From NCBI GenBank assembly GCA_017541885.1, contig JAFXYF010000005.1, positions 7,835 through 71,834 of the forward strand: a stretch of 64,000 nt of DNA. The letters are read 5' to 3'. This stretch comes from Bacilli bacterium (GTDB lineage: Bacteria > Bacillota_I > Bacilli_A > RF39 > UBA660). Numbering within the stretch: the stretch's first letter is position 1; each line of letters opens with the position of its first letter. A model generated the notes under the pieces. The model did not search any database, was not told where the DNA came from, and saw nothing but the letters and a program-made list of their open reading frames with translations. This document shows positions 1-64,000 of the stretch, one piece after another. Position numbers and translations under genes: made by a program.

Positions 1-67
1 CAATAATAGGACTCTCAATTCTTTACTTTTTAAGGGTTTTCTAGTAAAATATAGTCTAGGTGATGTG

Positions 68-181
68 ATGAAAAAACTAGGTAATGGCGGATGGGGATTA
101 TCAGCAATGGTTGGTTTTATGATTGCTTTTGCAATATTTTTGATCATCATTGTTATTTTAGCTTATCGTGCTGGATTGTAA
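68..181 (+). CDS. possible 37-aa small membrane peptide (hypothetical)
   Basis: ATG at 68 follows AGGTGA. It translates to MKKLGNGGWGLSAMVGFMIAFAIFLIIIVILAYRAGL, with one hydrophobic helix. It is below the ORF-track length cut-off and I recognise no homology. Confidence 0.25.
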   Translation: MKKLGNGGWGLSAMVGFMIAFAIFLIIIVILAYRAGL

Positions 182-228
182 AATGTATTTAAAAAGGGTG
201 GCTCTAGTCATCTTTTTTTAATTATTTG

Positions 229-257
229 TTGACTTTAATTAGGAGTAGTGTTATATT
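229..257 (+). promoter_or_regulatory. sigma-A type promoter of the str operon
   Basis: TTGACT (229-234), a 17-nt spacer, then TATATT (252-257), about 100 nt upstream of rpsL. A small hairpin (ATCTTTGC/GCAAAGAT) lies in the leader. Confidence 0.5.
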
Positions 258-354
258 ATTAATGCTGATTAAATATCTTTGCTTTTTGGGCAAAGATTTA
301 TTTAAAGGGTAAAATGATACACCTGGATATGTGTAGAGAAAGGAGTTAGATTTA

Positions 355-768
355 ATGCCTACAGTTAACCAATTAGTTCATAAAAAACGTAAGGATAAGG
401 TTAGAAAAAGTAAAGCACCAGTTCTTGGAGTTGGATTAAATACAATCAAGAAAGTTGCTACTGATACTAATTCTCCTCAAAAACGTGGAGTTTGTACTCG
501 TGTTGGTACTAAAACACCTAAAAAGCCAAACTCTGCATTACGTAAATATGCTCGTGTTCGTTTAAGTAACGGAAAAGAAGTTGATACTTATATTCCTGGA
601 ATCGGACACAACTTACAAGAGCACAGTGTTGTATTAATCCGTGGAGGACGTGTTAAGGACTTAATCGGAGTTCGTTATCACATTATTCGTGGAACATTAG
701 ATACAGCTGGTGTTAAAGATCGTAAGCAAGGACGTAGTAAATACGGAGCAAAGAAAGATAAAAAATAA
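355..768 (+). CDS. rpsL: 30S ribosomal protein S12 (uS12)
   Basis: 137 aa starting MPTVNQL, with the KKPNSALRK motif. AGGAG RBS upstream. First gene in the conserved order rpsL-rpsG-fusA-tuf. Confidence 0.98.
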
Positions 769-800
769 TAACTATATAGATTTGAAGGGAGGATTATAAA

Positions 801-1268
801 ATGCGTAAGAGACGTGCGGTAAAAAGAGATATTTTAGCAGATCCTATATATAACTCTAAGGTAGTTGCAAAACTTATTAATACAATTATGTTAGATGGTA
901 AAAAAGGAATTGCTCAAACAATCGTTTATGAAGCTTTTGATACAGTAAAAACTAAAACTGGAAAAGATGCTTTAGAAGTATTTACTGAAGCAATGGAAAA
1001 TATTCAACCTCAATTAGAAGTTAAGAGCCGTCGTGTTGGTGGTTCTAACTACCAAGTACCAGTTGAGGTTACACCTGCAAGAGGACAAGCTTTAGCACTT
1101 AGATGGCTAACAAAGTATTCTCGTGAGCGTGGTGGAAAAGGTATGGCTGATAATTTAGCCAATGAAATAATTGATGCATCTAATGGAACAGGTGCAGCTG
1201 TTAAAAAACGTGAAGACACTCATAGAATGGCTGAAGCTAATAAGGCTTTCGCTCATTACAGATGGTAG
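801..1268 (+). CDS. rpsG: 30S ribosomal protein S7 (uS7)
   Basis: 155 aa starting [17 protein letters not shown] and ending AFAHYRW. Sits in the str-operon position. Confidence 0.98.
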
Positions 1269-1283
1269 AAAGGAGATACTATT

Positions 1284-3353
1284 ATGGCAAGAGATACGTC
1301 TTTAGATAAGACAAGAAATTTCGGTATCATGGCTCACATCGATGCTGGAAAAACAACTTGTACTGAAAGAATTTTGTTTCACACTGGTAAAATCCATAAA
1401 ATAGGTGAAACACATGATGGGGAATCTCAAATGGACTGGATGGAGCAAGAACAAGAGCGTGGTATTACTATCACTTCTGCTGCTACAACAGCTCACTGGA
1501 AAGGTTATCGTTTCAACATTATCGATACTCCAGGACACGTAGACTTCACTATTGAAGTTTCTCGTAGTTTAAGAGTATTAGATGGTGCTGTTGCATTACT
1601 TGATGCACAAGCTGGTGTTGAACCTCAAACTGAAACAGTATGGAGACAAGCATCTGAATTTAAAGTTCCAAGAATTATTTTTGCAAATAAGATGGACAAA
1701 ATGGGTGCTAATTTTGAATATACTTTAAAAACTATTAAAGATCGTTTAGGAGTTAATGCTAAACCAATTGAATGGCCAATCGGTGCAGAAGATAGCTTTA
1801 ATGGTACTATTGATTTAGTTACTATGAAAGCTTATCAATATGATGGTGGTCAAGCTGAGGAAGCTAAAGAAATTGAAATCCCAGCTGATTTAAAAGATAT
1901 TGCTGAAGAAAAGAGAGCAGACTTAATTGATGCAGTTGCTGAATATGATGATGAAATGATGATGACTTACCTTGATGGAGGAGAAGTTACAGTTGAAATG
2001 ATCAAGAAAGCAATTCGTAATGGATGTTTAGCTGCAGAATTCTTCCCAGTAATGTGTGGAACTGCATTAGGAAACATGGGTGTTAAACCTTTACTTGATG
2101 CTGTTATTGATTATTTACCAAGCCCAATTGATGTTGAATCAATTAAGGGAACTGATTTAGATGGTAAAGAAGTTGAAAGACATCCAAAAGATGATGAACC
2201 TTTCGCTGCATTAGCATTCAAAGTTATGACTGATCCATTTGTTGGACGTTTAACTTTCTTCAGAGTTTATTCTGGACACTTAGCTAGTGGCTCATATGTA
2301 TTAAACTCTACAAAAGATTCAAAAGAAAGAATTGGTCGTATTCTTCAAATGCATGCTAATACTCGTACAGAGATTAGTGATGTATATACAGGAGACATTG
2401 CTGCTGCTGTTGGATTAAAGAATACTACTACAGGAGATACTTTATGTGATGAAAAGAAACCAATTATCTTAGAGAGCTTACATGTTCCAGAACCAGTTAT
2501 TCAATTAGCTGTTGAACCAAAGAGTAAAGCTGATCAAGATAAAATGGCTTTAGCATTACAAAAACTTGCTGAAGAAGACCCTACATTCAAAGTTCATACT
2601 GATCATGAAACTGGTCAAACAGTTATCGCTGGTATGGGTGAATTACACCTTGATGTATTAGTTGATCGTATGAAGAGAGAATTTAGTGTTGAAGCAAATG
2701 TTGGTGCTCCACAAGTTGCTTACCGTGAAACAATTAAGCAAGCTGCTGATTGTGAAGGTAAGTATATCAAACAATCTGGTGGTCGTGGACAATACGGACA
2801 CGTTTGGGTTAAGTTCGAGCCAAATCCTGATAAGGGATATGAATTCGTTGACCAAATCGTTGGTGGTGTAGTTCCTCGTGAATATATTCCAGTTGTTGAT
2901 AAAGGATTACAAGAAGCATTACAAACAGGTGTACTTGCAGGATATCCTATGATAGATGTTAAGTGTACATTATTTGATGGTTCATACCATGATGTAGACT
3001 CTAACGAAATGGCATTCAAGATTGCCGCTAGCTTCGCTTTAAAAGAGGCTAAGAATAAATGTAACCCAGTATTACTTGAACCAATCATGAAAGTAGATGT
3101 TACTACTCCAGATGAATATTTCGGTAATGTTATGGGAGATTTAACTTCTCGTCGTGGTAAACCACTAGGACAAGAAAGTCAAGGTAACGCTGTTAAACTT
3201 AGCGCTATGGTTCCACTTTCAGAGATGTTTGGATATGCTACTAACCTTCGTTCTAATACACAAGGTAGAGCAACATTCGTAATGTTCTTCGATCATTATG
3301 AAGAAGTTCCAAAGAACATCGCAGAAGAAATAATTAAAAAGAGTGGAAATTAA
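1284..3353 (+). CDS. fusA: elongation factor G
   Basis: 689 aa with GTPase motifs [14 protein letters not shown] and NKMD. Sits in the str-operon position. Confidence 0.98.
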
Positions 3354-3435
3354 TAAAACCGTATCAAAATAGTTGAAAATTATTCAATTATTAGATAAAA
3401 TATATGTTGTAAATAAATAAGGAGGAAATTATTTT

Positions 3436-4620
3436 ATGGCAAAAGAAAAATTTGATCGTTCAAAACCACATGTTAACGTTGGTACAATTGGACACGTAGA
3501 TCATGGTAAAACTACTTTAACTGCTGCTATTACTAAATGTTTAGCTGGTAAAAACGGAAACCAAGCTGTTGATTTCGCTAACATCGATAAAGCACCAGAA
3601 GAAAGAGAACGTGGTATTACTATCAATACTGCTCATGTTGAGTATAGTACTGATAAGAGACACTACGCTCACGTTGACTGCCCAGGACATGCTGACTATG
3701 TTAAAAACATGATTACTGGAGCTGCTCAAATGGATGGAGCAATCTTAGTTATTGCTGCAACTGATGGACCTATGGCACAAACTCGTGAACATATCTTACT
3801 TGCTCGTCAAGTTGGAGTTCCTAAAATGGTTGTTTTCATGAATAAGTGTGATATGGTTGATGATCCAGAACTATTAGACTTAGTAGAAATGGAAATTCGT
3901 GACTTATTAAACGAATATGGATTCGATGGAGACAATACTCCAATTATCCGTGGTTCTGCTTTAAAAGCTCTTGAAGGTGATCCAGAATGGACTCCAAAAA
4001 TTGATGAATTAATGGATGCTGTTGATACTTGGATTCCAACTCCAGAAAGAGATAATGACAAACCTTTCTTAATGAGTATCGAAGATGTATTCACAATCAC
4101 AGGTCGTGGTACAGTTGTTACTGGACGTGTTGAACGTGGACAATTAAAATTAAATGATGAAGTTGAAATCGTTGGTATTAAACCAACTCAAAAAACAGTT
4201 GTTACTGGAATTGAAATGTTCCGTAAACAATTAGATTATGCTGAAGCTGGAGATAACGCTGGAGTTTTACTTCGTGGTATCGCTCGTGAAGAAGTTGAAA
4301 GAGGACAAGTTCTTGCTAAACCAGGATCTGTTACTCCACATCACAAATTCAAAGCTACAGTTTATATCTTAAGTAAAGAAGAAGGTGGACGTCATACTCC
4401 ATTCTTCAACAACTATCGTCCACAATTCTATTTCAGAACTACTGATGTAACTGGTGTTATTACTTTACCAGAAGGAACTGAAATGGTAATGCCTGGAGAT
4501 AACATTGATATGGATGTTGAATTAATCCATTCAATCGCTCTTGAACAAGGAACTCAATTCTCTATCCGTGAAGGTGGAAGAACTGTAGGTGCTGGTTCAG
4601 TAACTGCAATCGTTGAATAA
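3436..4620 (+). CDS. tuf: elongation factor Tu
   Basis: 394 aa with [17 protein letters not shown] and NKCD motifs. Strong GGAGG RBS. Confidence 0.98.
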
Positions 4621-4630
4621 TGATTAATTA

Positions 4631-4658
4631 AAGAGAATCTATTGATTCTCTTTTTTTT
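4631..4658 (+). terminator. rho-independent terminator after tuf
   Basis: Stem AGAGAATC/GATTCTCT followed by a T8 run. Confidence 0.8.
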
Positions 4659-4662
4659 GTGC

Positions 4663-4691
4663 AAAAAAATAAGGAGTGGTTACTCCTTATT
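4663..4691 (-). terminator. rho-independent terminator of the minus-strand femAB-like gene
   Basis: Stem AATAAGGAGT/ACTCCTTATT overlaps the stop codon, and a T7 run follows on the minus strand. Confidence 0.7.
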
Positions 4692-5930
4692 TACTTTCTT
4701 AAATAAATTATATGTGAAGTTATTTAATATAATATCAAATTCTCCAATATATTCTGTTACTAGTGCATCAAATCCTAGCTTAGATTCATTTAATCCAACA
4801 TATGGATTTTCTTTTGGATCTTTATGTTCAAAGTCTCCTGAAATACCATTTAGATTTATATATTTAAATCCTTGTTCATTATAGTCTTCTATTAATTGCC
4901 ATTTTAATAAATAACTAGGATTTACTGTACTATAACCACTGTCTGTACCTTCTGTATAAATATATGCGGCATTATCATATCTAATTACCATTGCACCTGC
5001 GACTATTATTCCTTCAGGTCTTTGTTTTAATAACTCTGTTGCTTTTAATAGATTATTTTTATAAGCATTAATTAATTTATCAGATTCTATTTTCTTATTA
5101 ATTAATTCTTCTCTTTCTTCAGGACTTATTGTCATGTCTTGAATTTGTGATGCGAGATTATCATTTAATTCTTGTTCTCTTTCATAGTTTCTTCTACTAT
5201 TTACTACATAGTTTTCTGTTTTTATTTTTACATAGTAAATATCTATATCTTGTCCAAAGTTATCTACCATTTCTTTATAGAAAGCAAGTGGTTTATGATC
5301 TTTCTTTCCTACATATTGGAATAATTTATTTACATTTTTAGTTGGATCTTTTTCAACTACTAAACCATTATTTTTTGCTTTTCTAATTTTATTTCTAGTT
5401 CTTTTATCTATTTTAGCAAATAATTGTCTTACATCTCTTTGAAGAGTTACTATTGCTTCCCATCTAGGTTTTTCTGTTTCGAAGTTTAGGTTTTTACCAA
5501 AGAAATCAAAACCAGCATTTTCTAAATTATCTAGAATTTCATTTCCACCTTCACTGATATTTAGAATATTTCCTTCTTCGTCTCTTATTGTTAGAGGGAT
5601 ACATGGATCAATTCTTAATAACATGAAGTTTTGTTTTCCTAATTTTTCTCTTAATAATCTAGACATTTCTAAAAGAGCTTCTCTATTATCATAATCAAAT
5701 AATATTCCTCTTGGAGCATATGCTATTTTATTACCTCTCCAAACTTCTTTATATATAACTAGTGTGGCACCTATAAGTTTATTGTATTCATTTACAAATC
5801 CTAAATATTGACTACGATATCCAAATTTGGCCATTACTGATCCAAACATTGATGTTTGATGATAATTACGAAATTTATGATTGGATGCAAATTTGTCAAA
5901 TTGAGCAGGATTTAATTTTACTATTTTCAT
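4680..5930 (-). CDS. FemAB-family peptidoglycan interpeptide-bridge aminoacyltransferase (FemX/MurM-like)
   Basis: 416 aa. The N-terminus (FDKFASNH...HQTSMFGSVMAKFGY...AYAPRGILFDY) is typical of FemABX. A central coiled-coil insert and a C-terminal GNAT-like half ending LNESKLGF match the family. Confidence 0.85.
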   Translation of the reverse strand: MKIVKLNPAQFDKFASNHKFRNYHQTSMFGSVMAKFGYRSQYLGFVNEYNKLIGATLVIYKEVWRGNKIAYAPRGILFDYDNREALLEMSRLLREKLGKQNFMLLRIDPCIPLTIRDEEGNILNISEGGNEILDNLENAGFDFFGKNLNFETEKPRWEAIVTLQRDVRQLFAKIDKRTRNKIRKAKNNGLVVEKDPTKNVNKLFQYVGKKDHKPLAFYKEMVDNFGQDIDIYYVKIKTENYVVNSRRNYEREQELNDNLASQIQDMTISPEEREELINKKIESDKLINAYKNNLLKATELLKQRPEGIIVAGAMVIRYDNAAYIYTEGTDSGYSTVNPSYLLKWQLIEDYNEQGFKYINLNGISGDFEHKDPKENPYVGLNESKLGFDALVTEYIGEFDIILNNFTYNLFKKVNKE

Positions 5931-6041
5931 CTCTAGCCACTTCCTTATTCTTTCTCATTATAACATATTTAATTATGACCTTTCAATAAAGATATTAAAT
6001 GATTTTACTATATTATGTAGTATAATAGTTTTGGTGATATT

Positions 6042-7397
6042 ATGTTTGAACACAATAAGATACTTATATTAGGATTTGCGAGAAGTGGATATGAAGCTGC
6101 GAAAGTATTAATTGAAAGAGGAAATGAAGTAATACTAAATGATGCGAAAGATGAAGAGAAACTCGAGGGAGATAAAATTAAAGAATTAAGAGATTTAGGA
6201 GTATCTTTAGTATTTGGAACTCATCCTGATGACTTACTTGATGAATCATTTGATTACTTGATTAAAAATCCTGGAGTACCAATAGATCATAAATATGTTT
6301 TAAAAGCTAGAGAACTTGGAATAGAAGTTATTAATGAAGTTGAGATGGCTTATAGATTATTACCTAAAGGAGTTAGTATTGTAGGAATTACTGGGACTAA
6401 TGGTAAGACTACAACTACAACATTAACTTATGAAATTTTACATAATTATTATGGAGATAGAGTAGTACTTGCGGGTAATATTGGGTATCCTTTAAGTAGT
6501 GTTTTAAAAGATATAAAAGAAGATACTATTTTGGTTATGGAAGTATCTTGTCAACAGGGAGAAAATTTAAAAGAATTTCATCCTCATGTAGGAGTTGTGA
6601 CTAATTTTAGTGAGGCTCATATTGATTTTATGAAGACTTATGAACACTATATGGAAGTTAAGGCTAAAATGTTTTATAAACAGTGTGAAGATGATATTGC
6701 GATTATGAATTATAGTAATAGTGATGTAATGAATGAGCTAAGAAATATTAAATCTATTAAGAAATATTTTACTTCTAAAGAAGATGTATCAGGATGTCAT
6801 TTAGTTGATAGAGATATTTATTATTATGATGAATTTATTATGAGTATTGATGATATTAAGATAAAGGGCATGCATAATGTAGAAAATTCTATGGCAGCAA
6901 TTATGGTTGCGAAAGAGTATAGTGTACCTAATGAAGTGATTGTTTCTACAATATCTAATTTTAGAGGAGTAGAGCATAGGCTAGAATATGTTGATACAGT
7001 TAATGGAGTAGAGTTCTATAATGATACAGAAGCTACTAATATTAAGTGTACGCAAATTGCTTTATCTTCTTTTAATAAGCCTACTATTATTATTTTAGGT
7101 GGAATGGAAAGAGGTCAAAATTTTGATGATTTAGTTCCTTATATGGAACATGTTAAATGTATTATTGCGATAGGTACTTGTCGTAATAGAGTTCTTGAAT
7201 TTGGAGAGAGGAATAGTATTCCTACATATGCTTTTGAGTTTTTAAAAGATGGATTCAAGAAATGCTTTCAAGAGTCAGAAGCTGGTGATATAATATTATT
7301 GAGTCCAGCATCTGCTTCATGGGATCAATACAAAGAGTGTGAAGTTAGAGGAGCTGAATTTAAACAATTAGTGGAGGAGATAAAAAATGAAAATTAA
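6042..7397 (+). CDS. murD: UDP-N-acetylmuramoyl-L-alanine--D-glutamate ligase
   Basis: 451 aa. N-terminal Rossmann fold (ILGFARSG), the Mur ligase P-loop [11 protein letters not shown], and [10 protein letters not shown] near the C-terminus. Confidence 0.9.
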
Positions 7398-8616
7398 AGA
7401 CGTAATTGGTAGAGAGATTTTAGATTCTCGTGGAAATCCTACTGTTGAAGTAGATGTTATTCTAGAGAATGGAATTATGGGTAGAGCTGCAGTACCTTCT
7501 GGTGCATCTACTGGAGAAAGAGAAGCATTAGAATTAAGAGATGGAGACAAATCTAGATTCTTAGGAAAAGGTACTTTAAAAGCTGTTGCAAATGTTAATG
7601 GACCATTAAGAGATTTAGTTATTGGAATGGATGCTGCTGACCAAAAAGCATTAGACTATGCAATGATTGAATTAGATGGTACTGAGACTAAATCTAAATT
7701 TGGAGCTAATGCTATTTTAGGTATTAGTATGGCTGCAATGAAGGCTAGTGCTATTGAAGCTGGAAAACCATTATATAGATATATTGGAAATGGTACTACA
7801 CTTCCAAAACCAATGATGAATATTATTAATGGTGGTGCTCATGCAGATAATAAACTTGATTTCCAAGAGTTTATGATTATTCCACAAAGAGATACTATTC
7901 ATGAAAGAGTTAGAGTTGGAGCTGAAGTTTTCCACAACTTAAAGAAAGTTTTAAATGAAAAAGGTTTAGCAACTGGTGTTGGTGATGAAGGAGGATTTGC
8001 TCCTGATCTACAATCTAATACTGAAGGTTTTGAACTTATTATGGAAGCTATTAGAAGAGCTGGATATGAACCTGGAAAAGATGTTTGTATGGGAATTGAT
8101 GTAGCTGCTTCTGAGTTCTATGATAATGGTAAATATAATTTAGTAGGAGAAGGAAGAAGTTTAACTACTGATGAGTTAATTGATTTCTATGAAGAATTAG
8201 TTAATAAATATCCAATTATTTCTATTGAAGATCCAGTAGATGAAAATGATTGGGAAGGATTTACTAAGATTACTGAGAGATTAGGAGATAGAATCCAATT
8301 AGTAGGAGACGATTTATTCGTTACTAATAAGAAATGTTTACAAATGGGAATTGATAAACATGCTGGAAATGCAATTCTATTAAAAGTTAATCAAATTGGT
8401 ACTATTACTGAAACATTAGAGACTATTGAACTTGCTAGAAATAATGGATATGCTACTGTTATTTCTCATAGATCTGGAGAAACTGAGGATACTACAATTG
8501 CTGATTTAGCAGTTGGACTTGATTTAGGACAAATTAAGACTGGATCTATGTCTCGTACTGATAGAATTTGTAAATATAATCAATTAATGAGAATTGAAGA
8601 AGAATTAAGCAAGTAA
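7387..8616 (+). CDS. eno: enolase (phosphopyruvate hydratase)
   Basis: 409 aa with [28 protein letters not shown] and [17 protein letters not shown]. The start overlaps the end of murD. GGAGGAG RBS. Confidence 0.97.
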
Positions 8617-8669
8617 TTGCTTTCTTCTTTTTTTTTTGATATAATATAGCCAGTTTGGAGATGCATTCT

Positions 8670-9440
8670 ATGATTAGAAATTTTATTTTAGGTGATAATG
8701 CATTACAAATTTTAGAGACTGGCAATAAATATGGTACTATGAGTACTTCTGAGGCCTTTTATCCAGAATCTTATACACAAGAGATGCGTTGGTCTGATTT
8801 TTTAAAAAGACGTAGTATTGTTGGAAAGATACATGGATTTGATGGTCGTAAGATGTTTATGGCTGATCAAGAACATAAAAAAGGTAGCTGGTTTGAAATA
8901 ACTAAAGAGTATGTTAAAGCTCATCCTGAAGGATGGACTGATATACCTGAAGATATTTTGATAGTTACTGATAAGACTCCTGGAGTAGTAATAGGACATC
9001 CTGTAGCAGATTGCCCTGTTGTGATGGCTTATGATATTAAGAATAAAGCTGTTGCGATTGGACATTGTAGTGCAGCTCTTATTGATAAGAAGATGCCTAA
9101 GCTTGTTATTGATGCTTTAGAGGAAGCTCATGCTAGTAAGGATGAAGATATTCATGTCTATGTGTCTGCTTGTGCAGGAAAAGAATGGACTTATGATAAA
9201 TATCCTAATTGGGCAACTGATTCTAATGTATGGGATGATGCAATTACTCTTGGGGATGATAGACTTTACCATATTGATTTAAAAAAGGCAGTTCTAAAAC
9301 AATTAAAGGAAAGAAATATTAGTAATATTGATCTTAGTGATGTCGATACTATAAAAGATCCAGATTATTATTCTAATAGTGCTGCAAAGGATGATCCTAG
9401 TAAACAAGGAAGAAATTTTGCAGGAGTATTCTTTCATTAA
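8670..9440 (+). CDS. DUF152/YfiH (PgeF)-like laccase-domain protein, divergent
   Basis: The VADCPVV motif and the C-terminal YYSNS...GRNFAGVF resemble the YfiH family. The usual HAGWRG box reads IGHCSAAL. I prefer the start at 8670 because of the GGAG RBS; the ORF track starts at 8655. Confidence 0.6.
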   Translation: MIRNFILGDNALQILETGNKYGTMSTSEAFYPESYTQEMRWSDFLKRRSIVGKIHGFDGRKMFMADQEHKKGSWFEITKEYVKAHPEGWTDIPEDILIVTDKTPGVVIGHPVADCPVVMAYDIKNKAVAIGHCSAALIDKKMPKLVIDALEEAHASKDEDIHVYVSACAGKEWTYDKYPNWATDSNVWDDAITLGDDRLYHIDLKKAVLKQLKERNISNIDLSDVDTIKDPDYYSNSAAKDDPSKQGRNFAGVFFH

Positions 9441-9444
9441 TATC

Positions 9445-9636
9445 GTAATAAAAGACATAACTTTATGAGCTCTTATAACAGTGATTTAGGGATAGTGTGA
9501 ACCTAATTATAATCTTATATTGTTCCTACTTTTATGATGGATTTATCCCGGTGTATACACCGTTATCAAAAAAAGAGAAATTAAGGATGGTACCGTGCTT
9601 ATTGCACTCCTTTGGGTACCATCCTTTTTATTTTAG
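9445..9636 (+). promoter_or_regulatory. T-box riboswitch leader (proline specifier candidate)
   Basis: The conserved T-box sequence AAGGATGGTACCGTGC lies at 9583-9598. A terminator stem AAGGATGGTACC/GGGTACCATCCTT and T-run overlap it, which is the usual antiterminator/terminator alternative. An AGTGTGAA-type distal-loop element is present. The candidate specifier is CCT followed by a purine at 9525-9528. Confidence 0.8.
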
Positions 9637-9647
9637 GAGGTAGTAGT

Positions 9648-11321
9648 ATGAAATTAAGTAATAGTTATTTCTTTACAAAGAAAGAAGATGCAAAGGATGA
9701 AGAAGCAATAAGTGGAAACTTACTAGTTAGATCTGGAATGATCAAAAAGGCAGGTAGTGGAATTTATATTTTCTTACCTTTAGGATTAAAGGTACTTCGT
9801 AAGATTGAAAATATTGTTCGTGAAGAGATGAATAATATAGATTCACAGGAGTTAGTTATGCCGTCATTACTTCCTGAAGATTATTATATTGATAGTGGAA
9901 GACGTGATGTATTTGGTGATGATATGTTTTCATTACATGATAGAGCAGGAAGAAATTATGTTTTAGGTCCTACTCATGAGGAATTATTCGCAGATGTTTG
10001 TCGTGATGTAATTCAATCTTATAAAGATATGCCTATTAGTTTATATCAAATGGCTAATAAATATAGAGATGAAACTAGACCTAGATATGGATTAATAAGA
10101 ACTAGAGAATTTGTAATGAAAGATGCATATACTTTTGATAAAGATCTTGATGGATTAGATATTGCCTATAATAAAATGTTTGAGGCATATAAGAAAATAT
10201 TTGATCGTATTGGTCTTGATTATAAAATAGTTCGTGCTGCGACTGGTGCGATGGGAGGATTATTATCAGAAGAATTCCAAGCAATTACTGATATTGGTGA
10301 AGATATTGTTGTTACTTGTGAGTCTTGTGATTTAGCAACTAATATTGAGATATGTCCTTGTAGTAAAGAGACTGTTAGTGATGAAGAAGAGCTTGCAATT
10401 GAGGAGATTCATACTCCTAATTGTGGAACAATTGCTGATATTGAGAATAATTATCATATTCCTGCAGAGAAATTATGTAAGACTATGATTTATAAAGTTG
10501 ATGGTAAATTCTATGCATTTATGGTACGTGGAGATAGAGAAGTTAATGAATACAAGATATCTCAATTATTTGGTGGAAAAAATGTTGAGATGGCAACATT
10601 AGAAGAAGATGAAGAGGTTACTGGAGCTGCAGTTGGTTTTGCTGGACCTATAGGTTTATCTGTTCCAGTAATAATTGATACAGAGGTTTTAGGTATGAAG
10701 AACTTTGTTGTTGGTGCTAATAAAACTGATTATCACTTTACTAATGTTAATGTTAAAGATTTTAAATATGAGAATGTAGCAGATATCAGAAATGTATGTG
10801 AAGATGATGTTTGCCCTAACTGTGGAGGAAAACTAGTATTTAAACATGGTATTGAAGTTGGTAATACATTTAAATTAGGTACTAAATATTCTGAATCTAT
10901 GGGACTTTATTATGCAGATGAAAACAATGAATTAAAGCCTGTTTATATGGGATCTTATGGAATAGGCCCTGCAAGAATACTTGCTTCTGTTATTGAACAA
11001 AATCATGATGATAATGGTATTATATTCCCAGAGATTATTGCACCATTTGATTTAGAAATTGTAATTGTTGATATGAAGAATGAAGAACAAGTAAAAGTTG
11101 GATTTGAACTATATGAATATTTCACTAAAAAAGGATTAGATGTTTTACTTGATGATAGAGATATTCGTGCTGGAGGCAAGTTCAAAGATGCAGATTTAAT
11201 TGGTGTTCCAAAACGTATTGTAGTAGGTAGAGGAATTGCTGAAAATAAGGTTGAATTAAAGGATAGAAAAACTGGAGAATCTGCTGAAATTTCAATAGAA
11301 GAAATAAAGGAAACTTTTTAA
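9648..11321 (+). CDS. proS: prolyl-tRNA synthetase
   Basis: The N-terminus MKLSNSYFFTKKEDAKD is typical of ProS. Class II core motifs are present, along with a zinc-type CPNCGG element and an anticodon-binding C-terminus. The start is moved to the ATG at 9648 (AGGAGG RBS) because the track start at 9612 lies inside the T-box terminator. Confidence 0.95.
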   Translation: MKLSNSYFFTKKEDAKDEEAISGNLLVRSGMIKKAGSGIYIFLPLGLKVLRKIENIVREEMNNIDSQELVMPSLLPEDYYIDSGRRDVFGDDMFSLHDRAGRNYVLGPTHEELFADVCRDVIQSYKDMPISLYQMANKYRDETRPRYGLIRTREFVMKDAYTFDKDLDGLDIAYNKMFEAYKKIFDRIGLDYKIVRAATGAMGGLLSEEFQAITDIGEDIVVTCESCDLATNIEICPCSKETVSDEEELAIEEIHTPNCGTIADIENNYHIPAEKLCKTMIYKVDGKFYAFMVRGDREVNEYKISQLFGGKNVEMATLEEDEEVTGAAVGFAGPIGLSVPVIIDTEVLGMKNFVVGANKTDYHFTNVNVKDFKYENVADIRNVCEDDVCPNCGGKLVFKHGIEVGNTFKLGTKYSESMGLYYADENNELKPVYMGSYGIGPARILASVIEQNHDDNGIIFPEIIAPFDLEIVIVDMKNEEQVKVGFELYEYFTKKGLDVLLDDRDIRAGGKFKDADLIGVPKRIVVGRGIAENKVELKDRKTGESAEISIEEIKETF

Positions 11322-11332
11322 GTTTCCTTTTT
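11307..11332 (+). terminator. rho-independent terminator after proS
   Basis: Stem AAGGAAACT/AGTTTCCTT with a T-run. It overlaps the proS stop codon. Confidence 0.7.
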
Positions 11333-11340
11333 CATTTAAA

Positions 11341-11369
11341 TTGACTTTAATACCTATTTTCTATATAAT
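11341..11369 (+). promoter_or_regulatory. near-consensus sigma-A promoter in front of essC
   Basis: TTGACT (11341-11346), a 17-nt spacer, then TATAAT (11364-11369), about 25-30 nt upstream of the essC start. Confidence 0.6.
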
Positions 11370-11391
11370 AAAATAAGAGAATGGTAAAAGG

Positions 11392-14300
11392 GTGGTACTA
11401 GTGATTGTTTATATTTTTTATGACAATTTTTTTAGAAAAGTATTCCTTCCTGCTAGAGTAGTTGGAGTATACCCTGTTTATATAAATGAAAATCGTGTTC
11501 TCCTTAATATTGAAGCTGTTGATGGTAAATGGCATATTAAGGCTGCCGATTCTTTTTCTGTGCTTGTAAATGGTAATGAGGAAGAACATCCAGAATTGGA
11601 TATTAATAATACCTATATTATTCATAATGGAAATATTCATATATATGTTATTGCATCTTATATTTATTTTGTAGATAGTGCTAGATATAAAGCAAAAGTT
11701 AAAAACATTACATTCGGATCTAAAATTGGTAATTCTATTGTTTGTTCTAATAAATATGTTAAAGATTTAGAATATACTTTAGAGGAACAAGATGATGGAC
11801 AATGGACTATCGATGCTCAAGGGGATAATGTTTATTTAAATGATAAGCTTGTTAAAAAGGCTAATATTTTTACTGGAGATTATATCTTCTGTTTTGGTGT
11901 TAAGGTTATTTTCTTAGGAGGATATTTTATTGTTAATTCTCCTAATAATACTAAGATAGATACTGATGCTTTTGGTAGTGTTATTATTCAACCTGGTGTT
12001 GGTACTGAGAATAAGTATGAAGTACTTGATGATATGCCTTTATATGAGAAAAAGGATTATTTCTTTAAGGCTCCTAGATTTACTTCTGGTGGACAAGATA
12101 ATAGTGTAACAATTGAGTCTCCACCTATGTTTACTAAGCCAGAGGAAATGCCTGCAATACTTACAATTGGGCCTCAACTTACAATGGTTGCGATATCATT
12201 GTTCTCAATGCTAGATGTAATAATTGGCTTTATTAATGGTACAGTAGATGGTGCTAAATTCTTTTCTTCTTTAGTTATTGTTCTTGTTATGATTGTTGGT
12301 ACTGCTGGATGGCCAATGATTACTAGACTTTATAATAAGAGAAGAATTTCAAAAATTGAAAAGAAAAGAGATAAAAAATATAGAGCATATTTGGATGAAC
12401 AAGCTAATTATATTAAAACTTTAAAAGAGAATATTCGTAATAAATTACAAGAAGATTTTCCTTCTTTAGATAAGTGTCAGGCTATAATTGAACAAAGAAA
12501 AAATTCTTTATGGGCAAAAAATAATGATGATAGTGATTTCTTATATGCTTGTTTAGGCACCGGTACTATTAAATCTGGAATTAGTATTTCTGTTCCTTCT
12601 TCATCTTTTTCTTTAGATGGAGAGGATAAATTAATTACTGCTGCTAGAAGTGTAGGAGAGGAAGCTGTTTATATTGATAGTAGTCCTTTCCCATATTCAT
12701 TTACAACTAATAATATTACGGCATTATTAGGAGATAAAAAACTTGCTGATCGTTTACTTGATAATGTATTTTTACAATTTATGACTTCTCATTCTTATGC
12801 TGATGTAAAAATTGTTGTTATGACTACTCCTGAAAATGCTGCAAGATGGGATTATTTAAAAATACTTCCTCATTGTTGGAATAATCCTCATACTGTTCGT
12901 TATTTTGCAACTACTATTGAAGAGTTTAATGAATTATCTACTGAGTTAGATGCTATATTTGAGGCTCGTAGAACTGAATCTGATTTAGATATTCAAGATG
13001 ATGGTAGTGCTGATTCTGGAGCAGAACCTTATAGAAGACATAAACCTTATTATGTTATTTTTACTGATAATATCGATTCTATTAGAAATACTTCATTTAT
13101 AAAGAAAATATTGAATTATAAACGTAATTTAGGATTTACTTTATTAATTGAAAATGATTCTATTAGTACTTTGCCTGATCAAACACATGGATTTATTAGT
13201 GTTAATGATAAAGTATCTGGAGTATTTACTAATACATTAAGAATTGATGATAAAAATGAATTTAATTTGGATTTAGATACTTCATATGATATATATCATT
13301 GTGCACAAATACTTGCGAATACTCCTATACTTCTTGAGAAGGGTAAATATGAATTACCAAAATCATTATCTTTCTTGGAAATGTATAGAGTTGGTCGTGT
13401 AGAACAATTAAATTCACTAGATAGATGGAAAAATAATAATCCTACAAATAGTTTATCTGTACCTGTTGGAATTGATCAAAATGGTGAGATATTTAGAATG
13501 GATTTACATGAAAAAGTATATGGACCTCATGGACTTGTTGCAGGTACTACTGGTTCTGGTAAATCTGAATGGATTATTACATTTATTCTTTCTTTAGCAG
13601 TTAACTTTAACCCTGATGAAGTACAATTTGTACTTGTTGATTACAAGGGTGGTGGACTTGCAATGAGTTTTGAGAATAAAGAGCTTGGTATTAAGCTTCC
13701 TCATTTAGCTGGTACTATTACTAACCTTGATAAATCGGCTATTAATAGATCTATTGCATCTATTGAATCTGAATTAAAGAGAAGACAATCTATATTTAAT
13801 GCAGCTCGTGAGAAATTAAAAGAAGGACAAATGGATATTTATAAATATCAACAATTCTATAGAAAAGGAATGGTTGATACTCCAATGAGTCACTTATTTA
13901 TTATTTGTGATGAGTTTGCTGAGTTAAAACAACAACAACCTGAGTTTATGGATCAATTAATTTCTACTTCTAGAATTGGTCGTTCACTAGGTGTTCACTT
14001 AATTCTTGCTACTCAGAAACCTTCTGGAGTAGTTAATGATCAAATTTGGTCTAACTCTCGTTTTAAAGTATGTTTAAGAGTTCAAGATACAAGTGACTCT
14101 AATGAAATCTTAAAAAAACCAGATGCAGCATATTTAAAACAAGTTGGTGCATTCTATCTAGAAGTTGGTAATGATGAATACTATAACTTAGGACAATCTG
14201 CTTGGGCAGGAGCTAAGTATTATCCATCTGATATTGTTACTCGTTCTGTTGATCAATCTGTTCAGAGAATTGATGATACTGGTAGAATAGTTAACTATTT

Positions 14301-15978
14301 TGATAATGTAGATGAAAATAAAAAGAAAGCTGAAAATGCTCAAGGTGAAGAGTTATTAAATATAGTTAATTATGTTGATGCAATATCAAGGGGAGAGCAA
14401 TTTGTAAGACAACAATTATGGTTACCTAATATACCTCAAGATATTTATTTAGCTGAGATTAAGAAACGTTATAATTTCAAACCTCAAAAGATGAATTTTA
14501 CTACTGTTATTGGTGAATATGATGAACCTAGACAACAATTACAAAATATATTAACTATTGATTTAGCTGCAGGTAATATTGCAATTGTTGGACAACCTGG
14601 ATCTGGAAAAGAAATGTTACTTTCTACATTAATATTCTCTAGTGCAACAGAACATACTCCAAAAGAGATTAATTATTATATATTAGATTTTGGTGCTGAA
14701 ACTCTTAGAAAGTTTTCTAAATTTCCTCATGTTGGAGAAGTTGTATTCCAAGATGATATGGAGCGTGTTGGAGGAGTAATTCAACTTGTAATGGATGAGC
14801 TTAATAAACGTAAGGTTTTATTCCAAGATTATAATGGATCTTTAAAATACTATAATGAACATAGTGGTGAAACATTACCATTAATGTGTTTAGTTATTAA
14901 TGCTTTTGATGTATTTGGAGAAATACTAAGTAGAGTAGTAGATACTTTAAATAGTTTATTTAGAGATGCTCCTAGATATGGTATTATCTTTATACTAAGT
15001 GCATCTTCTCAAAATACTTTTAAGTCTAGAGTACTTCAATACTTTAATAAATTTATTGTATTAAATATGCAAGATGAGTCTCAATATCGTACTTTAACTA
15101 GTTGTCGTAAAGATTTAATTCCAAGTAATCTTTATGGTAGAGGTATTTGTAAGATTTATGATGATGATGATTCATATTCAGAATTCCAAACAGCTCATAT
15201 TATTGATCCAGATAAAGAACTTGCTTATTTAAAACAAGTTGCAGAAACTTTATCTAATGGATATTCTGTACGAGCTAAAAAGATTGCTACTATTCCAGAA
15301 AATGTTACTAGTGAAGATTTAGCTAAATATTTAACTACAGTAAATGATTTACCAATTGGATATAACTTCTATGAGAAAGATATTGCTAAAGTTGATTTAG
15401 GTAAGAGCAATGTTTATCCAATTATTACAAAAGACTTGAAAAACAACATTAAGTTTATTTATGGACTTGCTAATTTACTTACTAAGATTCCTAATACTGT
15501 TGTTAGAGTTATAGATGTGTTTAACATATTTGATAAGCCTATTCTTGATATTAAATTGTTTAATGATGATTTAAATGTAATATTTGCAGCATTAAATAAT
15601 GATGTTAAGGGTAGAAAAGAAACTCAACCATTAGCAATCAATATTATTATTGGTGCTGCTTCATTAAAGGGTAGACTTGATGCTACTGGAATGGAGTTTG
15701 CTAATAATATGTTTAATGGAATGATTAATTCTAAACAAAATATTTATATTTTAATTGATGAATACAGAAACTTTAAGTTATTGAAACTAGAGCCTTGGTA
15801 TAATACCATTGATACTTCTAATGGTATGTGGCTTGGTGAAGGACTTGATTCTCAATCTATTCTTCTTTCTAATGAGTTATCTCAAGAAGATAAGAAATAT
15901 AATTATGAAGGTATGGCATATCTTATTCAAGATGGAACTTACTCTTTAATTAAGACTATGATGGATGGTGATGATTAA
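11392..15978 (+). CDS. essC: type VII secretion FtsK/SpoIIIE-family ATPase EssC/YukB
   Basis: About 1525 aa. Two N-terminal FHA-like modules are followed by two TM helices and three P-loop domains (Walker A GTTGSGKSE and GQPGSGKE; the third is degenerate). A YukD-like gene follows directly. The start is GTG 11392 or GTG 11401; the AAAGGG RBS favours 11401. Confidence 0.9.
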   Translation: MVLVIVYIFYDNFFRKVFLPARVVGVYPVYINENRVLLNIEAVDGKWHIKAADSFSVLVNGNEEEHPELDINNTYIIHNGNIHIYVIASYIYFVDSARYKAKVKNITFGSKIGNSIVCSNKYVKDLEYTLEEQDDGQWTIDAQGDNVYLNDKLVKKANIFTGDYIFCFGVKVIFLGGYFIVNSPNNTKIDTDAFGSVIIQPGVGTENKYEVLDDMPLYEKKDYFFKAPRFTSGGQDNSVTIESPPMFTKPEEMPAILTIGPQLTMVAISLFSMLDVIIGFINGTVDGAKFFSSLVIVLVMIVGTAGWPMITRLYNKRRISKIEKKRDKKYRAYLDEQANYIKTLKENIRNKLQEDFPSLDKCQAIIEQRKNSLWAKNNDDSDFLYACLGTGTIKSGISISVPSSSFSLDGEDKLITAARSVGEEAVYIDSSPFPYSFTTNNITALLGDKKLADRLLDNVFLQFMTSHSYADVKIVVMTTPENAARWDYLKILPHCWNNPHTVRYFATTIEEFNELSTELDAIFEARRTESDLDIQDDGSADSGAEPYRRHKPYYVIFTDNIDSIRNTSFIKKILNYKRNLGFTLLIENDSISTLPDQTHGFISVNDKVSGVFTNTLRIDDKNEFNLDLDTSYDIYHCAQILANTPILLEKGKYELPKSLSFLEMYRVGRVEQLNSLDRWKNNNPTNSLSVPVGIDQNGEIFRMDLHEKVYGPHGLVAGTTGSGKSEWIITFILSLAVNFNPDEVQFVLVDYKGGGLAMSFENKELGIKLPHLAGTITNLDKSAINRSIASIESELKRRQSIFNAAREKLKEGQMDIYKYQQFYRKGMVDTPMSHLFIICDEFAELKQQQPEFMDQLISTSRIGRSLGVHLILATQKPSGVVNDQIWSNSRFKVCLRVQDTSDSNEILKKPDAAYLKQVGAFYLEVGNDEYYNLGQSAWAGAKYYPSDIVTRSVDQSVQRIDDTGRIVNYFDNVDENKKKAENAQGEELLNIVNYVDAISRGEQFVRQQLWLPNIPQDIYLAEIKKRYNFKPQKMNFTTVIGEYDEPRQQLQNILTIDLAAGNIAIVGQPGSGKEMLLSTLIFSSATEHTPKEINYYILDFGAETLRKFSKFPHVGEVVFQDDMERVGGVIQLVMDELNKRKVLFQDYNGSLKYYNEHSGETLPLMCLVINAFDVFGEILSRVVDTLNSLFRDAPRYGIIFILSASSQNTFKSRVLQYFNKFIVLNMQDESQYRTLTSCRKDLIPSNLYGRGICKIYDDDDSYSEFQTAHIIDPDKELAYLKQVAETLSNGYSVRAKKIATIPENVTSEDLAKYLTTVNDLPIGYNFYEKDIAKVDLGKSNVYPIITKDLKNNIKFIYGLANLLTKIPNTVVRVIDVFNIFDKPILDIKLFNDDLNVIFAALNNDVKGRKETQPLAINIIIGAASLKGRLDATGMEFANNMFNGMINSKQNIYILIDEYRNFKLLKLEPWYNTIDTSNGMWLGEGLDSQSILLSNELSQEDKKYNYEGMAYLIQDGTYSLIKTMMDGDD

Positions 15979-16232
15979 TGGATTACAAAGTATTAGTAAA
16001 ACTATTAGTACCTGAAATAGAAAAGTCTTATGAAATATATATTCCTATTAATCGTACTGTTAAAGATGTTTGTAGATTAGTTAATGAACTTGTTCACGAT
16101 GATACATCTGGAATATTTCCAATAAAAGACGATATAGTTCTTCTTGATAGATTTAGTACTGCAATATATCCTTATGATACTTATATAAGAGATACTAATA
16201 TTAGAAATGGTTCTCAAATAGTATTAATATAA
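15978..16232 (+). CDS. esaB: YukD/EsaB-like ubiquitin-fold T7SS accessory protein
   Basis: 84 aa. Its start overlaps the essC stop (TAATG). The C-terminus IRNGSQIVLI resembles YukD ITNGDRLEIL. Size and position match esaB/yukD. Confidence 0.75.
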   Translation: MDYKVLVKLLVPEIEKSYEIYIPINRTVKDVCRLVNELVHDDTSGIFPIKDDIVLLDRFSTAIYPYDTYIRDTNIRNGSQIVLI

Positions 16233-16235
16233 AAT

Positions 16236-16263
16236 AAAAACACCTCAATGAGGTGTTTTTTTT
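16236..16263. terminator. bidirectional rho-independent terminator
   Basis: AAAAACACCTC-AAT-GAGGTGTTTTT has an A-run and a T-run on either side. It lies between convergent genes. Confidence 0.85.
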
Positions 16264-17671
16264 ATCTTGTTCTTCCAATTCTAATTCCTGCTTCATTACA
16301 ATATGTATCAAAGTAGGCTTCCATATGAGCAACATCTAAATTATATTCTTCTGGTACATCATAAGTCATTCTATCTATGTATTCATCTCTTATCTTCTTT
16401 GCTGTATCATATGACATATTTGGATTAATTTTCTTTCTATAATACATCTTTGCTATATAGTCATATAAAGGGTAGAAATTCTTTTGTTCTACTTCCATAT
16501 TTTTATCATGATAGTCTTTATATTGAAGATTAATAAGGGCAAGCATTTCTATTGCTTTATCATCTCCATTTTGTTTATTAAGTTCATTTTCAAAATATGT
16601 TATATTATGTTCTACAAAATCTTGATAAGTATAATTATCTAGAGATTCTACCATCATTTCTACCATATTACTTTGTAATTGATATGCAATATCTCTTTCT
16701 GATTTATCATAAGATCTTAATGCTAGGAGAGAGTTTAGAGCTTCTTCTATTATTACTCCATCTCCTGATTTATCAGTGAATTGTACTCTTATTTCTTCTC
16801 CATTTTTCTTTATAAAACCACTTCTTATAGGGTGAGCCATTTCATGCATTATTACTTGATATTCCCATGTACCGGGTTCATATTTATAATCTTTAACAGT
16901 ATAAATAGTATTTTCATCTTTTCTATAACAAGCATATGCTGTAGCGCTTACAGCTTTTACTTTCATTTCCATTTCTTCTACTTCTAGAACTTTCATTGTC
17001 TTAAGATTTTCATACCATACTCTTAAATCCATGTTTGGGTATTCTCTTTGAAGATTATTTGCTAAATCAATATACATTGTTTTAAATTTCTTTGGAATAC
17101 TACTATTACTATTTATAGTTTCTTTTATTTTTTCATATGTAATATCTTCTTTTGGATATCCTAAAACTTCATCTAATCTACTACTATCAAGAACAATCTT
17201 CATATGGAAGCCTTCAATTAGACCTTCTACTTCAAAGTTTTCTTTTTTCTTATTTGCTTCTTCTAATATTTTGTCTACAACGTCTTCTTTGGCTTTTTCT
17301 TCTACTTTTTCTTCTGTCGTTGAAACACTATTTGTATATGGAGTTTGTACTGGCTCGTTTTGAGATATATGATTGTTGTATTCATTATCTAGCATTCTGC
17401 CACAACCAGTGGTCATCACAAATAAAGTAGTGCCAATAAAGATCATTGGTATTAGTTTTAATTTTTTCTTGTTTTTTCCTTCTTCAATTAATAAAACATA
17501 GTCTTTTGGAATAAATACATTTGTTAATTCTACTAATTCTTGAAGAGTTATATATTCTAACTTATTATTATCATTTTTTCTTACAAAGAAGTACTTGTGT
17601 TCATTATCAAGTAAATATAGATACTTTTTATCTTTATATGTGAATTCTGAAATAATATTGTATTCGATCAT
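16262..17671 (-). CDS. single-pass membrane protein with an extracytoplasmic HExxH (zincin-like) domain, uncharacterised
   Basis: About 469 aa. A roughly 75-aa N-terminal cytoplasmic module is followed by the hydrophobic segment LIPMIFIGTTLFVMTTGCG and a roughly 370-aa outer domain. That domain contains IMHEMAHP (HExxH) with EEALN about 30 residues later. I prefer the ATG at 17671 (AGGTGA RBS); the track starts at GTG 17680. Confidence 0.6.
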   Translation of the reverse strand: MIEYNIISEFTYKDKKYLYLLDNEHKYFFVRKNDNNKLEYITLQELVELTNVFIPKDYVLLIEEGKNKKKLKLIPMIFIGTTLFVMTTGCGRMLDNEYNNHISQNEPVQTPYTNSVSTTEEKVEEKAKEDVVDKILEEANKKKENFEVEGLIEGFHMKIVLDSSRLDEVLGYPKEDITYEKIKETINSNSSIPKKFKTMYIDLANNLQREYPNMDLRVWYENLKTMKVLEVEEMEMKVKAVSATAYACYRKDENTIYTVKDYKYEPGTWEYQVIMHEMAHPIRSGFIKKNGEEIRVQFTDKSGDGVIIEEALNSLLALRSYDKSERDIAYQLQSNMVEMMVESLDNYTYQDFVEHNITYFENELNKQNGDDKAIEMLALINLQYKDYHDKNMEVEQKNFYPLYDYIAKMYYRKKINPNMSYDTAKKIRDEYIDRMTYDVPEEYNLDVAHMEAYFDTYCNEAGIRIGRTR

Positions 17672-17826
17672 ATTAATCACCTATGTTTATTCTATCATAA
17701 TATGTAAACTTTATTTTTATTTTTGTAAAGTAATGTGTTAAGACTTGACACATAAATTTTAGTAGTGATATCGTTAAATTGTAATGATAAATTGTGTGTT
17801 AGCGTATAGGATAGGAGGGATTGGGA

Positions 17827-18177
17827 ATGCAGAACGAGGAAAATGTTAGTTTATGGATTAATGAAGAGAATCTTGGATCTTTTGCGATGAATTTGTTAAC
17901 CACATCAGAAGATGTATCTGAAATCTTCTCATCTATCGATAAAAAGATGGAAGCATTAAAACTCTGTTTTGATGGATCAGAATATGATCATTTGATGTCT
18001 AAGTATCGTGATTTTCGTAAGAATTATTCAGTTGCTAAAAACAATATTGTTTCTTATTCTGATGACTTAATTGCTCTTATTAATAAGGTTAGAGCTGGAG
18101 ATAAGAATATTGCATTTTTACTTGAGCAAATGACTAAATATGCTAACGAAAAAGCCAAAGAAATTGAAAATAAATAG
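17827..18177 (+). CDS. small helical WXG100-like protein (degenerate motif F-D-G)
   Basis: 116 aa, predicted all-helical. CFDGSEYD occupies the position of the hairpin turn. GGAGGG RBS. First gene of a six-gene array next to essC. Confidence 0.5.
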   Translation: MQNEENVSLWINEENLGSFAMNLLTTSEDVSEIFSSIDKKMEALKLCFDGSEYDHLMSKYRDFRKNYSVAKNNIVSYSDDLIALINKVRAGDKNIAFLLEQMTKYANEKAKEIENK

Positions 18178-18188
18178 GAGGTGTTTTG

Positions 18189-18500
18189 ATGGCTTTAGAT
18201 TTAGAACAATCAACAATTGGATACGACAGATCTGCTATGGAAAGAACATTACAAAATGTTCATAATGATTGTGTTTTACATGCACAAACAAAACTTAGAA
18301 ATAGTTTAAATAATCTAAGTGAAGATGTAAAAAAATGTTGGGCTGGACAATCAGCTAGAAACTTTATGCTTAATATGATTACTGATGTAGATCAAATCTG
18401 TAAAGGATTAGATGCTGCATACGATGGCCTTGAGGGAGAATTTAAGATGGTTTTATCTGGATTATCTCAAGTTGATCAAGAGCTAATCGAGAGACGATAG
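18189..18500 (+). CDS. WXG100-family (EsxA-like) protein
   Basis: 103 aa with a central W-x-G motif (KKCWAGQSARNF) between two helical halves. AGGAGGTG RBS. Confidence 0.8.
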   Translation: MALDLEQSTIGYDRSAMERTLQNVHNDCVLHAQTKLRNSLNNLSEDVKKCWAGQSARNFMLNMITDVDQICKGLDAAYDGLEGEFKMVLSGLSQVDQELIERR

Positions 18501-18512
18501 GAGGGAATAATA

Positions 18513-19100
18513 ATGAATGATGCTTTAGATACTGCAAAGGATATAGTTGCAGGTGCTAGTGATTTAGTTGGATCAGCAGTAGGAGGAGTTGCAGGTGCTG
18601 TTAACCAAACAGGAAAATCTGCAGTTAAAAATGGTATTTCTCCTTTCTTACAGTCTATTGGTGATGCTATTGGTGGATTTGGAGCTCAATTAAGTAATAA
18701 AGCTGCAGTAAATAGTAATAATAACCTTAGATTTCAAACTCAAGTTGGTGGATTTGTTGCTAATGTATTTGGTGATGATTTTGCCGGAGTTAGTAATTTT
18801 GAAGATTTAAAAGAGGCTATTTCTAAATATTCTCGTGAAGTTCAAGAAATTGTTAAAGAATATGATGAAAGAGCAAGACTTGATACTACTTTTAAAGGTA
18901 AAGCTGGAGAAGAATTACATACTTTCGTTGAAGCTACAAAAGAATTATTAAATGCTTATGTTAAATTAATTGAAAAATGGAATGAAGAACTTGATGATGC
19001 TTATGCAAGATATCAAGCTGGAGACGTTCAAATTCAACAAAATGTTCAAAGTGATGCTCAAGCAGTTCAACAAGCTGCACAAAACGTATCTCTTGGATAG
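18513..19100 (+). CDS. 195-aa protein with an N-terminal Gly/Ala-rich glycine-zipper segment and a C-terminal WXG100-like helical hairpin
   Basis: GxxxGxxxG occurs at G20/G24/G28 (LVGSAVGGVAGAV), followed by GDAIGGFGAQL. The C-terminal roughly 100 aa is helical with FKGKAGEE at the turn and a Gln-rich tail. GGAGGG RBS. Confidence 0.6.
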   Translation: MNDALDTAKDIVAGASDLVGSAVGGVAGAVNQTGKSAVKNGISPFLQSIGDAIGGFGAQLSNKAAVNSNNNLRFQTQVGGFVANVFGDDFAGVSNFEDLKEAISKYSREVQEIVKEYDERARLDTTFKGKAGEELHTFVEATKELLNAYVKLIEKWNEELDDAYARYQAGDVQIQQNVQSDAQAVQQAAQNVSLG

Positions 19101-19130
19101 TTAAAAAAATAATATATTGGAGGTGTCGCT

Positions 19131-19430
19131 ATGTCTGTTAACTCATGCTATGAGGCAATAGGTAGATATAATGCATTAAAAGTTAGTCTTTCAAATGTTG
19201 TAGGGCAACTTAATGCTGCTCATTCGAGAATATCTCCTGTACCTGGAGCAATTCTTTCTTCTTATAGTGTGAATGAAAATAAGACACCTATTGTTGGAAG
19301 AGTTGAAGCTCTTGATAAAGACATAGCGGACACAGCCAATTATATTTCTAAAACTGTGATACCTGCTATTGATAAAGCTATTTCTCAAAAGAGAAAAGAA
19401 ATGACTCAATTGCAACAGGAAGAGTCTTAG
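19131..19430 (+). CDS. small helical protein in the T7SS substrate array (hypothetical)
   Basis: 99 aa with a GGAGGTG RBS. No W-x-G; it has a Pro/Gly turn (SPVPGAIL) in the middle. Confidence 0.5.
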   Translation: MSVNSCYEAIGRYNALKVSLSNVVGQLNAAHSRISPVPGAILSSYSVNENKTPIVGRVEALDKDIADTANYISKTVIPAIDKAISQKRKEMTQLQQEES

Positions 19431-19440
19431 GAGGGGTATT

Positions 19441-19734
19441 ATGAAAGTTGATACTGTTGAGATGAAAAGTATTGCTGGTGAGATTAATCAATTAGCAGTA
19501 CAATATCAAACTAAGATTTCTCAAATGTATAATAAAATTGCACAGATGCCTACAGTTACAAAAGAGTGGACTGGAAATAAAGCACAAGAATATGTTTCAT
19601 ATGTAATGTTAGATAAAACTGATATGATGATTGTAGGAGATAGAATTAAGGACTTTGCTAGAGATATTATTGATACAGCAAATAGAATGGAAAGTTTTGA
19701 AACTACTGCAAGAGGAGATGAGACTGATGACTAA
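19441..19734 (+). CDS. WXG100-family protein
   Basis: 97 aa with a central W-x-G (TKEWTGNKAQEY). GGAGGGG RBS. Confidence 0.8.
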   Translation: MKVDTVEMKSIAGEINQLAVQYQTKISQMYNKIAQMPTVTKEWTGNKAQEYVSYVMLDKTDMMIVGDRIKDFARDIIDTANRMESFETTARGDETDD

Positions 19735-20038
19735 GATTATTTATCCTGAGTCTGATACTTTAACTTCTTTAGTACGTAATTCTATGAATGATACTTTGCA
19801 AAGTTTAAATAAAGCTCAAAGTTATTGTTCTTATTTAATTCCTAAAGATTTTCAATACCTAAATTATGTTAATAATTTAGGTGGAAAAATTGCTGGATTT
19901 AGTAATGAACTTAACAAGTGTTATAGTGCTTTAGGAAAAGTTGATAGAGATTATCAAAACACTTTATCATTAATTCATGAATCTTGTGAATTATTAGATA
20001 CGAGTACTATTCCAGAGAGAAGTAGACTTATAAAGTAG
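19727..20038 (+). CDS. small helical protein in the T7SS substrate array (hypothetical)
   Basis: 103 aa counted from ATG 19727, which overlaps the stop of the previous gene (ATGACTAA). The track start at 19655 would overlap the upstream CDS by 80 nt. A terminator follows. Confidence 0.5.
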   Translation: MTKIIYPESDTLTSLVRNSMNDTLQSLNKAQSYCSYLIPKDFQYLNYVNNLGGKIAGFSNELNKCYSALGKVDRDYQNTLSLIHESCELLDTSTIPERSRLIK

Positions 20039-20065
20039 AGATACAGGTTATGTATCTTTTTTTAT
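20039..20065 (+). terminator. rho-independent terminator of the WXG operon
   Basis: Stem AGATAC/GTATCT followed by a T-run. Confidence 0.7.
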
Positions 20066-20118
20066 TGCATTTAAAAGGCTTTTATGATATCATATTGGTG
20101 TTGTTATGGAGGGATTTT

Positions 20119-20334
20119 ATGCAAATTGCTTTATTAATTATATCAATCTTATTAATAATTATTGTATTATTACAAGGTGCTAAATCTGATGCAGGTCCTC
20201 AAATTATTTCAGGTGGTCAAAGCGAATTATTTATGAATCGTAAAGAAAGAGGATCAGAATTAGTTATTACAAGAATAACTATGACTTTAGGATTTGCTTT
20301 CTTTGTATTGTGTTTAATATCAATGTTTATTTAA
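20119..20334 (+). CDS. secG: preprotein translocase subunit SecG
   Basis: 71 aa (MQIALLIISILLIIIVLLQGAKSDAG...), a typical SecG. GGAGGG RBS before ATG 20119. The conserved neighbourhood secG-rnr-smpB supports the call. Confidence 0.85.
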   Translation: MQIALLIISILLIIIVLLQGAKSDAGPQIISGGQSELFMNRKERGSELVITRITMTLGFAFFVLCLISMFI

Positions 20335-20356
20335 GGACTTCGGTCCTTTTTCTTTT
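20333..20356 (+). terminator. rho-independent terminator after secG
   Basis: AAGGAC-TTCG-GTCCTT followed by a T-run. Confidence 0.75.
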
Positions 20357-20416
20357 GCAAAAAGGACTAGTTTATAGTTTAAAAATAAAGTATAATAATA
20401 TAGAGGGTGTGATACT

Positions 20417-22525
20417 ATGAGAGATACCATTATGAATATATTAAAAAATGCTGATAAAGCTCTTGATATCTATGAATTACAAGATCGTTTAGGTATTAGT
20501 ACTGTAGAAGAGACTACTGAATTAATGAATGAACTTAAAAAATTAGAAAATGAAGTTGTAGTTTATCATTCTAATAAAGATAAATATATGTTAATTGAAG
20601 ATAGTCATTTGAAAAAAGGTATTATGAGAGCTAATAAGAGAGGCTTTGGATTTGTAGAAGTTCAAGGGTTAGAAGAAGATATTTATATTTCTCAGGATAA
20701 TATGAATGGAGCTATTCATGATGATGTCGTATTAGTAGAGATAACTAGTAAGATGAATTTAGATAGACTTGAGGGTAGAGTACTTCGTATCTTAGAGAGA
20801 AAGATGACTAATTTTATTGGTCTTATTACTTTTGATGAAAAAGGTGTAGGACATATTGAATTAGATGATAATAAGATTAAACTTAATATTGAAATACCTA
20901 AGGGTAAAGCAATGAATGCTGTTGATGGGCATAAAGTTGTAGTAAGACTTATGAAGAAAATGAATTCTTCTGGTAGATATGAAGGAAAAGTAATAGATAT
21001 TTTAGGACATAAAAATGATCCTGGAGTAGATATTTTATCTATTATATATAAGTACAATATTAATACTGATTACTCAGAGGATGTTAAAAGAGAAGTTAGA
21101 CAATTACCTATGGAAGTATCAGAAGAAGAGATGAAAGATAGAAGAGATTTAAGAGAAGAAGTAATCTTTACTATCGATGGAGATGATACTAAGGATATTG
21201 ATGATGCGATTAGTATTAAGATTTTAAATAATGGTCATTATCAATTAGGTGTTCATATAGCTGATGTTAGTTATTATGTTAGAGAAGGTACTGCATTAGA
21301 TGAAGAGGCAATGGATAGAGGAACTAGTGTTTACTTAGTAGATAGAGTTATTCCTATGCTTCCTCATGAATTATCTAATGGTATTTGTTCTTTGAATCCT
21401 AATGTGGATAGATTAGCTATTTCTTGTGTAATGGAATTTGATGGTGCTGGTAAACAAATAGATTATGAAATATTCCCTAGCGTTATTAGATCTAGAATTC
21501 AAATGACATATAAGAAAGTTAATAGTATTTTAGAAAAGAATGAGATACCTGAGGGATATGAGCCTTATGTTAATCATTTAAAATTAATGGAAGAGTTAGC
21601 TGAAATACTTAGAAAAGCTAAGGTAAAGAGAGGCTACATTGATTTTAATATCGATGAAGCTAAGATTCTTGTTGATGAGAATTGTGTACCTACTGATGTG
21701 GTTCTTAGAGATAGAGGTGCTGGAGAAAAGCTAATTGAAGACTTTATGATTGCAGCTAATGAGTGTGTTGCATCTCATATTTATTTCATGAATTTACCTT
21801 TTATATATCGTATTCATGAAACTCCAGAAGAAGATAAAATTCGTAGTTTCTTAGGATTTGTTAGTGGATTAGGATATCATGTTGATGGAGATTTAAGAGA
21901 TTTAAGACCTAAAGCTGTTCAAGGTATAGTTGATCAATTAATTGATAAACCTGAATATAAGATTCTTTCTACTTTACTTCTTAGAAGTATGAAGAAAGCT
22001 GTTTATAGTCCTGAAAATTTAGGACATTATGGTTTAGCAAGTGACTGTTATACACACTTTACTTCACCAATTAGACGTTATCCAGATACTACTGTTCATA
22101 GATTACTTCGTACTTATTTATTTGATGGTCATGCAGATATGCCTACAGTACGTAAGTGGGAAGAGAAGCTTGTATATATTGCAGATCATTCAAGTGAGAG
22201 AGAAAGAGCATCAATTGACTGTGAACGAGAAGTAGAAGATATGAAGATGGCTGAATATATGGAACAACATATTGGAGAAGAGTTTGAAGGTATGATTTCA
22301 TCTGTTACAAGTTTTGGTATGTTTGTAGAACTTCCTAATTTAATTGAGGGATTAGTTCCTTTAAGAGATATGGATGATTTCTATCATTTTGATGAAGAGC
22401 ATTTAACTTTAACTGGAGAAAAAACACATACAAGATATGTTATTGGAGAGAAAGTTATTGTTAAAGTTGTTAGAGCTAGTAAGGATGAGAAAACGATTGA
22501 TTTTGAAATAGTAAGAAAGGTTTAA
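20417..22525 (+). CDS. rnr: ribonuclease R
   Basis: 702 aa. N-terminal winged-helix/OB domains, an RNB domain (TIDGDDTKDIDDAIS, HFTSPIRRYPD) and a C-terminal S1 domain. Confidence 0.93.
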   Translation: MRDTIMNILKNADKALDIYELQDRLGISTVEETTELMNELKKLENEVVVYHSNKDKYMLIEDSHLKKGIMRANKRGFGFVEVQGLEEDIYISQDNMNGAIHDDVVLVEITSKMNLDRLEGRVLRILERKMTNFIGLITFDEKGVGHIELDDNKIKLNIEIPKGKAMNAVDGHKVVVRLMKKMNSSGRYEGKVIDILGHKNDPGVDILSIIYKYNINTDYSEDVKREVRQLPMEVSEEEMKDRRDLREEVIFTIDGDDTKDIDDAISIKILNNGHYQLGVHIADVSYYVREGTALDEEAMDRGTSVYLVDRVIPMLPHELSNGICSLNPNVDRLAISCVMEFDGAGKQIDYEIFPSVIRSRIQMTYKKVNSILEKNEIPEGYEPYVNHLKLMEELAEILRKAKVKRGYIDFNIDEAKILVDENCVPTDVVLRDRGAGEKLIEDFMIAANECVASHIYFMNLPFIYRIHETPEEDKIRSFLGFVSGLGYHVDGDLRDLRPKAVQGIVDQLIDKPEYKILSTLLLRSMKKAVYSPENLGHYGLASDCYTHFTSPIRRYPDTTVHRLLRTYLFDGHADMPTVRKWEEKLVYIADHSSERERASIDCEREVEDMKMAEYMEQHIGEEFEGMISSVTSFGMFVELPNLIEGLVPLRDMDDFYHFDEEHLTLTGEKTHTRYVIGEKVIVKVVRASKDEKTIDFEIVRKV

Positions 22526-22530
22526 GTAGT

Positions 22531-23742
22531 GTGAGTAGTATGGAAAAGAAAAGAATTAAAAAGAAGCCTTTAATTATTATTTTAGTATTATTAATACTTG
22601 TTGTTTGGGCAGTTGGTGCTTACTTATTATTTAAGAATACTGATCTTTTTACTAAAAAGGAAAAACCTAAAAAAGTAGAAGAAAAAATTAAAGTACAAAA
22701 AGAAGATGTAGATTATGAAGCAAAAGTATTTATGGTAGGAGATGCATTAATTCACTCTAGTATTTATATTGATGCTAGACAAAATGATGGTAGTTATGAC
22801 TTTAAACCTATGCTTCAATATATAAAACCAATTGCATCTAAATATGATATTGCCTATTATAATCAAGAAACAATTTTAGGAGGAGCTGATTTAGGTTATT
22901 CTAATTACCCTATGTTTAATACTCCTGATGCTTGTGGTGATGCATTTGTTGATGCTGGATTTAATATGGTTTCTTTAGCAACTAATCATACAATGGATAA
23001 AGGAGAAAGAGGTGTTCTACATTCAGTAGAGTACTGGAAGAAACATACTAATGTTGCTGCTTCTGGACAATGGTCAAGTTATGATGAGAGAAAAGCAAGT
23101 GTTGCAAAGGTATATGAAGTAAATCATATTAAGTATGCATTTATTTCTTACACTATTTGGACTAATGGACTTGAAACACCTCCTGGAAAAGATTACTTAA
23201 GTAGTTTATATAGTCCTGAAAAAGCAAAAGCTGATATTGAATCAGTTCGTGATAAAGTAGATTTTGTTATAGTTGCAATGCACTGGGGAACAGAATATGC
23301 TTGGAATGTAGATTGGAAACAAGATGAGATTGCTAAATATTTATCTAATCTTGGAGTAGATTTAATAATTGGAGCACATCCTCATGTTGTACAAACTGTA
23401 GAATATATTAACGATGGTAAGACTTTTGTGGTATACTCTTTAGGTAACTTTATTAGTGATCAATTAGATGTTGATAACTATACAGGTTTAGCAATGGAAG
23501 TAACATTAAAGAAACATGTAGGAATAGATGGTAAAACTGCTAATAGTGTAGTTGAACCAAAAGCAGAACTTATTTATACTACTGTTACACAAAGAAGAGG
23601 ATGGAGTTCTGACTTTAGAGTAAAGATGTATCCAACTCTTACTGATAGTGAACTTAGAAACCATAATAGTCACTATGAGAAATACAAAGCTATTGTTAAT
23701 AAAAGATATCCTAATTTGACTTGGGGACTTACTTGGGAGTGA
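22531..23742 (+). CDS. CapA/PgsA-family metallophosphoesterase-like membrane-anchored protein
   Basis: 403 aa with an N-terminal TM anchor. Motifs GDALIH, ATNHTMD, AMHWGTEY and SLGNFISDQ are typical of the CapA family. The start codon is uncertain (GTG 22531 or ATG 22540). The TGA stop is immediately followed by TAA. Confidence 0.8.
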   Translation: MSSMEKKRIKKKPLIIILVLLILVVWAVGAYLLFKNTDLFTKKEKPKKVEEKIKVQKEDVDYEAKVFMVGDALIHSSIYIDARQNDGSYDFKPMLQYIKPIASKYDIAYYNQETILGGADLGYSNYPMFNTPDACGDAFVDAGFNMVSLATNHTMDKGERGVLHSVEYWKKHTNVAASGQWSSYDERKASVAKVYEVNHIKYAFISYTIWTNGLETPPGKDYLSSLYSPEKAKADIESVRDKVDFVIVAMHWGTEYAWNVDWKQDEIAKYLSNLGVDLIIGAHPHVVQTVEYINDGKTFVVYSLGNFISDQLDVDNYTGLAMEVTLKKHVGIDGKTANSVVEPKAELIYTTVTQRRGWSSDFRVKMYPTLTDSELRNHNSHYEKYKAIVNKRYPNLTWGLTWE

Positions 23743-23746
23743 TAAA

Positions 23747-24184
23747 ATGGAAATAGTTAATAGAAAAGCTAGATTTGATTATTTTATTGAAGAAGAATAT
23801 GAAGCGGGAATTGTACTTTCTGGAACAGAAATTAAATCTGTTCGTAATGGACATTGTAATATTAAAGATTCTTATGGTATTATTCGTAATCATGAGGTTT
23901 TTCTATTAAATATGTACATTGGTCAGTACAAGGAAGGTAATATCTTTAATCATAATGAGACTAGAAGTCGTAAATTACTTTTACATAAAAAAGAAATTAA
24001 GAAGTTAGAGAATGCAATTAATACTTTGGGCTATACTTTAGTTCCTTTAAAAGCATATTTTAAAGATAATAATTTAAAAATACTTCTTGGATTATGTAAA
24101 GGTAAAAAGAATTATGATAAGAGAGAATCTTTAAAAGAAAAAGATATTAAAAGAGATGTTGAGAAGAATTTAAAAAGATATTAA
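23747..24184 (+). CDS. smpB: SsrA-binding protein SmpB
   Basis: 145 aa with NRKARFDY, AGIVLSGTEIKS and RKLLLHKKEI. Lies directly upstream of the tmRNA gene. Confidence 0.95.
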   Translation: MEIVNRKARFDYFIEEEYEAGIVLSGTEIKSVRNGHCNIKDSYGIIRNHEVFLLNMYIGQYKEGNIFNHNETRSRKLLLHKKEIKKLENAINTLGYTLVPLKAYFKDNNLKILLGLCKGKKNYDKRESLKEKDIKRDVEKNLKRY

Positions 24185-24225
24185 TTGTTAATATCTTTTT
24201 TTATCTTTATATTTTCTTTATTTTG

Positions 24226-24234
24226 TGGTATAAT
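24226..24234 (+). promoter_or_regulatory. extended -10 promoter element of ssrA
   Basis: TGGTATAAT (the TGnTATAAT pattern) ends about 10 nt before the mature tmRNA 5' end. Confidence 0.55.
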
Positions 24235-24244
24235 CTATACACAT

Positions 24245-24626
24245 GGGGATGACTTGGTTTCGACGGGAATAGTTGAGCATAGATGGCAAGTCGGGTGACT
24301 TCGTAAAAGTCAAAAAAAAATAAATGCAACAAAATTAAAAAATGCTATAGCAAATATGTTTGGTACTCGCCAAGCTGTTGCTTTTGCCTAATATAATTAA
24401 TAAGGCTAGCTCTTCTTTAGTAGTTTAACCTAGGACTACTTTAGAGGATCATTTTTATAGGTTATAGCTATCTTTTGTCTAGAAGATAGAAAGAATTTAA
24501 AGACTAGTATAGTAATTTGGTCGTTAACTACTTGATTATTATGCGAATATAATTAGTTAACTAAGCTTGTAGAAGTTTATGTAGCTCTATTTTCGGACAG
24601 GAGTTCGATTCTCCTCATCTCCACCA
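24245..24626 (+). ncRNA. ssrA: transfer-messenger RNA (tmRNA, SsrA)
   Basis: The 5' end GGGGATGACTTGGTTTCGACGGG and the 3' end GGACAGGAGTTCGATTCTCCTCATCTCCACCA form the tRNA-Ala-like domain. An internal tag ORF at 24326-24391 reads ATKLKNAIANMFGTRQAVAFA then stop. The gene is adjacent to smpB. Confidence 0.93.
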
Positions 24627-24639
24627 ATGTGAAGTTTAC

Positions 24640-24667
24640 ACGAGTCATTAACTTGATTCGTTTTTTT
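24640..24667 (+). terminator. rho-independent terminator after ssrA
   Basis: Stem ACGAGTCA/TGATTCGT (one G-U pair) followed by a T7 run. Confidence 0.7.
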
Positions 24668-24695
24668 ATGGACTTTTCATGATATACTATAATCG

Positions 24696-25295
24696 GTGAT
24701 GGCTATGATAAGAAAGGCGGATATTGGTACTAATATTTTTCTTAGTTTGTTATATCTTTTTTTAGCTGTTACTACTGGTCAGACAGTATTTTGGCTTTTA
24801 TTATTAATTAATGCTTTCCTTTTTGGAGTTTCAATTACTGTTAGTGTATTTAAAGCTGTACAAGATAGTGAAGGCATGGATTACGATAATATTATGTTAA
24901 AAGAGTTTTATAAGATTATTTGGTGTTATTACAATATCAATAATGATTATTATGGAAGCACTAATTTTTATAATGAATTGTATTTGATTAGATATTTTTT
25001 ATTAGATCTTTGTGCTAAAAAGAAATGGAATATATATTGGTTAAGAAATGATTATTCTTTTAATTATACAGTAAATGAACTTATGAAAATGGCTTATACT
25101 GATAAAAATGATTTTTATGCTTCTACTAGTATTACTTTTTCTTTTTTAGAGTTTAAAGAAAGCATGAAAAGATATTTTAGAGCTATAGAGATAAATGATA
25201 ATATTCCTTATTATTATAATGATCTACAATCAAATTTTTCTAATTTTTATAATACTATTGTATATACTCCATTATCTAAAGAAGCTAAATATTAA
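24696..25295 (+). CDS. hypothetical membrane protein with a Tyr/Asn-rich cytoplasmic domain
   Basis: About 197 aa. Two N-terminal TM helices precede a Y/N/F-rich domain. I recognise no family. The start is ambiguous (GTG 24696, ATG 24699 or ATG 24705). A terminator follows. Confidence 0.5.
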   Translation: MMAMIRKADIGTNIFLSLLYLFLAVTTGQTVFWLLLLINAFLFGVSITVSVFKAVQDSEGMDYDNIMLKEFYKIIWCYYNINNDYYGSTNFYNELYLIRYFLLDLCAKKKWNIYWLRNDYSFNYTVNELMKMAYTDKNDFYASTSITFSFLEFKESMKRYFRAIEINDNIPYYYNDLQSNFSNFYNTIVYTPLSKEAKY

Positions 25296-25427
25296 AGATG
25301 ATTTGTATCATCTTTTTTTTATATTAATAATTCTTATTGTAATATAAATATGTCATATATCTAATTTGTGTAAAATGTATGTATTAATATTTTTATTATG
25401 CTATACTTTTTTCTAGGAGGTTAGAGT

Positions 25428-26024
25428 ATGAAAGATATAAAAACTTTAATATTAAAGAGTATAGGAGCAGCATTTTTAATATCTTTAGGTAATTATGCAT
25501 TACTTAAACTTGGAAGTCCTATTGGACCTGTTATATTTGCATTTGGATTACTTGGAGTATGTTATTTAGGACAAAATTTATTCACAGGAAAGTGTGGATT
25601 CTTTATTGAAGATAAGATTCCTTTCGGTGACTTAATGATTATTTTGATTGTTAACTTAATCGCTGGTTATTTGTTTGGGTTATTATATAGTATTACTGAT
25701 ACTACTCTAATAAAAGTTGCAGTAGATAAGATAGCTACGTGGAGTTTTTCGTTAGAATTCTTAATTAAATCTTTTATGTGTGGAACTATTATGTATATTG
25801 CGGTTAAGATGTATAGAGAAAAGACTCCATTAGGAATTATATTTGGAATACCTTTATTTATATTTTGTGGTTTCCAACACTGTATTGCGAATGTGATTAC
25901 TTTGGGTGTTGCGAGAACATTTGACTCTTCATTAATTCTTGCGATTATAGGTAACTTTATTGGATCATTATTTTTCTGGTATATATCTAATAGTCAGGTG
26001 TTAGATACAAAAAAAGATAAATAG
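25428..26024 (+). CDS. short formate/nitrite transporter (FNT)-family-like membrane protein
   Basis: 198 aa, polytopic. FCGFQHCIANV resembles the FNT signature GFEHS(I/V)AN. AGGAGG RBS. It is shorter than classical FNT proteins. Confidence 0.5.
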   Translation: MKDIKTLILKSIGAAFLISLGNYALLKLGSPIGPVIFAFGLLGVCYLGQNLFTGKCGFFIEDKIPFGDLMIILIVNLIAGYLFGLLYSITDTTLIKVAVDKIATWSFSLEFLIKSFMCGTIMYIAVKMYREKTPLGIIFGIPLFIFCGFQHCIANVITLGVARTFDSSLILAIIGNFIGSLFFWYISNSQVLDTKKDK

Positions 26025-26109
26025 TAAAATTAAATCTCGATATGTCGAGATTTTTTTATTGTGTATTATTATTGTTTCATTATATAATTATTATATGAGG
26101 TGTTAGATA

Positions 26110-26970
26110 ATGAGAAGTAAATATGCTCGTAGAGTAAAAGATTTTAATGGTATGAATCAAATAGCAATTGATTTAAAACCACAAAGATGTGTTAGTGATG
26201 TTTATATTAATATGAAGATGGACATGACTAATGTTATTGATTATTTGGATAAGAAGAAAAAAGAAGGAGAACATATTACTTTGTTTCATGCTATTGTGAC
26301 TGCTGTTGGTATGGTTTTTTATAATAGACCTTATCTTAATAGATTTGTACAGGATAGACATATTTTTGAACATAAATACGTTGATATTAGTTTTGTTGCT
26401 AAAGTAGCTTTTAATGATACTGCTGAAGAGATGATGATTATCATTAGAGTTGATGAAGATGATAATTTAGAGACTATTAGTAAGAAGATTTATGATAAAG
26501 TTCATGGAGTAAGAGATAAAGATAAGAAGGTAGAGAAGAAGGGTGCTAATGGTATTATTGATGTTTTAGCTGGTCTTCCTAATCCTATTCGTATTCCAAT
26601 TGTTGGTCTTTTAAAATGGATGGATAGAAAAGGATGCTTACCTGATTCAATTTGTCAAGATAACTTATACTACAGTAGTATTATTTTATCTAACTTAGGT
26701 ACTTTAGGTTCAAATGCTATTTTCCATAATATTACTGATTTTGGTAATTCTAGTGGACTTGCCACTATTGGTGAAGTAAGAGATGAAGAAGTATTAATTG
26801 ATGGTAAAAAAGAAATTCGTAAGCGTTGTGAATTTGGTATTAACTTAGATGAAAGAATTGCTGATGGATATTATTTTGTTAGATCTGTTCAATTATTACA
26901 ATATATCTTTGATCATCCAGAATTATTAGAACAACCTGCTAATACTAAGATTGAAGTGGAAAAGAAATAG
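26110..26970 (+). CDS. stand-alone 2-oxoacid dehydrogenase acyltransferase (E2 catalytic/CAT-like) domain protein
   Basis: 286 aa. The C-terminal motif NLDERIADGYYF aligns with the E2 catalytic box DHRxxDG, but with Glu in place of His. No lipoyl or subunit-binding domains are present. Confidence 0.55.
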   Translation: MRSKYARRVKDFNGMNQIAIDLKPQRCVSDVYINMKMDMTNVIDYLDKKKKEGEHITLFHAIVTAVGMVFYNRPYLNRFVQDRHIFEHKYVDISFVAKVAFNDTAEEMMIIIRVDEDDNLETISKKIYDKVHGVRDKDKKVEKKGANGIIDVLAGLPNPIRIPIVGLLKWMDRKGCLPDSICQDNLYYSSIILSNLGTLGSNAIFHNITDFGNSSGLATIGEVRDEEVLIDGKKEIRKRCEFGINLDERIADGYYFVRSVQLLQYIFDHPELLEQPANTKIEVEKK

Positions 26971-26972
26971 TT

Positions 26973-27329
26973 ATGAAAGCATATAAAAAAGATGGTTTAA
27001 AAATTGATTTAGTAGATGTTGATTTAGATTATTTAAAAGAACAAATGGAAGAGTTTGTTAAGAAAGAACAATTAGATAAAGCATCTATATTAAAAAAATA
27101 TATTACTGCTTTAGAGGATTTAGAAAAAGAAGGAAAAGAAATAACTACTGAATTAATGGAGAATGTTGTTAATGATATTCTTGATAAGAATTATGAGAAA
27201 AGTAGAAAGCTAAAAGATGAAGTAGAAGAACTTGAAAAGGAGAATCAATTACTTAGTCAATATTCTATGAGAGAGATGGGTAATGATACTACTACTAGTA
27301 CTATTATTTCTATGATTAATTCGTTATAA
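26973..27329 (+). CDS. hypothetical coiled-coil protein
   Basis: 118 aa, rich in Lys and Glu with heptad-like character. A clean terminator follows (AAACTCAAACTTGAAGTTTGAGTTTTTTT). Confidence 0.45.
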   Translation: MKAYKKDGLKIDLVDVDLDYLKEQMEEFVKKEQLDKASILKKYITALEDLEKEGKEITTELMENVVNDILDKNYEKSRKLKDEVEELEKENQLLSQYSMREMGNDTTTSTIISMINSL

Positions 27330-27388
27330 ACTCAAACTTGAAGTTTGAGTTTTTTTATTCTATAATTACTTTAATAGGGAGTGATGGT

Positions 27389-27805
27389 ATGAATAACACT
27401 GATAAATTAAATGAGTGGATATTACAGAGTGCTGGAGCTGGACAATTGTCGATTGCAGATATAAGTGATGGACAACAGACTTTTGGTGAATTATATGATC
27501 AAAGAGATTTACTTATTTGTACTATCCTTAATTTTTACCCTGATATATCTTGGAAAACTAAAAAACATTTTAATGATAATATAAAAATAAATAAAGGTTA
27601 TTTTATTGCTGGTATGTATACTCCTTTTGGACAGGCAACATTTTATTTAAGAGAAAAATATTGGGAACTTATGCATGTTGCAGAACTTGATAAAGCTCCT
27701 AATTGTGATAATATGAGTTTTAAAGAGGCTTTAATTAGAGTATTTGCTTTAGGGGATATTGCTAATAGGTTTCATGATGATGGAGAAGATGGAAAGTTTA
27801 AATAA
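27389..27805 (+). CDS. hypothetical protein resembling the phage-associated WDGH-domain family
   Basis: 138 aa from ATG 27389 (GGGAG RBS; the track start lies inside the upstream terminator). SDGQQTFGELYDQRDLL...WKTKKHF...YFIAGMYTPFGQATFYL...LDKAPNCDNMS resembles, from memory, the SDGYHTFDELY...APEWDGH family. Confidence 0.35.
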   Translation: MNNTDKLNEWILQSAGAGQLSIADISDGQQTFGELYDQRDLLICTILNFYPDISWKTKKHFNDNIKINKGYFIAGMYTPFGQATFYLREKYWELMHVAELDKAPNCDNMSFKEALIRVFALGDIANRFHDDGEDGKFK

Positions 27806-27864
27806 CTTTCTTTTTTTTGAATAAAAAAAATAATTATTCTCATAATACTTGTAGGAGGATGATT

Positions 27865-28089
27865 ATGAAAGAATTATTATGTGTTCCAGAAGATACTATT
27901 ACTGGAAAAGATTTAGATTATTTAAGTGATATGTTTCAGTGGAATTATACTGCTTTTAAGAAGTGTTGTAATGATATGGAATATATCAATGATAAAGAAA
28001 TTAGTGAGTTTTTTGGTAAGACTTGTGATTTCTTTGAAGAAAACTTAAATATGATTTTAGATATTCTTGGAGGTGAAGATGATGAGTAA
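27865..28089 (+). CDS. small Coat F-like protein (weak)
   Basis: 74 aa with an AGGAGG RBS. ITGKDLDYLSDMFQWNYTAFKKC weakly resembles the N-terminal helix pattern of the Coat F domain. It overlaps the next CotF-like gene. Confidence 0.35.
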   Translation: MKELLCVPEDTITGKDLDYLSDMFQWNYTAFKKCCNDMEYINDKEISEFFGKTCDFFEENLNMILDILGGEDDE

Positions 28090-28393
28090 AATTTGTAATG
28101 AAACTACTTTAGTACCTAAAGGTATTGAATTAAATGAAAAAGACTATTGTACTTGTCTTCTTACTACTATAAAAGATATGGAGAAGAATTATGTAATTGC
28201 AATGACTGAGGCTAGTAATGAATACTTATATGGTAAATATAAAGAGTCATTTTTAAAACTTAGTGAATTACAAAGAGAGCTATATATTCTTATGTTTCAA
28301 AATGGATGGTATGTATTAGAGAGTGTAGAGGATAAGAAATTAAAAGAAAAATATAATACTTTAGATGATGATTATAGATCTCTTAGTGAGTAA
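28082..28393 (+). CDS. spore coat protein F (Coat F domain)-like protein
   Basis: 103 aa. LNEKDYCTCLLTTIKDMEKNYVIAMTEASNE...LQRELYILMFQNGWY matches the Coat F pattern, including the GWY motif. GGAGGTG RBS. Confidence 0.55.
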   Translation: MSKICNETTLVPKGIELNEKDYCTCLLTTIKDMEKNYVIAMTEASNEYLYGKYKESFLKLSELQRELYILMFQNGWYVLESVEDKKLKEKYNTLDDDYRSLSE

Positions 28394-28450
28394 GTTTTGA
28401 CATCTATTTTAAATTATGTTAGTATATTAACCCATCAGGGAGGATTTTTT

Positions 28451-29458
28451 ATGAAAAGAGTTGGCCCCTCGGTAAGAAAGATATTACATGCTTTTTTACT
28501 GGTGGCATTATCATTTATTATGATAATCAGTTGTTCTGCATATCGTAATTATGCTACTTTTCAAAGTATTAATGTTGTAGTTAAAGAAACTGCTTCTGTT
28601 GAGGTTGGTAGTGCAAATTATGATATCAAAAAATTGATAAAAGAGGTTGATGGTAAGATCGTATCTGTTAAACAAGATATTGATCCAAATGTCGTTGGTG
28701 CTCAAGAAGTTATTCTTGAAGTAAAAAAAGACAATATGATAAAAGAGGTTCCTGTTGTGATTTCAGTTATAGATACAGTTTCACCTGTAATTACATTAAA
28801 GAATGATAAAGTATCTATTACTGAAGGTGAAAAATATGATTTAGGCAATAATGTTGTATCTGTTTATGATGCAATAGATGGAGATATACCTTATATGGTT
28901 AATGCTCCTGTTGGTGCTAAATATTATTATGATTTCCAATATGAAGGAGATATTTATAGTGTAGGTAGTCATGAGATTACTGTTTATGCTTTAGATAATT
29001 CATTTAATCCTACTGTTTCTAAATTTACTTTAGAAGTTAAGGAAAAGCCTGTGTATTATCCAATTAGATATGGAGCACCTGCTAATCCTAAGGGAAATAA
29101 TGTAGTATCAATTGCATATTCTTTACTTGGAATGCCTTATATTTATAACTCTGCTGGTCCTTATGGATTTGATTGTAGTGGATTTGTTTCTTATGTATAT
29201 TCTTGTGTAGGTAAATCTGTTAGTAGAAGTACTTGGTCACAACAATATGAAGGAACAGGAGTAAGCTATTCTGAAATTCAACCTGGAGATGTTATTATTT
29301 GGGGTTATTCAGCTGGTAATCCTACTCATTCTTCAATTTATGTTGGAAATGGTATGATGGTTCATGCAGCTAATTCTGGTACTGGAGTTGTTCAAGATAG
29401 TGTTAACTATTGGTTAAATGGTTCTGGTACTCATATACTAACTGTAAGAAGATTCTAG
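28451..29458 (+). CDS. secreted or membrane-anchored NlpC/P60 cell-wall endopeptidase with Ig-like (DUF5011-type) domains
   Basis: The C-terminal domain has the catalytic GFDCSGFVSYVY and HSSIYVGNGMMVHA motifs. The middle repeat (DTVSPVITLKNDKVSITEGEKYDL...AIDGDI) is of the bacterial Ig-like type. An N-terminal signal anchor is present. Start at ATG 28451 after AGGGAGGA. Confidence 0.85.
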   Translation: MKRVGPSVRKILHAFLLVALSFIMIISCSAYRNYATFQSINVVVKETASVEVGSANYDIKKLIKEVDGKIVSVKQDIDPNVVGAQEVILEVKKDNMIKEVPVVISVIDTVSPVITLKNDKVSITEGEKYDLGNNVVSVYDAIDGDIPYMVNAPVGAKYYYDFQYEGDIYSVGSHEITVYALDNSFNPTVSKFTLEVKEKPVYYPIRYGAPANPKGNNVVSIAYSLLGMPYIYNSAGPYGFDCSGFVSYVYSCVGKSVSRSTWSQQYEGTGVSYSEIQPGDVIIWGYSAGNPTHSSIYVGNGMMVHAANSGTGVVQDSVNYWLNGSGTHILTVRRF

Positions 29459-29525
29459 AGCAATTATTTGCTCTTTTTTTGTATAAAAAAATAATATTAG
29501 GACATTCTAATAATGGGAGGTACAT

Positions 29526-29732
29526 ATGGAAACTACACAAAAAATATTATTAATAATTACCATTATTGGTGCGATTAATTGGGGTTTAGTAGGATTATTA
29601 GATCTTGATTTAGTGGCATTAGTATTCGGTGTACAAACAATATTAACTAGAATTGTTTATGGTATTGTAGCTGTTTGTGGTATTGTGAATATTGGAATAC
29701 TTATGAGCCATCTTGAATTTCAAAAAGACTAA
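29526..29732 (+). CDS. DUF378 family small membrane protein
   Basis: 68 aa with two TM helices and the IGAINWGLVGL motif typical of DUF378. Confidence 0.8.
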   Translation: METTQKILLIITIIGAINWGLVGLLDLDLVALVFGVQTILTRIVYGIVAVCGIVNIGILMSHLEFQKD

Positions 29733-29784
29733 TAGTCTTTTTTTTTATTAAATTTTATGTTATGGTTATTGTAGTGGGGGTAGT

Positions 29785-32004
29785 ATGATGAGAAGTTATG
29801 TTGATTTAGTTTTAAAAAAAGAGAAGAAAGCTATTTCTTTAGAATTGATTGTTTCTAAGATAGAACAATTAAGAAATAGTAAATTAACTGAAGAAGAGAT
29901 AAAAGAAGTATTAGATACATTAGAAGAAGATGTATCTAATTTAGATGTATTAAAAACTCCTACTAATGAATATATTTTGCTTACTAAAACGTCTTTTAGA
30001 AAAGGACGTTTTTATAGTGATAAAAATGGAGGAGTTGTTTCTGTTACTAACTCTTATATTGATAGAGATGGTAAATTAATTGTTAGTAGTGAAGAGTTTA
30101 ATGTAGATAAAGAATATACTTTTGGAGCAATTGATGGAGATTATGTATTAATTGATAGTTCTAGTGGTAATACTAAAGTTAGTAAAATACTTGATAGACA
30201 GTTAGAGTATATTGCTGGTGAAGTATATAGAACTGGTGAAAGTTATTTTGTTAGACCAGTTGACTCTAAAAAACAATTTCTTACTATTGCTTTAGAGGGA
30301 GAAGCTATTGAAGGGGAAAGAGTGGAAGTTGTTTTAAATAAACAGACTGCTCCTAATTTCTATCATGGAACTATTACTAAGGTTTTTAATCATAAGGATG
30401 ATCCTACTGAGGCAATTCTTTGGGAAGCTTTTAAGCATGGAGTAGATAATGAATTTAGTAGAGAAGCTTTAGAACAACTTGAACATATTCCTACTGAGGT
30501 TAGAGACTCTGATCGTATTGGTAGAGAAGATTTAACTCATTGGGAAGTATTTACTATTGATGGTAAGGATACTAAAGATATGGATGATGCGATTAGTCTT
30601 ACTATAAACGAAAGAGGTAATTATGTTTTAGGAGTTCATATTACTGATATAGCATCTATTGTACCTGAAGGATCTCCTCTTGATAGAGAAGCTTTTAGAA
30701 AAGGTAATAGTTTCTATTTAGGTGGTACCGTTCTTCCAATGTTTCCACATAAGATATCTAATGGTATTGGTTCATTAAATCCTTATGTAGACCGTATGAC
30801 TATTTCTTGTATTATGGAGATTTCTCCTGAAGGAGAGGTATTATCTCATAGAATTAGTCCTACTATTATTAGATCTAGAAAAAAGATGACTTATGAGAGT
30901 GTTAATAAATTATTAAAGAAAGGTGAAGTTGAAGAAGGATACGAAGAGTTTTCTGAAACTTTATTAAGAATGTATAAATTAAGTTTGATACTTAAAAAGA
31001 ATCGTATTTTAGATGGAGCAACTGACTTTAATAGAGGAGAATTAAAAGAGAAGAGAGATGAATCAGGTAAGATAATTGGATTTGGTAGTAGAATACAAGA
31101 TGCAGCAGAAAACTTAATAGAAGAATTTATGGTTTTAGCTAATCAAGAGGTAGATAAAGATTTAACTTCTAAGGGATTTCCTTTCTTACATAGAGTTCAT
31201 GGATATCCTAATGAAGCAAGACTTGAAAATCTATTAAGATTATTAGATGCAGTAGGATTACCTTTTGCGGAATACTCAGCAACTGATCTTGCTTATGATC
31301 ATAAAGCTTATCAAAAACTAATTAGTCATATTAATAGAAGTGGTCCATTAAGAGATGTGTTACTTACTGAAGCTATTAGATGTATGTCTAGAGCTAAATA
31401 TAGTCATGAATCTATTGGTCATTATGGATTAGCTAAGAGATATTATTGTCATTTTACTTCTCCTGTTAGAAGAGATGCTGATTTAACTGATCAAAGAATT
31501 ATATGGGATTTCTTATTTAAACGTGATAATATTGAAAAGAATGTCCATAAGTGGGCTAAAAAATTACCTGAGATTGCAGAGAGAACTTCTAAACAAGAGC
31601 GAATTGCGAATGATACAGAAAAAGATGTTTTAAAAATGATTTGCGCAGAATATATGGAAGAGCATGTTGGAGAAGAATTTGATGCGACTATAACTGAACT
31701 TTCTTCTAATGGTTTAGTTGTTCAACTAGATAACTTAATGGAAGGTAATGTACGTATGAGAGATTTAGGTGGACATTATGTTTATAGTGAGAAAAATTAT
31801 GCATTAATTTCTAAAGATGGAGAAGAACCTTACTTTTTAGGAGAAAGATTACATCTTATGTTAAAACATGCTTCTAGAGATGCGAAGAAAATAGATTTTT
31901 GTGTTATTGATAAAATATATGATAGTAATGTTAGATATCGAGAGGATATTTATAACGATGTAAAAATGAAAATGAAAAAGAGAAGAGCAAAAAGAAAAAA
32001 ATAA
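29785..32004 (+). CDS. RNase II/R-family (RNB domain) exoribonuclease, second paralog
   Basis: 739 aa. RNB motifs TIDGKDTKDMDDAIS and HFTSPVRRDADL, a C-terminal S1-like domain and a Lys-rich tail (KMKMKKRRAKRKK). Confidence 0.85.
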   Translation: MMRSYVDLVLKKEKKAISLELIVSKIEQLRNSKLTEEEIKEVLDTLEEDVSNLDVLKTPTNEYILLTKTSFRKGRFYSDKNGGVVSVTNSYIDRDGKLIVSSEEFNVDKEYTFGAIDGDYVLIDSSSGNTKVSKILDRQLEYIAGEVYRTGESYFVRPVDSKKQFLTIALEGEAIEGERVEVVLNKQTAPNFYHGTITKVFNHKDDPTEAILWEAFKHGVDNEFSREALEQLEHIPTEVRDSDRIGREDLTHWEVFTIDGKDTKDMDDAISLTINERGNYVLGVHITDIASIVPEGSPLDREAFRKGNSFYLGGTVLPMFPHKISNGIGSLNPYVDRMTISCIMEISPEGEVLSHRISPTIIRSRKKMTYESVNKLLKKGEVEEGYEEFSETLLRMYKLSLILKKNRILDGATDFNRGELKEKRDESGKIIGFGSRIQDAAENLIEEFMVLANQEVDKDLTSKGFPFLHRVHGYPNEARLENLLRLLDAVGLPFAEYSATDLAYDHKAYQKLISHINRSGPLRDVLLTEAIRCMSRAKYSHESIGHYGLAKRYYCHFTSPVRRDADLTDQRIIWDFLFKRDNIEKNVHKWAKKLPEIAERTSKQERIANDTEKDVLKMICAEYMEEHVGEEFDATITELSSNGLVVQLDNLMEGNVRMRDLGGHYVYSEKNYALISKDGEEPYFLGERLHLMLKHASRDAKKIDFCVIDKIYDSNVRYREDIYNDVKMKMKKRRAKRKK

Positions 32005-32086
32005 TTGCTCTTTTTCTTTGTTGTGGTTGATAAAAGTTCTTAAAAATGTTATCATATGTATAGGATTGAAAAGAGGAGATGACGAG

Positions 32087-32923
32087 ATGTATATTACATG
32101 GAATGATGTATTAACCGTTGCTAGAAAGATTGCAGATATTACATTAGTATGGTTAATATTCTATTTTATACTTAAGAATATCAAAAATAATGTTAAGTTA
32201 TCTTTAATATTTAAAGGACTTATTTTTATTGTAATATTAAAAATTATTAGTGAATGGTTTGGATTTATAACTGTAGGTTACTTACTTGATTATATTATTC
32301 AATGGGGACCTATTGCTTTAATTGTAATATTCCAACCTGAAATTAGAACTATTCTTGAACAATTAGGACGTAATCAATTATTAGGACGACATAAAGTTTT
32401 AACTGTTGATGAACGTGAACATTTAGTTTATGAAATGATTAATGCGATTGATTATTTAAGAAAAGAAAGAATTGGTGCATTAATAGTAATTGAGAGAGAT
32501 GTTAGTTTAGGAAACTATATTGATAAAGCTAAGAAATTATATGCAGATTTATCTAGTGATTTATTAATAGCAATATTCTATGAAGGTAATCCATTACATG
32601 ATGGTGGAGTTATTATTCAAGGAGATAGAATTACTTGTGCTGGAGCAGTATTCCCAACTAGTAGTAGTCCTAAGTTAAATAGAAGACTTGGTACTAGACA
32701 TAGAGCTGCTTTAGGACTTGCAGAAGAGACTGATGCTATATGTATCGTTGTATCTGAAGAAACTGGAAGAGTTTCAATTGCACTTAAGGGTGAAATGTTA
32801 TACAACTTAACTTTAGATGATGTCAGAATGATGTTAATTGATGAATTAAAACCTAAACAAGATATTGAATACGATGAAGACGAAGAAGTAAATGAGGAAG
32901 AGATATATGAAGAGAATAAGTAG
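32087..32923 (+). CDS. cdaA: diadenylate cyclase CdaA (DacA)
   Basis: Three N-terminal TM helices and a DAC domain (HDGGVIIQG, GTRHRAALGL, VSEETGRVS). Start at ATG 32087 after AGAGGAG. Confidence 0.92.
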   Translation: MYITWNDVLTVARKIADITLVWLIFYFILKNIKNNVKLSLIFKGLIFIVILKIISEWFGFITVGYLLDYIIQWGPIALIVIFQPEIRTILEQLGRNQLLGRHKVLTVDEREHLVYEMINAIDYLRKERIGALIVIERDVSLGNYIDKAKKLYADLSSDLLIAIFYEGNPLHDGGVIIQGDRITCAGAVFPTSSSPKLNRRLGTRHRAALGLAEETDAICIVVSEETGRVSIALKGEMLYNLTLDDVRMMLIDELKPKQDIEYDEDEEVNEEEIYEENK

Positions 32924-34265
32924 ATTTTTTGGAAAACTATTTCGTCGTATTGGATTATTTTTTGATAAAATTTTAATTACTCCAATTACGCGTATTATTC
33001 TAAAAGTAATGGAATTATCAAAAAGTTGGGCTAAAGGGATTGATCGTCTTGCCAGTAGAAAGTCTACTTTATTGGTAATTAGTTTGTTACTTGCTTTTGC
33101 AGTATTTATGTTTATTGATAATGAATCAAATGTTATGATTGATCAATATGCAGAGATTTTATATGATCAAACTGTTACTGCAGTATATAATGAAGAGAGT
33201 TATGTAGTAGAGGGATTACCTGAGTCTGTTGATATTACATTAATTGGACAAAGAAGACATATATTCCTTGCTAAACAATCTCCTTCTAAAGGAGTTACAG
33301 TTGATTTAACTGGTTTAAAGCCTGGAACTCATAAAGTTAGCTTAAAATATAATCAAAGATTAAAATCATTAGATTATAAATTAGATCCTTCTACAGTAAA
33401 TGTAACTATTTATGAGAAGGAAAGTGAAAATAGAACTTTAACTTATGATATTCTAAATCAAGATAAATTAGATACTAAGTTATATATTAGTAATGTAGAG
33501 ATTGATAGAAGTGAAGTTATTATTAAGGGTGCTAAATATAAGTTAGAGCAAGTTGCTTCTGTTAGAGCTATGTTAGATGTTAATAATATACCTAATCCAA
33601 AAGCTGGAGAAATTAATGTTAAAGATATACCTTTAGTAGCATATGATACTGATGGTAAGATCTTAGATGTTGAGATTGTTCCTAAGACAGTAGCTGCTAA
33701 TGTTGTTATTACTTCTCCTTCTAAGGAAATACCTGTACGTGTTGTACCTGTTGGTGATTTAGCATTTGGTAAGTCTATTAAATCTATTGAACCTTCAGTT
33801 ACTAAAGTAACAGTATATGGAGAACAAGCTGCTATTGATGAAATTCAACAATTAGATGTTGAAATTGATGTTAATGGTATTGAAAAGAATAAAGATTATA
33901 GTGTTACATTAAAGAAACCTAAGGGTATTACAGAATTAAGTTCTAAGACAATGACTGTTAAAGTAATTGTTGATAATGCAACTACTAAAGAATTTAAAGA
34001 TATAGCTGTGTCTTATCGTAACTTAGGTGATGGATTAGTTGTACAAGCAAGTTCTGAAAATGATAGAAAAGTTACTGTTGTAGTTAGTGGTAGTGAAGAA
34101 GCATTAGAAAATATTCAAGCTACTGATATTACTGCATATGTTGACTTAAAGAATTATAAGACTGGTACTCATGAAGTTGAGGTTACAGTTACAGGATCTG
34201 ATCTTAAACTTGCATATTCTTCTAAGACTAAGAAAGTTAAGATTGTAATTACTGCTAAAAAATAG
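32907..34265 (+). CDS. cdaR: CdaA regulatory protein CdaR (YbbR-domain protein)
   Basis: About 452 aa. An N-terminal TM anchor is followed by repeated YbbR-like beta domains. It overlaps the end of cdaA, the conserved pairing. Confidence 0.8.
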   Translation: MKRISRFFGKLFRRIGLFFDKILITPITRIILKVMELSKSWAKGIDRLASRKSTLLVISLLLAFAVFMFIDNESNVMIDQYAEILYDQTVTAVYNEESYVVEGLPESVDITLIGQRRHIFLAKQSPSKGVTVDLTGLKPGTHKVSLKYNQRLKSLDYKLDPSTVNVTIYEKESENRTLTYDILNQDKLDTKLYISNVEIDRSEVIIKGAKYKLEQVASVRAMLDVNNIPNPKAGEINVKDIPLVAYDTDGKILDVEIVPKTVAANVVITSPSKEIPVRVVPVGDLAFGKSIKSIEPSVTKVTVYGEQAAIDEIQQLDVEIDVNGIEKNKDYSVTLKKPKGITELSSKTMTVKVIVDNATTKEFKDIAVSYRNLGDGLVVQASSENDRKVTVVVSGSEEALENIQATDITAYVDLKNYKTGTHEVEVTVTGSDLKLAYSSKTKKVKIVITAKK

Positions 34266-34337
34266 AGAGCTTAGCTCTCTTTTTTTTGTCATATCTTTTT
34301 CATTTAAACATACTATTCATTAGAATGGAGAATAGTT

Positions 34338-35324
34338 ATGAAAAAGATAATATTAATTATTTGTATTTTTACTTTATTATTAACTGGATGTGGAAGAGTT
34401 TCTTCTAAAGATGTATTAAAAGAGTTAGAAAATAAATTAAATAAGAGTACTGGATATCATTTAGAGGGAGAATTAGAAATTACTAATCATGATGAAGTAT
34501 ACAACTATAATATAGAAGTAGATACTATAAAAGATAAGAATTATAAAGTAAAATTTATTAATTTAAATAATGGATTTGAACAAATAATATTAAAGAATGA
34601 TGAAGGAGTATTTTTACTTTCACCTTCTTTAAATAAGAGTTTTAAATTTCAAAGTGATTGGCCTTATGTACATTCTCAGATATATTTAATAGAAGCTATT
34701 ATTAGAGATATTAAAAATGATAAAGAAATGGTATTTAAAAGAACTGATAATGGATTTACTATAAATACTAAAGTAGATTATCCTAATAATAGAAGTTTAG
34801 CTAGTGAGAAGATTACTATTGATAATAAATATAATATCAAGAGTATTACTGTATATGATTCTAATGATGTAGTATGTATGAAATTTAATATTAAAAAACT
34901 TAAATATTCACCTAAATATAATAATGATTTCTTTAGTATAGATAATATGACTGAAGATGTAGAAGAAGAGAAGAGTGCTTCTGTTATTGAAGATGTAATA
35001 TACCCTTTACTATTACCTGAGGGTACTAAATTAGTTAATGAAGAGAAGGTTACTAAAAGTAATGGTGAGAGAGTAATTATGACTTATGATGGGGAGAAAT
35101 CTTTCTTACTTGTTGAGGAGACTTTAGATGTATTTAATGAATTTACTGTTATTCCTACTTCTGGAGAACCTTATATGCTTATGGATACAATAGGAGTAGT
35201 TACAGATAATTCTCTATCATGGTCTAGTGGTAATATGGAATACTATTTAGTTAGTGATGTAATGAGTAGAGAAGAGTTAGTAGAAGTTGCTCAATCTATT
35301 GTAGGAGTTCAATCATTTAAATAA
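34338..35324 (+). CDS. lipoprotein, LolA-fold/DUF4367-like
   Basis: Lipobox LLLTGC at the N-terminus. The overall pattern and the C-terminal segment (SFLLVEE...SWSSGNMEYYLVSD...EELVEVAQS) resemble the YdcC/DUF4367 lipoprotein family. Confidence 0.6.
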   Translation: MKKIILIICIFTLLLTGCGRVSSKDVLKELENKLNKSTGYHLEGELEITNHDEVYNYNIEVDTIKDKNYKVKFINLNNGFEQIILKNDEGVFLLSPSLNKSFKFQSDWPYVHSQIYLIEAIIRDIKNDKEMVFKRTDNGFTINTKVDYPNNRSLASEKITIDNKYNIKSITVYDSNDVVCMKFNIKKLKYSPKYNNDFFSIDNMTEDVEEEKSASVIEDVIYPLLLPEGTKLVNEEKVTKSNGERVIMTYDGEKSFLLVEETLDVFNEFTVIPTSGEPYMLMDTIGVVTDNSLSWSSGNMEYYLVSDVMSREELVEVAQSIVGVQSFK

Positions 35325-35373
35325 TAGACTTTATTTTTTCAATTGTGCTATAATAAGTACTAGGTGATGTTTT

Positions 35374-35901
35374 ATGGCAAAAAAAAAGAATAATAAAGAA
35401 AGATCTCATGAGAGTATAATAGATTCTGTTGGGGGATTTAATGGAGATTATAAAAAGATAATTATAGTTAGTGCAATTGTAGTTATTATTTTTGCAACAT
35501 TCTATTTTTTAACTGTATTTATTACTAATAAAAATAGTGAAAAAGATAATACTACTGAAGATACTACTAGTTCTTCATATAGTGAGGTAATGGTTGGTAG
35601 AACTTTTGCTTTACCTGAAGAAGAGTATTTAGTTTTATACTATGATTATAGTGATGAGACATTAAAAGAGAGTTTTAAAGATTTCTCTGTAGATTATCAT
35701 CCTGGAGTAGGACCTTATGCTTTCTATGTTGCAGATATGAGTGATGCAATTAATAAGAGTTATGTTAGTGAAACTAGTAATACAGCTCCTACTAAGGCAT
35801 CTGAATTAAGTATTAGTGGCCCAACATTAATTCATTTTAGAGATGGTGCTGTTATTGAGTATATTGAAGGAGAAGAAAATATTCTTAATTATTTACAATA
35901 A
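35374..35901 (+). CDS. hypothetical signal-anchored protein
   Basis: 175 aa. A basic N-terminus and one TM helix precede a roughly 110-aa external domain. I recognise no motifs. Confidence 0.45.
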   Translation: MAKKKNNKERSHESIIDSVGGFNGDYKKIIIVSAIVVIIFATFYFLTVFITNKNSEKDNTTEDTTSSSYSEVMVGRTFALPEEEYLVLYYDYSDETLKESFKDFSVDYHPGVGPYAFYVADMSDAINKSYVSETSNTAPTKASELSISGPTLIHFRDGAVIEYIEGEENILNYLQ

Positions 35902-35940
35902 AAAGACAGCAATGTCTTTTTTTGCTATTGAGGTGATTAT

Positions 35941-37137
35941 ATGAAAAAGACAAATAATCATAAAAAGAAAAAGAATAATATAGATTATGAATCTAGATTT
36001 TCTTTATTTGAAGTAATTATTATTATTTTAATATCTGTTATATTTGGTATTATTATTGGTTATTTGATTACTTATGGTAATAGTAATTTGAGTAGAGTTA
36101 GATCTGATACTCATTTAGGAGAGATTGTAAGTACTTATAATAATATTGTAGATAATTATTATGATAATATTGATAAAGAAAAATTAACTGAATCTGCTAT
36201 TAAAGGTATGATTAGTTCTTTAGATGATCCATACTCTGCATATTTAGATGAAGATTCTACTAGTACTTTTAATGAGTCTGTAGATGGGGAATATGTTGGG
36301 ATTGGTATTGTTGTTGAATTTGAAGATGAATATAATAAAATTACTTCTATTGTAGATGGTGGACCTGCTTCTAAAGTTGGATTACAAGTAGGAGATATTA
36401 TCTTAAAGGTTAATAATAAAGATTGTTATAATATTAGTCCTTCTTTATTAAATGAAATGATTACTGGTAAGATTGGTACTTCTGTTAAGATTAAGATTTT
36501 AAGAGGAGAAGAGGAATTTACTTATTCTGTTAAAAGAGGATTAATTGAGATAGAGAATGTTACTGGTAAAGTAATTGATAATAATATTGGTTATATTAGA
36601 ATTGATATATTTTCATCTAATTCTTATGAACAATTTGAATCTACTTTAAAAGATTTAGAAAAGAAAAGAATTAAGTCTTTAATTATTGATATTAGAGATA
36701 ATCCTGGGGGTCATTTAGGACAAGCTAAGAAGATATTAGACTTATTCTTTGATAAGAAGACTGTTCTATATCAAACTGAGGTGAATGGGGCTAAAAAAAA
36801 GGTTTATGCAGATAATAGTGATAGTAAGAAATATCCAGTTGTATTACTAATTAATCATGAGACTGCATCTTCTGCTGAAGTAGTAGCAGCTTGTTTTAAA
36901 GATAATTATAAAAATGTTCATTTAGTTGGATCTAATACTTATGGAAAAGGAAATGTACAAAAGTCTGTTTCTTTGAATAGTGGTACTAGTATTAAATTTA
37001 CTATAGAGAAATGGTTAACTCCTAAAGGTAAGAGTGTTACTGATGTAGGAGTTAAGCCTGATACTTATGTTGAAGAGTATGATGAAGATAATGATTTAGT
37101 ACTTGAAGAAGCTATTAGAATAATAAAAGAGTCATAA
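35941..37137 (+). CDS. ctpA: C-terminal processing (S41) peptidase
   Basis: 398 aa with a TM anchor, a PDZ domain (GIGIVVE...GGPASKVGLQVGDII), and S41 motifs IDIRDNPGG and ETASSAEVVA. Confidence 0.88.
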   Translation: MKKTNNHKKKKNNIDYESRFSLFEVIIIILISVIFGIIIGYLITYGNSNLSRVRSDTHLGEIVSTYNNIVDNYYDNIDKEKLTESAIKGMISSLDDPYSAYLDEDSTSTFNESVDGEYVGIGIVVEFEDEYNKITSIVDGGPASKVGLQVGDIILKVNNKDCYNISPSLLNEMITGKIGTSVKIKILRGEEEFTYSVKRGLIEIENVTGKVIDNNIGYIRIDIFSSNSYEQFESTLKDLEKKRIKSLIIDIRDNPGGHLGQAKKILDLFFDKKTVLYQTEVNGAKKKVYADNSDSKKYPVVLLINHETASSAEVVAACFKDNYKNVHLVGSNTYGKGNVQKSVSLNSGTSIKFTIEKWLTPKGKSVTDVGVKPDTYVEEYDEDNDLVLEEAIRIIKES

Positions 37138-37150
37138 TTATGACTCTTTT
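37125..37150. terminator. bidirectional terminator between ctpA and the sortase gene
   Basis: Palindrome AAAAGAGTCA-TAATTA-TGACTCTTTT. Confidence 0.75.
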
Positions 37151-37671
37151 TCTATGGCATTTATAAGCAATTGACAATTATCTTTTTTAGGACAGCAAGT
37201 AGTAAGTACTAGTTGTCTTTTATTTTCTTTTACTCCAGAGATATAACCTGTTTTTGGTTGTTCTTCTATTTTATTAATTACATATTTATAATCATTATTT
37301 TGATATGTGATTATTACTTCATCTTTTAATTCTAATTCGTCTAATCTGTTAAAGAATGAAACATTACTTGTCCCTGAATGAGCAGCAATAAAAATAATAC
37401 TATTTTCTTCTTTTGGATCAATAGATTCTTTTAGAATAGTTATATTTTCTTCAATATTATTTTTATTACTTTCTATAGAATATAAATCTTTATTTAAAGC
37501 TATCTTTTCTATTACTATTTTTCCTATTGGTTTTTCTTCTATTATATTTTCTTTAAATACTTTATTAATATGAATAGTATTTATTTCTTCTTCTTTATCT
37601 ATTTTTAAGAGAGATAATGAAGAGAGTAGAGTTATTACTATTACTAGAATTCTAAAGGTATTTTTTAGCAT
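37138..37671 (-). CDS. small sortase-family transpeptidase (atypical)
   Basis: 177 aa with an N-terminal TM anchor, AAHSG (catalytic His region) and QLVLTTC (TLxTC-type Cys). No Arg occurs in the 18 residues after the Cys. The start overlaps the stop of the upstream adhesin gene. Confidence 0.7.
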   Translation of the reverse strand: MLKNTFRILVIVITLLSSLSLLKIDKEEEINTIHINKVFKENIIEEKPIGKIVIEKIALNKDLYSIESNKNNIEENITILKESIDPKEENSIIFIAAHSGTSNVSFFNRLDELELKDEVIITYQNNDYKYVINKIEEQPKTGYISGVKENKRQLVLTTCCPKKDNCQLLINAIEKES

Positions 37672-39068
37672 AATATAAACTCTAATATTTTTAATAGTAT
37701 TACTAGAATAGATTCTTTAGATGTATTTGGAACTGGTATTTTATAATCATATAATTCTATTGTTTCATTATTACTATCTGTAATACTTATATAAAATGGT
37801 TCTACTAATTGATATCCTTCTGTAGTATTCATTTGTTTAATAGTATATGATCCATAAGGTAATTTAAATGTTACTTTTCCTTCTTCATTAGTTATATCTT
37901 TTGTGAATAATTCTTCATCTTTTAAAACTTGAAATTCTATATTAGATTCTTTTTTATTATCATCATAATACTTTATTATTGTTAGTTCTTTTTCTATTAC
38001 TTTATTTGGAATATAGAATATAGATCCTTGATTATCTTCTGTAAATGAGAATGAATAGACTTCTTCATTTAATTCATAGCCTTCTCCTGATTTTATTTCT
38101 TTAATTGTGTAATTACCTAAAGGCATATTATGAAGAGAACCTGTACCATTAATTATTTCTATTTGATCATATTCTTCTCCATCTTTATCTATTTGGAATA
38201 CTGCGCCATCTAATACTCCTTCTCCACTTGGAATATAATCATTTGTATCTTCATCTATTTTGAAAATATCTAGATGGTTATCTATTACTCTTAATTTGAA
38301 TGATATTTCTTTGGGATCTAGATCACCTTGCATTATCATATTCTGACTATTATTAGATTGATAAATAATTGGTGGTGTACCATAAATTGTTTCTTGAATT
38401 CTATTTAGAGTAATATCATATTCTCCTTCTTCTAAATCTTGAACTATTATTTTACCATTTTCTAATTTTACTTCTTCATTACTTGTGATATAGAAGTTTA
38501 GAGTGTCTCCAATTTCTATTTCTTTTGTTTCTCCTTTTTGCATTTTTATTAATTCATTTTCAATAGGAATTTCATTATCATATGAATTAATAATATTATT
38601 TATTTCATTTATTCTAGAATCGTAGATACTTGTTTTTGATCCGTTAAGAGTATCTGTAAAATAATAGTCTCCTCCATTTGGATTAGATTCTCTCCAAATC
38701 ATTAATTGAGTTACGGCATACCAAATATTATCATTATGACCTTTATATTTGTAACCGAAGTGAGCAATTTTTTTTATTCTATTAATTTGTTTTTGAGTTA
38801 GATTTCTAGGAGTAGTAGTTGTTTGATATGTACTAGATTCATTAAAGAAAGTTAATGGTTCTATACAATATACTTCTTGACTTGTTCTTTGATTTCTAAA
38901 CTTTCTTGCTTTTTGATAGTATATAGTATTTGAACTATAGTCATATTTGTTCATATAAATATTATCTATATACTCGGCTTCATAAAACTTATAGTCTTCT
39001 GCGTATACATCATTTCCTACTATAAAAATTGTCATTGCGATTATTAAGAAAAGTATTACTTTTTTCAT
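37665..39068 (-). CDS. surface adhesin with a thioester (TQXA/TED) domain and two Cna-B/SpaA-type domains
   Basis: 467 aa. Signal peptide ending VYAED. Thioester motifs EVYCIEP (Cys) and AVTQLMIW (Gln). Two prealbumin-like repeats (GAVFQIDKDG...LGNYTIKEIKSGEGYEL and IEFQVLKDE...YGSYTIKQMNTTEGYQL). The C-terminus reads IPVPNTS followed by a hydrophobic tail. Confidence 0.75.
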   Translation of the reverse strand: MKKVILFLIIAMTIFIVGNDVYAEDYKFYEAEYIDNIYMNKYDYSSNTIYYQKARKFRNQRTSQEVYCIEPLTFFNESSTYQTTTTPRNLTQKQINRIKKIAHFGYKYKGHNDNIWYAVTQLMIWRESNPNGGDYYFTDTLNGSKTSIYDSRINEINNIINSYDNEIPIENELIKMQKGETKEIEIGDTLNFYITSNEEVKLENGKIIVQDLEEGEYDITLNRIQETIYGTPPIIYQSNNSQNMIMQGDLDPKEISFKLRVIDNHLDIFKIDEDTNDYIPSGEGVLDGAVFQIDKDGEEYDQIEIINGTGSLHNMPLGNYTIKEIKSGEGYELNEEVYSFSFTEDNQGSIFYIPNKVIEKELTIIKYYDDNKKESNIEFQVLKDEELFTKDITNEEGKVTFKLPYGSYTIKQMNTTEGYQLVEPFYISITDSNNETIELYDYKIPVPNTSKESILVILLKILEFILC

Positions 39069-39266
39069 GTTTTCCCTCCTTCTTTTTCTTAATGGTGTCG
39101 ATTATAAAAAATAATTATAATTAATGCAAAAGAGGGTTTTACTATATTTAGATGTTGATATATATGAATATAGTAAAAGTACTTATGAAAAATGTAATTT
39201 TTGAGGGTGAAATTCTTTTAAAAAAAGAAGTTTACTATGTTATAATATTTCGTAGAGGTGATTTGG

Positions 39267-40880
39267 ATGACTGATATAGAAATATCTAGAAATAGTAATA
39301 AGAAAAACATTATTGATGTTGCGAAAAAGATTGGATTAAAGAAGAATGATTTAGAGTTATATGGTAACTATAAAGCAAAGATTAAAAATAGTAATACTCG
39401 TAAAAAACAAGCTAAATTAATTCTTGTAACAGCAATTTCTCCTACTCCTATGGGAGAAGGTAAAACTACTGTAAGTATTGGGTTAGGAGATGCTTTAAAT
39501 CAATTAGGTAAAAAGATTATTATTGCATTACGTGAGCCATCTATGGGACCTGTATTTGGTATGAAGGGTGGAGCTACTGGTGGAGGTTATTCACAAGTTG
39601 TTCCTATGGAAGATATTAATCTTCATTTTACTGGTGATTTTCATGCGATTACATCAGCAAATAACTTAATTAGTGCAGCTATTGATAATCATATATATTT
39701 TGGAAATAAATTAGATATTCAAAATGTATTATTTAAAAGATGTTTAGATGTTAATGATAGAGCATTAAGAGACGTTGATCTTGGAACTAGAAGAGATAGT
39801 TTTACTATTACTTCTGCTTGTGAGATTATGGCACTTTTCTGTTTAGCTACTTCTTTAGATGATTTAAGAGCAAAGTTAGGAAATATCATTGTTGGAACTA
39901 ACAGTAAAGGTGAATATGTATATGTTCGTGATTTAAATATTGAAGGAAGTTTAGTTGCATTATTATTAGATGCATTTAAACCTAACTTAGTTCAAACTTT
40001 AGAGAATACTCCTACAATTATTCATGGAGGACCTTTTGCAAATATTGCTCATGGATGTAATAGTATTGTTGCGACAAAGACTGCTATGAGTTATGCAGAT
40101 TATGTAGTAACTGAGGCTGGATTCGGTGCTGATTTAGGTGCTGAGAAGTTCTTAGATATTAAATGTAGATTAGGTGGATTAAAACCTAATGTAGTTGTTT
40201 TAGTAGCAACTATTAAGGCTATGAAGTATCATGGTGGAGTACCTAAAGAAGATGTATTTGAAAAGAATAATGCTGCTCTAGAAAAAGGAATGGCTAACTT
40301 AGATAAACATTATGAGAATTTAAAGAAATATGGCGTTAATGTTATTGTTTGTTTAAATAAATTTAATACTGATACTGATGAAGAAATTGATATAGTACGT
40401 AAGCATTGTGAGAAGCTTGGATATGACTTTACTGTATCTAGTGCTTATGCTGATGGTGGTAGTGGAGCAATTGAATTAGCTCAAAAAGTTATTGATGCAC
40501 CTAAGGGTAAATTTAAAGTTCTTTATAAACTTGATAGTCCTATTGAAAGTAAAGTTAGAAAGATTTGTAAAGAAATATATGGAGCTAAAACTATTCACTT
40601 TAGTAAATTAGCAAAAGAGAAAATTGAAGATATAAAGAAAAATGGTCTAGCTAATCTTCCAATTTGTGTAGCAAAAACACAATATTCATTATCAGACGAT
40701 CCTAAAAAATTAGGAGTACCTAAAGATTTTGAAGTTACAGTTAGAGATGTTCAATTATATAATGGTGCTGGAATCATTACAGTTCTTCTTGGAGATATAA
40801 TGACAATGCCTGGACTTTCAAGAAAACCTAATTGTGAACTTATTGATGTAGTTGATGGTAACATTATAAATTTAAGCTAA
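39267..40880 (+). CDS. fhs: formate--tetrahydrofolate ligase
   Basis: About 537 aa with PTPMGEGKTT, the neighbouring GPVFGMKGGATGGGY box and the typical C-terminus. Start at ATG 39267 after AGAGGTGA. Confidence 0.95.
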   Translation: MTDIEISRNSNKKNIIDVAKKIGLKKNDLELYGNYKAKIKNSNTRKKQAKLILVTAISPTPMGEGKTTVSIGLGDALNQLGKKIIIALREPSMGPVFGMKGGATGGGYSQVVPMEDINLHFTGDFHAITSANNLISAAIDNHIYFGNKLDIQNVLFKRCLDVNDRALRDVDLGTRRDSFTITSACEIMALFCLATSLDDLRAKLGNIIVGTNSKGEYVYVRDLNIEGSLVALLLDAFKPNLVQTLENTPTIIHGGPFANIAHGCNSIVATKTAMSYADYVVTEAGFGADLGAEKFLDIKCRLGGLKPNVVVLVATIKAMKYHGGVPKEDVFEKNNAALEKGMANLDKHYENLKKYGVNVIVCLNKFNTDTDEEIDIVRKHCEKLGYDFTVSSAYADGGSGAIELAQKVIDAPKGKFKVLYKLDSPIESKVRKICKEIYGAKTIHFSKLAKEKIEDIKKNGLANLPICVAKTQYSLSDDPKKLGVPKDFEVTVRDVQLYNGAGIITVLLGDIMTMPGLSRKPNCELIDVVDGNIINLS

Positions 40881-40907
40881 AAAAAAGAACTCAATCGAGT
40901 TCTTTTT
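40881..40907. terminator. bidirectional terminator
   Basis: AAAGAACTC-AATC-GAGTTCTTT flanked by an A-run and a T-run, between convergent genes. Confidence 0.75.
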
Positions 40908-41649
40908 ATTTACATTCTTTTGTTTCAGGATTGTATGTACCTGTTTGACAAATACATGTATTATTATTTGGATCTTGTGTTGAACCTGTAGGACAAACTA
41001 TTGTTGTTGTACTTACTTCTACTGGTTCTCTTATAATAAAGTCTCCATAATAAGTTGTATCATTATAAATAATTGAATATTTATATTTTCCTGGAATATT
41101 TTGATGAGCAATTACTTCTTTTAAATCTAAGATCATATTTTTTACTACTTCATCTGAAACATTTTCATAAATATAATCTCTTACGTTTCTTGATATTGTT
41201 CCAGTAGTAGGCATATTCTTTTCTCTTAGAGTAATTGTTACTTTTGGTAATACTTTATTAGTTACTGTAATTTTTGCTTGATATGTTTTCTTTTTGTATG
41301 TAATTGAGTATGTATAAGTTCCTGCTTGATTTATATTAACACTTGAGGTATCTAATCCCTTTGATAATTGAGCTAACATTGTGTCACTTATTTGATCTGG
41401 ATTTTCTAAGTAATCTCTTACATTAGAACTTATTGGATTACCTGCTTCAATAGTTATATCTTTTACGATTATTTCATTTTTCTTTGCTTGTATTTGAGAT
41501 ATTTGTTGAGTAGAAACATCAATTGAATATGTTTTCTTAACTATAGTCTTTTTATCTTGACTCATAATAGTTCCACTGGTTACTAAAAATATACCCCAAA
41601 TGGCTATTACAATTGAAAAAATTTGCAATTCTCTACTATTCAATTTCAT
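40906..41649 (-). CDS. hypothetical signal-anchored protein with two internal repeats and a Cys-rich C-terminus
   Basis: 247 aa. After a TM anchor there are two roughly 70-aa repeats (ISSNVRDYLENPDQISD...GTYTYSITYKKKTYQAKITV and ISRNVRDYIYENVSDE...GKYKYSIIYNDTTYYGDFII). The C-terminus is CPTGSTQDPNNNTCICQTGTYNPETKEC. Confidence 0.5.
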   Translation of the reverse strand: MKLNSRELQIFSIVIAIWGIFLVTSGTIMSQDKKTIVKKTYSIDVSTQQISQIQAKKNEIIVKDITIEAGNPISSNVRDYLENPDQISDTMLAQLSKGLDTSSVNINQAGTYTYSITYKKKTYQAKITVTNKVLPKVTITLREKNMPTTGTISRNVRDYIYENVSDEVVKNMILDLKEVIAHQNIPGKYKYSIIYNDTTYYGDFIIREPVEVSTTTIVCPTGSTQDPNNNTCICQTGTYNPETKECK

Positions 41650-41773
41650 AGTCCCACTCCTATCTTACTTTTATTATAATATAAGAATTTTAAGCTAAAG
41701 AGTAAATTTGACACTTTTTTGTTGAAAATGACACTTATTTGACATATAATTTAGGTAGAAAGAGGTGAGTTTG

Positions 41774-42199
41774 ATGTCTTATACAATTGCTTGGTTTATT
41801 GCATTCTTAGTTTTACTATTTATTGAGATAATTACAGTTAATCTTGTAACTATATGGTTTGCAGTTGGAGCTTTAGCTGCATTTATTACATCTTTAGTTA
41901 CTGAATCATTCATTATTCAAATGATTGTATTCTTAGTTATTAGTGTAATTGCCTTACTTGTTACTAAGCCATTAATTAAGAAATTCAAAGGGTTTCAAGT
42001 AACTCCAACCAATTTTGATAGAGTAATTGGTCAAGAAGGAGAAGTTACAAAGAAAATTGGAAAGAACGAGTATGGTGAGGTAAAAGTATTTGGTAATACT
42101 TGGACTGCATATTCTAAACAAACTATTAAAGAGGGCGAGAAAGTAAAAGTCCTTGATATTGAAGGGGTTAAACTTATTGTAGAGAAGGAGGATAAATAA
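41774..42199 (+). CDS. NfeD-family membrane protein
   Basis: About 141 aa. Three TM segments and a C-terminal OB-like domain (GEVKVFGNTWTAYS). It directly precedes an SPFH gene, the conserved pairing. Confidence 0.8.
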   Translation: MSYTIAWFIAFLVLLFIEIITVNLVTIWFAVGALAAFITSLVTESFIIQMIVFLVISVIALLVTKPLIKKFKGFQVTPTNFDRVIGQEGEVTKKIGKNEYGEVKVFGNTWTAYSKQTIKEGEKVKVLDIEGVKLIVEKEDK

Positions 42200-42200
42200 G

Positions 42201-43082
42201 ATGGGATACGGTTTAATAATTATTATTGTACTTGTAGCGATTGCTGCAGCAGGAATTAAAATAATTCCACAATCAAAAGCTTATGTTGTTGAAAGATTAG
42301 GTGCATATCATAGAACTATGCAAACTGGACTTCGTTATGTAGTGCCTTTTATTGAAAGAGTTGCTAATAACGTTAGTTTAAAAGAAATTGTTAAAGATTT
42401 TGCTCCACAACCTGTTATTACAAAAGATAATGTTACTATGCAAATTGATACAGTAGTTTATTTCCAAATTACTGATCCAAAATTATATACTTATGGAGTT
42501 GAAAATCCAATTAATGCAATTGAGAATTTAACTGCAACAACATTACGTAATATTATTGGTGAACTTGAATTAGATGAAACTTTGACTTCTAGAGATGTTA
42601 TTAATACTAAGATGAGAAGTATACTTGATGAGGCTACTGATCCTTGGGGTGTTAAAGTAAATCGTGTGGAGGTTAAGAATATTATTCCTCCTAGAGATAT
42701 TCAAGAATCTATGGAAAAACAAATGAGAGCTGAACGTGAAAGACGTGAAGCTATACTTAAAGCAGAGGGAGAAAAGAAAGCTGCTATCTTAATTGCTGAA
42801 GGTGAAAAAGAGAGTATGATTTTAAGAGCTGATGCTCAAAAAGCTGCTAGAATTAAAGATGCTGAAGGACAAGCTGAAGCTATTGTTAAGATTCAAGAAG
42901 CTACTGCTCAAGGTTTAAAATTATTAAAAGAAGCTAAAATGGATGATGCAGTATTAAAACTTAAGAGTTATGAAGCATTAGTTAATATGGCTAATGGAAA
43001 TGCTACTAAGTTAATTGTTCCTGCAGATTTACAAGGAATAGTTACTGCTGGTTCTGCTATAGCTGAATCACTTAAAAAATAA
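42201..43082 (+). CDS. SPFH/band-7 (stomatin-like) protein
   Basis: 293 aa with an N-terminal TM helix and an SPFH core (VVERLGAYHRT..., TKDNVTMQIDTVVYFQITDP). The C-terminal tail is an Ala/Glu-rich coiled coil. Confidence 0.9.
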   Translation: MGYGLIIIIVLVAIAAAGIKIIPQSKAYVVERLGAYHRTMQTGLRYVVPFIERVANNVSLKEIVKDFAPQPVITKDNVTMQIDTVVYFQITDPKLYTYGVENPINAIENLTATTLRNIIGELELDETLTSRDVINTKMRSILDEATDPWGVKVNRVEVKNIIPPRDIQESMEKQMRAERERREAILKAEGEKKAAILIAEGEKESMILRADAQKAARIKDAEGQAEAIVKIQEATAQGLKLLKEAKMDDAVLKLKSYEALVNMANGNATKLIVPADLQGIVTAGSAIAESLKK

Positions 43083-43156
43083 TTATTAACAATCCACAAA
43101 TATGTGGATTGTTTTTTTGTCTCTTTTTGGTATAATGAAGATAAGAGGTGAAGTAA

Positions 43157-43627
43157 ATGGCAAATAAAGTAGAAAATAAGTTTTGTCCAAATTGCGGAAA
43201 TAAGTTAGATGAGAATGGAGTATGTACTAAATGTAATCCAGTAAAAGAAGAAGCTAAACCAGTAGAAGTTGTAAACAATACAACAGCTCCTAAAAAGGGT
43301 AATGGAATGGCTCTTGCAGGATTTATTATTTCACTTGTTTCAGTATTATTATGTTGCGGTGGATTTAGCTGGTTAGGTTTAATTTTCTCAATCGTTGGTG
43401 TTGTTAAAGCAAAACAAGTTGATGGTAAGGGAAAAGGTTTAGGTATAGCTGGTATTATTATTTCTTCTATCGGTATGATTTTAGTTATCGTAGCAATTAT
43501 TTTAATTCCGGTAATTGGTCAATATGTTTCTGATCAAGTAAATGATGAATGGAATAGCTATAGTGATAATTATGACTATGACTATGATTATGATGACTAT
43601 GATTATAGTGACTATTGGGATTATTAA
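43157..43627 (+). CDS. zinc-ribbon plus DUF4190-like membrane protein with an Asp/Tyr repeat tail
   Basis: 156 aa. N-terminal CPNCG...CTKC zinc ribbon, two TM helices (GMALAGFIISLVSVLL..., GIAGIIISSIGMILVIV) and the C-terminal tail DNYDYDYDYDDYDYSDYWDY. Confidence 0.6.
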   Translation: MANKVENKFCPNCGNKLDENGVCTKCNPVKEEAKPVEVVNNTTAPKKGNGMALAGFIISLVSVLLCCGGFSWLGLIFSIVGVVKAKQVDGKGKGLGIAGIIISSIGMILVIVAIILIPVIGQYVSDQVNDEWNSYSDNYDYDYDYDDYDYSDYWDY

Positions 43628-43656
43628 AAAAGAGACTTGTTAGTCTCTTTTTTTTG
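43626..43656. terminator. bidirectional terminator
   Basis: AAAAGAGACT-TGTT-AGTCTCTTTT between convergent genes. Confidence 0.75.
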
Positions 43657-44578
43657 CTTTAATTCCTTGATAAGTATCTCTTCTTACCATTTCTTTATCT
43701 ATATCATTTAATACACAGAATTTTTTTACTAACCAATTAGGTTCTACTAATTCATCTAATTTTGGATCTCCTGTGATTCTATGAATTACTATTTCTGGTC
43801 TTAGATATTCTAATTGATCTATGACAATATCTATATATTCTTCTTTAGAAAGTAATTTAAATTTTTCTTCTTTATACATTTTTTCTATTGGAGTATCTTT
43901 TGTAATACTTAACATATGTATTTTAATTCCTTGAATATCTAAATCGTTTAAATACTTAACTGTATTTATCATATCTTCTTTTGTTTCATATGGTAGACCA
44001 TTAATAATGTGTACTATGACATCAATATTTCTACTTCTTAATTTTTTTACCATATTTTCAAAACATTCTAGAGTATGACATCTATTAATTAGTTTAGATG
44101 TTTTTTCATTTGTTGTTTGTAATCCTAATTCTATTGTAAGATATGTTCTTTTGTTTAAATCTTCTAAATAATCTAAACATTCGTCTGTAATAGAGTCTGG
44201 TCTTGTTGCAATATTTAATCCAATAACATTTTCTTGTTTTAGAATTGGTTCATATACTTTTTTTAATTCTTCTACTGGAGCATAGGTATTAGTTCTTGCT
44301 TGAAAGTAACCAATATATTTTGCTTTAGGCCATTTCTTTAACATTACCTCTTTAATATCGTTAAATTGTTTTACAATATTATCTTCTTTATTACCAGCAA
44401 ACTCTCCACTGCCTGTTTTAGAACAATAAATACATCCACCATACCCAACAGTTCCATCTATATTTGGACAAGAAAAGCCAGCGTTTAAACTTACTTTAAA
44501 CACTTTTTCATTAAATCTATTTTTATAATAATAATCTAGAGTATGATATCTTTTGTTTGTATTTGAATATTTAAACAT
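43640..44578 (-). CDS. TIGR01212-family radical SAM protein
   Basis: 312 aa. The FSCPNIDGTVGYGGCIYCS cluster and the overall length and pattern match the YtqA/YhcC-type radical SAM family. Confidence 0.85.
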   Translation of the reverse strand: MFKYSNTNKRYHTLDYYYKNRFNEKVFKVSLNAGFSCPNIDGTVGYGGCIYCSKTGSGEFAGNKEDNIVKQFNDIKEVMLKKWPKAKYIGYFQARTNTYAPVEELKKVYEPILKQENVIGLNIATRPDSITDECLDYLEDLNKRTYLTIELGLQTTNEKTSKLINRCHTLECFENMVKKLRSRNIDVIVHIINGLPYETKEDMINTVKYLNDLDIQGIKIHMLSITKDTPIEKMYKEEKFKLLSKEEYIDIVIDQLEYLRPEIVIHRITGDPKLDELVEPNWLVKKFCVLNDIDKEMVRRDTYQGIKAKKRD

Positions 44579-44658
44579 AAATTTCTCCTTGTCAAATCAT
44601 AGTGTATTCTATCATAAAGAGTAGTTTTTTACAATAAATTGTGGTATTATTAAGCTAG

Positions 44659-45798
44659 GTGGTAAGCTTGAAAAAGATAAGTAGTATACGTATAAAACCT
44701 AGGTTTGCAGCTATATTAAAAATATTTGGATTTTTAATTGTTCTTTTTCTTGCAATATTCATATTTTATAGATATCAAATATCTACATTAACTAAGTTAG
44801 AATATAGTGAAGAGGCTAGTAATAAAATACTTTTTTCTGGTTATAAAAGAAAAGTATTAGATATTGGTAAAAGTAAAACTTTGAATGCTGCTTTTGAGAG
44901 TGAATATTTTAAAGAAAAATATTTAAATAATTATGCTAAAATTAAATATATAGAGCAAGATCATTTAATTGAAAATATTAATAAATTATTAAAAGTTGGA
45001 TATAGTAATCATGAGATTAATATTATTTTAAGTCATGGTACTAGTGAAAGTGTTAGTGAATTTGCGAAGAGAGATAAAGTTAGATACTTAGAGGAATATT
45101 TCTCTTATGATTTTGCTAAATTAGAAAACTATGATAGATATATACAGTATTCTGATGAAACTGGAGAAGATGAATTAGAAACTATTTTATATATTAACTT
45201 AAATCTTGATAAACCTGATTACGAATATACTGAACTTGTTAAAGATTTTAGTATAGATATGTTAATTAATAAACATAGAAATTTAGGAGAAGATTTTGTT
45301 CCTGAAGATTTAACTACTATACCTTCAGAGTATGCTGCAGAAAATGATTTTGAATGTAGTAGACTTGCTTTAAATGCATTTATTGAAATGAATAATGCAG
45401 CTACTAAAGATGGTTATAGTTTAATTATTAATTCAGCTTATCGTAGTTATCAGGATCAAGTAGATTTAGTTGAATTATATAGAAGAAGTTATGGAGACTC
45501 TTATGTAGAAAAGTATGTTGCTTTGCCTGGATTTTCAGAGCATCAAACAGGACTTGCATTTGATATAGGTAGTCGTAGAAGTAATATATTTGCAAATTCC
45601 AAAGAATATATTTGGATGAAGGATAATGCTTATAAATATGGTTTTGTTATGAGATATGATGAAAGATATCAAGATCTTACTGAATTTAGAAAAGAACCTT
45701 GGCATTATAGATATGTTGGTAAAGACATAGCAAAATATATTTATGAACATAATAATATGTCATTAGAAGAGTATTTTGTGATATTCTTAGATAAGTAG
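44659..45798 (+). CDS. M15B (VanY-type) D-alanyl-D-alanine carboxypeptidase, membrane anchored
   Basis: About 377 aa with an N-terminal TM helix. The C-terminal domain has SAYRSY, SEHQTGLAFD and EPWHYRYVG motifs. The start is GTG 44659 or TTG 44668. Confidence 0.85.
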   Translation: MVSLKKISSIRIKPRFAAILKIFGFLIVLFLAIFIFYRYQISTLTKLEYSEEASNKILFSGYKRKVLDIGKSKTLNAAFESEYFKEKYLNNYAKIKYIEQDHLIENINKLLKVGYSNHEINIILSHGTSESVSEFAKRDKVRYLEEYFSYDFAKLENYDRYIQYSDETGEDELETILYINLNLDKPDYEYTELVKDFSIDMLINKHRNLGEDFVPEDLTTIPSEYAAENDFECSRLALNAFIEMNNAATKDGYSLIINSAYRSYQDQVDLVELYRRSYGDSYVEKYVALPGFSEHQTGLAFDIGSRRSNIFANSKEYIWMKDNAYKYGFVMRYDERYQDLTEFRKEPWHYRYVGKDIAKYIYEHNNMSLEEYFVIFLDK

Positions 45799-45809
45799 AG
45801 GGTGATTTT

Positions 45810-46541
45810 ATGGTATGTAAAAATTGTGGTGCCGACTTAAAACCTGGAATTAAATATTGTTTAGAGTGTGGAAGTTATATTGATGAAGAAGAGGATGTTG
45901 AAGTAGAAGAAGAAAATGAAGAATTATCTACTGAATATAAGCCTATAGAATTTAGAGATATTGAAAAACCTAAGAGAAAGAAAAGAAAACTAAACTTAAC
46001 AACAACTGATTATTTAATATATGCTGGATTATTAATAGTACTTATTGGATCTATTATTGTAATTATTGTGGCTGTTGTTAGTAGTAATAATGCTAATAAA
46101 CAAGTACAAGATCCATCTTCTCTTGTATCACAAACTGCAAAGACTTTAACAATTGATAATTATACTGTTAAAGTACCTGCTGGAGTGAATCCTACAGTAG
46201 ATGGTTCTACTTTATCAGTTTCTGATAATAGAAATTATTCATTTAGTTATACTTTACAACAACAAAGTTTTAGTAACTATGTAAATGATCATTCTATTAT
46301 AGAGAATGAATTAAAAGCTGCTAATCATCAGATTAATAGTTTTACTGATAAAGATGTAAATGGTAAAAAATTCTTAATCTATGATATTACTGTTAATGGA
46401 GAAAGAGAATACTTTTATATTACAAAAACAAATGATAAATATACTGCTGTTGGAGTTATTACAATTCTTACTAATGGTAACTGGGAACTTGCTTTAAATG
46501 TAATAGATGAGATTAATCAAACAGTAACATTTCAGTCTTAA
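45810..46541 (+). CDS. zinc-ribbon membrane protein (hypothetical)
   Basis: 243 aa. N-terminal CKNCG...CLECG zinc ribbon, an acidic linker, one TM helix and an extracytoplasmic domain of unknown family. Confidence 0.5.
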   Translation: MVCKNCGADLKPGIKYCLECGSYIDEEEDVEVEEENEELSTEYKPIEFRDIEKPKRKKRKLNLTTTDYLIYAGLLIVLIGSIIVIIVAVVSSNNANKQVQDPSSLVSQTAKTLTIDNYTVKVPAGVNPTVDGSTLSVSDNRNYSFSYTLQQQSFSNYVNDHSIIENELKAANHQINSFTDKDVNGKKFLIYDITVNGEREYFYITKTNDKYTAVGVITILTNGNWELALNVIDEINQTVTFQS

Positions 46542-46615
46542 TTAATAAAAATAGCTATTGGCTATTTTTTTTTATTGTGTTAGAATGTTATTAGAATAAT
46601 AAGAAGGTGTTGGAT

Positions 46616-49036
46616 ATGTATCCTCTTGGAAAACAATTCGAAGTAGATTATTCAAAAGCTAAGAGTGATAAGAAAGCGGTAATACAAGGACAAAGATTCC
46701 GTATTTCTATTATTAGTGAACGTATTGTTAGACTTGAATATTCTCCTAATGGACAATTCTTAGATAAACCAACACAACTGGTAAGAAGAAGAAATATCGG
46801 ACTACCAGATTTTTCTGTGCGTCAAGATGCTAATGTACTTGAGATTAGTACTAAGTATTTTGCTTTAAGTTATATAAAAGAACAGCCTTATATTGGAACT
46901 AAAGTAGATCCAATGAAGACTTTAAAGATTACATTATTATCAAGAGATAGAGATCGTAGAAAAGATTGGTATGTAGGACATCCTGAAGCTAGAAACTTAT
47001 TAGGTAATATGGTTAGTGTTGATGTTAATATTCCACCTAATCTACAAAAAGGACTATACTCTATTGATGGTTTTGCATCTATTGATGATAGTTATAGTAG
47101 AACTATTGAAGAAGATGGTACTTTAGGACCTGTAATGCAAAATCACTTTGATATGTATGTATTTATGTATGATAGAGATTTTAGACAGACATTATTTGAT
47201 TATTTCAAGATGACTGGTGCTCCTGCTTTAATTCCTAGATATGCATTAGGAAACTGGTGGAGTAGAAATACTCTATATAGTGATGATAGTCTACATGACT
47301 TGATTCGTCACTTTGAGAGAGATACAATTCCTATTTCAGTTATGTTATTTGATCATGATTGGCATATTAGAAATACTGAGACTGAAAAGAGATTAAAAGT
47401 AGGATATACATTTAATAATGAATTAATTAAAGATCCAAAAGCTATGATTGAAGAATTCCATAGAAGAGGTATTCGTGTTGGACTTGTAGTTAATCCTACT
47501 GGAGGTATATATCCTCATGAAATGTATTATCCACAAGCTAGTCAATATTTAGGTGTTACTGATGGATCTATTATTCCATTTGATCCATTAAATCCTAAAC
47601 ATATAGACGTATTATTTAAGATGTTCTTACACCCATTAGAGGCTCAAGGAGTTGACTTCTTCTGGAATGATTCTACTGGTAATATGGATGTTACTCAGTT
47701 ATGGGCATTAAATCATTATATGTACTTAGACTCTGGTCGTAATAGTAATGAAAGAGCTCTTATCTTAGGTAGAAGTGGAGTATTTGCTCCTCATAGATAT
47801 CCAGTACTATATGGAGGATCTTCTGAAGTTAGTTGGAAGGCATTAAAATCATTACCTTTCCAATACTTGAATGCTGCGAATATCGGAGTTTCTTGGTGGA
47901 GTCATGATGTTGGTGGTAACCATGGTGGAAGTGAAGATGGTGAACTTTATATTAGATATGTTCAATTAAGTACTTTTGGACCAATACTAAGATTCCATAG
48001 TGCTAGAGGAAGATATTATAAAAAGGAACCTTGGGTATGGGATGCTAAAACATTTAATATTGCAGCTCATTATTTAAGACTTAGACATAGATTAATACCT
48101 TATATTTATACTGAGGCATATAATTATACAAAGTCTGGTGTTCCTTTAATTCAACCATTCTATTATAATTACATGTGGGTTTATGATGATGATTTATATA
48201 GAAATCAATATTACTTTGGTTCACAATTATTAGTATGTCCAATACTAGAACCAAAAGATCCTATAATGAACCGTACAATTCATAGATTCTTTGTACCTGA
48301 TGGTATTTGGTATGACTGGGTTTCTGGTAAGAAGTTCCCAGGAAATAAGAAGTATGTAGCATTCTTTAAAGAGGATGATTATCCAGTATTTGCTCATGCA
48401 GGTAGTATTATTCCTATCTCTAACAGAAGTGACTATAATAATATTGGTTTACCTACTGATTTAGAGATTCAAATATTCCCTGGAGTAAGTAACACATATA
48501 CTTTATATGAAGATGATGGTACTACAGCATTATATCGTGAAGGATACTTCTTAAAGACATCAATTGACTATAACTACATGAGAGATAACTTTACTGTAAT
48601 TATAAGATCTGTTGATGGTAAGAGTGGTATTGCTCCTGAAAGACGTAATTATAAGATTGTATTTAGAAATACTAAAGCTGCTGAAAGTGTAGTAGCAGCA
48701 TTTAATAATCAAAAACTTGAATGTACTAATTATGTAGATGGTAATGACTTTGTAGTTGAAGTTAAAGCAGTTCCAACTATTGGACAATTAACTATTAACT
48801 GTAAGGGTAAAGATATTGAAATTGATGCAGTACGTTTAATTAATGATGAATTAGATAGTGTACTTATGGACTTAAAGATTGATACATATATGAAAGAAGA
48901 TATTGCGAAGATAATCTTCTCAGATACTACTGTTGATAAGAAGAGAATTGCTATTCGTAAGCTTAAGAAGACAGGTCTTTCTAAAGAACATATTGGATTA
49001 TTCTTGAAGTTACTTGATTACATGAATGATATTTAA
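46616..49036 (+). CDS. glycoside hydrolase family 31-like alpha-glycosidase
   Basis: About 806 aa. GVDFFWNDS and WWSHDVGG boxes and the overall layout (N-terminal beta domain, TIM barrel, C-terminal beta domains) resemble GH31. No signal peptide. Start at ATG 46616 after GAAGGTG. Confidence 0.75.
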   Translation: MYPLGKQFEVDYSKAKSDKKAVIQGQRFRISIISERIVRLEYSPNGQFLDKPTQLVRRRNIGLPDFSVRQDANVLEISTKYFALSYIKEQPYIGTKVDPMKTLKITLLSRDRDRRKDWYVGHPEARNLLGNMVSVDVNIPPNLQKGLYSIDGFASIDDSYSRTIEEDGTLGPVMQNHFDMYVFMYDRDFRQTLFDYFKMTGAPALIPRYALGNWWSRNTLYSDDSLHDLIRHFERDTIPISVMLFDHDWHIRNTETEKRLKVGYTFNNELIKDPKAMIEEFHRRGIRVGLVVNPTGGIYPHEMYYPQASQYLGVTDGSIIPFDPLNPKHIDVLFKMFLHPLEAQGVDFFWNDSTGNMDVTQLWALNHYMYLDSGRNSNERALILGRSGVFAPHRYPVLYGGSSEVSWKALKSLPFQYLNAANIGVSWWSHDVGGNHGGSEDGELYIRYVQLSTFGPILRFHSARGRYYKKEPWVWDAKTFNIAAHYLRLRHRLIPYIYTEAYNYTKSGVPLIQPFYYNYMWVYDDDLYRNQYYFGSQLLVCPILEPKDPIMNRTIHRFFVPDGIWYDWVSGKKFPGNKKYVAFFKEDDYPVFAHAGSIIPISNRSDYNNIGLPTDLEIQIFPGVSNTYTLYEDDGTTALYREGYFLKTSIDYNYMRDNFTVIIRSVDGKSGIAPERRNYKIVFRNTKAAESVVAAFNNQKLECTNYVDGNDFVVEVKAVPTIGQLTINCKGKDIEIDAVRLINDELDSVLMDLKIDTYMKEDIAKIIFSDTTVDKKRIAIRKLKKTGLSKEHIGLFLKLLDYMNDI

Positions 49037-49108
49037 AAAGAGATATTTAATATCTCTTTTTTTATTTAATAATATGTTATAATTTGTTTATAGTAGGAGA
49101 GTATAGTT
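49033..49108 (+). repeat. copy 1 of the duplicated terminator-promoter-RBS cassette
   Basis: Hairpin AAAAAGAGATA-TTTAA-TATCTCTTTTT (49035-49061), then TTAATAATATGTTATAAT (extended -10 TGTTATAAT) and AGGAG. It is nearly identical to 51619-51696. Confidence 0.85.
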
Positions 49109-51622
49109 ATGGAAGAAAAACAAAAGAGTTATATAAGACCAATTGTAATAGTTATGATCTTTGCATTTCTAACTATTGGCTATGCATATTTAACTTCGGT
49201 TCTTAATATTAATGGATCTACATTAATAAAGAATCCTACTTGGGATGTACATTTTGAAAATGTACAAGTTAAAGATGGTTCTGTTACTGGAGAACAAGTA
49301 ACACAAGAGCCAGAAATTGATACAAATAAAACTACTGTTAGTTTCCATGTTAATTTGAAGAAGCCTGGAGATTATTATGAATTTACTGTTGATGCAGTAA
49401 ACGCAGGAACAATAGATGCAATGATTAATACTTATTCTCATTTTGATTTAACTATTGATCAACTTAAGTATTTAGAAACTAGTGTCACATATGAAGACGG
49501 AGAAGAAATAGCTGAAAAGCAACAATTACTTGCAGGAGATTTTGCAATATATAAAATAGTTGTTTCGTTTAAGAAAGATTTAAGTGCAGAAGATTTACCT
49601 GATTCTCCAGAAGAATTAGATTTAGAGTTTACTGTTGAATATGTACAAAAGGATGATACTGCGATAGAGAGATTAGCTGAAACTAATTCTTTATACAATG
49701 TTTTAAAAAGAGAATATGATAATAACGGTTTAGCTAAACTATATAATGGTGCACATCAAGATAGTATGGATGCATCAAAATCTACTAAAAAAATTTATCA
49801 TTGGTATGCAAATAATAATACTGATGGTACTGCGGTAACTAACAAATTTAATGTTATATTTGCTAATCATTGTTGGCAAATGATAAGAACAACAGATACT
49901 GGTGGAGTGAAACTATTATATAATGGTGAAGCTGAAAATAATCAGTGCTTAGATACAAGAGGAACACATGTTGGAATTCATTCATATATTACTCAAAGCA
50001 TGTCTTCTGAGTATTGGTATGGGACAGATTATATTTATGATAAAACAACAAACAAATTTAAGATAGATGGTATAGTTGAAAAATCTGTATGGAATAGTAC
50101 AACAGGACCACAATTGGTAGGAAAATATACTTGTAAAAGTGTCGATGAAAATAATTTATGTGATACATTATATTTAATTATAAAGTATAATTCTTCAACT
50201 TATGCAGGTACTCTTATAATTGACTCAAACTCACATTATTCTCAATATGGTAGTTCGCAGTACAATTATTCATCATTTACTCCAGCTTATAATGGGTATA
50301 TGTATAATAATACATCTTACGAGATGAGAGAAATAATAACTTTAAAGACATACTCTTTTAGAACAAAAACAAATATTAACACTTCTTTTTGGTATGCTGA
50401 AGATTTTGATTGGAATAACGGGAACAGCACATATAGTTTAATTAATCCATTTCAAATAACTGATTTATCTGAAAGTGATAGTATTATTGGAAAATATACG
50501 TTTGGAAATACTAATCAAAATTTTACTTCAAGTAGCATCAAATATATTGTTGATGTAAAAGATGGTATGTATTACTATATTGAAGTTAAATCTGGTAATA
50601 GTTCGAGTGATTATAATTTAAGATTCATATATGGTGATTCTTTCTCTTATAATAACGATATATATACTATTAATAATTACACATCTTTTTATAGTTTTGA
50701 TTGGCCAAATGTATATGAAAATACTTTGAATAAATATATATGTCAGTTAGATAGTGGTAATTCTTGTAAGACACTATGGTATATAACTACTACAAGAGAA
50801 AACAATTTTGAATATGAAGTAGTATCAAATAATTATAAATTTAGTAATAGTTTTACATATGATGGAGAATATTATACTTTAGATAATGATTCTGTTATGG
50901 TTTGGGATTTTGCAAATAATGATGAACTTAATAAAATAAAAAATGCTCATTATACATGTTTTAATGAATCGGGCGTTTGTAAAAACATTAATTATGTATT
51001 TTACGGGTTACGAGGAAGTTCGAATGGAATTTGTTATGTAATTATAAAAAATGGTATGGATGTTGACTATGTTATTGATCAGATGTTTTATGTCGATGAT
51101 GTTAATACTTATGATTCTATTGCTAAATCTTCTGTAGATTCTTGGTATAATAAATACTTACTAAATTATTCTCAGTATTTGGAAGATATAATTTATTGTA
51201 ATAATAGAGATATTTCATCTTTAAGTGGATGGAATCCAAATGGTGGGAATATTGAATTTGATATGTATTTTGTAGCTTATTCTGATGATCTATATTGTAC
51301 AAATGAAACAGACAGGTTTAGTGTTTCTAATCCTAAAGCAAAATTAAACTATAAAACTGCATTGATTTCATCGAGAGATATGTTTTTATTGGGAAATGAT
51401 AAAATAAGAAGCAGTGGTCAAAGATATTGGGTAATGACTCCTAGAAGACTTGGAGGACAAAATGCTTACCATGGCCTTGTATCTTCCTCTGGTGATGCTG
51501 GGGATTTTAATACTATTTCTAGTGAAGCTGGTATTAGACCTACTATTTCTTTAAGACCTAGTACTATGTTTGAATCTGGTGATGGAAGTATGGCCAATCC
51601 TTATGTTGTTGATACTAATTAA
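49109..51622 (+). CDS. large signal-anchored surface protein, paralog A (TasA-like N-terminal domain, Tyr/Ser/Asn-rich Cys-pair repeats, conserved C-terminal domain)
   Basis: 837 aa. N-terminal anchor YIRPIVIVMIFAFLTIGYAYLTS. The first roughly 280 aa and the last roughly 170 aa are highly similar to the downstream paralog. The C-terminus reads GIRPTISL...GDGSMANPYVVDTN. Confidence 0.8.
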   Translation: MEEKQKSYIRPIVIVMIFAFLTIGYAYLTSVLNINGSTLIKNPTWDVHFENVQVKDGSVTGEQVTQEPEIDTNKTTVSFHVNLKKPGDYYEFTVDAVNAGTIDAMINTYSHFDLTIDQLKYLETSVTYEDGEEIAEKQQLLAGDFAIYKIVVSFKKDLSAEDLPDSPEELDLEFTVEYVQKDDTAIERLAETNSLYNVLKREYDNNGLAKLYNGAHQDSMDASKSTKKIYHWYANNNTDGTAVTNKFNVIFANHCWQMIRTTDTGGVKLLYNGEAENNQCLDTRGTHVGIHSYITQSMSSEYWYGTDYIYDKTTNKFKIDGIVEKSVWNSTTGPQLVGKYTCKSVDENNLCDTLYLIIKYNSSTYAGTLIIDSNSHYSQYGSSQYNYSSFTPAYNGYMYNNTSYEMREIITLKTYSFRTKTNINTSFWYAEDFDWNNGNSTYSLINPFQITDLSESDSIIGKYTFGNTNQNFTSSSIKYIVDVKDGMYYYIEVKSGNSSSDYNLRFIYGDSFSYNNDIYTINNYTSFYSFDWPNVYENTLNKYICQLDSGNSCKTLWYITTTRENNFEYEVVSNNYKFSNSFTYDGEYYTLDNDSVMVWDFANNDELNKIKNAHYTCFNESGVCKNINYVFYGLRGSSNGICYVIIKNGMDVDYVIDQMFYVDDVNTYDSIAKSSVDSWYNKYLLNYSQYLEDIIYCNNRDISSLSGWNPNGGNIEFDMYFVAYSDDLYCTNETDRFSVSNPKAKLNYKTALISSRDMFLLGNDKIRSSGQRYWVMTPRRLGGQNAYHGLVSSSGDAGDFNTISSEAGIRPTISLRPSTMFESGDGSMANPYVVDTN

Positions 51623-51696
51623 AAAGAGATATTTAATATCTCTTTTTTTTGTTTAATAATATGATATAATTTGTATAGAATAGGAGTGTGACCAAT
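51619..51696 (+). repeat. copy 2 of the duplicated terminator-promoter-RBS cassette
   Basis: The same hairpin occurs at 51621-51647, followed by TTAATAATATGATATAAT and AGGAG. Confidence 0.85.
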
Positions 51697-54201
51697 GTGG
51701 AACAAAAGTCTAAGACATATATAAGACCAATTGTTATTGTAATGATATTTGTGTTTATTACTATTGGTTATGCTTACCTTACTTCAGCTTTAAATATAAA
51801 TGGAGCTACACTACTAAAGAAACCTACTTGGGATGTACATTTTGAAAATGTACAAGTAAAAGATGGATCTGTAACAGGGGAACAGGTAATAGATGAACCT
51901 GAGATAGATTCAGAACAAACTACTGTAAGTTTCCATGTTAATTTGAAGAAGCCTGGAGACTATTATGAATTTACTGTTGATGCGGTAAATGCAGGAACTA
52001 TTGATGCGATGATTAATACTATTACTGATTTTGATTTAACAACTGATCAGTTAAAATACTTAGAAACAAGTGTTACTTATGAAGATGGAGAAGAAGTGCA
52101 GGCAAAACAACAGTTACTGGCAGGGGATACTGCAGTATATAAGATAAGAGTTGAGTATAAACTAGATCTTGATGCAGAAGATTTACCATCTAATCCAGAA
52201 CAGTTAGATTTGGAGTTTTCAGTTGAATATGTTCAAAAAGATGATACTGCGATAAGACGTAGAAGCGAAAAAGCTTTGTATAATGTCTTAAAGAAAGAAG
52301 CGGAAAGTGGTAGCGGTTATGCATTAAAATATACTGGTGCACATCAAGATAGTATGGATACTTCTTTATCAACAAAAGAAATATATCACTGGTATGCAAA
52401 TGATGAGAATGATGCGGGTATAATAAAAGATAAGTGGAATGTTATTTTTGCTAATCATTGTTGGCAAATGTTTAGAACAACAGATACTGGTGGTGTCAAA
52501 CTTATTTATAACGGAGAAGCTGAGAATGGTAAATGTTTGACTAACCGTTCAAACCATGTTGGATATGCAGCAACTTATATTCCTGAAACTCAAGAATTAT
52601 TGGATACATATTATTATGGAACAAGTTATTCATATGACTCTACAAGTAGTTTATTTAGCTTAGCAGGAGATATAACGACAGGTACAATAAGTGAAAAAAA
52701 GTATACTTGTCTAAGTTCTTCTTCTAATGGTACATGTTCAACTTTGTATTTAATTGATACTATTTCAAGCGATTCAACATATTATGTAATACCATTAAAA
52801 GGTAATTCTAATAGTCATTTCTATGGCTCTTTAAATTATAATGCTTTTGCTCAAGGTGAAGAATATTCTACCGGTTACATGTATAATGTTTCTAATTATG
52901 AAAGAGATCAAAAATCGATGACTTCATATACTAAGGTTTTTTATGATACTACTCTTTCTACATCTTATTACTATTCCGATTCATATGATTACAATGAAAC
53001 AGAAGCGAACAAATATACTTTAAGTAATCCTTATTTGATATCTAGTTCATCTGAATATTCAAGCTTAGTTGGTAAATATACGTTTAAAAGTACTACAAGT
53101 GATTCTTCTAGTAGTTCAATATATTATATTGCTGGTGTTAGTGGCTCAACTATGTATTATAAAGAATTAAAATATGGTCATGATTTATCTTATTACAATT
53201 TTACTATTACTTATGGAGATAGTTATACATCTAATGGAAATGGAACATATACAATTAACAATGCTTCAACAATAGATATATATAATTGGTATTCTAATTA
53301 TTCAAACTTTGGTAATAATAAATACTTTTGCAAAAATGCTTCATCAGGCAATAGATGTAGTTCATTGTATTACTCAACTGTGGTTATGGCTACGCACTAT
53401 TCTTATTCCAGTATGTCTAATACTTATAAGTATGCTAGTGGATTTACATATGATAGTACTACTTCTAAATATACATTAAACAACGATTCTGTTTCAATTT
53501 GGAAAGCATTAGATAGTGATAGTCTTGATAGTATTGGTGATCATCATTATACTTGTTGGAATTCAAGTGGTACTTGTAGTAAAATTGCATATATCTATCG
53601 GTTTGTTAATGGTGATGAATATTGGTATATTGAATTGGAAAATGGTAGAAGTATTGATGATTTTTTCAATGATTCTCTTTACGGAGATAATATTAATTCA
53701 AAATCTTCAACAATAAAAATTGGAATAGATGCATGGTATGCAAAATATATGAATTCATATAATAGTTTTATAGAGGACACTATTTTTTGTAATGATAGGA
53801 GCTTTAGTTCAGATAGTGGCTGGAATCCAAATGGTGGAAATATTAGAACTTCTGCTCTTCTGCATGGATCTAGTGGTTTGAGTTGTTCTAAGGTTACGGA
53901 TAGATTTAGTATTAATAATTCAAAAGCTCAGTTAACATATCCAGTAGGTTTAATTACTTATAATGAATTAAATTATTTAGGATATCGAAATGTTTGGTAT
54001 AATTATGGTAGCTTTTGGATAGGAACTCCAGCAGATATAAGTGGCATTTTTGATGCAACAGGTGGAAATAGGGTTGTTTTTGGTGTAGGTGGTAGTGTAA
54101 ATGCTTCTGGAGTTCGCCCGGTTATTTCTTTAATACCTTGGATTCAATATGAAAGCGGTGATGGAAGTATGGCTAATCCTTATGTTATTGATACTGATTA
54201 A
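51697..54201 (+). CDS. large signal-anchored surface protein, paralog B
   Basis: About 834 aa from GTG 51697, which lies 10 nt after AGGAG, similar to the 9-nt spacing in paralog A. The track start at GTG 51688 sits only 1 nt after the RBS. The architecture matches paralog A, and the C-terminus reads GVRPVISL...GDGSMANPYVIDTD. Confidence 0.8.
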   Translation: MEQKSKTYIRPIVIVMIFVFITIGYAYLTSALNINGATLLKKPTWDVHFENVQVKDGSVTGEQVIDEPEIDSEQTTVSFHVNLKKPGDYYEFTVDAVNAGTIDAMINTITDFDLTTDQLKYLETSVTYEDGEEVQAKQQLLAGDTAVYKIRVEYKLDLDAEDLPSNPEQLDLEFSVEYVQKDDTAIRRRSEKALYNVLKKEAESGSGYALKYTGAHQDSMDTSLSTKEIYHWYANDENDAGIIKDKWNVIFANHCWQMFRTTDTGGVKLIYNGEAENGKCLTNRSNHVGYAATYIPETQELLDTYYYGTSYSYDSTSSLFSLAGDITTGTISEKKYTCLSSSSNGTCSTLYLIDTISSDSTYYVIPLKGNSNSHFYGSLNYNAFAQGEEYSTGYMYNVSNYERDQKSMTSYTKVFYDTTLSTSYYYSDSYDYNETEANKYTLSNPYLISSSSEYSSLVGKYTFKSTTSDSSSSSIYYIAGVSGSTMYYKELKYGHDLSYYNFTITYGDSYTSNGNGTYTINNASTIDIYNWYSNYSNFGNNKYFCKNASSGNRCSSLYYSTVVMATHYSYSSMSNTYKYASGFTYDSTTSKYTLNNDSVSIWKALDSDSLDSIGDHHYTCWNSSGTCSKIAYIYRFVNGDEYWYIELENGRSIDDFFNDSLYGDNINSKSSTIKIGIDAWYAKYMNSYNSFIEDTIFCNDRSFSSDSGWNPNGGNIRTSALLHGSSGLSCSKVTDRFSINNSKAQLTYPVGLITYNELNYLGYRNVWYNYGSFWIGTPADISGIFDATGGNRVVFGVGGSVNASGVRPVISLIPWIQYESGDGSMANPYVIDTD

Positions 54202-54202
54202 A

Positions 54203-54230
54203 AGAACTAGAAATTTTTCTAGTTTTTTCT
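54203..54230 (+). terminator. rho-independent terminator after paralog B
   Basis: AACTAGAAA/TTTCTAGTT stem followed by a T-run. Confidence 0.7.
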
Positions 54231-54269
54231 TTTATTATTTAGAAATTGTGTTATAATACTTATATATTT

Positions 54270-54468
54270 TGTGTTGATGAAGAAGTATTAGTGATTTTGA
54301 TACTTGTAGAGAGTCTATGGTTGGTGAAAATAGATAGTTAGAAATCATGAACTTGTCTTTTGAACAAATTGGGTGATTCCGTTATCAATTATAAAGTGTA
54401 TAGTAAATAACTATGAATTAAGGTGGTACCGCGAGTAATTCGTCCTTAAATTTATAGTTATTTTTTTT
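54270..54468 (+). promoter_or_regulatory. T-box riboswitch leader (leucine specifier candidate)
   Basis: Stem I elements AGAGAG and GGTGAAAA are present. The candidate specifier is CTT followed by G at 54352-54355. The conserved T-box AATTAAGGTGGTACCGCG lies at 54416-54433. A terminator (AAATAACTAT...ATAGTTATTTTTTTT) overlaps it. A TTATAAT -10 box lies upstream at about 54251. Confidence 0.8.
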
Positions 54469-54477
54469 GGAGGAAAT

Positions 54478-54867
54478 ATGGATGAGTTAATATTATTTTT
54501 TCTTACATTTTTATTACTCTTTATGATTTATCAAATATTTTTAATTGGACCTTTGAAAGAAGAGAATCTTGAAAAGAGAAAGAATAAAAAGAAATCTGAT
54601 AAAGAATTATTAGAGATTAAATATTTAAAGAGTAAATATGATTTAGATTTTAATAAGATAAAAAGAAATCAATTATTACAATTATGTGCAATTACATCTA
54701 GTTTAGATATGGCTATTGCGGTTACAGTTGTCGCATTTATTAAGTCTTTCCTGTGGGAGATTGTAGTTGGATTTGTAGTAGTTGTTTCATTAATTTATAT
54801 TAGTTATTATTTGATTTATTTATTTTATAAAAAGAAGGGAATGGTAAAGAATGGAAAACATAAATAA
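54478..54867 (+). CDS. hypothetical small membrane protein co-transcribed with leuS
   Basis: 129 aa. An N-terminal TM helix, a Lys-rich loop and two C-terminal TM helices. GGAGG RBS. It overlaps the leuS start by 17 nt. Confidence 0.5.
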   Translation: MDELILFFLTFLLLFMIYQIFLIGPLKEENLEKRKNKKKSDKELLEIKYLKSKYDLDFNKIKRNQLLQLCAITSSLDMAIAVTVVAFIKSFLWEIVVGFVVVVSLIYISYYLIYLFYKKKGMVKNGKHK

Positions 54868-57262
54868 AATAGAAAAGAAATGGCAAGATTACTGGGATAA
54901 TCATGAAACATTTAAAAGTGAAACTGGAGGAGACAAGAAACCTTATTATATCTTAGTAGAGTTTCCTTATCCTTCTGGAGCAGGACTTCATGTTGGACAT
55001 GTTAGAAGTTATACTGCACAAGATGCGATTGCTCGTATGATGAGACTTCAAGGATATAACATTTTATATCCAATGGGTTGGGATGCTTTTGGTGCTCCTG
55101 CAGAGCAATATGCAATTAAGAATCATATTCATCCAAAAGAAGCAGTTAAAGAAAATATTAAGACTTTTAAGGGACAAATGAAATCACTTGGATTCTCATT
55201 TGATTGGAGTAGAGAGTTTTCTACAACTGATCCTGAATATTATAAATGGACTCAATGGCAATTCTTACAATTTTATAAACATGGAATGGCTTATAAAGAT
55301 ACTATTCCTGTTAACTGGTGTCCTACATGTAAAAGTGTTTTAAGTAATGAGGATGCAGCTGGAGGAGTATGTGAGAGATGTGGAAGTCAAGTTGAACAAA
55401 AAGAGAAGAGTCAATGGATGCTTAGAATGAGTGATTATTCAGAAGACTTATTAAAGGGACTTGATGATACAAACTTTGCTGATAGAGTTAAGTTAGGACA
55501 AATCAACTGGATTGGTAAGAGTGAAGGTGTAGAAGTAGATGTTGATATAGTAGGTGGAGGAAAGTTTAGTATATTTACTACTTGTCCTGAAACTATCTAT
55601 GGTATTACTTTCTTTGTTATTGCACCTGATGGAAAACTTATTAAAGAGTTAATGGATAGAGTTCTAAATAAAGATGAAGTAAATGCTTATATTAAAGAGA
55701 CTTCTATGAAGAGTGCAATGGATAGAACTGAACTTAATAAAGGTAAGACTGGAGTAGAAGTTAAAGGAATTAAAGCAATTAATCCTGTTAATGGTAAAGA
55801 AGTTCCAATATTCTTAGGAGACTTTGTATTAGGTGATTATGGTACTGGAGCAGTTATGGCAGTTCCATCACATGACCAAAGAGACTTTGAATATGCTAAG
55901 GAACATAATCTTGAAATTATTAAAGTAATTGATTGTGGTGATATAACAGAACATGCGATTGAAAAGACTGAATATATGGGTCATGAATATAAGATGATTA
56001 ATTCAGAAGAGTTTGATGGTATGACTGTTGATGAAGCTAGAGTTAAGATTGCTGATATGATTGAAGCTAAGGGCTTTGGTCGTAGAGTAAATAATTATAA
56101 GATGAGAGACTGGATTTTCTCAAGACAAAGATTCTGGGGAGAACCAATTCCAATGATTAACTGTCCTAAATGTGGATGGGTTCCAATGAATGAGGAAGAT
56201 TTACCATTATTACTTCCAGATGTAGCTGAATATGAACCTACTGAAGATGGAGAGTCTCCACTTGCAAATATTACTGACTGGGTTAACTGTAAGTGTCCTA
56301 AGTGTGGAGGAGATGCAAAGCGTGAGACTGATACAATGCCTAACTGGGCAGGATCTTCTTGGTACTTCTTAAGATTTATGGATCCACATAATGATAAAGA
56401 ATTTGCTTCAATGGACGCTATGAAATACTGGAATAGAGTAGATTGGTATAATGGTGGAATGGAACATACTGCAAGACACTTATTATATGCTAGATTCTGG
56501 GTACAATTCTTATATAATATTGGATTAGTTCCTCATAAAGAAATGATTTGGACAAGAGTTAGTCATGGTATGGTACTAGGATCTGATAATAGAAAGATGA
56601 GTAAATCTATTGGTAATGTTATTAATCCAGATGATATTGTTAAAGAATACGGAGCAGATACTCTTAGAGTATATGAAATGTTTATGGGAGATTATCAAAT
56701 GGATGCTCCTTGGAGTACTGAGTCTTTAAGAGGATGTAAGAGATTCTTAGATAAGATTGAAAGATTAAAAGATAAGATTAATGATAATAGTGGATATAGT
56801 GAAAAGCTTGAAGCACTTCAAAATAAGACTATTAAGAGAATTGAATATGATATGATGCACATGGGTTATAACACTGTTATTTCTTCATTAATGATCTTAG
56901 CAAATGCTTATGATGATATGGATTCTATTACTAAAGAAGATTATCGTTTAATCTTAACATTATTAAACCCAATTGCTCCTCATATTACTGAAGAATTAAA
57001 TGAATCTTTAGGATATAAACCTATTTGTGAGAGTGAATGGCCTACTTATGATGAAGAAAAGACTATTGAAAATACTAAAGATATAGCAGTACAAGTAAAT
57101 GGTAAAGTAAGAGGAACAATAACTATTTCAATTGATGATGATGATCAAACTATTCAAGAAAAAGCTCTTGAAAATGAGAATGTTCAAAAACATTTAGAGG
57201 GAAAAGAAATAGTAAAAGTTATTGTTATTAAGGGTAAAATTGTTAATATAGTTGTTAAATAG
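54851..57262 (+). CDS. leuS: leucyl-tRNA synthetase
   Basis: 803 aa with the class I motifs HVGH (GLHVGHVRSY) and KMSKS, and Zn-binding CPTC/CERCG and CPKCG elements. Confidence 0.97.
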   Translation: MENINKIEKKWQDYWDNHETFKSETGGDKKPYYILVEFPYPSGAGLHVGHVRSYTAQDAIARMMRLQGYNILYPMGWDAFGAPAEQYAIKNHIHPKEAVKENIKTFKGQMKSLGFSFDWSREFSTTDPEYYKWTQWQFLQFYKHGMAYKDTIPVNWCPTCKSVLSNEDAAGGVCERCGSQVEQKEKSQWMLRMSDYSEDLLKGLDDTNFADRVKLGQINWIGKSEGVEVDVDIVGGGKFSIFTTCPETIYGITFFVIAPDGKLIKELMDRVLNKDEVNAYIKETSMKSAMDRTELNKGKTGVEVKGIKAINPVNGKEVPIFLGDFVLGDYGTGAVMAVPSHDQRDFEYAKEHNLEIIKVIDCGDITEHAIEKTEYMGHEYKMINSEEFDGMTVDEARVKIADMIEAKGFGRRVNNYKMRDWIFSRQRFWGEPIPMINCPKCGWVPMNEEDLPLLLPDVAEYEPTEDGESPLANITDWVNCKCPKCGGDAKRETDTMPNWAGSSWYFLRFMDPHNDKEFASMDAMKYWNRVDWYNGGMEHTARHLLYARFWVQFLYNIGLVPHKEMIWTRVSHGMVLGSDNRKMSKSIGNVINPDDIVKEYGADTLRVYEMFMGDYQMDAPWSTESLRGCKRFLDKIERLKDKINDNSGYSEKLEALQNKTIKRIEYDMMHMGYNTVISSLMILANAYDDMDSITKEDYRLILTLLNPIAPHITEELNESLGYKPICESEWPTYDEEKTIENTKDIAVQVNGKVRGTITISIDDDDQTIQEKALENENVQKHLEGKEIVKVIVIKGKIVNIVVK

Positions 57263-57288
57263 AAAGGTTAATCCTTTCTATTTTTTTG
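57260..57288 (+). terminator. rho-independent terminator after leuS
   Basis: AGAAAGG-TTAAT-CCTTTCT followed by a T7 run. Confidence 0.75.
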
Positions 57289-57340
57289 ACTTTTTCCTTA
57301 CTTTATGGTATAATGTGCGTACTAATGGGGGTTGGTAGTT

Positions 57341-58504
57341 ATGTACATTAGAGAAGACGGAGTTATTATATCAGGACAATTCTTTTCAAAAGATTTATTT
57401 AAGTATTTATTAACACACTTTAAAGAGGCTTTCTCACATTCTAGTTTAACTATTGAGAAAGCATTTAAAGAACTAGATGATTTTGATTTAGCTTTAACTA
57501 ATAGTATGGATGATAAGTCTCATAAGTATTTTATGCTTTTAAACTATAAAGAAAAACGTGATGTTTTATATTTACTTCATCAAATTATTGTATATAGAGG
57601 ATCTAAATATGGAGTTTTTTCTGAACCATTAAAGGGTACTAAAAAACAAACTGAGGAGTTATATCAAAAATACTTTTCTTACTTTGATCCATATCTTTCT
57701 TATTACATAGTTTTTTCTAAAAAAGGAGTAGTTAATAAGAAAAAGACATTCCAAAAAGTTGGAGAATTGTTTGTTAATTTACCTCAAAAAGAAGCTGCTT
57801 ATAAGAAAGCTTATAATATGCAAAAAGATCATATGGATGCTTTTGATTATGCAGTGGAAAAAGAAAAGATTGGTCTTAGTGAGACTATTAGAATTAATGA
57901 AATTGTTAATAATAGTGATGAAGATACTATACCTGGATATAAGAAATTTAATAACTGTATTTTAGGTGCTAAATTTGATACTACTGATAGACTTGATGTT
58001 CCTTTTGAAATGCAAAACTTATATAATGATTATGATCATGATTTTGATCTAGAATTATTAGATCCTACTGAACCTGGAATTACAAATGAAGAACGTTATA
58101 ATAGAACTTGTGAGATATTTAAAAAAGAAGCTTTATTCCACATTCGTTTTATACGTATCCATCCATTTGGAGATGGTAATGGAAGAACTGGTAGAATTAT
58201 ATTAAATCAACATTTATTAAAACAGAAACTTGCACCGGTAATGATTTCTAATGTTATGAGTGATGATTATCGTAGATGTATTAATGAATTTGATGTTGAT
58301 GGACTTGCTAAACTATTTTTAATGAGTTCTTCATTACAACTTGCTAACTGGGTATCTATGAAGAAGTCTCATCCTACTATTCACAAAAAGGATTTAGCTA
58401 TTAAGAATAGTACTATGGCTCATCTTTTAGGATATTATGATAATGATATTTATAATAAAGAGAAGAAGAGTTTTTCTGAAATAGGTAGAACTTACTTATA
58501 TTAG
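57341..58504 (+). CDS. Fic-domain protein (putative AMPylase) with an uncharacterised N-terminal region
   Basis: The canonical Fic motif HPFGDGNGRTGR, matching HxFx(D/E)GNGRxxR, lies in the C-terminal third. The roughly 270-aa N-terminal part has no motif I recognise. Start at ATG 57341. Confidence 0.85.
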   Translation: MYIREDGVIISGQFFSKDLFKYLLTHFKEAFSHSSLTIEKAFKELDDFDLALTNSMDDKSHKYFMLLNYKEKRDVLYLLHQIIVYRGSKYGVFSEPLKGTKKQTEELYQKYFSYFDPYLSYYIVFSKKGVVNKKKTFQKVGELFVNLPQKEAAYKKAYNMQKDHMDAFDYAVEKEKIGLSETIRINEIVNNSDEDTIPGYKKFNNCILGAKFDTTDRLDVPFEMQNLYNDYDHDFDLELLDPTEPGITNEERYNRTCEIFKKEALFHIRFIRIHPFGDGNGRTGRIILNQHLLKQKLAPVMISNVMSDDYRRCINEFDVDGLAKLFLMSSSLQLANWVSMKKSHPTIHKKDLAIKNSTMAHLLGYYDNDIYNKEKKSFSEIGRTYLY

Positions 58505-58560
58505 AAGATTATTCTTCTTTTTTTTTACTTTTTTATTGATATTATTTTTATGGTGATTTT

Positions 58561-58737
58561 ATGAAAGTAAAAATATTTGATGAAGAAGATGAACTTGATT
58601 TAGAAAATGATATTAATGAGTTTATTGAAGATTCTTCTATTGAAGTTATGGAGATTCAATATAGGGTTGGGGTTGGTATATTTAGTGAAGAACAGATATT
58701 TTGTTTTTCGGCTTTAATTGTTTATCAAATTCATTAA
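58561..58737 (+). CDS. Cse60-like small sporulation protein
   Basis: 58 aa, below the track cut-off: MKVKIFDEEDELDLENDINEFIEDSSIEVMEIQYRVGVGIFSEEQIFCFSALIVYQIH. This pattern (KxFDEE..E.DLE...N.F......I......Q..CFSA.I.Y) matches my recollection of the Cse60 family. Confidence 0.5.
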   Translation: MKVKIFDEEDELDLENDINEFIEDSSIEVMEIQYRVGVGIFSEEQIFCFSALIVYQIH

Positions 58738-58786
58738 CTATTAAAATATTCTTTTTTGTGTTATTATGATGGTATGGAGGAATAAT

Positions 58787-60439
58787 ATGAAGAAGGATGT
58801 AACGATGCGTAAAAATACATTTGTTAAAGGTGCATTTATTACTACTATTGGTATTGTTTTAACAAAGATACTGGGAATTCTTTATGTAATTCCTTTTCAT
58901 GCAATTATTGGAGAAGAGGGTGGAGCTTTATACGGTTATGCTTACACTATATATTTGTTCTTTGTATCTTTTTCTTCTGCAGGAGTACCTTTAGCAATTT
59001 CTAAAATAGTTTCTGAGTATCAGACTTTAGGATATAGGAATGCAAAGAAAAAATCTTTTGCTTTGGGTAAAATGTTATCTGTAGTAATTGGTATTATTTG
59101 TTTCTTTTTAATATTCTTGAGTGCTCCAATTTTAGCTAAATTTATACTTGGAGATGTATCTGGAGGAAATAGTGTAGAGGATGTTACTCTTGTCATTAGA
59201 GTTATATCTAGTGCTATACTTGTAGGGCCTATTTTAAGCGTATATAGAGGTTATTTTGAAGGACATAGAATAATGAGCCCTCCATCTATTTCTCAAGTCT
59301 TAGAACAGCTTTTTAGGGTCTTAATAATTATATTTGGTAGTTTAATTACTTTAAAAGTATTTAATATGAATTTATCTACTGTTGTTAGTGTTGCTCTTTT
59401 TGGAGCAACAGTAGGAGCATTTATTTCATACTTTTATTTACTTGATAAATATTTAAAAAATAAAAGTAGATTTAATGAGAAGACTAGTGATGTATCTGAA
59501 CCTAAAATTACTAGTAAAGAGATATTACGTAAGATAATTGTTTATGCAATACCATTTATTATGATTGATGTATTTAAATCTATCTATAATTATGTAGATA
59601 TGTTTAGTGTAGTAAAGGGTCTTGTTAAATACGCAGAATATAGTGCAGTAGATGCAGAGACAGTTTATAGTATGTTATCTACTTGGGCTCAAAAATTTAA
59701 TATGATCATATCTGCAGTATCTACTGGAATTATTGTTAGTTTAATTCCTAATTTAACTGAGAGTATTGTAAAAAAAGATAAAGAAGAGATTAATAAAAAA
59801 ATAGGTTTATCTATTAGTATGCTTTTATATCTAATTATTCCTATTACTTTTGGTATTTGTTTCTTATCTAAAGCTATTTGGACATTATTCTATGGAGAGA
59901 GTTTATATGGTCCGAGTGTTTTAAGTTACTATATCTTTGTTGGATTATTTATTTCTATATTTACTACTGTAATTACTATTCTTCAAACTTTAAAAGATTA
60001 TAAAAATGTATTTTATTGTTTACTTGTTTGAGTATTAATTAAAATAATTCTAAATTATAGTTTACTTAGAACTTGTTTAAGTATTGGACTTCCTCCATAC
60101 TATGGATTTATTACTGCGACTATTTTAGGATACTTAGTTTCTTTAGTTATGTGTTTATTAGTATTACATTATAAATATGAAGTATCTTTTGAATTAGTAT
60201 TAAAGAGATTTGTAGATATTTTAGTTGGATCATTTTTAATGATATTATTATTAATTGCGATTCATTATATTGTTCCTGTTTGGTCTACTAGAAGATTAAT
60301 TAATTTAATTATTATTATATTCTACGGAGTAGTTGGTGCTTTATTCTATTTCTTCTATGCGAATAAAGCTCGTTTAACTAAAGATATATTTGGTGGAAAC
60401 TTTATTAAGAGTATACTTAGAGTATTTGTAAAAAAATAA
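58787..60439 (+). pseudogene. MurJ/YtgP/SpoVB-type MOP-superfamily flippase interrupted by one in-frame TGA
   Basis: The two track ORFs (58766-60031 and 60149-60439) are in the same frame, and the stretch between them is open apart from the TGA at 60029-60031. The joined product of about 550 aa is polytopic. Its N-terminus (KGAFITTIGIVLTKILGILYVIPF) is typical of this family. Confidence 0.7.
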
Positions 60440-60463
60440 AAGAGATCATTTGATCTCTTTTTC
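60434..60463. terminator. bidirectional terminator
   Basis: AAAGAGATCA-TT-TGATCTCTTT between convergent genes. Confidence 0.75.
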
Positions 60464-61768
60464 ATTGCTTAATTCTTCGTTTAATTCTTTTTTGCTTTTT
60501 CTTCTGATAATCTTTCTATAAATTGGAACTAGTTTTGTAAAGACAAAGTAGAATAATGGATCAGTAACATAATCCCATTCTCCTATAAACTCTACATAAT
60601 CTCCACCAAATTTCTTTTTGAATTCATGTAATCCTAATCTAGGATTATTTTTAGATAGGTCTCCTATTGTTCCAAATTGGTCATAGATTTCTATACCTTT
60701 TTCTTTACAATACTTTAAGTGTTCATAATATGTTTTATAGTTAACATATGTTTCAGATAGAATATTATGATTACCTGCATATAATACCCATGCTTTATTA
60801 CCATATTCTATAATCATATGAGCACTTAGTGTTATTTCGTTACCGTGCTCTTTTCTAGCTTCTTTAAATTTATCCATTTCTGTTTGGATATTTTCTTTTT
60901 GCTTTGTAAGTTCTGCAAGTTTTGCTTTTGCACTTTTACTTAGATTATCAATTGGTAGAATAGATATTTGATTATTAACAGTTTTTAGATTATTTTCTAA
61001 AGCTTTTAGAGTTTTCTCAATATTAATCTTTCCTAAGAATAGAGTTGCTTTAGAAGAATCATTACCATTAAATATTTCATATAGTGTTTCATAATAGTCT
61101 TCATTATATGAAATAAAATCTTTTCTAGATTCAGTTAATTGCATTAAATGATAAAAGTCTTTAATATCATCTTTATTACCAATAGTTACTTCTGTATCTA
61201 ATTTTTCTGCTTTAGCTATTCTTTGCTTTGTTGTTTTAGAGAAGTGTTCTTCTATTTCTTCCATTGTTTGATTTAGATCTATTCTAAATGTATATCTAGG
61301 TTGCATTGTTTCAAAGTTTTTTGTAAAACCTTGATGTTTAAATCCAGATTGTTTTAGAGTTTGAAAAATTGACTCATAATCAGGATTTACTGTTTCTTCA
61401 CCTAAATAATTAGTACTTTGTTTAATTAGATCAGGATCAATCTTTACAAAGATTGCTTTTTTACTTTTAGCAAATTCGGCTACCTTTTTTGTCATTTCTC
61501 TAACTAATTCTTTTTTCTTATAATCTATTACAAAACCTCTAGGAGCATAGAAATAACATTTATTCATTGGTAGTTTTTTCTCTAATAATAAAGTGGCAGC
61601 AACAAGCTCATCTTCATCATTAACAAGACCTAGATAGTATGGAGTAAGATTTTTCTTTGCTTTAGCAAATTCACCCCATGACAAAGATTGTAAAAAATGA
61701 GACTTAGTCTTATGATTTTTTACATATTCATCAAATCTTTCTTTTTCTATGTTTTTAAGTTTAAGCAT
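60446..61768 (-). CDS. FemAB-family peptidoglycan interpeptide-bridge aminoacyltransferase, second paralog
   Basis: 440 aa. N-terminus FDEYVKNHKTKSHFLQSLSWGEFAK...YAPRGFVIDY, a central coiled-coil arm and a C-terminal LHEFKKKFGG motif. It ends in TGA. Confidence 0.85.
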   Translation of the reverse strand: MLKLKNIEKERFDEYVKNHKTKSHFLQSLSWGEFAKAKKNLTPYYLGLVNDEDELVAATLLLEKKLPMNKCYFYAPRGFVIDYKKKELVREMTKKVAEFAKSKKAIFVKIDPDLIKQSTNYLGEETVNPDYESIFQTLKQSGFKHQGFTKNFETMQPRYTFRIDLNQTMEEIEEHFSKTTKQRIAKAEKLDTEVTIGNKDDIKDFYHLMQLTESRKDFISYNEDYYETLYEIFNGNDSSKATLFLGKINIEKTLKALENNLKTVNNQISILPIDNLSKSAKAKLAELTKQKENIQTEMDKFKEARKEHGNEITLSAHMIIEYGNKAWVLYAGNHNILSETYVNYKTYYEHLKYCKEKGIEIYDQFGTIGDLSKNNPRLGLHEFKKKFGGDYVEFIGEWDYVTDPLFYFVFTKLVPIYRKIIRRKSKKELNEELSNEKEIK

Positions 61769-61809
61769 TGCTGATACCTCTTTTCCATTATTAGTATAAC
61801 ATATAAGAC

Positions 61810-61977
61810 TTAGATGATGTAGTAATTATCGTCTTTTTCTAAATAGTTTTTTTCTTTCTTCTTTGTTAAATTCTCTAATTTGTTTTCGATACTCATTAAT
61901 TGTTCTTTTATGTGTTTTAATTCTTCTAAGATTTGATTATTTATAGGAGGAATTGAATTATAAAAATAAGGATTCAT
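61810..61977 (-). CDS. possible 55-aa hypothetical protein
   Basis: MNPYFYNSIPPINNQILEELKHIKEQLMSIENKLENLTKKKEKNYLEKDDNYYII. The RBS is weak and I recognise no homology. It fills an otherwise empty 280-nt gap upstream of the femAB paralog. Confidence 0.25.
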   Translation of the reverse strand: MNPYFYNSIPPINNQILEELKHIKEQLMSIENKLENLTKKKEKNYLEKDDNYYII

Positions 61978-62047
61978 AATATCACTTCTTTCTTCTTATT
62001 TTATGTGTTTTAATGATTTCTGTGATAAAATAAGTGTGGGTGGTAAT

Positions 62048-62677
62048 ATGCGTCTTAGAAATGTTAAAAATAAAGAAGAAATTATGAGTGCTTCTACTTC
62101 TTTAATACGTAATCCGATGGATTATAAGGGAAAATGGAGAGAGTACTTTGGAAATAATAATCCTATCTATGTAGAGATTGGTATGGGTAAGGGTAAGTTT
62201 ATTATTGAAAATGCTTTAACTCATCCAGAAATTAATTATATAGGTATTGAAAAATACGATAGTGTTATTGTGAAGGGTCTTCAAAAAATACCTGAAGGTT
62301 TAAATAACTTAGTAATGGTTAGAGGAGATGCTTATGAAATAGAAGAGATGTTTGATCATGAGATAGATTGCATCTACTTAAATTTTTCAGATCCTTGGCC
62401 TAAAAATAGACATCATTTAAGAAGATTATCTAGTAAAGTATTTTTAGAAAAGTATGAGTCTATTTTTAGGAATGAAAAGATTATTGAAATGAGAACTGAT
62501 AATAGAGAGTTATTTCAATACTCTTTGGTTAGTTTTAGTATGTTTAATTATGTTTTAGAAGAAGTATCTTTAGATTTACATAAAGATAATATGCCAGAGA
62601 TAACTACTGAATATGAAGATAAGTTTTCTAGTAAAGATATGCCAATATATTTTGTAAGGTGTACGAAAGGTGTCTAA
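62048..62677 (+). CDS. trmB: tRNA (guanine-N7)-methyltransferase
   Basis: About 209 aa with VEIGMGKGKF (the SAM-binding site) and FSDPWPKNRHHLRRL, typical of TrmB. Start at ATG 62048 after GGGTGG. Confidence 0.92.
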   Translation: MRLRNVKNKEEIMSASTSLIRNPMDYKGKWREYFGNNNPIYVEIGMGKGKFIIENALTHPEINYIGIEKYDSVIVKGLQKIPEGLNNLVMVRGDAYEIEEMFDHEIDCIYLNFSDPWPKNRHHLRRLSSKVFLEKYESIFRNEKIIEMRTDNRELFQYSLVSFSMFNYVLEEVSLDLHKDNMPEITTEYEDKFSSKDMPIYFVRCTKGV

Positions 62678-62751
62678 AACAAAGACAAATCACGTAAAAT
62701 ATTTTTACATTTGTAAAATTAATGATATAATGATATCAGAGTAGGTGAAAT

Positions 62752-63411
62752 ATGAAAAAGTTAATTGTTTTACTCTCTATTACTGTATTCTTAATTACTG
62801 GTTGTAGTGTTTATCAACTAGATTCAAAAGATTATGAAAAGAATATGGATTATTTACTATCACAGAAGTCTAATATTTATAATGTATATTATGATGGTTA
62901 TAAATATTATTTACCTAAAGGTGTAGCTTTTGTTAAAAAAGATGAATATAATGCCTTATTGGTTGATCAAAATAATAATAAATACTATTTGTATGTTGAT
63001 GCAATTAGTTATTATCATAAAGTTGAAAATGATTATAAAGAGAATAGTGATTCTTTCTATTCTAGATATTTGGAATATAACAAGAAGAATGGTTATATTC
63101 AAATAGATGAAATAGATGGGAAGTATTTTATTCAATTTGTTTATAATTATGTAAAGATTGAAGCATATGTACCAAAGAAGGATTTAATTTCTTCAATTAA
63201 TTATATGTGTTACATATTAAGATCTGTTAAATTTAATAATTCTGTACTAGATAGTTTAATTGGAGAGAATGTTTTAAATTATCAAGAAGAAGAATATAGT
63301 TTGTTTAAAGCTGATTCTACTAAGGAATCTTATATGGATGTAGCAAAAAGAAATGAGAATGAGGAATATTCTAAATATATAGAGGATGAGAAAATCAATT
63401 TAGACTATTAA
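62752..63411 (+). CDS. hypothetical lipoprotein
   Basis: 219 aa with lipobox FLITGC and a Tyr/Asn/Lys-rich mature part. I recognise no family. Confidence 0.55.
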   Translation: MKKLIVLLSITVFLITGCSVYQLDSKDYEKNMDYLLSQKSNIYNVYYDGYKYYLPKGVAFVKKDEYNALLVDQNNNKYYLYVDAISYYHKVENDYKENSDSFYSRYLEYNKKNGYIQIDEIDGKYFIQFVYNYVKIEAYVPKKDLISSINYMCYILRSVKFNNSVLDSLIGENVLNYQEEEYSLFKADSTKESYMDVAKRNENEEYSKYIEDEKINLDY

Positions 63412-63424
63412 AAGAGGTGAACTC

Positions 63425-64000
63425 ATGGGCGTATTAGATAAAATAAAAAATGCTCTTTTTGAGGTTGAATACGTTGAAGTAGAAGATAAACCTAAAAAAG
63501 AGAAGTTATTTAAGCATAAGGAAGAAAAAGAAGAAAAAGAAAATAAACCTATTGCGAAGAAGATTGTATTACCTGGAAAGAAAGAAGAAAAAGTAGAGGA
63601 AATACAAGAAGAAGAATTAAAAGATGAAGATTTTGAAATTAGACCTAAAGATGAAGTTATTAAAGAAGTATTTAGTGATGATTTTAATGTAATGGATGAT
63701 GATGTAGTTACTCCTCCAGTTGCTTTACCTGAAGAAATTGTTGAAGAAATTAATGCACCTGTTCCAGAGGAGAGAGTTGAGGAACCTGTTCCTGAACCTT
63801 ATCCTGTAGAACAACAACCAATATCTATGAGTGTTCAAGGACAATCTCCTATAGGACCTGCTTATCCAGAATCTGCTTACGCTAATAAGGATTATGTTCG
63901 TGAATATGATTCTTCTAAAGAAAAGGTAAATAATACAATTTCAAATATTTATAATGATTATCATGTTAAGACTCGTGAGAGTAGACCTTATGGTATGGAT
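63425..64000 (+). CDS. partial CDS (3' end outside the window), possibly SepF-like
   Basis: The frame is open from ATG 63425 (GAGGTGA RBS) to the window edge. The N-terminal amphipathic MGVLDKIKNALF resembles the SepF membrane-targeting helix. A long Glu/Lys/Pro-rich linker follows, and the diagnostic C-terminal domain is not in the window. Confidence 0.4.
   Translation, partial: MGVLDKIKNALFEVEYVEVEDKPKKEKLFKHKEEKEEKENKPIAKKIVLPGKKEEKVEEIQEEELKDEDFEIRPKDEVIKEVFSDDFNVMDDDVVTPPVALPEEIVEEINAPVPEERVEEPVPEPYPVEQQPISMSVQGQSPIGPAYPESAYANKDYVREYDSSKEKVNNTISNIYNDYHVKTRESRPYGMD

Follow-up and report, generated by a model that had tools for sequence, protein, structure and literature searches.

T7SSb loci (B. 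subtilis YukE-YukD-YukC-YukB-YueB-YueC; S. aureus EsxA-EsaA-EssA-EsaB-EssB-EssC) combine an EssC/YukB-type ATPase, which has an FHA-like N-terminus, two transmembrane (TM) segments and three P-loop domains, with a free-standing ubiquitin-like protein encoded beside essC and with WXG100 proteins of about 100 aa. In characterised T7SSb loci, the genes for EssB/YukC, EsaA/YueB and EssA/YueC adjoin essC. YukD acts in the assembly of YukB, and the FHA-type N-terminus of the T7SSb EssC binds the YukC pseudokinase (PMC12637312). In the ESX complex of T7SSa, the mycosin MycP caps the periplasmic face (PMC12637312; PMC11217815). Garrett, Higginson and Palmer (2024) described eight further subtypes, T7SSc to T7SSj, all of which are devoid of EssB, EsaA and EssA; their common core consists of TsxA (WXG100), TsxB (ubiquitin-like) and TsxC (EssC), and the T7SSc genomes that were checked held no further T7SSa/b orthologues (PMC11217815). 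That survey, which mentions no metallopeptidase component, drew on RefSeq only (PMC11217815), while the clade described here is known from MAGs alone.

The locus analysed here lies in a 64-kb stretch of DNA, called the window, and is probably a self-contained T7SS of a subtype outside the published a-j scheme. The module comprises EssC, p84, p104, p97, p118, p195, p99 and p127, joined in the window's clade by the membrane protein p472. The ORFs, motifs and coordinates of the preliminary description are all present in the window sequence. Its framing of the locus as a reduced T7SSb is outdated, since subtypes c to j all lack EssB, EsaA and EssA (PMC11217815); for the same reason, the absence of the three is not in itself anomalous.

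EssC/TsxC, a membrane FtsK/SpoIIIE-type ATPase, is encoded on the forward strand at 11401–15978. The ORF as called spans 11392–15978, and its start was moved to the GTG at 11401 because the EssC orthologues all open with MIVY and a ribosome-binding site, AAAGGGTGG, lies upstream of that codon. From this start the protein has 1525 aa, which bears out the length of roughly 1525 aa given earlier, and it scores 928 bits against the EssC model TIGR03928 (cut-off 778). Among proteins of solved structure, YukB of B. subtilis is the closest to it (E 4.8e-115). The architecture first proposed is likewise confirmed: two hydrophobic TM segments occupy about residues 252–300, the first ATPase domain (D1) has an intact Walker A box (GTTGSGKSE) and Walker B box, the second (D2) has the P-loop GQPGSGKE with no Walker B acidic pair, and the third (D3) is degenerate and devoid of a P-loop. 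Both Walker boxes of D1 are invariant in the 13 EssCs compared. EssC is thus a membrane FtsK/SpoIIIE ATPase with three P-loop-type domains, as expected of T7SS in general. The FHA-like N-terminus of the preliminary description stands for the relatives, as clade members at 37–50% identity have precomputed Pfam FHA matches (PF00498 or PF16697). For the window EssC, which has no Pfam FHA match of its own, the assignment is tentative; the N-terminal profile of nine orthologues ranks FHA proteins and the FHA domain of the Geobacillus EssC above all else, with weak E-values of 0.03–0.3.

The stop codon of essC overlaps the start of the next gene in a TAATG junction, read directly from the DNA, so that the translational coupling reported earlier is real. 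The coupled gene (15978–16232, forward strand) encodes p84, an 84-aa ubiquitin-like protein. It misses the Pfam YukD model, and its profile retrieved no ubiquitin-like or YukD chain from the PDB sequences; its identity is therefore shown by a fold search and a locally built family HMM. The AF2 model (pLDDT 94.3) matches beta-grasp folds, including the Ubl domain of EccD (7np7_D, TMq 0.78), and the family HMM matches the YukD of locus L016, which is Pfam-annotated (PF08817), at E 3.3e-9. On the predicted fold and the family HMM, p84 is a divergent YukD/EsaB (TsxB) homologue. The YukD/EsaB likeness proposed for this ORF holds at that level, and p84 supplies the small ubiquitin-like protein that T7SS loci encode.

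Six tightly packed genes for small helical proteins, two of them with the motifs CWAGQSA and EWTGNKA, follow on the forward strand as originally described. Two encode proteins of about 100 aa that read, from their sequences and those of their orthologues, as divergent WXG100 proteins beside the ATPase, as in other T7SS, with the window copies falling under the Pfam cut-off. The first, p104 (18186–18500), is invariant at W52-x-G54 and has the conserved tail DQxLVKxR at its C-terminus; five of its nine orthologues match Pfam WXG100 (PF06013) at E<=0.01, and EsxA structures are matched at E 0.16–0.34. The second, p97 (19441–19734), has an invariant E42-W43-x-G45 and reaches 25.0 bits against the Pfam WXG100 cut-off of 27.3; three of nine orthologues match PF06013 at E<=0.01, and its HMM matches a Pfam WXG100 protein in L016 (E 4e-4).

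The other four are less readily placed. p118 (17821–18177) has a conserved YSDDL motif and no W-x-G; it matches DUF7249 and WXG100 below threshold in Pfam and EsxA (3zbh) at E 0.022. It is paralogous to the C-terminal domain of p195, the two HMMs cross-matching at E 1e-5 to 1e-7. p195 (18513–19100) joins a Gly/Ala-rich N-terminal region to a C-terminal helical domain resembling DUF6507, LXG and WXG100, with DUF6507 at 25.8 bits (cut-off 25) and LXG and WXG100 sub-threshold. Its N-terminal region is about 40 aa longer in the window genome than in the orthologues, which have 152–156 aa, and a GGFAG motif is conserved. p99 (19131–19430) is a small conserved helical protein of no assigned family, and each of the ten module loci has an orthologue at that place in the gene order. 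p127 (19727–20038) has a conserved C-terminal R-x-R-L-I-K; its start was reset from 19655 to 19727 from the orthologues, giving about 103 aa and an 8-nt overlap with the end of p97. Its matches in structure databases are an ESAT-6-like protein (12fa, E 5.9e-4) and S. aureus EsxA (E 0.04). p99 and p127 drew no useful match when scanned directly against Pfam and NCBIfam, and the p97 and p195 profiles retrieved coiled-coil noise alone from the PDB. Profile-profile comparisons among the small families were weak, only p97 and p104 aligning in register at W-x-G (E 0.022, probability 2%). None of the small module proteins, p195 included, has a TM segment, and the TM segments of the module are confined to EssC and p472.

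p472 is encoded on the reverse strand (16262–17680), convergent to p84. The ORF has 472 aa, and the length of 469 aa follows from the NCBI-record start at 17671. It is a single-pass membrane protein, in which a small conserved cytoplasmic N-domain of about 55–70 aa is joined by one TM helix to some 340 aa of extracytoplasmic domain. The latter has an HExxH motif, VIMHEMAH in the window, and residues H278, E279, H282 and E312 do not vary across 32 diverse sequences. E312 lies 30 residues downstream of HExxH and opens a helix (308–323) in the AF2 model (pLDDT 81.8), in keeping with the gluzincin pattern, where the third zinc ligand is a Glu on a downstream helix. p472 shares HExxH and the downstream Glu with the M9 collagenases, M34 anthrax lethal factor and M13 neprilysin/PepO, but matches no peptidase family significantly in sequence or structure. 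Foldseek found no significant structural neighbour (best E 0.029, collagenase H; TM-scores <= 0.2), the weak top matches being almost all gluzincins. Searches of PDB sequences, Pfam and NCBIfam gave no useful match, and PF18818 (zincin-like MPTase) is matched at the motif in only two distant, long family members. No Pfam model covers the family, and its members bear only the annotation hypothetical protein. These features make p472 a putative gluzincin-type zinc peptidase of no known family. A reading as a lipoprotein, to which a ...TTGC in the window copy could point, was dropped because the orthologues lack the Cys and conserve the 70-aa N-domain before the TM helix. A reading as a hidden EssB or EsaA was also rejected, as neither sequence nor fold supports it and the model is unlike EssB/YukC structures.

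The locus begins directly after the proS terminator (11306–11330) with a predicted promoter, TTGACT-17-TATAAT (11341–11369, forward strand), that agrees with the consensus at 11 of 12 positions and is the sole such match across 11200–20400. The near-consensus promoter-like site that the preliminary description gave for essC is thus present, in a region where promoter-like sites in total show no excess over chance. An 11-bp hairpin with T-runs on both strands (16236–16260), resembling a bidirectional intrinsic terminator, separates p84 from the convergent p472. p472 and the six-gene array diverge from an intergenic stretch of 140 bp, which holds a second candidate promoter, TTGACA-18-TATCGT with a TG (17745–17774, forward strand; 10 of 12 positions). 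The locus is flanked by proS and, at its other end, by secG-rnr-(CapA-like)-smpB-tmRNA, as first given apart from the CapA-like gene before smpB, which had been left out. The neighbouring secG reflects synteny within the window's sub-clade alone and is not a feature of the module.

EssC, p84 and the six small families occur in fixed order in ten loci (the window, L001–L005, L007–L009 and L015), and p472 in each of the eight that belong to the window's clade (EssC >=52% identical), which answers the call for a co-occurrence survey of relatives. The hosts are uncultured low-GC Bacilli, mostly from gut metagenomes. The flanks differ (proS/secG, ABC transporters, metG, nusG/secE, priA/fmt, a ribosomal operon), so that the same gene set sits in at least six different genomic neighbourhoods; the L004 copy is embedded in a ribosomal-protein operon on a Saccharibacteria contig. 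Each locus examined has its nine ORFs intact, and dN/dS is 0.11–0.21 per module gene versus 0.04–0.09 for housekeeping genes. The genes of the module are found together, diverge together and evolve under purifying selection. The locus is a conserved module and not a decayed T7SSb.

Among the described systems, the module is close to T7SSb and to T7SSc-j. With T7SSc-j it shares the TsxA/B/C core, the lack of EssB, EsaA and EssA, and a small set of subtype-specific extras. It has two WXG100 proteins, as do T7SSe and T7SSg, and the subtypes most like it are the simple T7SSg (TsgA1, A2, B, C, L) and T7SSf, which bears FHA domains; TsgC has no FHA domains, whereas the window EssC is tentatively FHA-like. 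The Ser/Thr kinase TsxD, the PPM phosphatase TsxF, the vWA protein TscE and the EspG-like TsxG were not found among the locus proteins, and TsxH/I/J/K, the DUF6382-FHA protein, the Ig-like giant TsxI, the beta-propeller TsgL, the AAA+/TadZ protein TsfV, TshM and TsiN are absent from the locus. These components were sought by scanning the locus proteins for Pkinase, PP2C, vWA, DUF6382, Big_13, DUF5050 and AAA_31, with L017 as positive control. No published subtype from c to j matches the composition of the locus. The differences from T7SSb are as marked: two WXG100 proteins plus four further conserved helical proteins here versus a single core EsxA, an HExxH membrane protein that T7SSb does not have, and, unlike T7SSb, no LXG toxin or immunity genes at the window locus.

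Nor were the T7SSb membrane components detected. Searches of the roughly 40 window proteins against Pfam and NCBIfam, PF10140 and TIGR03926 (EssB/YukC) among the models, matched no YukC/EssB, EssA or EsaA/YueB, confirming the reported absence; no locus ORF proved to be a hidden EssB, EsaA or EssA, and two unassigned 837-aa window proteins have no EsaA match. Five Pfam-annotated relatives (L005, L007–L009 and L015) have no YukC, EssA or EsaA within 10 kb of the module; the EssC relatives found included no canonical YukC-bearing T7SSb locus to act as a YukC control, and the YukD, WXG100, kinase and FHA controls were detected. Wall-related genes in the window comprise FemAB (two copies), MurD, sortase, VanY and NlpC/P60. 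Loss of the cell wall as a reason for the missing EsaA was rejected because these genes are encoded.

The proposed mechanism is drawn by analogy with the YukB/YukD structure and T7SSa. EssC would oligomerise in the membrane as channel and motor; D1 would presumably be the one ATPase domain that is catalytically complete, and the degenerate D3 would receive substrates. p84 may bind the cytoplasmic domains of EssC and stabilise the assembly. p104 and p97 would be exported as the core WXG100 pair, p118, p195, p99 and p127 may be co-secreted partners or targeting factors, and the short Gly/Ala-rich N-terminal region of p195 could be a cargo region. p472 would fill the structural place of EssB/YukC in T7SSb or of EccB-MycP in T7SSa, its cytoplasmic domain possibly contacting the FHA region of EssC and its outer zinc-peptidase-like domain processing substrates or opening the wall. 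MycP offers a parallel as a membrane-anchored protease with its catalytic domain outside, conserved in a T7SS locus. The analogy would be functional only: MycP, a subtilisin-like serine protease, is anchored at its C-terminus, whereas p472 is of the HExxH...E zincin type with an N-terminal anchor and a cytoplasmic N-domain, and the two have no sequence or fold relationship.

The place given to p472 is the point most open to challenge. It may instead be a co-located, possibly co-regulated extracellular metallopeptidase, serving nutrient or wall turnover or the processing of secreted products, next to an apparatus of EssC and the YukD-like protein alone. We regard this as possible, if unlikely. 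The cassettes of L004 and L015 retain EssC, p84 and the six small genes and have no p472, which is therefore not universally required. Its ectodomain family is wide (625 clusters, many members devoid of the N-domain), a more remote member (L012) lies away from any essC, and in the window the gene is on the opposite strand. Against these observations stands the linkage in the clade, which holds across two gene orders: four loci have p472 behind p84 and convergent to it, and the other four have it upstream of essC and divergently transcribed. Either way, p472 and a module operon diverge from one short promoter region that they share. p472 is also found beside a 30%-identical EssC in an organism of 61% GC. 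Identity of p472 to the window copy falls from 46–58% in the closest loci to 33–42% in distant ones, in parallel with EssC (66–75% to 53–54%), and its conserved cytoplasmic N-domain would have no obvious purpose in a free-standing exoprotease. The early suggestion that uncharacterised proteins such as this one replace the missing components is the best supported for the clade; an EssC-only apparatus, also suggested, fits L004 and L015, where EssC is the sole conserved membrane part. A bolder reading has EssC and the YukD-like protein as the sole membrane machinery, the six small proteins as a fixed extracellular hetero-oligomer that replaces EsaA/EssB as wall conduit or tip, and the cassette horizontally transferred into Saccharibacteria (CPR) as a working T7SS. 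We consider it quite unlikely.

A self-contained system also has to be weighed against an ordinary T7SSb whose EssB/YukC, EsaA/YueB and EssA/YueC are encoded elsewhere in the genome, the locus being one part of a split operon. EssC is of the T7SSb type by TIGR03928 and by its best solved relative, its FHA-like N-terminus corresponds to the part that binds YukC in T7SSb (PMC12637312), and in L014 an EssC of the wider group stands alone, apart from other T7SS genes. A split operon is nevertheless very unlikely. It is at odds with the arrangement of characterised T7SSb loci, with a module that lies in its several neighbourhoods and on the Saccharibacteria contig never alongside a YukC, EssA or EsaA gene, with nearest recovered EssC outgroups that are non-b variants (L017, of e/j type, and L016), and with the eight published subtypes that dispense with these proteins altogether. 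An inactive, decaying T7SSb remnant, to which the missing canonical partners, the degenerate D3 and the D2 bereft of its acidic pair might point, is almost certainly wrong, as the ORFs are intact and constrained in each locus, the D1 Walker boxes are invariant, EssC/EccC proteins usually have degenerate D2 and D3 sites, and the locus has a strong promoter-like site and TAATG coupling.

How T7SS substrates pass the membrane and wall of Firmicutes is still unsettled, and to our knowledge the only structural model of the T7SSb core depends on YukC/EssB. A natural T7SSb-like EssC, tentatively FHA-bearing, with a YukD-like partner and no YukC would reveal which contacts are dispensable; here the place of YukC would be taken by a single-pass, zinc-peptidase-like protein unrelated to it, or by no conserved protein, in a nine-gene cassette small enough for reconstitution. 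The locus would extend the a-j scheme by an eleventh composition, from uncultured gut Bacilli hidden from a RefSeq-based survey, and p472 would be the second membrane-anchored protease in a T7SS locus, after the mycosin of ESX. The copy embedded in a ribosomal operon of Saccharibacteria suggests a spread of T7SS modules to Patescibacteria, which bears on the interaction between epibiont and host.

All of the genes that a preliminary description assigned to this locus are present, arranged between proS (9612-11321) on the left flank and secG-rnr-(CapA-like)-smpB-tmRNA on the other side, in a window of ~29% GC. The large essC ORF (11392-15978, + strand) matches the curated model TIGR03928 with 928 bits against a cut-off of 778, and the closest solved relative of its product is B. 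subtilis YukB (E 4.8e-115). The start codon is the GTG at 11401, given the MIVY with which all EssC orthologues begin and the good ribosome-binding site in front of that codon; this makes a protein of 1525 aa, in agreement with the size first proposed. Two hydrophobic segments correspond to the two transmembrane (TM) helices that had been claimed. Comparison of 13 related EssCs shows invariant Walker A and Walker B motifs in D1, a D2 that keeps its P-loop and lacks the Walker B acidic pair, and a D3 missing the P-loop, which is the degenerate third domain of the earlier reading. The proposed FHA-like N-terminus receives indirect support: a profile of nine EssC N-termini puts FHA proteins at the top together with the FHA domain of Geobacillus EssC, at weak E-values of 0.03-0.3, and Pfam FHA matches occur in EssCs of clade members 37-50% identical to that of the window.

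The gene after essC, which overlaps it through a real TAATG as described, encodes p84 (84 aa). Pfam has no match for p84 or for any of its 50 database relatives. Its AlphaFold model (pLDDT 94.3) adopts a ubiquitin-like β-grasp fold, and among the structures it matches is the EccD Ubl domain of T7SSa (7np7_D, TMq 0.78); the p84-family HMM reaches a Pfam-annotated YukD adjoining a distant EssC (locus L016, E 3.3e-9). Together, the fold and this match identify p84 as a divergent YukD/EsaB (TsxB, the ubiquitin-like component), on family-level evidence, the window protein itself staying below the curated threshold, as do the WXG100 proteins of the window. The two W-x-G proteins reported in the six-gene array p118-p104-p195-p99-p97-p127 are p104 and p97, and the motif is invariant in both families. 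WXG100 is the sole Pfam family recurring among orthologues (p104 in five of nine, p97 in three of nine), and a protein assigned to WXG100 by Pfam is matched by the p97 HMM. HMM cross-matches make p118 a paralogue of the p195 C-terminal half; p195 scores just above the DUF6507 cut-off, with sub-threshold matches to LXG and WXG100, and p127 matches an ESAT-6-like structure (E 6e-4). Membrane segments are absent from all six small proteins. The window p195 measures 195 aa, compared with 152-156 aa in its orthologues, and its Gly/Ala-rich N-terminal region (18513-18780) is ~40 aa longer than in all nine of them.

The near-consensus essC promoter holds up as a promoter-like TTGACT-17-TATAAT at 11341-11369, the single best such site of the region, downstream of the proS terminator. 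A bidirectional terminator-like element separates p84 from the convergent p472 gene, and another promoter-like site is present in the 140 bp between p472 and the divergently transcribed six-gene array. There is no terminator between the last small gene (end 20038) and secG. Because the first terminator-like hairpin appears past secG, at 20342-20368, secG may be co-transcribed with the array in the window's sub-clade. A weak promoter-like site is also present at 19941-19970.

A survey of related loci (EssC identities are given relative to the window) found the whole set, namely essC-yukD, the HExxH gene p472 and the six-gene array, in L001-L003, L005 and L007-L009. L001-L003 (EssC 66-75% identical) share the entire arrangement with the window, proS and secG included. 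L005, L007, L008 and L009, retrieved by way of their p472 homologues (33-42% identical), encode EssCs 53-54% identical in four unrelated neighbourhoods, and in all of them p472 is divergent and upstream of essC-p84-p118-p104-p195-p99-p97-p127. Co-occurrence is partial in two further loci, which carry EssC, p84 and all six small families and lack p472. One is L004, a 214-kb contig (JAZSOA010000012.1) of a Candidatus Nanosyncoccaceae (Saccharimonadota) MAG, where the module (EssC 43% identical) sits in an ~11-kb island (5200-15900) of 39-41% GC that interrupts a ribosomal operon of ~50% GC between rpsH and rplF. The other is L015 (EssC 39% identical, 25% GC), with the six families in order. Between L001 and L002, dN/dS is 0.11-0.21 for every module gene and 0.04-0.09 for eno, rnr and proS. 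The module is a unit that is both maintained and portable, not a remnant, and the label "reduced" is outdated. Its invariant core consists of EssC, the YukD-like protein and the array of six small helical proteins, including the two WXG100 members.

Other loci vary around this core. L014 (10001-14539) has a solitary EssC, 36% identical, between priA-fmt and tmk-folA-thyA, and no YukD-like, WXG or p472 gene was found within 10 kb of it; the upstream priA-fmt is common to L015, where the small genes are kept. L016 (10001-18595) and L017, with EssCs 28-29% identical, have other arrangements. L016 (28%) combines EssC with Pfam YukD, a 97-aa protein and four WXG100 proteins; it also encodes a Mbeg1-like/DUF6792 protein of 475 aa and one of 226 aa whose N-terminus carries a hydrophobic segment, and no other membrane component is nearby. 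L017 is of the T7SSe/j type (kinase, Ig-like giant, DUF6382-FHA, AAA_31, YukD, WXG100). In the three closest relatives, the YukD-like gene and p472 are separated by a GNAT acetyltransferase gene (L003: 5066-5578, - strand; L001 and L002: the equivalent gaps), an insert that the window does not have. The L004 island additionally holds two GT2 glycosyltransferases, a 194-aa acidic protein and a Pro/Gln-rich protein of 313 aa with a single TM segment.

In p472, a single TM helix joins a conserved N-domain on the cytoplasmic side (~55-70 aa) to a ~340-aa ectodomain, over which the predicted model is good. Residues H278, E279, H282 and E312 are invariant in 32 sequences, down to 34% identity. The structural search returned no significant neighbour and no EssB or EsaA match; almost every one of its weak top matches is a gluzincin of the HExxH...E type (collagenases G and H, anthrax lethal factor, neprilysin/PepO, AM0627), and two long family members match the Pfam zincin-like family PF18818. 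p472 is a zincin-like single-pass membrane protein, the constant partner, at tenth position, of the module in the window's clade, where it is the only membrane protein of the module besides EssC. In L010 (61% GC, EssC 30% identical) a p472-like gene is again divergent from essC. A deep profile search gathered 625 clusters, many without the N-domain, and L012 holds a remote relative apart from any essC. The reading of p472 as a co-located enzyme and not a machine part is unlikely, if still to be reckoned with.

The absence of EssB, EsaA and EssA stands for the window: among its ~40 proteins, Pfam and NCBIfam give no match to YukC/EssB, EssA or EsaA/YueB. A split operon, with the T7SSb partner genes elsewhere in the genome, is improbable; the search covered the 64-kb window, and all of T7SSc-j, the subtypes defined from RefSeq genomes by Garrett, Higginson and Palmer, likewise miss the three proteins (PMC11217815). 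A wall-less lifestyle does not account for the absence: the organism makes a peptidoglycan wall, for which the window carries genes (two FemAB, MurD, sortase, VanY, NlpC/P60).

A sortase gene adjoins one whose 467-aa product contains SpaA prealbumin-like and thioester (TED) domains (37138-39068, - strand); the two probably make up a pair of the sortase-dependent adhesin or pilin kind. Elsewhere, on the + strand, are two genes for RNB-domain exoribonucleases (RNase R/II type; 20417-22525 and 29785-32004) less than 10 kb apart, a Fic-domain protein (57332-58504), and two tandem paralogous 837-aa proteins (49109-51622 and 51688-54201), each carrying a hydrophobic segment at the N-terminus and matching no Pfam or NCBIfam family. 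A T-box leader (54265-54450, + strand) precedes an ORF for a 129-aa membrane protein, and this ORF runs into the start of a gene for a class I aminoacyl-tRNA synthetase.

Each of T7SSc-j has its own extras, among them kinases, phosphatases, vWA, EspG-like, Ig-like giants, β-propeller and AAA+ proteins, and none has a metallopeptidase or a fixed six-gene helical array (PMC11217815). The window locus has none of these extra components. Our literature search found no report tying EssC to a metalloprotease component, nor any of a T7SS in these lineages, in Saccharibacteria genomes or encoded by Patescibacteria. On both counts, the locus is best filed as a T7SS variant of unpublished composition, set apart from T7SSc-j by its components.

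What is observed is the composition of the module, its linkage and selection, the fold and the conserved motifs; the steps of a mechanism we infer by analogy. By comparison with the YukB/YukC/YukD cryo-EM model (PMC12637312), EssC would be channel and motor, and p84 would stabilise it. As a machine part, p472 would supply the peripheral and extracytoplasmic element, as YukC does in T7SSb or EccB-MycP in T7SSa, and its protease-like domain may process substrates or help their passage across the wall.

Follow-up and report, generated by a model that had tools for sequence, protein, structure and literature searches.

A membrane-anchored HExxH protein encoded beside one lineage of EssC in type VII secretion loci of uncultured Bacilli

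Described type VII systems and the cassette in the window

By current understanding, type VII secretion systems (T7SSs) in Bacillota depend on EssB, EsaA and EssA or, in subtypes c-j, on kinase/phosphatase partners. EssB carries a cytoplasmic pseudokinase domain of ~220 aa and has no HExxH motif. How substrates pass through the thick wall has only recently begun to be explained, through EssH. EssH is a dedicated CHAP-domain wall hydrolase, required for staphylococcal T7SSb secretion across the wall; it accompanies the ess cluster in varied genomic surroundings and associates with the EssC complex (PMC13059805). Within actinobacterial T7SSa (ESX) loci, MycP (mycosin) is a conserved component, a membrane-tethered protease with an outward catalytic domain (PMC11217815). 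A survey based on RefSeq describes subtypes c-j, which combine a TsxC ATPase, a ubiquitin-like TsxB and WXG100 proteins with subtype-specific membrane partners (Garrett, Higginson & Palmer, 2024).

The window analyzed here, a 64,000-nt stretch of contig JAFXYF010000005.1 (Bacilli; RF39; UBA660), encodes a cassette made up of EssC (its ATPase), a YukD-like protein, six small WXG100-like proteins, and an HExxH protein, P0001, which is the subject of this report (Table 1). A yukD-like gene lies directly 3′ of essC in all related loci, with products sharing 37-64% identity; the window's own product has no Pfam match, even at E = 10. Most or all of the six small genes also recur with essC in these loci. 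Their products have weak WXG100, LXG and DUF6507 matches, mostly under the Pfam cut-offs, and one has a long Gly-rich N-terminal extension. None of 13 cassette genomes (this one and 12 others) has EssB (PF10140), and neither EsaA nor EssA was found above cut-off in the window's own genome, the sole genome searched for them; this leaves P0001 as the one further evident membrane protein in the cassette. The carriers are small-genome gut bacteria, and every one found is a metagenome-assembled genome (MAG) or metagenome contig from an uncultured organism.

The ATPase, ubiquitin-like protein and WXG100 proteins are common to this cassette and subtypes c-j, but none of those eight subtypes lists a peptidase-like component. 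The remark in the initial annotation that described T7SSb cores include no protease holds for all of the described subtypes b-j, and no described subtype, T7SSa-j, has a component like P0001. The nearest functional parallels are partial. Like MycP, P0001 is membrane-tethered, outward-facing and encoded in a T7SS locus, but there is no homology between them: P0001 is a putative HExxH zincin without a Peptidase_S8 match in a Pfam scan, and its anchor is N-terminal, a signal-anchor following a cytoplasmic domain, whereas MycP, with its subtilisin-like Ser protease domain, has a signal peptide as well as a transmembrane (TM) segment at the C-terminus. Like EssH, it is extracytoplasmic by prediction, and its gene tracks T7SS genes through varied contexts; EssH, however, is a soluble, Sec-secreted protein of the cysteine-type CHAP class, while P0001 is membrane-anchored, with a zinc-type motif and a presumed activity on the wall.

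Table 1. Positions of the P0001 gene, its predicted domains and its neighbors in the window.
Feature	Position	Strand	Basis
essC, ATPase of the cassette, 1528 aa	11392..15978	(+)	FtsK_SpoIIIE, E 3.6e-49; TIGR03928 T7_EssCb_Firm, 922 bits (cut-off 778)
yukD/esaB-like gene, 84 aa	15978..16232	(+)	Size, position and conservation only
Bidirectional intrinsic terminator common to the P0001 gene and yukD-like gene	16236..16260	both	Stem of 11 bp, loop of 3 nt, T-runs on either strand
P0001 gene (469-aa bitopic HExxH protein)	16262..17671	(-)	Open frame, ribosome-binding site, homologues
Cytoplasmic N-domain, residues 1-55	17507..17671	(-)	AlphaFold secondary structure, conservation
Lys-rich patch (GKNKKKLKL), then the single TM helix; residues 66-92	17396..17476	(-)	Lys/Arg count, alignment
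Disordered linker, about residues 93-145 (~55 aa)	17237..17395	(-)	pLDDT, gappy alignment columns
Extracytoplasmic zincin-like domain, residues 146-469 (324 aa)	16265..17236	(-)	Ectodomain model; signal peptides/lipoboxes of relatives
HEMAH (H276, E277, H280), putative zinc-binding/catalytic motif	16832..16846	(-)	Invariant in alignments A1 and A3
E310-A-L-N313, putative third zinc ligand on next helix	16733..16744	(-)	E310 invariant in A1 and A3; N313 invariant in A1
Divergent intergenic region, P0001 gene/small-gene operon	17672..17820	(.)	Sites resembling promoters on either strand
Six small helical WXG100-like genes	17821-18177, 18186-18500, 18513-19100, 19131-19430, 19441-19734, 19727-20038	(+)	Weak Pfam matches, recurrence

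Gene structure, topology and the putative zinc site

The open frame first reported on the opposite strand between essC-yukD and the WXG operon was recovered as described: it translates without stops to 469 aa, is convergent with essC-yukD, and lies between the yukD-like gene and the first of the small genes. Its start is placed at the ATG at 17671 rather than at a GTG at 17680, which would lengthen it, because an AGGTGA ribosome-binding site lies 5 nt 5′ of the ATG and all homologues in alignment A1 begin with M-[KI]-E-Y. It is not a chance frame, since homologues are numerous (231 in one database, 308 cluster representatives in another) and long chance frames are rare at the 29% G+C of the window.

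The terminator proposed for joint use by this gene and yukD is a perfect 11-bp palindrome, AAAAACACCTCAATGAGGTGTTTTT, flanked by T-runs and with a terminator score on either strand; three terminator-like sites were observed, against 0.5 expected in shuffled sequences. At the other end of the gene, the promoter-like sites of the intergenic region (for example TTGACA-18-TATCGT with a TG, at 17745-17774 on the (+) strand, a consensus match only) are no commoner than in shuffled sequence.

P0001 is membrane-anchored and outward-facing. An N-in/C-out orientation is predicted from its charge distribution: of the 15 residues leading into the hydrophobic span, five are Lys/Arg, as against none of the 15 that follow it. 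The TM segment is aligned across all full-length homologues (A1). The single span and cytoplasmic N-terminus proposed at first reading are therefore retained, with the difference that the folded part of the supposed ~75-aa N-terminal module is confined to residues 1-55. This N-domain is modeled by AlphaFold as three beta-strands and one helix (pLDDT about 70-85), and Y17, D22, F29, and Y40 in it are invariant. A lipobox-like TTGCG at the end of the span had suggested a lipoprotein, but its Cys is limited to the closest relatives and is not conserved in A1, and the span is preceded by ~75 residues that include a folded domain; the segment is thus taken as a signal-anchor.

The external part, originally described as a single domain of ~370 aa, does exist, but is better divided into a disordered linker of ~55 aa and a folded domain of 324 aa. 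The linker is Ser/Thr/Glu/Lys-rich and variable in length (pLDDT <50; gappy, variable columns in A1), while the ectodomain model is confident (pLDDT 93.6, pTM 0.92). Relatives that lack the N-domain have a signal peptide or lipobox at their start instead (e.g., P0139, MKKLLFLIAVMGMLAGCGQ).

Both motifs picked out initially in the external domain, IMHEMAHP (residues 274-281) and, some 30 residues downstream, EEALN (309-313), have held up on alignment. HExxH is present in all 243 collected family proteins of at least 330 aa, and the four residues H276, E277, H280, and E310 do not vary even across the broad alignment A3. E310, the putative third ligand, lies 30 residues past H280, and a Glu is kept at the equivalent place in longer paralogues. 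In the predicted ectodomain, by its own numbering, HEMAH is on helix 124-138 and E310 on helix 161-176, and the elements follow the order strand, HExxH helix, beta-hairpin, Glu helix. The same features are found in gluzincins and minimal zincins (the peptidase domain of M9 collagenase, M34 lethal factor, M13 neprilysin, M78 ImmA/IrrE, and MPTase-PolyVal): an HExxH helix after a beta-sheet, and a third-ligand Glu on the following helix, 30 residues past the second His. P0001 differs from them in ~150 residues of C-terminal helical elaboration without a counterpart, in an ExxN motif where thermolysin and neprilysin have ExxxD, and in belonging to no Pfam or NCBIfam family.

Remote-homology searches and structure prediction thus gave a zincin-like order of elements in a confident model, but only weak fold matches. 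P0001 and its profile retrieved nothing meaningful in Pfam, NCBIfam, or PDB sequence searches (matches to MICSWaP, 15.8 bits, and bioA, 11.4 bits, are noise), and a few family members have sub-threshold Pfam matches to MPTase-PolyVal, Reprolysin_5, and Peptidase_M91. Foldseek searches of PDB and BFVD with the full-length and ectodomain models found nothing at E ≤0.001, so that no MEROPS family can be assigned; the best matches had E 0.0014-0.09, and the best protease-like ones, to M9, M34, M13, IrrE, and PolyVal, were at E 0.0014-0.3, with TM ≤0.25 in each case. With no significant structural or sequence-family match, the peptidase assignment rests on the motif, its conservation, and the order of secondary-structure elements. 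These point to a zincin of the gluzincin type, with presumed zinc binding and catalysis, and P0001 is likely to be an active zinc peptidase.

Co-inheritance with one EssC clade

Related loci were gathered with alignment A1 (P0139 and P0172 gave no gene context, as their contigs are too short). Thirty-one of the 35 full-length homologues, 33-58% identical to P0001, adjoin an EssC-YukD-six-small-gene cassette, and the genes flanking the whole vary between loci; the conserved synteny with essC that the initial annotation proposed looking for is therefore present. There are three arrangements, with the HExxH gene divergent from essC, first in the essC operon, or between yukD and the small genes; in most loci it adjoins essC and is not divergent from the small genes. 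The other four homologues are not beside EssC, but their three genomes (two copies are in one MAG) encode EssC elsewhere.

The same picture emerged from the opposite direction, in an unbiased census that covered 151 genomes of this order and ~100 EssC genes. All EssCs at least 45% identical to that of the window have an HExxH gene adjacent (5 of 5; 6 of 6 in another tally), while none of the others (~95, at most 42% identical) has one. In an EssC tree, a single clade with 100% local support unites 26 of the 27 HExxH-adjacent EssCs and contains no further EssC, so that the gene is adjacent in 26 of 26 members; the remaining one, L034, is HExxH-adjacent yet falls outside. Subclades reappear in the HExxH tree. 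The HExxH gene is thus strictly co-inherited with one EssC clade, and is quite probably a dedicated T7SS partner.

Adjacency could also reflect shared descent or a shared mobile island, with P0001 an independent surface protease that has no functional coupling to secretion. The family clearly functions without a T7SS in Clostridia and as longer paralogues, the four unlinked copies are full-length, and in the window the gene is served by a putative promoter region and a terminator of its own, all as would be expected of a passenger. A passenger would not, however, readily explain an adjacency that outlasts three rearrangements, varied flanks and divergence to 33% identity, nor the all-or-none match to one EssC clade in the census, nor the ten loci in which the HExxH gene leads the essC operon, separated by gaps of 4-86 nt; and copies that have moved out of the cassette lack the N-domain. 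An uncoupled passenger is considered improbable.

In those ten loci the gene stands directly upstream of essC, in the position of essB, and P0001 resembles EssB/YukC in being bitopic and N-in/C-out. This recalls the initial suggestion of a structural stand-in for a missing membrane component, in which P0001 would replace EssB as the bitopic partner of EssC, its catalysis irrelevant or vestigial. The absence of EssB from every cassette genome examined fits such a replacement, as does the finding that other EssC lineages of the same order fill the slot upstream of essC with different membrane proteins. (A 595-aa HExxH protein in the same slot in genome G030 is at best a remote relative, with an hhalign probability of 27% and E 6.7e-4, and was left out of the family.) However, PF10140 does not match P0001, so that homology to EssB is rejected; P0001 resembles EssB/YukC in neither sequence nor fold, and the 55-aa N-domain is not a pseudokinase. 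A pure scaffold would, moreover, be expected to drift at its catalytic motif, which is conserved in every family member, including the EssC-linked ones; a purely structural role is therefore distinctly unlikely.

The wider HExxH family comprises about 300 clusters at 50% identity, and has no Pfam model. Its members come from gut MAGs (among them Hadza human, rabbit, sheep, and goat samples) and from cultured Blautia and Dorea, with N-domain-less homologues in Blautia luti and Dorea ammoniilytica. Every EssC-linked copy has the N-domain; it is missing from all 14 copies that have moved out of the EssC context to Clostridia or Actinomycetota, which are nested within EssC-linked clades of the HExxH tree. 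Copies without the N-domain occur in Clostridia, mostly in EssC-free genomes. Among 12 genomes tested that carry N-domain-less copies, eight are without EssC, and homologues in EssC-free genomes are up to 53% identical to P0001 and keep all its catalytic residues. The concern that the family might occur mainly in genomes without essC was half right: the wider family is common outside T7SSs, but the full-length type is mostly EssC-linked.

Longer paralogues with a P0001-type N-domain also occur in EssC-free genomes, so the N-domain is not a docking module restricted to T7SSs. Nor was there support for a portable docking module in other architectures: across the 151 genomes, an N-domain profile found the HExxH family only. 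When the first 95 residues of P0001 were used in a word-based search, near-identical proteins alone were returned.

These results also bear on a possible regulatory function. A bitopic protein with a small, conserved cytoplasmic domain, divergent in the window from the small-gene operon, might be a transmembrane sensor, similar to BlaR1 or an anti-sigma factor, whose external domain detects a signal and whose N-domain controls that operon. But this domain matches no DNA-binding or anti-sigma family and its profile finds no other architectures, and in most loci the gene is beside essC instead of divergent from the small genes; such a role is very improbable.

Candidate roles in secretion

If P0001 is a peptidase dedicated to this T7SS, its target could be the secreted proteins or the envelope. 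By analogy with the T7SSa precedent, MycP (PMC11217815), it might mature or trim emerging WXG-like substrates, or stabilize the EssC complex, without acting on the wall. The strict coupling to a cassette that encodes six candidate substrates, including the protein with the Gly-rich extension, is in keeping with this, and the predicted topology would place the active site where substrates exit. The distribution of the family is harder to reconcile with it: catalytically intact homologues are common outside T7SSs and paralogues occur in EssC-free genomes, which makes a T7SS-specific substrate unlikely for the enzyme. A MycP-like function is therefore considered rather unlikely, if less so than the passenger or scaffold explanations.

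The reading preferred here is of a T7SS-dedicated extracytoplasmic zinc peptidase subunit that acts on the envelope. Taken as a whole it is put forward tentatively, at slightly less than an even chance; for the single question of envelope against secreted substrate, the balance is about even. P0001 would be the bitopic signature accessory subunit of a distinct, compact T7SS lineage whose parts are EssC, P0001 itself, a YukD-like protein and six WXG100-like proteins, without EssB, EsaA, or EssA. Its TM helix and cytoplasmic N-domain would hold it at the EssC translocon, probably docked there, and the ~55-residue flexible linker would keep the zincin ectodomain above the membrane. From this position it would most likely cut peptide bonds of the envelope locally, in peptidoglycan stems or bridges or in wall-bound proteins, and so allow the minimal machine and its substrates to pass the wall. 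In function this would be comparable to EssH of staphylococcal T7SSb, a precedent for a wall hydrolase that serves a T7SS. Peptidoglycan peptidases are not usually of the HExxH kind, and a Pfam scan of P0001 found no recognized wall-hydrolase domain (CHAP, NlpC/P60, LT, or amidase).

A broader and more speculative possibility is that the cassette represents a minimal T7SS subtype not yet described, outside T7SSa-j. EssC would then have just one membrane partner, a bitopic zinc metallopeptidase that replaces EssB, EsaA, and EssA and couples local proteolysis, of wall or emerging cargo, to secretion; small-genome gut Bacilli might have evolved the arrangement by recruiting a housekeeping envelope peptidase encoded beside murD. 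If true, a tethered zinc peptidase as the only extra membrane protein would make this the simplest T7SS architecture described and, alongside MycP, a second independent instance of a protease as an integral T7SS part. P0001 would offer a defined enzyme with which to ask about wall remodeling or cargo processing, and it gives a first functional handle on a sizeable uncharacterized family.

The link to the wall comes from the neighborhood of the longer paralogues, in three loci only: there the paralogue gene directly follows one for a secreted glucosaminidase (PF01832), and in two of the three it also precedes murD.

The HExxH gene and its product

The HExxH gene is flanked on one side by essC and a YukD-like gene, and on the other by six small genes (table below). 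The initial annotation placed its limits correctly: the ATG follows the ribosome-binding site AGGTGA, and all homologues begin with M-[KI]-E-Y at the equivalent position of the alignment. The start is therefore not the GTG at 17680. The terminator said to be common to this gene and yukD is likewise present, and the two motifs noticed earlier, IMHEMAHP and EEALN, are in the translated product.

Features of the EssC cassette, of the HExxH protein and of related loci (nucleotide positions in the window unless a locus or contig is named)
Feature	Position	Strand	Size	Remarks
EssC	11392-15978	+	1528 aa	
YukD-like gene	15978-16232	+	84 aa	assigned from position only
Terminator palindrome	16236-16260		11 bp	perfect; T-runs on both sides; serves both convergent units
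HExxH gene	16262-17671	-	469 aa	AGGTGA 5 nt 5' of ATG at 17671
Six small helical WXG100-like genes	17821-20038	+		
Sixth small gene, ORF list	19655-20038	+		TTG start
Sixth small gene, more likely form	19727-20038	+		ATG start; overlaps the fifth gene's stop (ATGACTAA)
N-domain	residues 1-55			three strands, one helix; pLDDT about 70-85
Lys-rich patch and single hydrophobic helix	residues 66-92			AlphaFold model
Linker	residues 93-145			disordered in model; length-variable
C-terminal domain	residues 146-469			well folded in model; alone, pLDDT 93.6, pTM 0.92
IMHEMAHP	residues 274-281			
EEALN	residues 309-313			
Second EssC locus, own genome	C16:69376-73911 (L057 9347-14791)			outside the window
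Lipoprotein-like protein, L078 (genome G030)	5087-6874	-	595 aa	
EssC cassette without an HExxH protein, L081 (genome G112)	12190-14007	-		
Long-paralogue locus, L059	4857-7542			
Long-paralogue locus, L061	4097-8221			
Long-paralogue locus, L062	3091-7230			

The protein was modelled with AlphaFold from a 34-sequence alignment. Five Lys/Arg residues precede the hydrophobic helix and none follow it, predicting an N-in/C-out topology; the outward orientation is independently supported by relatives without the N-domain, in which ordinary signal peptides or lipoboxes precede the same C-terminal domain. The TTGCG described as lipobox-like in the initial annotation is not conserved among homologues, so the helix is read as a signal-anchor.

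H276, E277, H280, E310, and N313 are invariant in the 34 sequences (identity down to 36%); when the alignment is widened to sequences at 22% identity, only I192, N222, H276, E277, H280, E310, Y330, and D351 remain so. HExxH is present in every one of the 243 family proteins of 330 aa or more that were collected. A bare motif of this type is widespread and says little by itself: the window's EssC and most of the EssC homologues examined have an HE..H string near residue 700. In the model a beta-strand, the HExxH helix, and a beta-hairpin are followed by the helix bearing E310, and the His-to-Glu spacing is 30 residues, a zincin/gluzincin-like arrangement. No sequence match was found in Pfam, NCBIfam, or PDB, apart from sub-threshold Pfam matches of a few family members to zincin families, and Foldseek gave no match at E ≤0.001. 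The best protease-like matches, all above that value, were the M9 collagenase peptidase domain, anthrax lethal factor (M34), neprilysin/PepO (M13), and AM0627, and among viral models IrrE-like, PolyVal, and SprT-like zincins. Motif and modelled secondary-structure order are thus those of a zincin, with no family assigned by profile or fold; we regard these proteins as a zincin-like family, as yet unclassified, whose active-site signature is intact and whose metal site is putative.

Linkage to EssC

Three distant homologues (37-46% identity) each lie beside an EssC of 1520-1529 aa, an 84-aa gene, and six small genes, with unrelated flanks. Homologues were found at 43 loci when GTDB species genomes were scanned. 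Synteny with essC, proposed earlier as a check, is conserved: by tblastn and an HMM pass, EssC adjoins 31 of the 35 full-length homologues (those with the N-domain). The other four are in three genomes (two in one MAG), all with EssC elsewhere. The linked gene takes one of three arrangements: it is divergent from essC; it lies immediately upstream of essC in the same direction, with gaps of 4-86 nt; or it is inverted and placed between yukD and the small genes, which is the arrangement in the window. Carriers of the linked form found here are all uncultured organisms.

An unbiased census covered 151 genomes from the order to which the window belongs (0.7-1.6 Mb each; MAG incompleteness could conceal genes) and found EssC in 78, about 100 genes in total. 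Only five (in G052, G071, G084, G066, and G060) are ≥45% identical to the window's, the rest ≤42%; it is these five genomes, and no others, that carry a strong full-length HExxH homologue, located directly beside that EssC in each case. This association with one EssC group makes mere hitch-hiking of the gene with essC unlikely. In a FastTree phylogeny of 48 EssCs, 26 of the 27 adjacent to HExxH genes group in a single clade (100% support) that includes no other EssC, and its subclades recur in the HExxH-protein tree (quick IQ-TREE search).

EssB/YukC was not found in the window's genome or in 12 other cassette genomes, and EsaA and EssA were not detected in the former. The catalogue of T7SS subtypes c-j lists kinases, phosphatases, FHA proteins, Ig-repeat proteins, and others, with no peptidase-like component, and MycP of T7SSa is the sole protease known in any T7SS (PMC11217815); among the later papers searched, none describes such a component. 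The cassette seems to represent a T7SS variant that the a-j scheme does not cover. The evidence, all of it computational, points to the HExxH protein as a dedicated T7SS subunit: the gene is strictly co-inherited and at many loci has an operon position, the membrane partners normally present are absent, and the catalytic motif is conserved.

Homologues outside T7SS and proposed role

Copies without the N-domain (about 380-500 aa) occur in Lachnospiraceae (including cultured Blautia luti and Dorea ammoniilytica), Oscillospiraceae, and Atopobiaceae. In the loci examined none has EssC nearby, and 8 of 12 carrier genomes wholly lack it. In the family tree they are nested within EssC-linked clades (L013 and L014, for example, inside the window's own subclade with 98-100% support), which suggests repeated escape by horizontal transfer with N-domain loss. 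One further homologue, on a 4.2-kb contig in a Bacteroidota bin recorded as Tidjanibacter massiliensis (L045), groups tightly with Lachnospiraceae copies and probably reflects contamination of the bin, not a true occurrence in another phylum.

Long paralogues (566-881 aa) in the window's order share the N-domain, TM helix, and HExxH plus Glu, and sit in genomes that lack EssC or at a distance from it. A secreted glucosaminidase (PF01832) precedes the paralogue in three of five loci inspected (L059, L061, and L062; 691-718 aa), with murD downstream in the latter two. The T7SS cassettes of the window and L004 are likewise near murD and FemAB; the window's genome has no long paralogue of this kind. 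An N-domain profile search found no other architectures. Given both groups outside T7SS, the N-domain is not exclusive to T7SS, and a T7SS-specific substrate is unlikely.

The same enzyme in T7SS-free cells, and paralogues beside wall enzymes, favour local proteolysis of envelope material. The putative zinc peptidase would be held at the translocon by its TM helix and N-domain, the flexible linker would let the C-terminal domain reach into the wall, and local cutting would open a path for secretion, in parallel with EssH of S. aureus (PMC13059805). The main rival is a MycP-like role, in which the protein would process cargo or stabilize the complex; this retains the processing protease of the initial annotation. 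Its other suggestion, a structural stand-in, here a purely structural replacement of EssB, is less likely, since the catalytic residues are perfectly conserved. The likeness to MycP or EssH is one of proposed role; the protein belongs to none of the MycP, EssH, or EssB families.

Other EssC loci of the order

The second EssC locus of the window's genome (L057) has a 1523-aa EssC, an 85-aa YukD-like gene, and small genes of 123 and 71 aa, with no HExxH partner. Its neighbours are a ZIP transporter, an M23-like protein, a 112-aa TM protein, and SpoIID-like, Zn-phospholipase-C-like, and Abi_2 proteins. Other genomes of the order show the same arrangement (L064, L066, L073, L074, and L079).

A different EssC lineage, also with six small genes, has the L078 protein at the position that separates yukD from those genes; it contains VIMHESVH and, downstream, E-G-S-T-D. 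It resembles the HExxH family at the hhalign level only (probability 27%, E 6.7e-4), and represents either very remote homology or the independent recruitment of a zincin. The L081 cassette has six small genes and, upstream of essC, two possible alternative membrane partners: a 304-aa protein that has CxxC motifs and a hydrophobic span around residue 254, and a zinc-ribbon protein of 295 aa and three TM helices.

Follow-up and report, generated by a model that had tools for sequence, protein, structure and literature searches.

Two long genes (g1 and g2) stand in tandem and in the same orientation in the 64-kb stretch of Bacilli DNA analysed here (the window, taken at its full length), each with its own hairpin terminator, extended -10 promoter and ribosome-binding site (RBS). 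The question they raise is whether they descend from a recent duplication of a single unit, with a central module since driven apart between conserved ends, or from an older split that has been masked in part. Our comparisons argue that, from residue 186 onward, g1 and g2 are old paralogues and not a recent duplicate pair. We infer, as to both mechanism and direction, that a shared 5′ module was homogenised or swapped onto them.

Organization of the two transcription units

A sequence-only reading of this DNA had described a unit of terminator, promoter, RBS and gene that occurs twice with a period of about 2585 nt. The unit is indeed found twice, with a period of 2586 nt from hairpin to hairpin and 2588 nt from start codon to start codon (Table 1). 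In both copies of the repeated intergenic unit a stop codon is followed by the hairpin AAAAAGAGATAT-TTA-ATATCTCTTTTT, then by TGnTATAAT and AGGAG, and the copies are ~91% identical to each other. The repeat shared by g1 and g2 measures 0.9 kb, at 80% identity. TGnTATAAT lies at an equal offset 5′ of g1, g2 and their relatives P0002, P0004 and P0006, and the sequence of the terminator that closes the array recurs 3′ of P0002 in another organism. As a search pattern the promoter module is not specific, because a scan of JGI metagenomes returned 13 matches, 12 of them unrelated AT-rich promoters and one a further family member. The open reading frame listing gave 837 aa for both genes; for g2 we prefer the GTG at 51697, whose 834-aa product is also the one picked by independent gene callers, over an alternative GTG at 51688 that abuts the AGGAG.

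Neighbouring genes in the window encode VanY, a zinc-ribbon protein, GH31, T-box/leuS and Fic, and are described as housekeeping. Neighbourhoods of relatives differ, with FtsW/metallophosphatase, an ABC transporter or pyruvate kinase in place of GH31, and no partner gene conserved beside family members was found across the compared genomic contexts. A comparison of middle-region alleles across samples, which the sequence-only reading had proposed, returned a clonal locus: 16 contigs from different samples carry 0-7 SNPs per 5207 nt, and in every one of them the T-tracts are 7 and 8 T long. Neither slippage at homopolymers, as a means of phase variation, nor strain-level alleles were seen in these 16 contigs, which as consensus assemblies may hide minority variants, and both were set aside.

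Table 1. Features of the g1/g2 locus (positions in the window; hairpin energies and z scores from RNA folding).
Feature	Position	Strand	Description
Intrinsic terminator 1	49035..49066	+	12-bp stem, 3-nt loop, T-tract; -10.2 kcal/mol, z = -4.32; directly 3′ of the GH31 stop codon; opens the repeated unit; identical stem-loop at 51621
Extended -10 promoter element of g1, TGTTATAAT	49075..49083	+	From sequence; putative function
RBS of g1, AGGAG	49095..49099	+	9 nt 5′ of the ATG; from sequence
g1, 837 aa	49109..51622	+	Identical to NCBI MAG protein IKQ06_01755, "hypothetical protein", Bacilli bacterium
N1 module of g1, residues 1-185	49109..49663	+	83% identical to g2
N2 of g1, residues 186-290 (NVIFANHCWQMIRTTDTGG...)	49664..49978	+	Best-conserved segment family-wide; invariant C255 and C280
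Four beta-rich internal repeats of g1	49979..51058	+	Starts near residues 294, 418, 502 and 571
C-terminal globular domain of g1, residues 648-837	51050..51619	+	Distantly DUF6273-like (YW..TP ... G[IV]RP.ISL), then SGDGSMANPYV tail
Most variable family segment, residues ~781-807	51449..51529	+	Inside the C-terminal domain; from alignment conservation
Intrinsic terminator 2	51621..51653	+	Stem-loop same as terminator 1; -10.2 kcal/mol, z = -4.66
Extended -10 promoter element of g2, TGATATAAT	51662..51670	+	From sequence
RBS of g2, AGGAG	51682..51686	+	10 nt 5′ of GTG 51697
g2, 834 aa from GTG 51697	51697..54201	+	NCBI IKQ06_01760; architecture as g1
Terminator 3	54201..54234	+	Hairpin unlike 1 and 2; closes the array; -10.7 kcal/mol, z = -3.14

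Conservation along the two proteins

Along an alignment with only 14 and 17 gap positions, g1 and g2 are 83% identical over residues 1-185, 65% over 186-290, 38-40% over 291-690 and 45-46% over 691-837. Both proteins contain, at corresponding places, every peptide string quoted in the sequence-only reading, the bias towards third codon positions that it noted holds for residues 1-185 (56% of the differences), and the enrichment of the middle in Tyr, Ser, Asn and Thr is real (45% and 52% of residues, vs ~20% in neighbouring housekeeping proteins). The larger pattern built on these observations has to be redrawn. What had been taken for some 280 near-identical N-terminal residues is two regions, with a boundary at residue 185; the middle, held to have diverged almost beyond alignment, aligns with few gaps; and the C-terminal region, held to be conserved, has short motifs that stand out but is overall barely more alike than the middle. 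Of the supposed conserved-variable-conserved mosaic the N-terminal conservation survives, but divergence extends over everything that follows (residues 186-837), and not over a central cassette of 380 aa.

Diversifying selection, which had been offered as a possible cause, is not demonstrated by a dN/dS of ~0.5 over the middle and C-terminal regions. Only two of the 40-codon windows have a ratio of 1 or more, both near the C-terminal loop (1.06 and 1.20), and we set them aside as evidence of selection; sliding dN/dS is of limited use here because synonymous sites are near saturation (pS 0.4-0.8).

Predicted domain architecture

The AlphaFold2 model of g1 (pLDDT 89.9, pTM 0.81) resolves N1 into a short basic tail, a hydrophobic helix (residues 11-29), a low-confidence linker (30-45) and an FN3/Ig-like beta-sandwich (47-180). 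Residues beyond N2 are not a free-form variable region but repeat internally four times on a scaffold of conserved Cys, Tyr and Gly, a pattern recovered by hhalign self-comparison (E = 2.8e-18, 3.2e-10 and 1.7e-4) and bearing an invariant Cys pair in three of the four repeats (342/351, 545/553 and 617/624). Ten cysteines are invariant in the family, and the first Cys of both g1 and g2 is residue 255. In the C-terminal domain (pLDDT 90.4), the lowest 20-aa conservation window of the family alignment spans residues 783-802 (value 0.17), and the sole g1/g2 windows with dN/dS ≥1 fall at this most variable segment.

The N1 signature reads GYAxLxxxLxIxG...WDVHFxNV...PGDYYEFTVDAVNxGTIDAM, of which the first motif is conserved directly after the helix and includes G24-Y-A26. 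Against fn3 (PF00041), N1 of g1 scores 13 bits (E = 0.12), below the gathering threshold of 25 bits, and weak fn3 matches appear in nine of 20 N1 sequences (best E = 0.0027). An N1 profile run against PDB sequences found only the LxPGxxYxFxVxAxN motif of titin and FN3con. Judged by these comparisons, the likeness of N1 to FN3 is one of resemblance, not membership.

No meaningful match was obtained for the full g1 and g2 proteins in Pfam, NCBIfam or PHROGs, those to DUF7574 and a histidine utilization repressor being noise, and PDB sequence searches with the family profile, P0057 and the N1 profile gave nothing beyond the FN3-like motif. Foldseek found no significant neighbour of the full model in PDB or BFVD, and neither a C-type lectin nor any other significant neighbour of the C-terminal domain in PDB; weak matches to Tc/Rhs toxins (probability 0.03) and to WSSV VP26/VP28 (helix plus sandwich) were rejected as architectural coincidence. 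The earlier statement that these proteins match no characterised family is thus borne out by Pfam, NCBIfam, PDB and Foldseek searches.

The only recurrent Pfam match is PF19789 (DUF6273), hit by 10 of 57 family members at E ≤0.01, in all of which the C-terminal 60-90 residues align to the C-terminal half of the model (YW..SP ... GVRP..L). Its gathering threshold of 23.5 bits is passed by P0057 only (29 bits), with P0002 and P0032 at 22.6, and g1, g2 and the isolated C-terminal domains have no match to it even at E ≤10. DUF6273 has been described, from phage receptor-binding proteins, as a ligand-binding domain resembling C-type lectins (PMC10743442), and in the IgA protease of Thomasclavelia ramosa the N-terminal domain carries this annotation (PMC12402451). 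The domain occurs in phage tentaclins and in Mtd-like DGR targets.

A large family and a widespread N-terminal module

At least 1414 homologues make up the family, none bearing a name other than "hypothetical", and as far as profile and sequence searches reach it is a large one that matches no characterised family. We confirmed 244 loci in GTDB species representatives, all of them gut MAGs with several copies per genome; the carriers are uncultured, wall-bearing Bacilli of the ruminant and human gut. N1 is more widespread still, standing at the extreme N-terminus of 3756 cluster representatives (clusters at 50% identity), whose payloads include BspA-type LRR, DUF285 with Listeria-Bacteroides repeats, and VWA.

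Each of g1 and g2 has a single hydrophobic segment, at the N-terminus, with K/R residues ahead of the helix. The exposed, surface character claimed for the proteins is upheld to the extent that the products are very probably extracytoplasmic, as indicated by this helix, the ten invariant cysteines and the surface or adhesin payloads of relatives. G24-Y-A26 could serve as a signal-peptidase site, and cleavage there would mean that the proteins are released, not membrane-anchored.

Incongruent histories of N1 and the core

Trees of separate segments disagree. In the N1 tree, g1, g2, P0002, P0003, P0004 and P0006 form a clade in 100 of 100 bootstraps, a grouping that appears in 0 of 100 in the N2, middle, C-terminal and core trees; from residue 186 onward, g1 and g2 are sisters in at most 2 of 100 in any of these four. 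In N2, the distances from g1 to P0010, P0043 and P0009 (d = 0.20-0.23) are smaller than its distance to g2, and g2 in turn is closer to P0012 (d = 0.34) than to g1, so that, set beside the N1 clade, these distances violate any single tree. Over its middle, g1 resembles g2 (38% identity) no more closely than it does other family members (33-42%). With distances of 0.8-1.0, the middle and C-terminal trees come close to a star shape, and non-sisterhood in these two could partly reflect saturation; the decisive incongruence therefore rests on N1 vs N2.

The same mosaic recurs elsewhere. P0004 and P0006, both 3′ of a pyruvate kinase gene, share N1 at 91% identity and cores at only 35-56%. An independent genome (L007), with three tandem copies in a genomic context unrelated to the g1/g2 locus, repeats the conserved 5′ block over divergent downstream parts: copies b and c have identical upstream DNA, with N1 at 98%, the middle at 50% and the C-terminal region at 42%, and copies a and b show the reverse mosaic. 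The cassette exchange suggested by the sequence-only reading therefore holds in the sense that trees of residues 1-185 and of the rest are incongruent, as modular exchange would have it, but the unit exchanged or homogenised appears to be the 5′ module. Since dS in N1 between g1 and g2 is already high (~0.6-1.0), any conversion event there would be old.

Proposed function and alternative explanations

Taken whole, it seems to us rather probable that g1 and g2 are independently transcribed extracytoplasmic ligand-binding proteins, old paralogues with a shared 5′ module. Their single N-terminal hydrophobic helix probably holds each protein at the membrane, or exports it through. Outside the cell would follow, in order, the FN3/Ig-like stalk (N1), the conserved N2, four beta-rich repeats that are probably disulfide-stabilised, and a C-terminal domain that is distantly DUF6273-like and possibly lectin-like, the exposed loop of which would be the most variable part of the family. 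We infer surface exposure and ligand binding, with the proteins acting as adhesins or lectin-like receptors whose specificity may differ between paralogues. Terminator, promoter, RBS, anchor helix and N1 would be homogenised or swapped among the family genes of a lineage through recombination or gene conversion.

A recent tandem duplication of one unit, followed by positively selected, fast divergence of a central module between conserved ends, would account for adjacent, equal-length and collinear units with near-identical regulatory DNA, for nonsynonymous divergence that is 3-4 times higher past residue 290, and for the two near-C-terminal windows that exceed a dN/dS of 1. We nevertheless consider it quite unlikely, as g1 and g2 are hardly ever sisters beyond N1, their N2 segments lie nearer to proteins of other organisms, the middle of g1 is no closer to g2 than to the family at large, the C-terminal region is no better conserved than the middle, and the middle is a scaffolded four-fold repeat with a dN/dS well short of values above 1. 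Very unlikely, in our judgement, is a role of g1 and g2 as enzymes or accessories for glycan breakdown with the upstream GH31 glycosidase. The GH31 gene does lie immediately upstream on the same strand, and N2 and the C-terminal part contain invariant polar residues (H216, D218, R260, D263, R284, K673, R700 and D735), but an operon link is rejected because a strong terminator intervenes between GH31 and g1 and the neighbourhood is not kept in other genomes; moreover, no catalytic family was matched in Pfam, NCBIfam or PDB. That the two are phage-derived receptor-binding proteins, or targets of a DGR mutated in the DUF6273-like domain, is hardly credible. In phage tentaclins, DGRs do target DUF6273 domains (PMC10743442), and the most variable segment of the family sits where such variable regions sit. 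However, the 64-kb window contains no template-repeat-like copy of either C-terminal coding region, bar the conserved motifs of the paralogue, which led us to reject a DGR origin of variation for this locus, and a phage origin was rejected on the absence of matches in INPHARED phage genomes, PHROGs and IMG/VR contigs. Near-invariance across the 16 contigs from different samples and the housekeeping character of the neighbours point the same way.

It is also unlikely that N1 is a sorting or assembly module that is cleaved at G-Y-A and then polymerises (TasA/camelysin-type, donor-strand fibres) or docks to a wall or membrane partner; N1 would then be uniform within a genome because it co-evolves with a lineage-specific partner. 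Such a role would suit a segment that recurs, with 45-55% identity, as the very first part of thousands of proteins with nothing else in common, that exists as N1-only proteins of ~190 aa and in three copies in one protein, that conserves GYAxLxxxLxIxG directly after the helix, that falls into lineage-specific types, and that draws sub-threshold matches to Peptidase_M73 (camelysin) and WxLIP_PGBD (two of 20 N1 sequences; P0122 at 20.2 bits, cut-off 22.5). It sits poorly with g1 and g2 having no SipW-type signal, TasA or Peptidase_M73 match in NCBIfam/Pfam, with the N1 profile finding an FN3-like motif and not TasA among PDB sequences, with insignificant Foldseek matches to pilus/cannula subunits (E ≥0.15), and with differing genomic contexts in which no partner gene is kept beside family members. 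The thought of a SipW/TasA-type signal goes back to GTFAYFSD-like motifs; for the N-termini of g1 and g2 it is unsupported by NCBIfam/Pfam models, and it is kept within this low-confidence alternative only. A wider proposal, tentative and as a conjunction more doubtful than not, is that N1, with its helix and a sandwich of 140 aa, is an undescribed, dedicated surface-display or sorting module and that the 650-aa core is a new lectin-like adhesin fold family. N1 would then serve thousands of payload proteins in uncultured gut Bacilli, recombination and co-evolution with a cognate partner would keep it uniform per lineage, and specificity would be diversified by paralogue shuffling, not by DGR mutagenesis.

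Significance and comparison with known systems

The guts of ruminants and humans contain carriers of this family in abundance; these bacteria are uncultured, and their cell surface is essentially unstudied. With at least 1400 core proteins, several copies per small genome, and N1 in more than 3700 clusters at 50% identity, core and N1, both without a Pfam model and without a structural neighbour, amount to a sizeable annotation blind spot. Should the proteins serve their bacteria as chief adhesins or receptors, they would offer obvious handles on attachment to host or particles, on phage receptors and on immune recognition. The "plug-in" 5′ module would illustrate clearly how, in nature, a cassette of regulatory and anchor sequence can evolve in concert over anciently diverged bodies; paralogous surface-protein families with a conserved 5′ end are already well known from Mollicutes and other bacteria.

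Like DUF6273 proteins, g1 and g2 have a hypervariable segment just ahead of the last conserved strand and a presumed extracellular ligand-recognition context. They differ from them in having no reportable score, in relatives that match the C-terminal half only, and in the absence of a C-type-lectin fold by Foldseek; unlike in DGR targets, the variation is between paralogues and not somatic, with no DGR in the 64-kb window. BspA-type LRR, DUF285 and VWA surface proteins of gut Firmicutes and Mollicutes relatives are likewise multi-copy presumed adhesins, and some share N1 at their N-terminus (P0181, P0169) or are fused to a g1/g2-type core (P0085, P0120), whereas the g1/g2 core itself (186-837) has none of those domains and no structural neighbour in PDB or BFVD.

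With sortase-anchored adhesins (MSCRAMM, SpaA and thioester-domain proteins) g1 and g2 share a large, multi-domain, beta-rich and probably extracellular build; unlike sortase substrates, they have neither an LPXTG-like motif (regular-expression search) nor a C-terminal hydrophobic tail, ending in ...ANPYV[VI]DT[ND]. The same window also encodes a TED plus SpaA fold protein with a sortase-like neighbour. In type IV pilin-like proteins the hydrophobic helix opens with a prepilin cleavage motif, G/(F,M)xxxE, and the N-termini of g1 and g2 (MEEKQKSYIRPIVIVMIF... and MEQKSKTYIRPIVIVMIF...) differ from theirs in having no Gly-Phe junction and no Glu at +5.

The variable surface protein gene families of Mycoplasma, namely vsp (M. 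bovis), vlp (M. hyorhinis) and vpma (M. agalactiae), are tandem clusters of paralogues in which a conserved 5′ non-coding and N-terminal coding segment precedes divergent downstream sequence in recombination mosaics. Unlike the Mycoplasma lipoproteins, g1 and g2 have no lipoprotein signal or lipobox, with no Cys before residue 255; no recombinase or invertible element was found among their neighbours; T-tract length is constant in the 16 contigs, with neither on/off nor strain-level variation seen in consensus assemblies; and their bodies are predicted to be folded, Cys-scaffolded domains, not low-complexity repeats. What unites the two systems is the arrangement of tandem paralogous surface-protein genes in small-genome Bacilli relatives, the mosaics attributed to recombination between paralogues, and the conserved 5′ block at this locus (intergenic ~91% and N1 83%, vs 38-46% downstream) as well as in L007.

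Two tandem genes and a repeated transcription unit

The sequence-only reading held that a whole transcription unit is repeated here, and this proved real: the stop codon of the upstream gene, a hairpin with a T-tract, an extended −10 element and AGGAG precede both gene 1 (g1, 837 aa) and gene 2 (g2) in that order. The two copies of this ~70-nt unit are ~91% identical; both carry the hairpin AAAAAGAGATAT-TTA-ATATCTCTTTTT followed by the T-tract, and the extended −10 element reads TGTTATAAT or TGATATAAT. RNA folding gives −10.2 kcal/mol for both hairpins (z = −4.3 and −4.7 vs. shuffles), and a different hairpin ends the array. A consensus terminator scanner listed none of these terminators because it demands three G-C pairs, a rule that suits a 29% G+C genome poorly. 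GTG 51697 was taken as the start of g2 (834 aa), since GTG 51688 directly adjoins the Shine-Dalgarno sequence AGGAG at 51682-51686, since MEQKSKTYIRP of g2 then lines up with MEEKQKSYIRP of g1, and since the 834-aa product appears in independent gene calls on at least 20 public contigs.

Features of the two genes, their products, the window and related contigs
Feature	Position	Detail	Basis
g1	49109-51622 nt	co-oriented with g2	ORF listing of window
g2	51688/51697-54201 nt	co-oriented with g1	ORF listing of window
Array-ending hairpin	54201-54234 nt	−10.7 kcal/mol	
Last 45 nt of g1 and g2	51578-51622 and 54157-54201 nt	93% DNA identity	
Helix	residues 11-29		AlphaFold2 model
Linker	residues 30-45	low confidence	AlphaFold2 model
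Beta-sandwich (N1)	residues 47-180		AlphaFold2 model
Long region, mainly beta	after N1		AlphaFold2 model
Helix-plus-sheet domain	C-terminal		AlphaFold2 model
N1	residues 1-185	83% aa identity, g1 vs. g2	
N2	residues 186-290	65% aa identity, g1 vs. g2	
Middle	residues 291-690	38-40% aa identity, g1 vs. g2	
C-terminal region	residues 691-837	45-46% aa identity, g1 vs. g2	
T-box leader	54265-54450 nt	106.8 bits	Rfam
129-aa predicted membrane protein	54478-54867 nt		
leuS	54851-57262 nt		
Fic-domain protein	57332-58504 nt (+)	directly downstream of leuS	
1528-aa protein	11392-15978 nt (+)	two FtsK/SpoIIIE ATPase stretches	
Thioester domain (TED) and SpaA-fold protein	37665-39068 nt (−)	conventional Gram-positive adhesin type	
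177-aa ORF	37138-37671 nt (−)	sortase-like LVLTTC motif	
tmRNA gene	24245-24626 nt (+)	tag peptide ATKLKNAIANMFGTRQAVAFA	
Two RNB-family genes	20417-22525 and 29785-32004 nt	RNase R/II-like; <10 kb apart	
347-aa N1 protein, contig L088	3091-4134	gene after P0004	
Split family gene, contig L089	1-980	ORFs of 183 and 130 aa; upstream of P0002	
Terminator, contig L089	~1000-1030	GAGATAA/TTATCTC vs. GAGATAT/ATATCTC in window	
Split leuS, contig L002 (= L093), same species	15743-18153	ORFs of 266 and 536 aa	

Downstream of the array, the T-box leader precedes an ORF for a small predicted membrane protein that shares 17 nt with the beginning of leuS and would be co-transcribed with this leucyl-tRNA synthetase gene under T-box control; the order is kept in all contigs of the species. 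The split leuS call in one contig suggests a frameshift or assembly error, the region being otherwise identical. In related contigs a small Spore_Cse60-like ORF follows the Fic-domain gene. The 1528-aa protein resembles type VII secretion ATPases of the EssC type.

Divergence along the proteins

Overall, g1 and g2 share 52% of residues; BLASTP aligned them with 33 gap positions, MAFFT with 14 and 17. Both proteins contain every peptide string quoted in the earlier reading, at corresponding positions, and the Tyr/Ser/Asn/Thr-rich composition of the middle was confirmed (45% in g1 and 52% in g2, vs. ~20% in neighboring proteins). The proposed conserved-variable-conserved pattern was not recovered: identity drops after residue 185 and again near 290, the C-terminus keeps short motifs only, and the middle, said to be almost beyond alignment, aligns without difficulty. 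Diversifying selection fared no better, as Nei-Gojobori dN/dS is ~0.2 over residues 1-285 and ~0.5 further on, exceeding 1 in two windows only (1.06 and 1.20, residues 768-826), with synonymous differences near saturation throughout (pS 0.4 to 0.8). Among 16 contigs drawn from different samples, the 5.2-kb region is close to clonal (0-7 SNPs), its T-tracts do not vary, and the locus shows no active diversification. Nothing resembling a template-repeat copy of the C-terminal coding regions is present in the window, no recombinase adjoins g1 or g2, and no phage relatives were found.

The nearly identical gene ends, encoding SGDGSMANPYV.DT and the stop codon, follow several hundred nt of ~50-60% identity, so the homogenized tract may already start in the 3′ part of the gene ahead.

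Mosaic relationships and probable recombination

Comparison with homologous metagenomic proteins (P handles) placed different parts of g1 and g2 with different relatives. N1 groups tightly with P0002, P0003, P0004 and P0006 at 76-92% identity, vs. only ~46% for all other members; in N2, P0009, P0010 and P0043 (81-83%) resemble g1 more than g2 does; and in the middle and C-terminal region g2 is no nearer to g1 than is any other member. In neighbor-joining trees with 100 bootstraps, built for N1, N2, the middle, the C-terminal region and the whole core (residues 186-837), the clade of g1, g2 and these four N1 relatives was recovered in 100/100 replicates for N1 and 0/100 for each of the others, and g1 and g2 were sisters in at most 2/100 for every region. 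The N2 distances (g2-P0012 0.34, less than g2-g1 at ~0.47, with P0010 nearest to g1 at 0.20) fit no single tree with unequal rates, so that recombination appears to be required.

Similar mosaics recur elsewhere. Immediately upstream of both P0004 and P0006 is a pyruvate kinase gene, present as fragments with ~85% identity; the two proteins share 91% of N1, 56% of N2, 35% of the middle and 43% of the C-terminal region. P0002 has the promoter module of g2 ahead and its exact terminator behind, with a core only 43-52% identical to that of g2 and an upstream gene 31-39% identical to g1; positional orthology with the g1-g2 locus is plausible, short of proof because the flanks themselves belong to the repeated module. 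That upstream gene is split by a frameshift or assembly error, and the terminator on this contig carries a compensatory pair change that keeps the hairpin. Among three tandem copies in an unrelated genome with a different neighborhood (L007), b and c are preceded by identical DNA and share 98% of N1, 50% of the middle and 42% of the C-terminal region, and for a and b the mosaic is reversed (N1 40%, residues 240-360 80-90%, C-terminal region 65-77%). Together, these mosaics indicate that segmental exchange among paralogs, especially homogenization of the 5′ module, is probably a property of the family. The event in the window is old, because synonymous divergence in N1 between g1 and g2 is already 0.6-1.0.

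Predicted architecture

An AlphaFold2 model of g1 from a 74-sequence alignment is confident, with pLDDT 89.9 and pTM 0.81. The only hydrophobic segment of g1 and g2 is N-terminal with K/R residues ahead of it, which implies an N-in, C-out orientation or export. Ten cysteines are invariant in the family and pair by spacing (255/280, 342/351, 545/553, 617/624, 697/730), a pattern typical of extracytoplasmic disulfides. The middle is a four-fold internal repeat (starts near residues 294, 418, 502 and 571; off-diagonal profile self-matches at E = 2.8e-18, 3.2e-10 and 1.7e-4).

The recurrent Pfam signal is limited to the C-terminal domain, where the C-terminal half of DUF6273 is matched by 10/57 family members at E ≤ 0.01, one of them above the gathering score. 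In the "tentaclins", receptor-binding proteins of phages, DUF6273 is described as a C-type-lectin-like domain that houses the variable region of DGRs (PMC10743442), and an IgA protease from a gut bacterium has its N-terminal domain annotated as DUF6273 (PMC12402451). Conservation over 20-residue windows of the family alignment reaches its minimum (783-802, value 0.17) inside the C-terminal domain, between the conserved motifs YW..TP and G(I/V)RP.ISL. Foldseek returned no significant PDB neighbor for residues 648-837 modeled separately (pLDDT 90.4; best E = 2.6) and none in PDB or BFVD for the full model; a lectin-like fold is thus a lead and not a result.

When 1.84 billion cluster representatives were searched by phmmer, residues 1-185 matched 3756 proteins at E ≤ 1e-3 (2093 at E ≤ 1e-10), always at target residues 1 to ~185 of proteins from 190 to 1594 aa. 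What lies behind N1 includes BspA-type LRRs and DUF285 with Listeria-Bacteroides repeats; N1-only proteins and one protein with three copies also exist, and the core is common to VWA-bearing relatives. N1 has no Pfam model, shows only the FN3-like motif LxPGxxYxFxVxAxN, and has sub-threshold matches to fn3, DUF11 and Peptidase_M73. Its distribution indicates that N1 widely serves, at the N-terminus, to anchor or display extracellular payloads of adhesin type, and this is the best indirect support for g1 and g2 as surface proteins. In the gene after P0004, a terminator, a promoter and an N1 of this same kind precede a short, Cys-rich, unrelated C-terminal part (347-aa protein), placing N1 on a different payload at the same locus.

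Family and hosts

The earlier reading recognized no characterized adhesin or enzyme family, and neither g1 nor g2 matched Pfam, NCBIfam or PHROGs models or PDB sequences. An NCBI MAG labeled Bacilli bacterium encodes identical products as "hypothetical proteins" (IKQ06_01755 and IKQ06_01760), and both recur on >20 ruminant gut metagenome contigs. At least 1414 homologs were scored. All 244 tblastn-confirmed loci among GTDB species representatives come from MAGs of the ruminant or human gut (Hadza, Nepal), labeled Bacilli, Erysipelotrichaceae, Tenericutes or Mycoplasma, and single genomes can hold several copies (at least 7 in RGIG5090). The host is wall-bearing, given its peptidoglycan genes (VanY, FemAB and MurJ-like, with FtsW in relatives). 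We regard this as a large family of probable surface proteins that lacks annotation, whose core looks novel and whose N-terminal module is widespread and likewise unannotated. It is no new kind of system. For the cell-surface biology of the gut microbiome it is useful and moderately surprising.

Discussion

We propose that each gene is transcribed separately from its own extended −10 promoter, as sequence and promoter conservation in six loci suggest. A functional operon with the upstream glycosidase gene (GH31) is unlikely: a terminator follows GH31, and neighborhoods of family members vary from genome to genome. The N-terminal helix would insert or export the product, displaying a stalk (N1), the repeat array and a distal DUF6273-like domain outside the membrane, whose variable loop is a candidate ligand-contact surface; specificity may thereby differ among paralogs. 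Recombination at the conserved 5′ module, and now and then at other sites, would reshuffle bodies while keeping the regulatory and anchor cassette uniform per lineage; its direction is presumptive.

Neither protein carries an LPXTG, lipobox or prepilin motif. The TED/SpaA-fold gene and the adjoining sortase-like ORF suggest that the organism also has sortase-type surface display, of which g1 and g2 are not users. As a notable alternative to simple anchoring, N1 may itself direct sorting or assembly together with a cognate partner, and signal peptidase might cut at the conserved G-Y-A that follows the helix; no model supports this idea.

Two comparisons place the proposed display proteins. Their C-terminal domain resembles DUF6273, although g1 and g2 fall below the Pfam threshold and the structure search did not confirm the fold. 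In the Mycoplasma vsp, vlp and vpma systems, a conserved 5′ block is borne by divergent tandem surface genes with a lipoprotein signal and switching devices; these two defining features are absent from g1 and g2, but the two genes likewise combine a conserved 5′ block with divergent tandem bodies.
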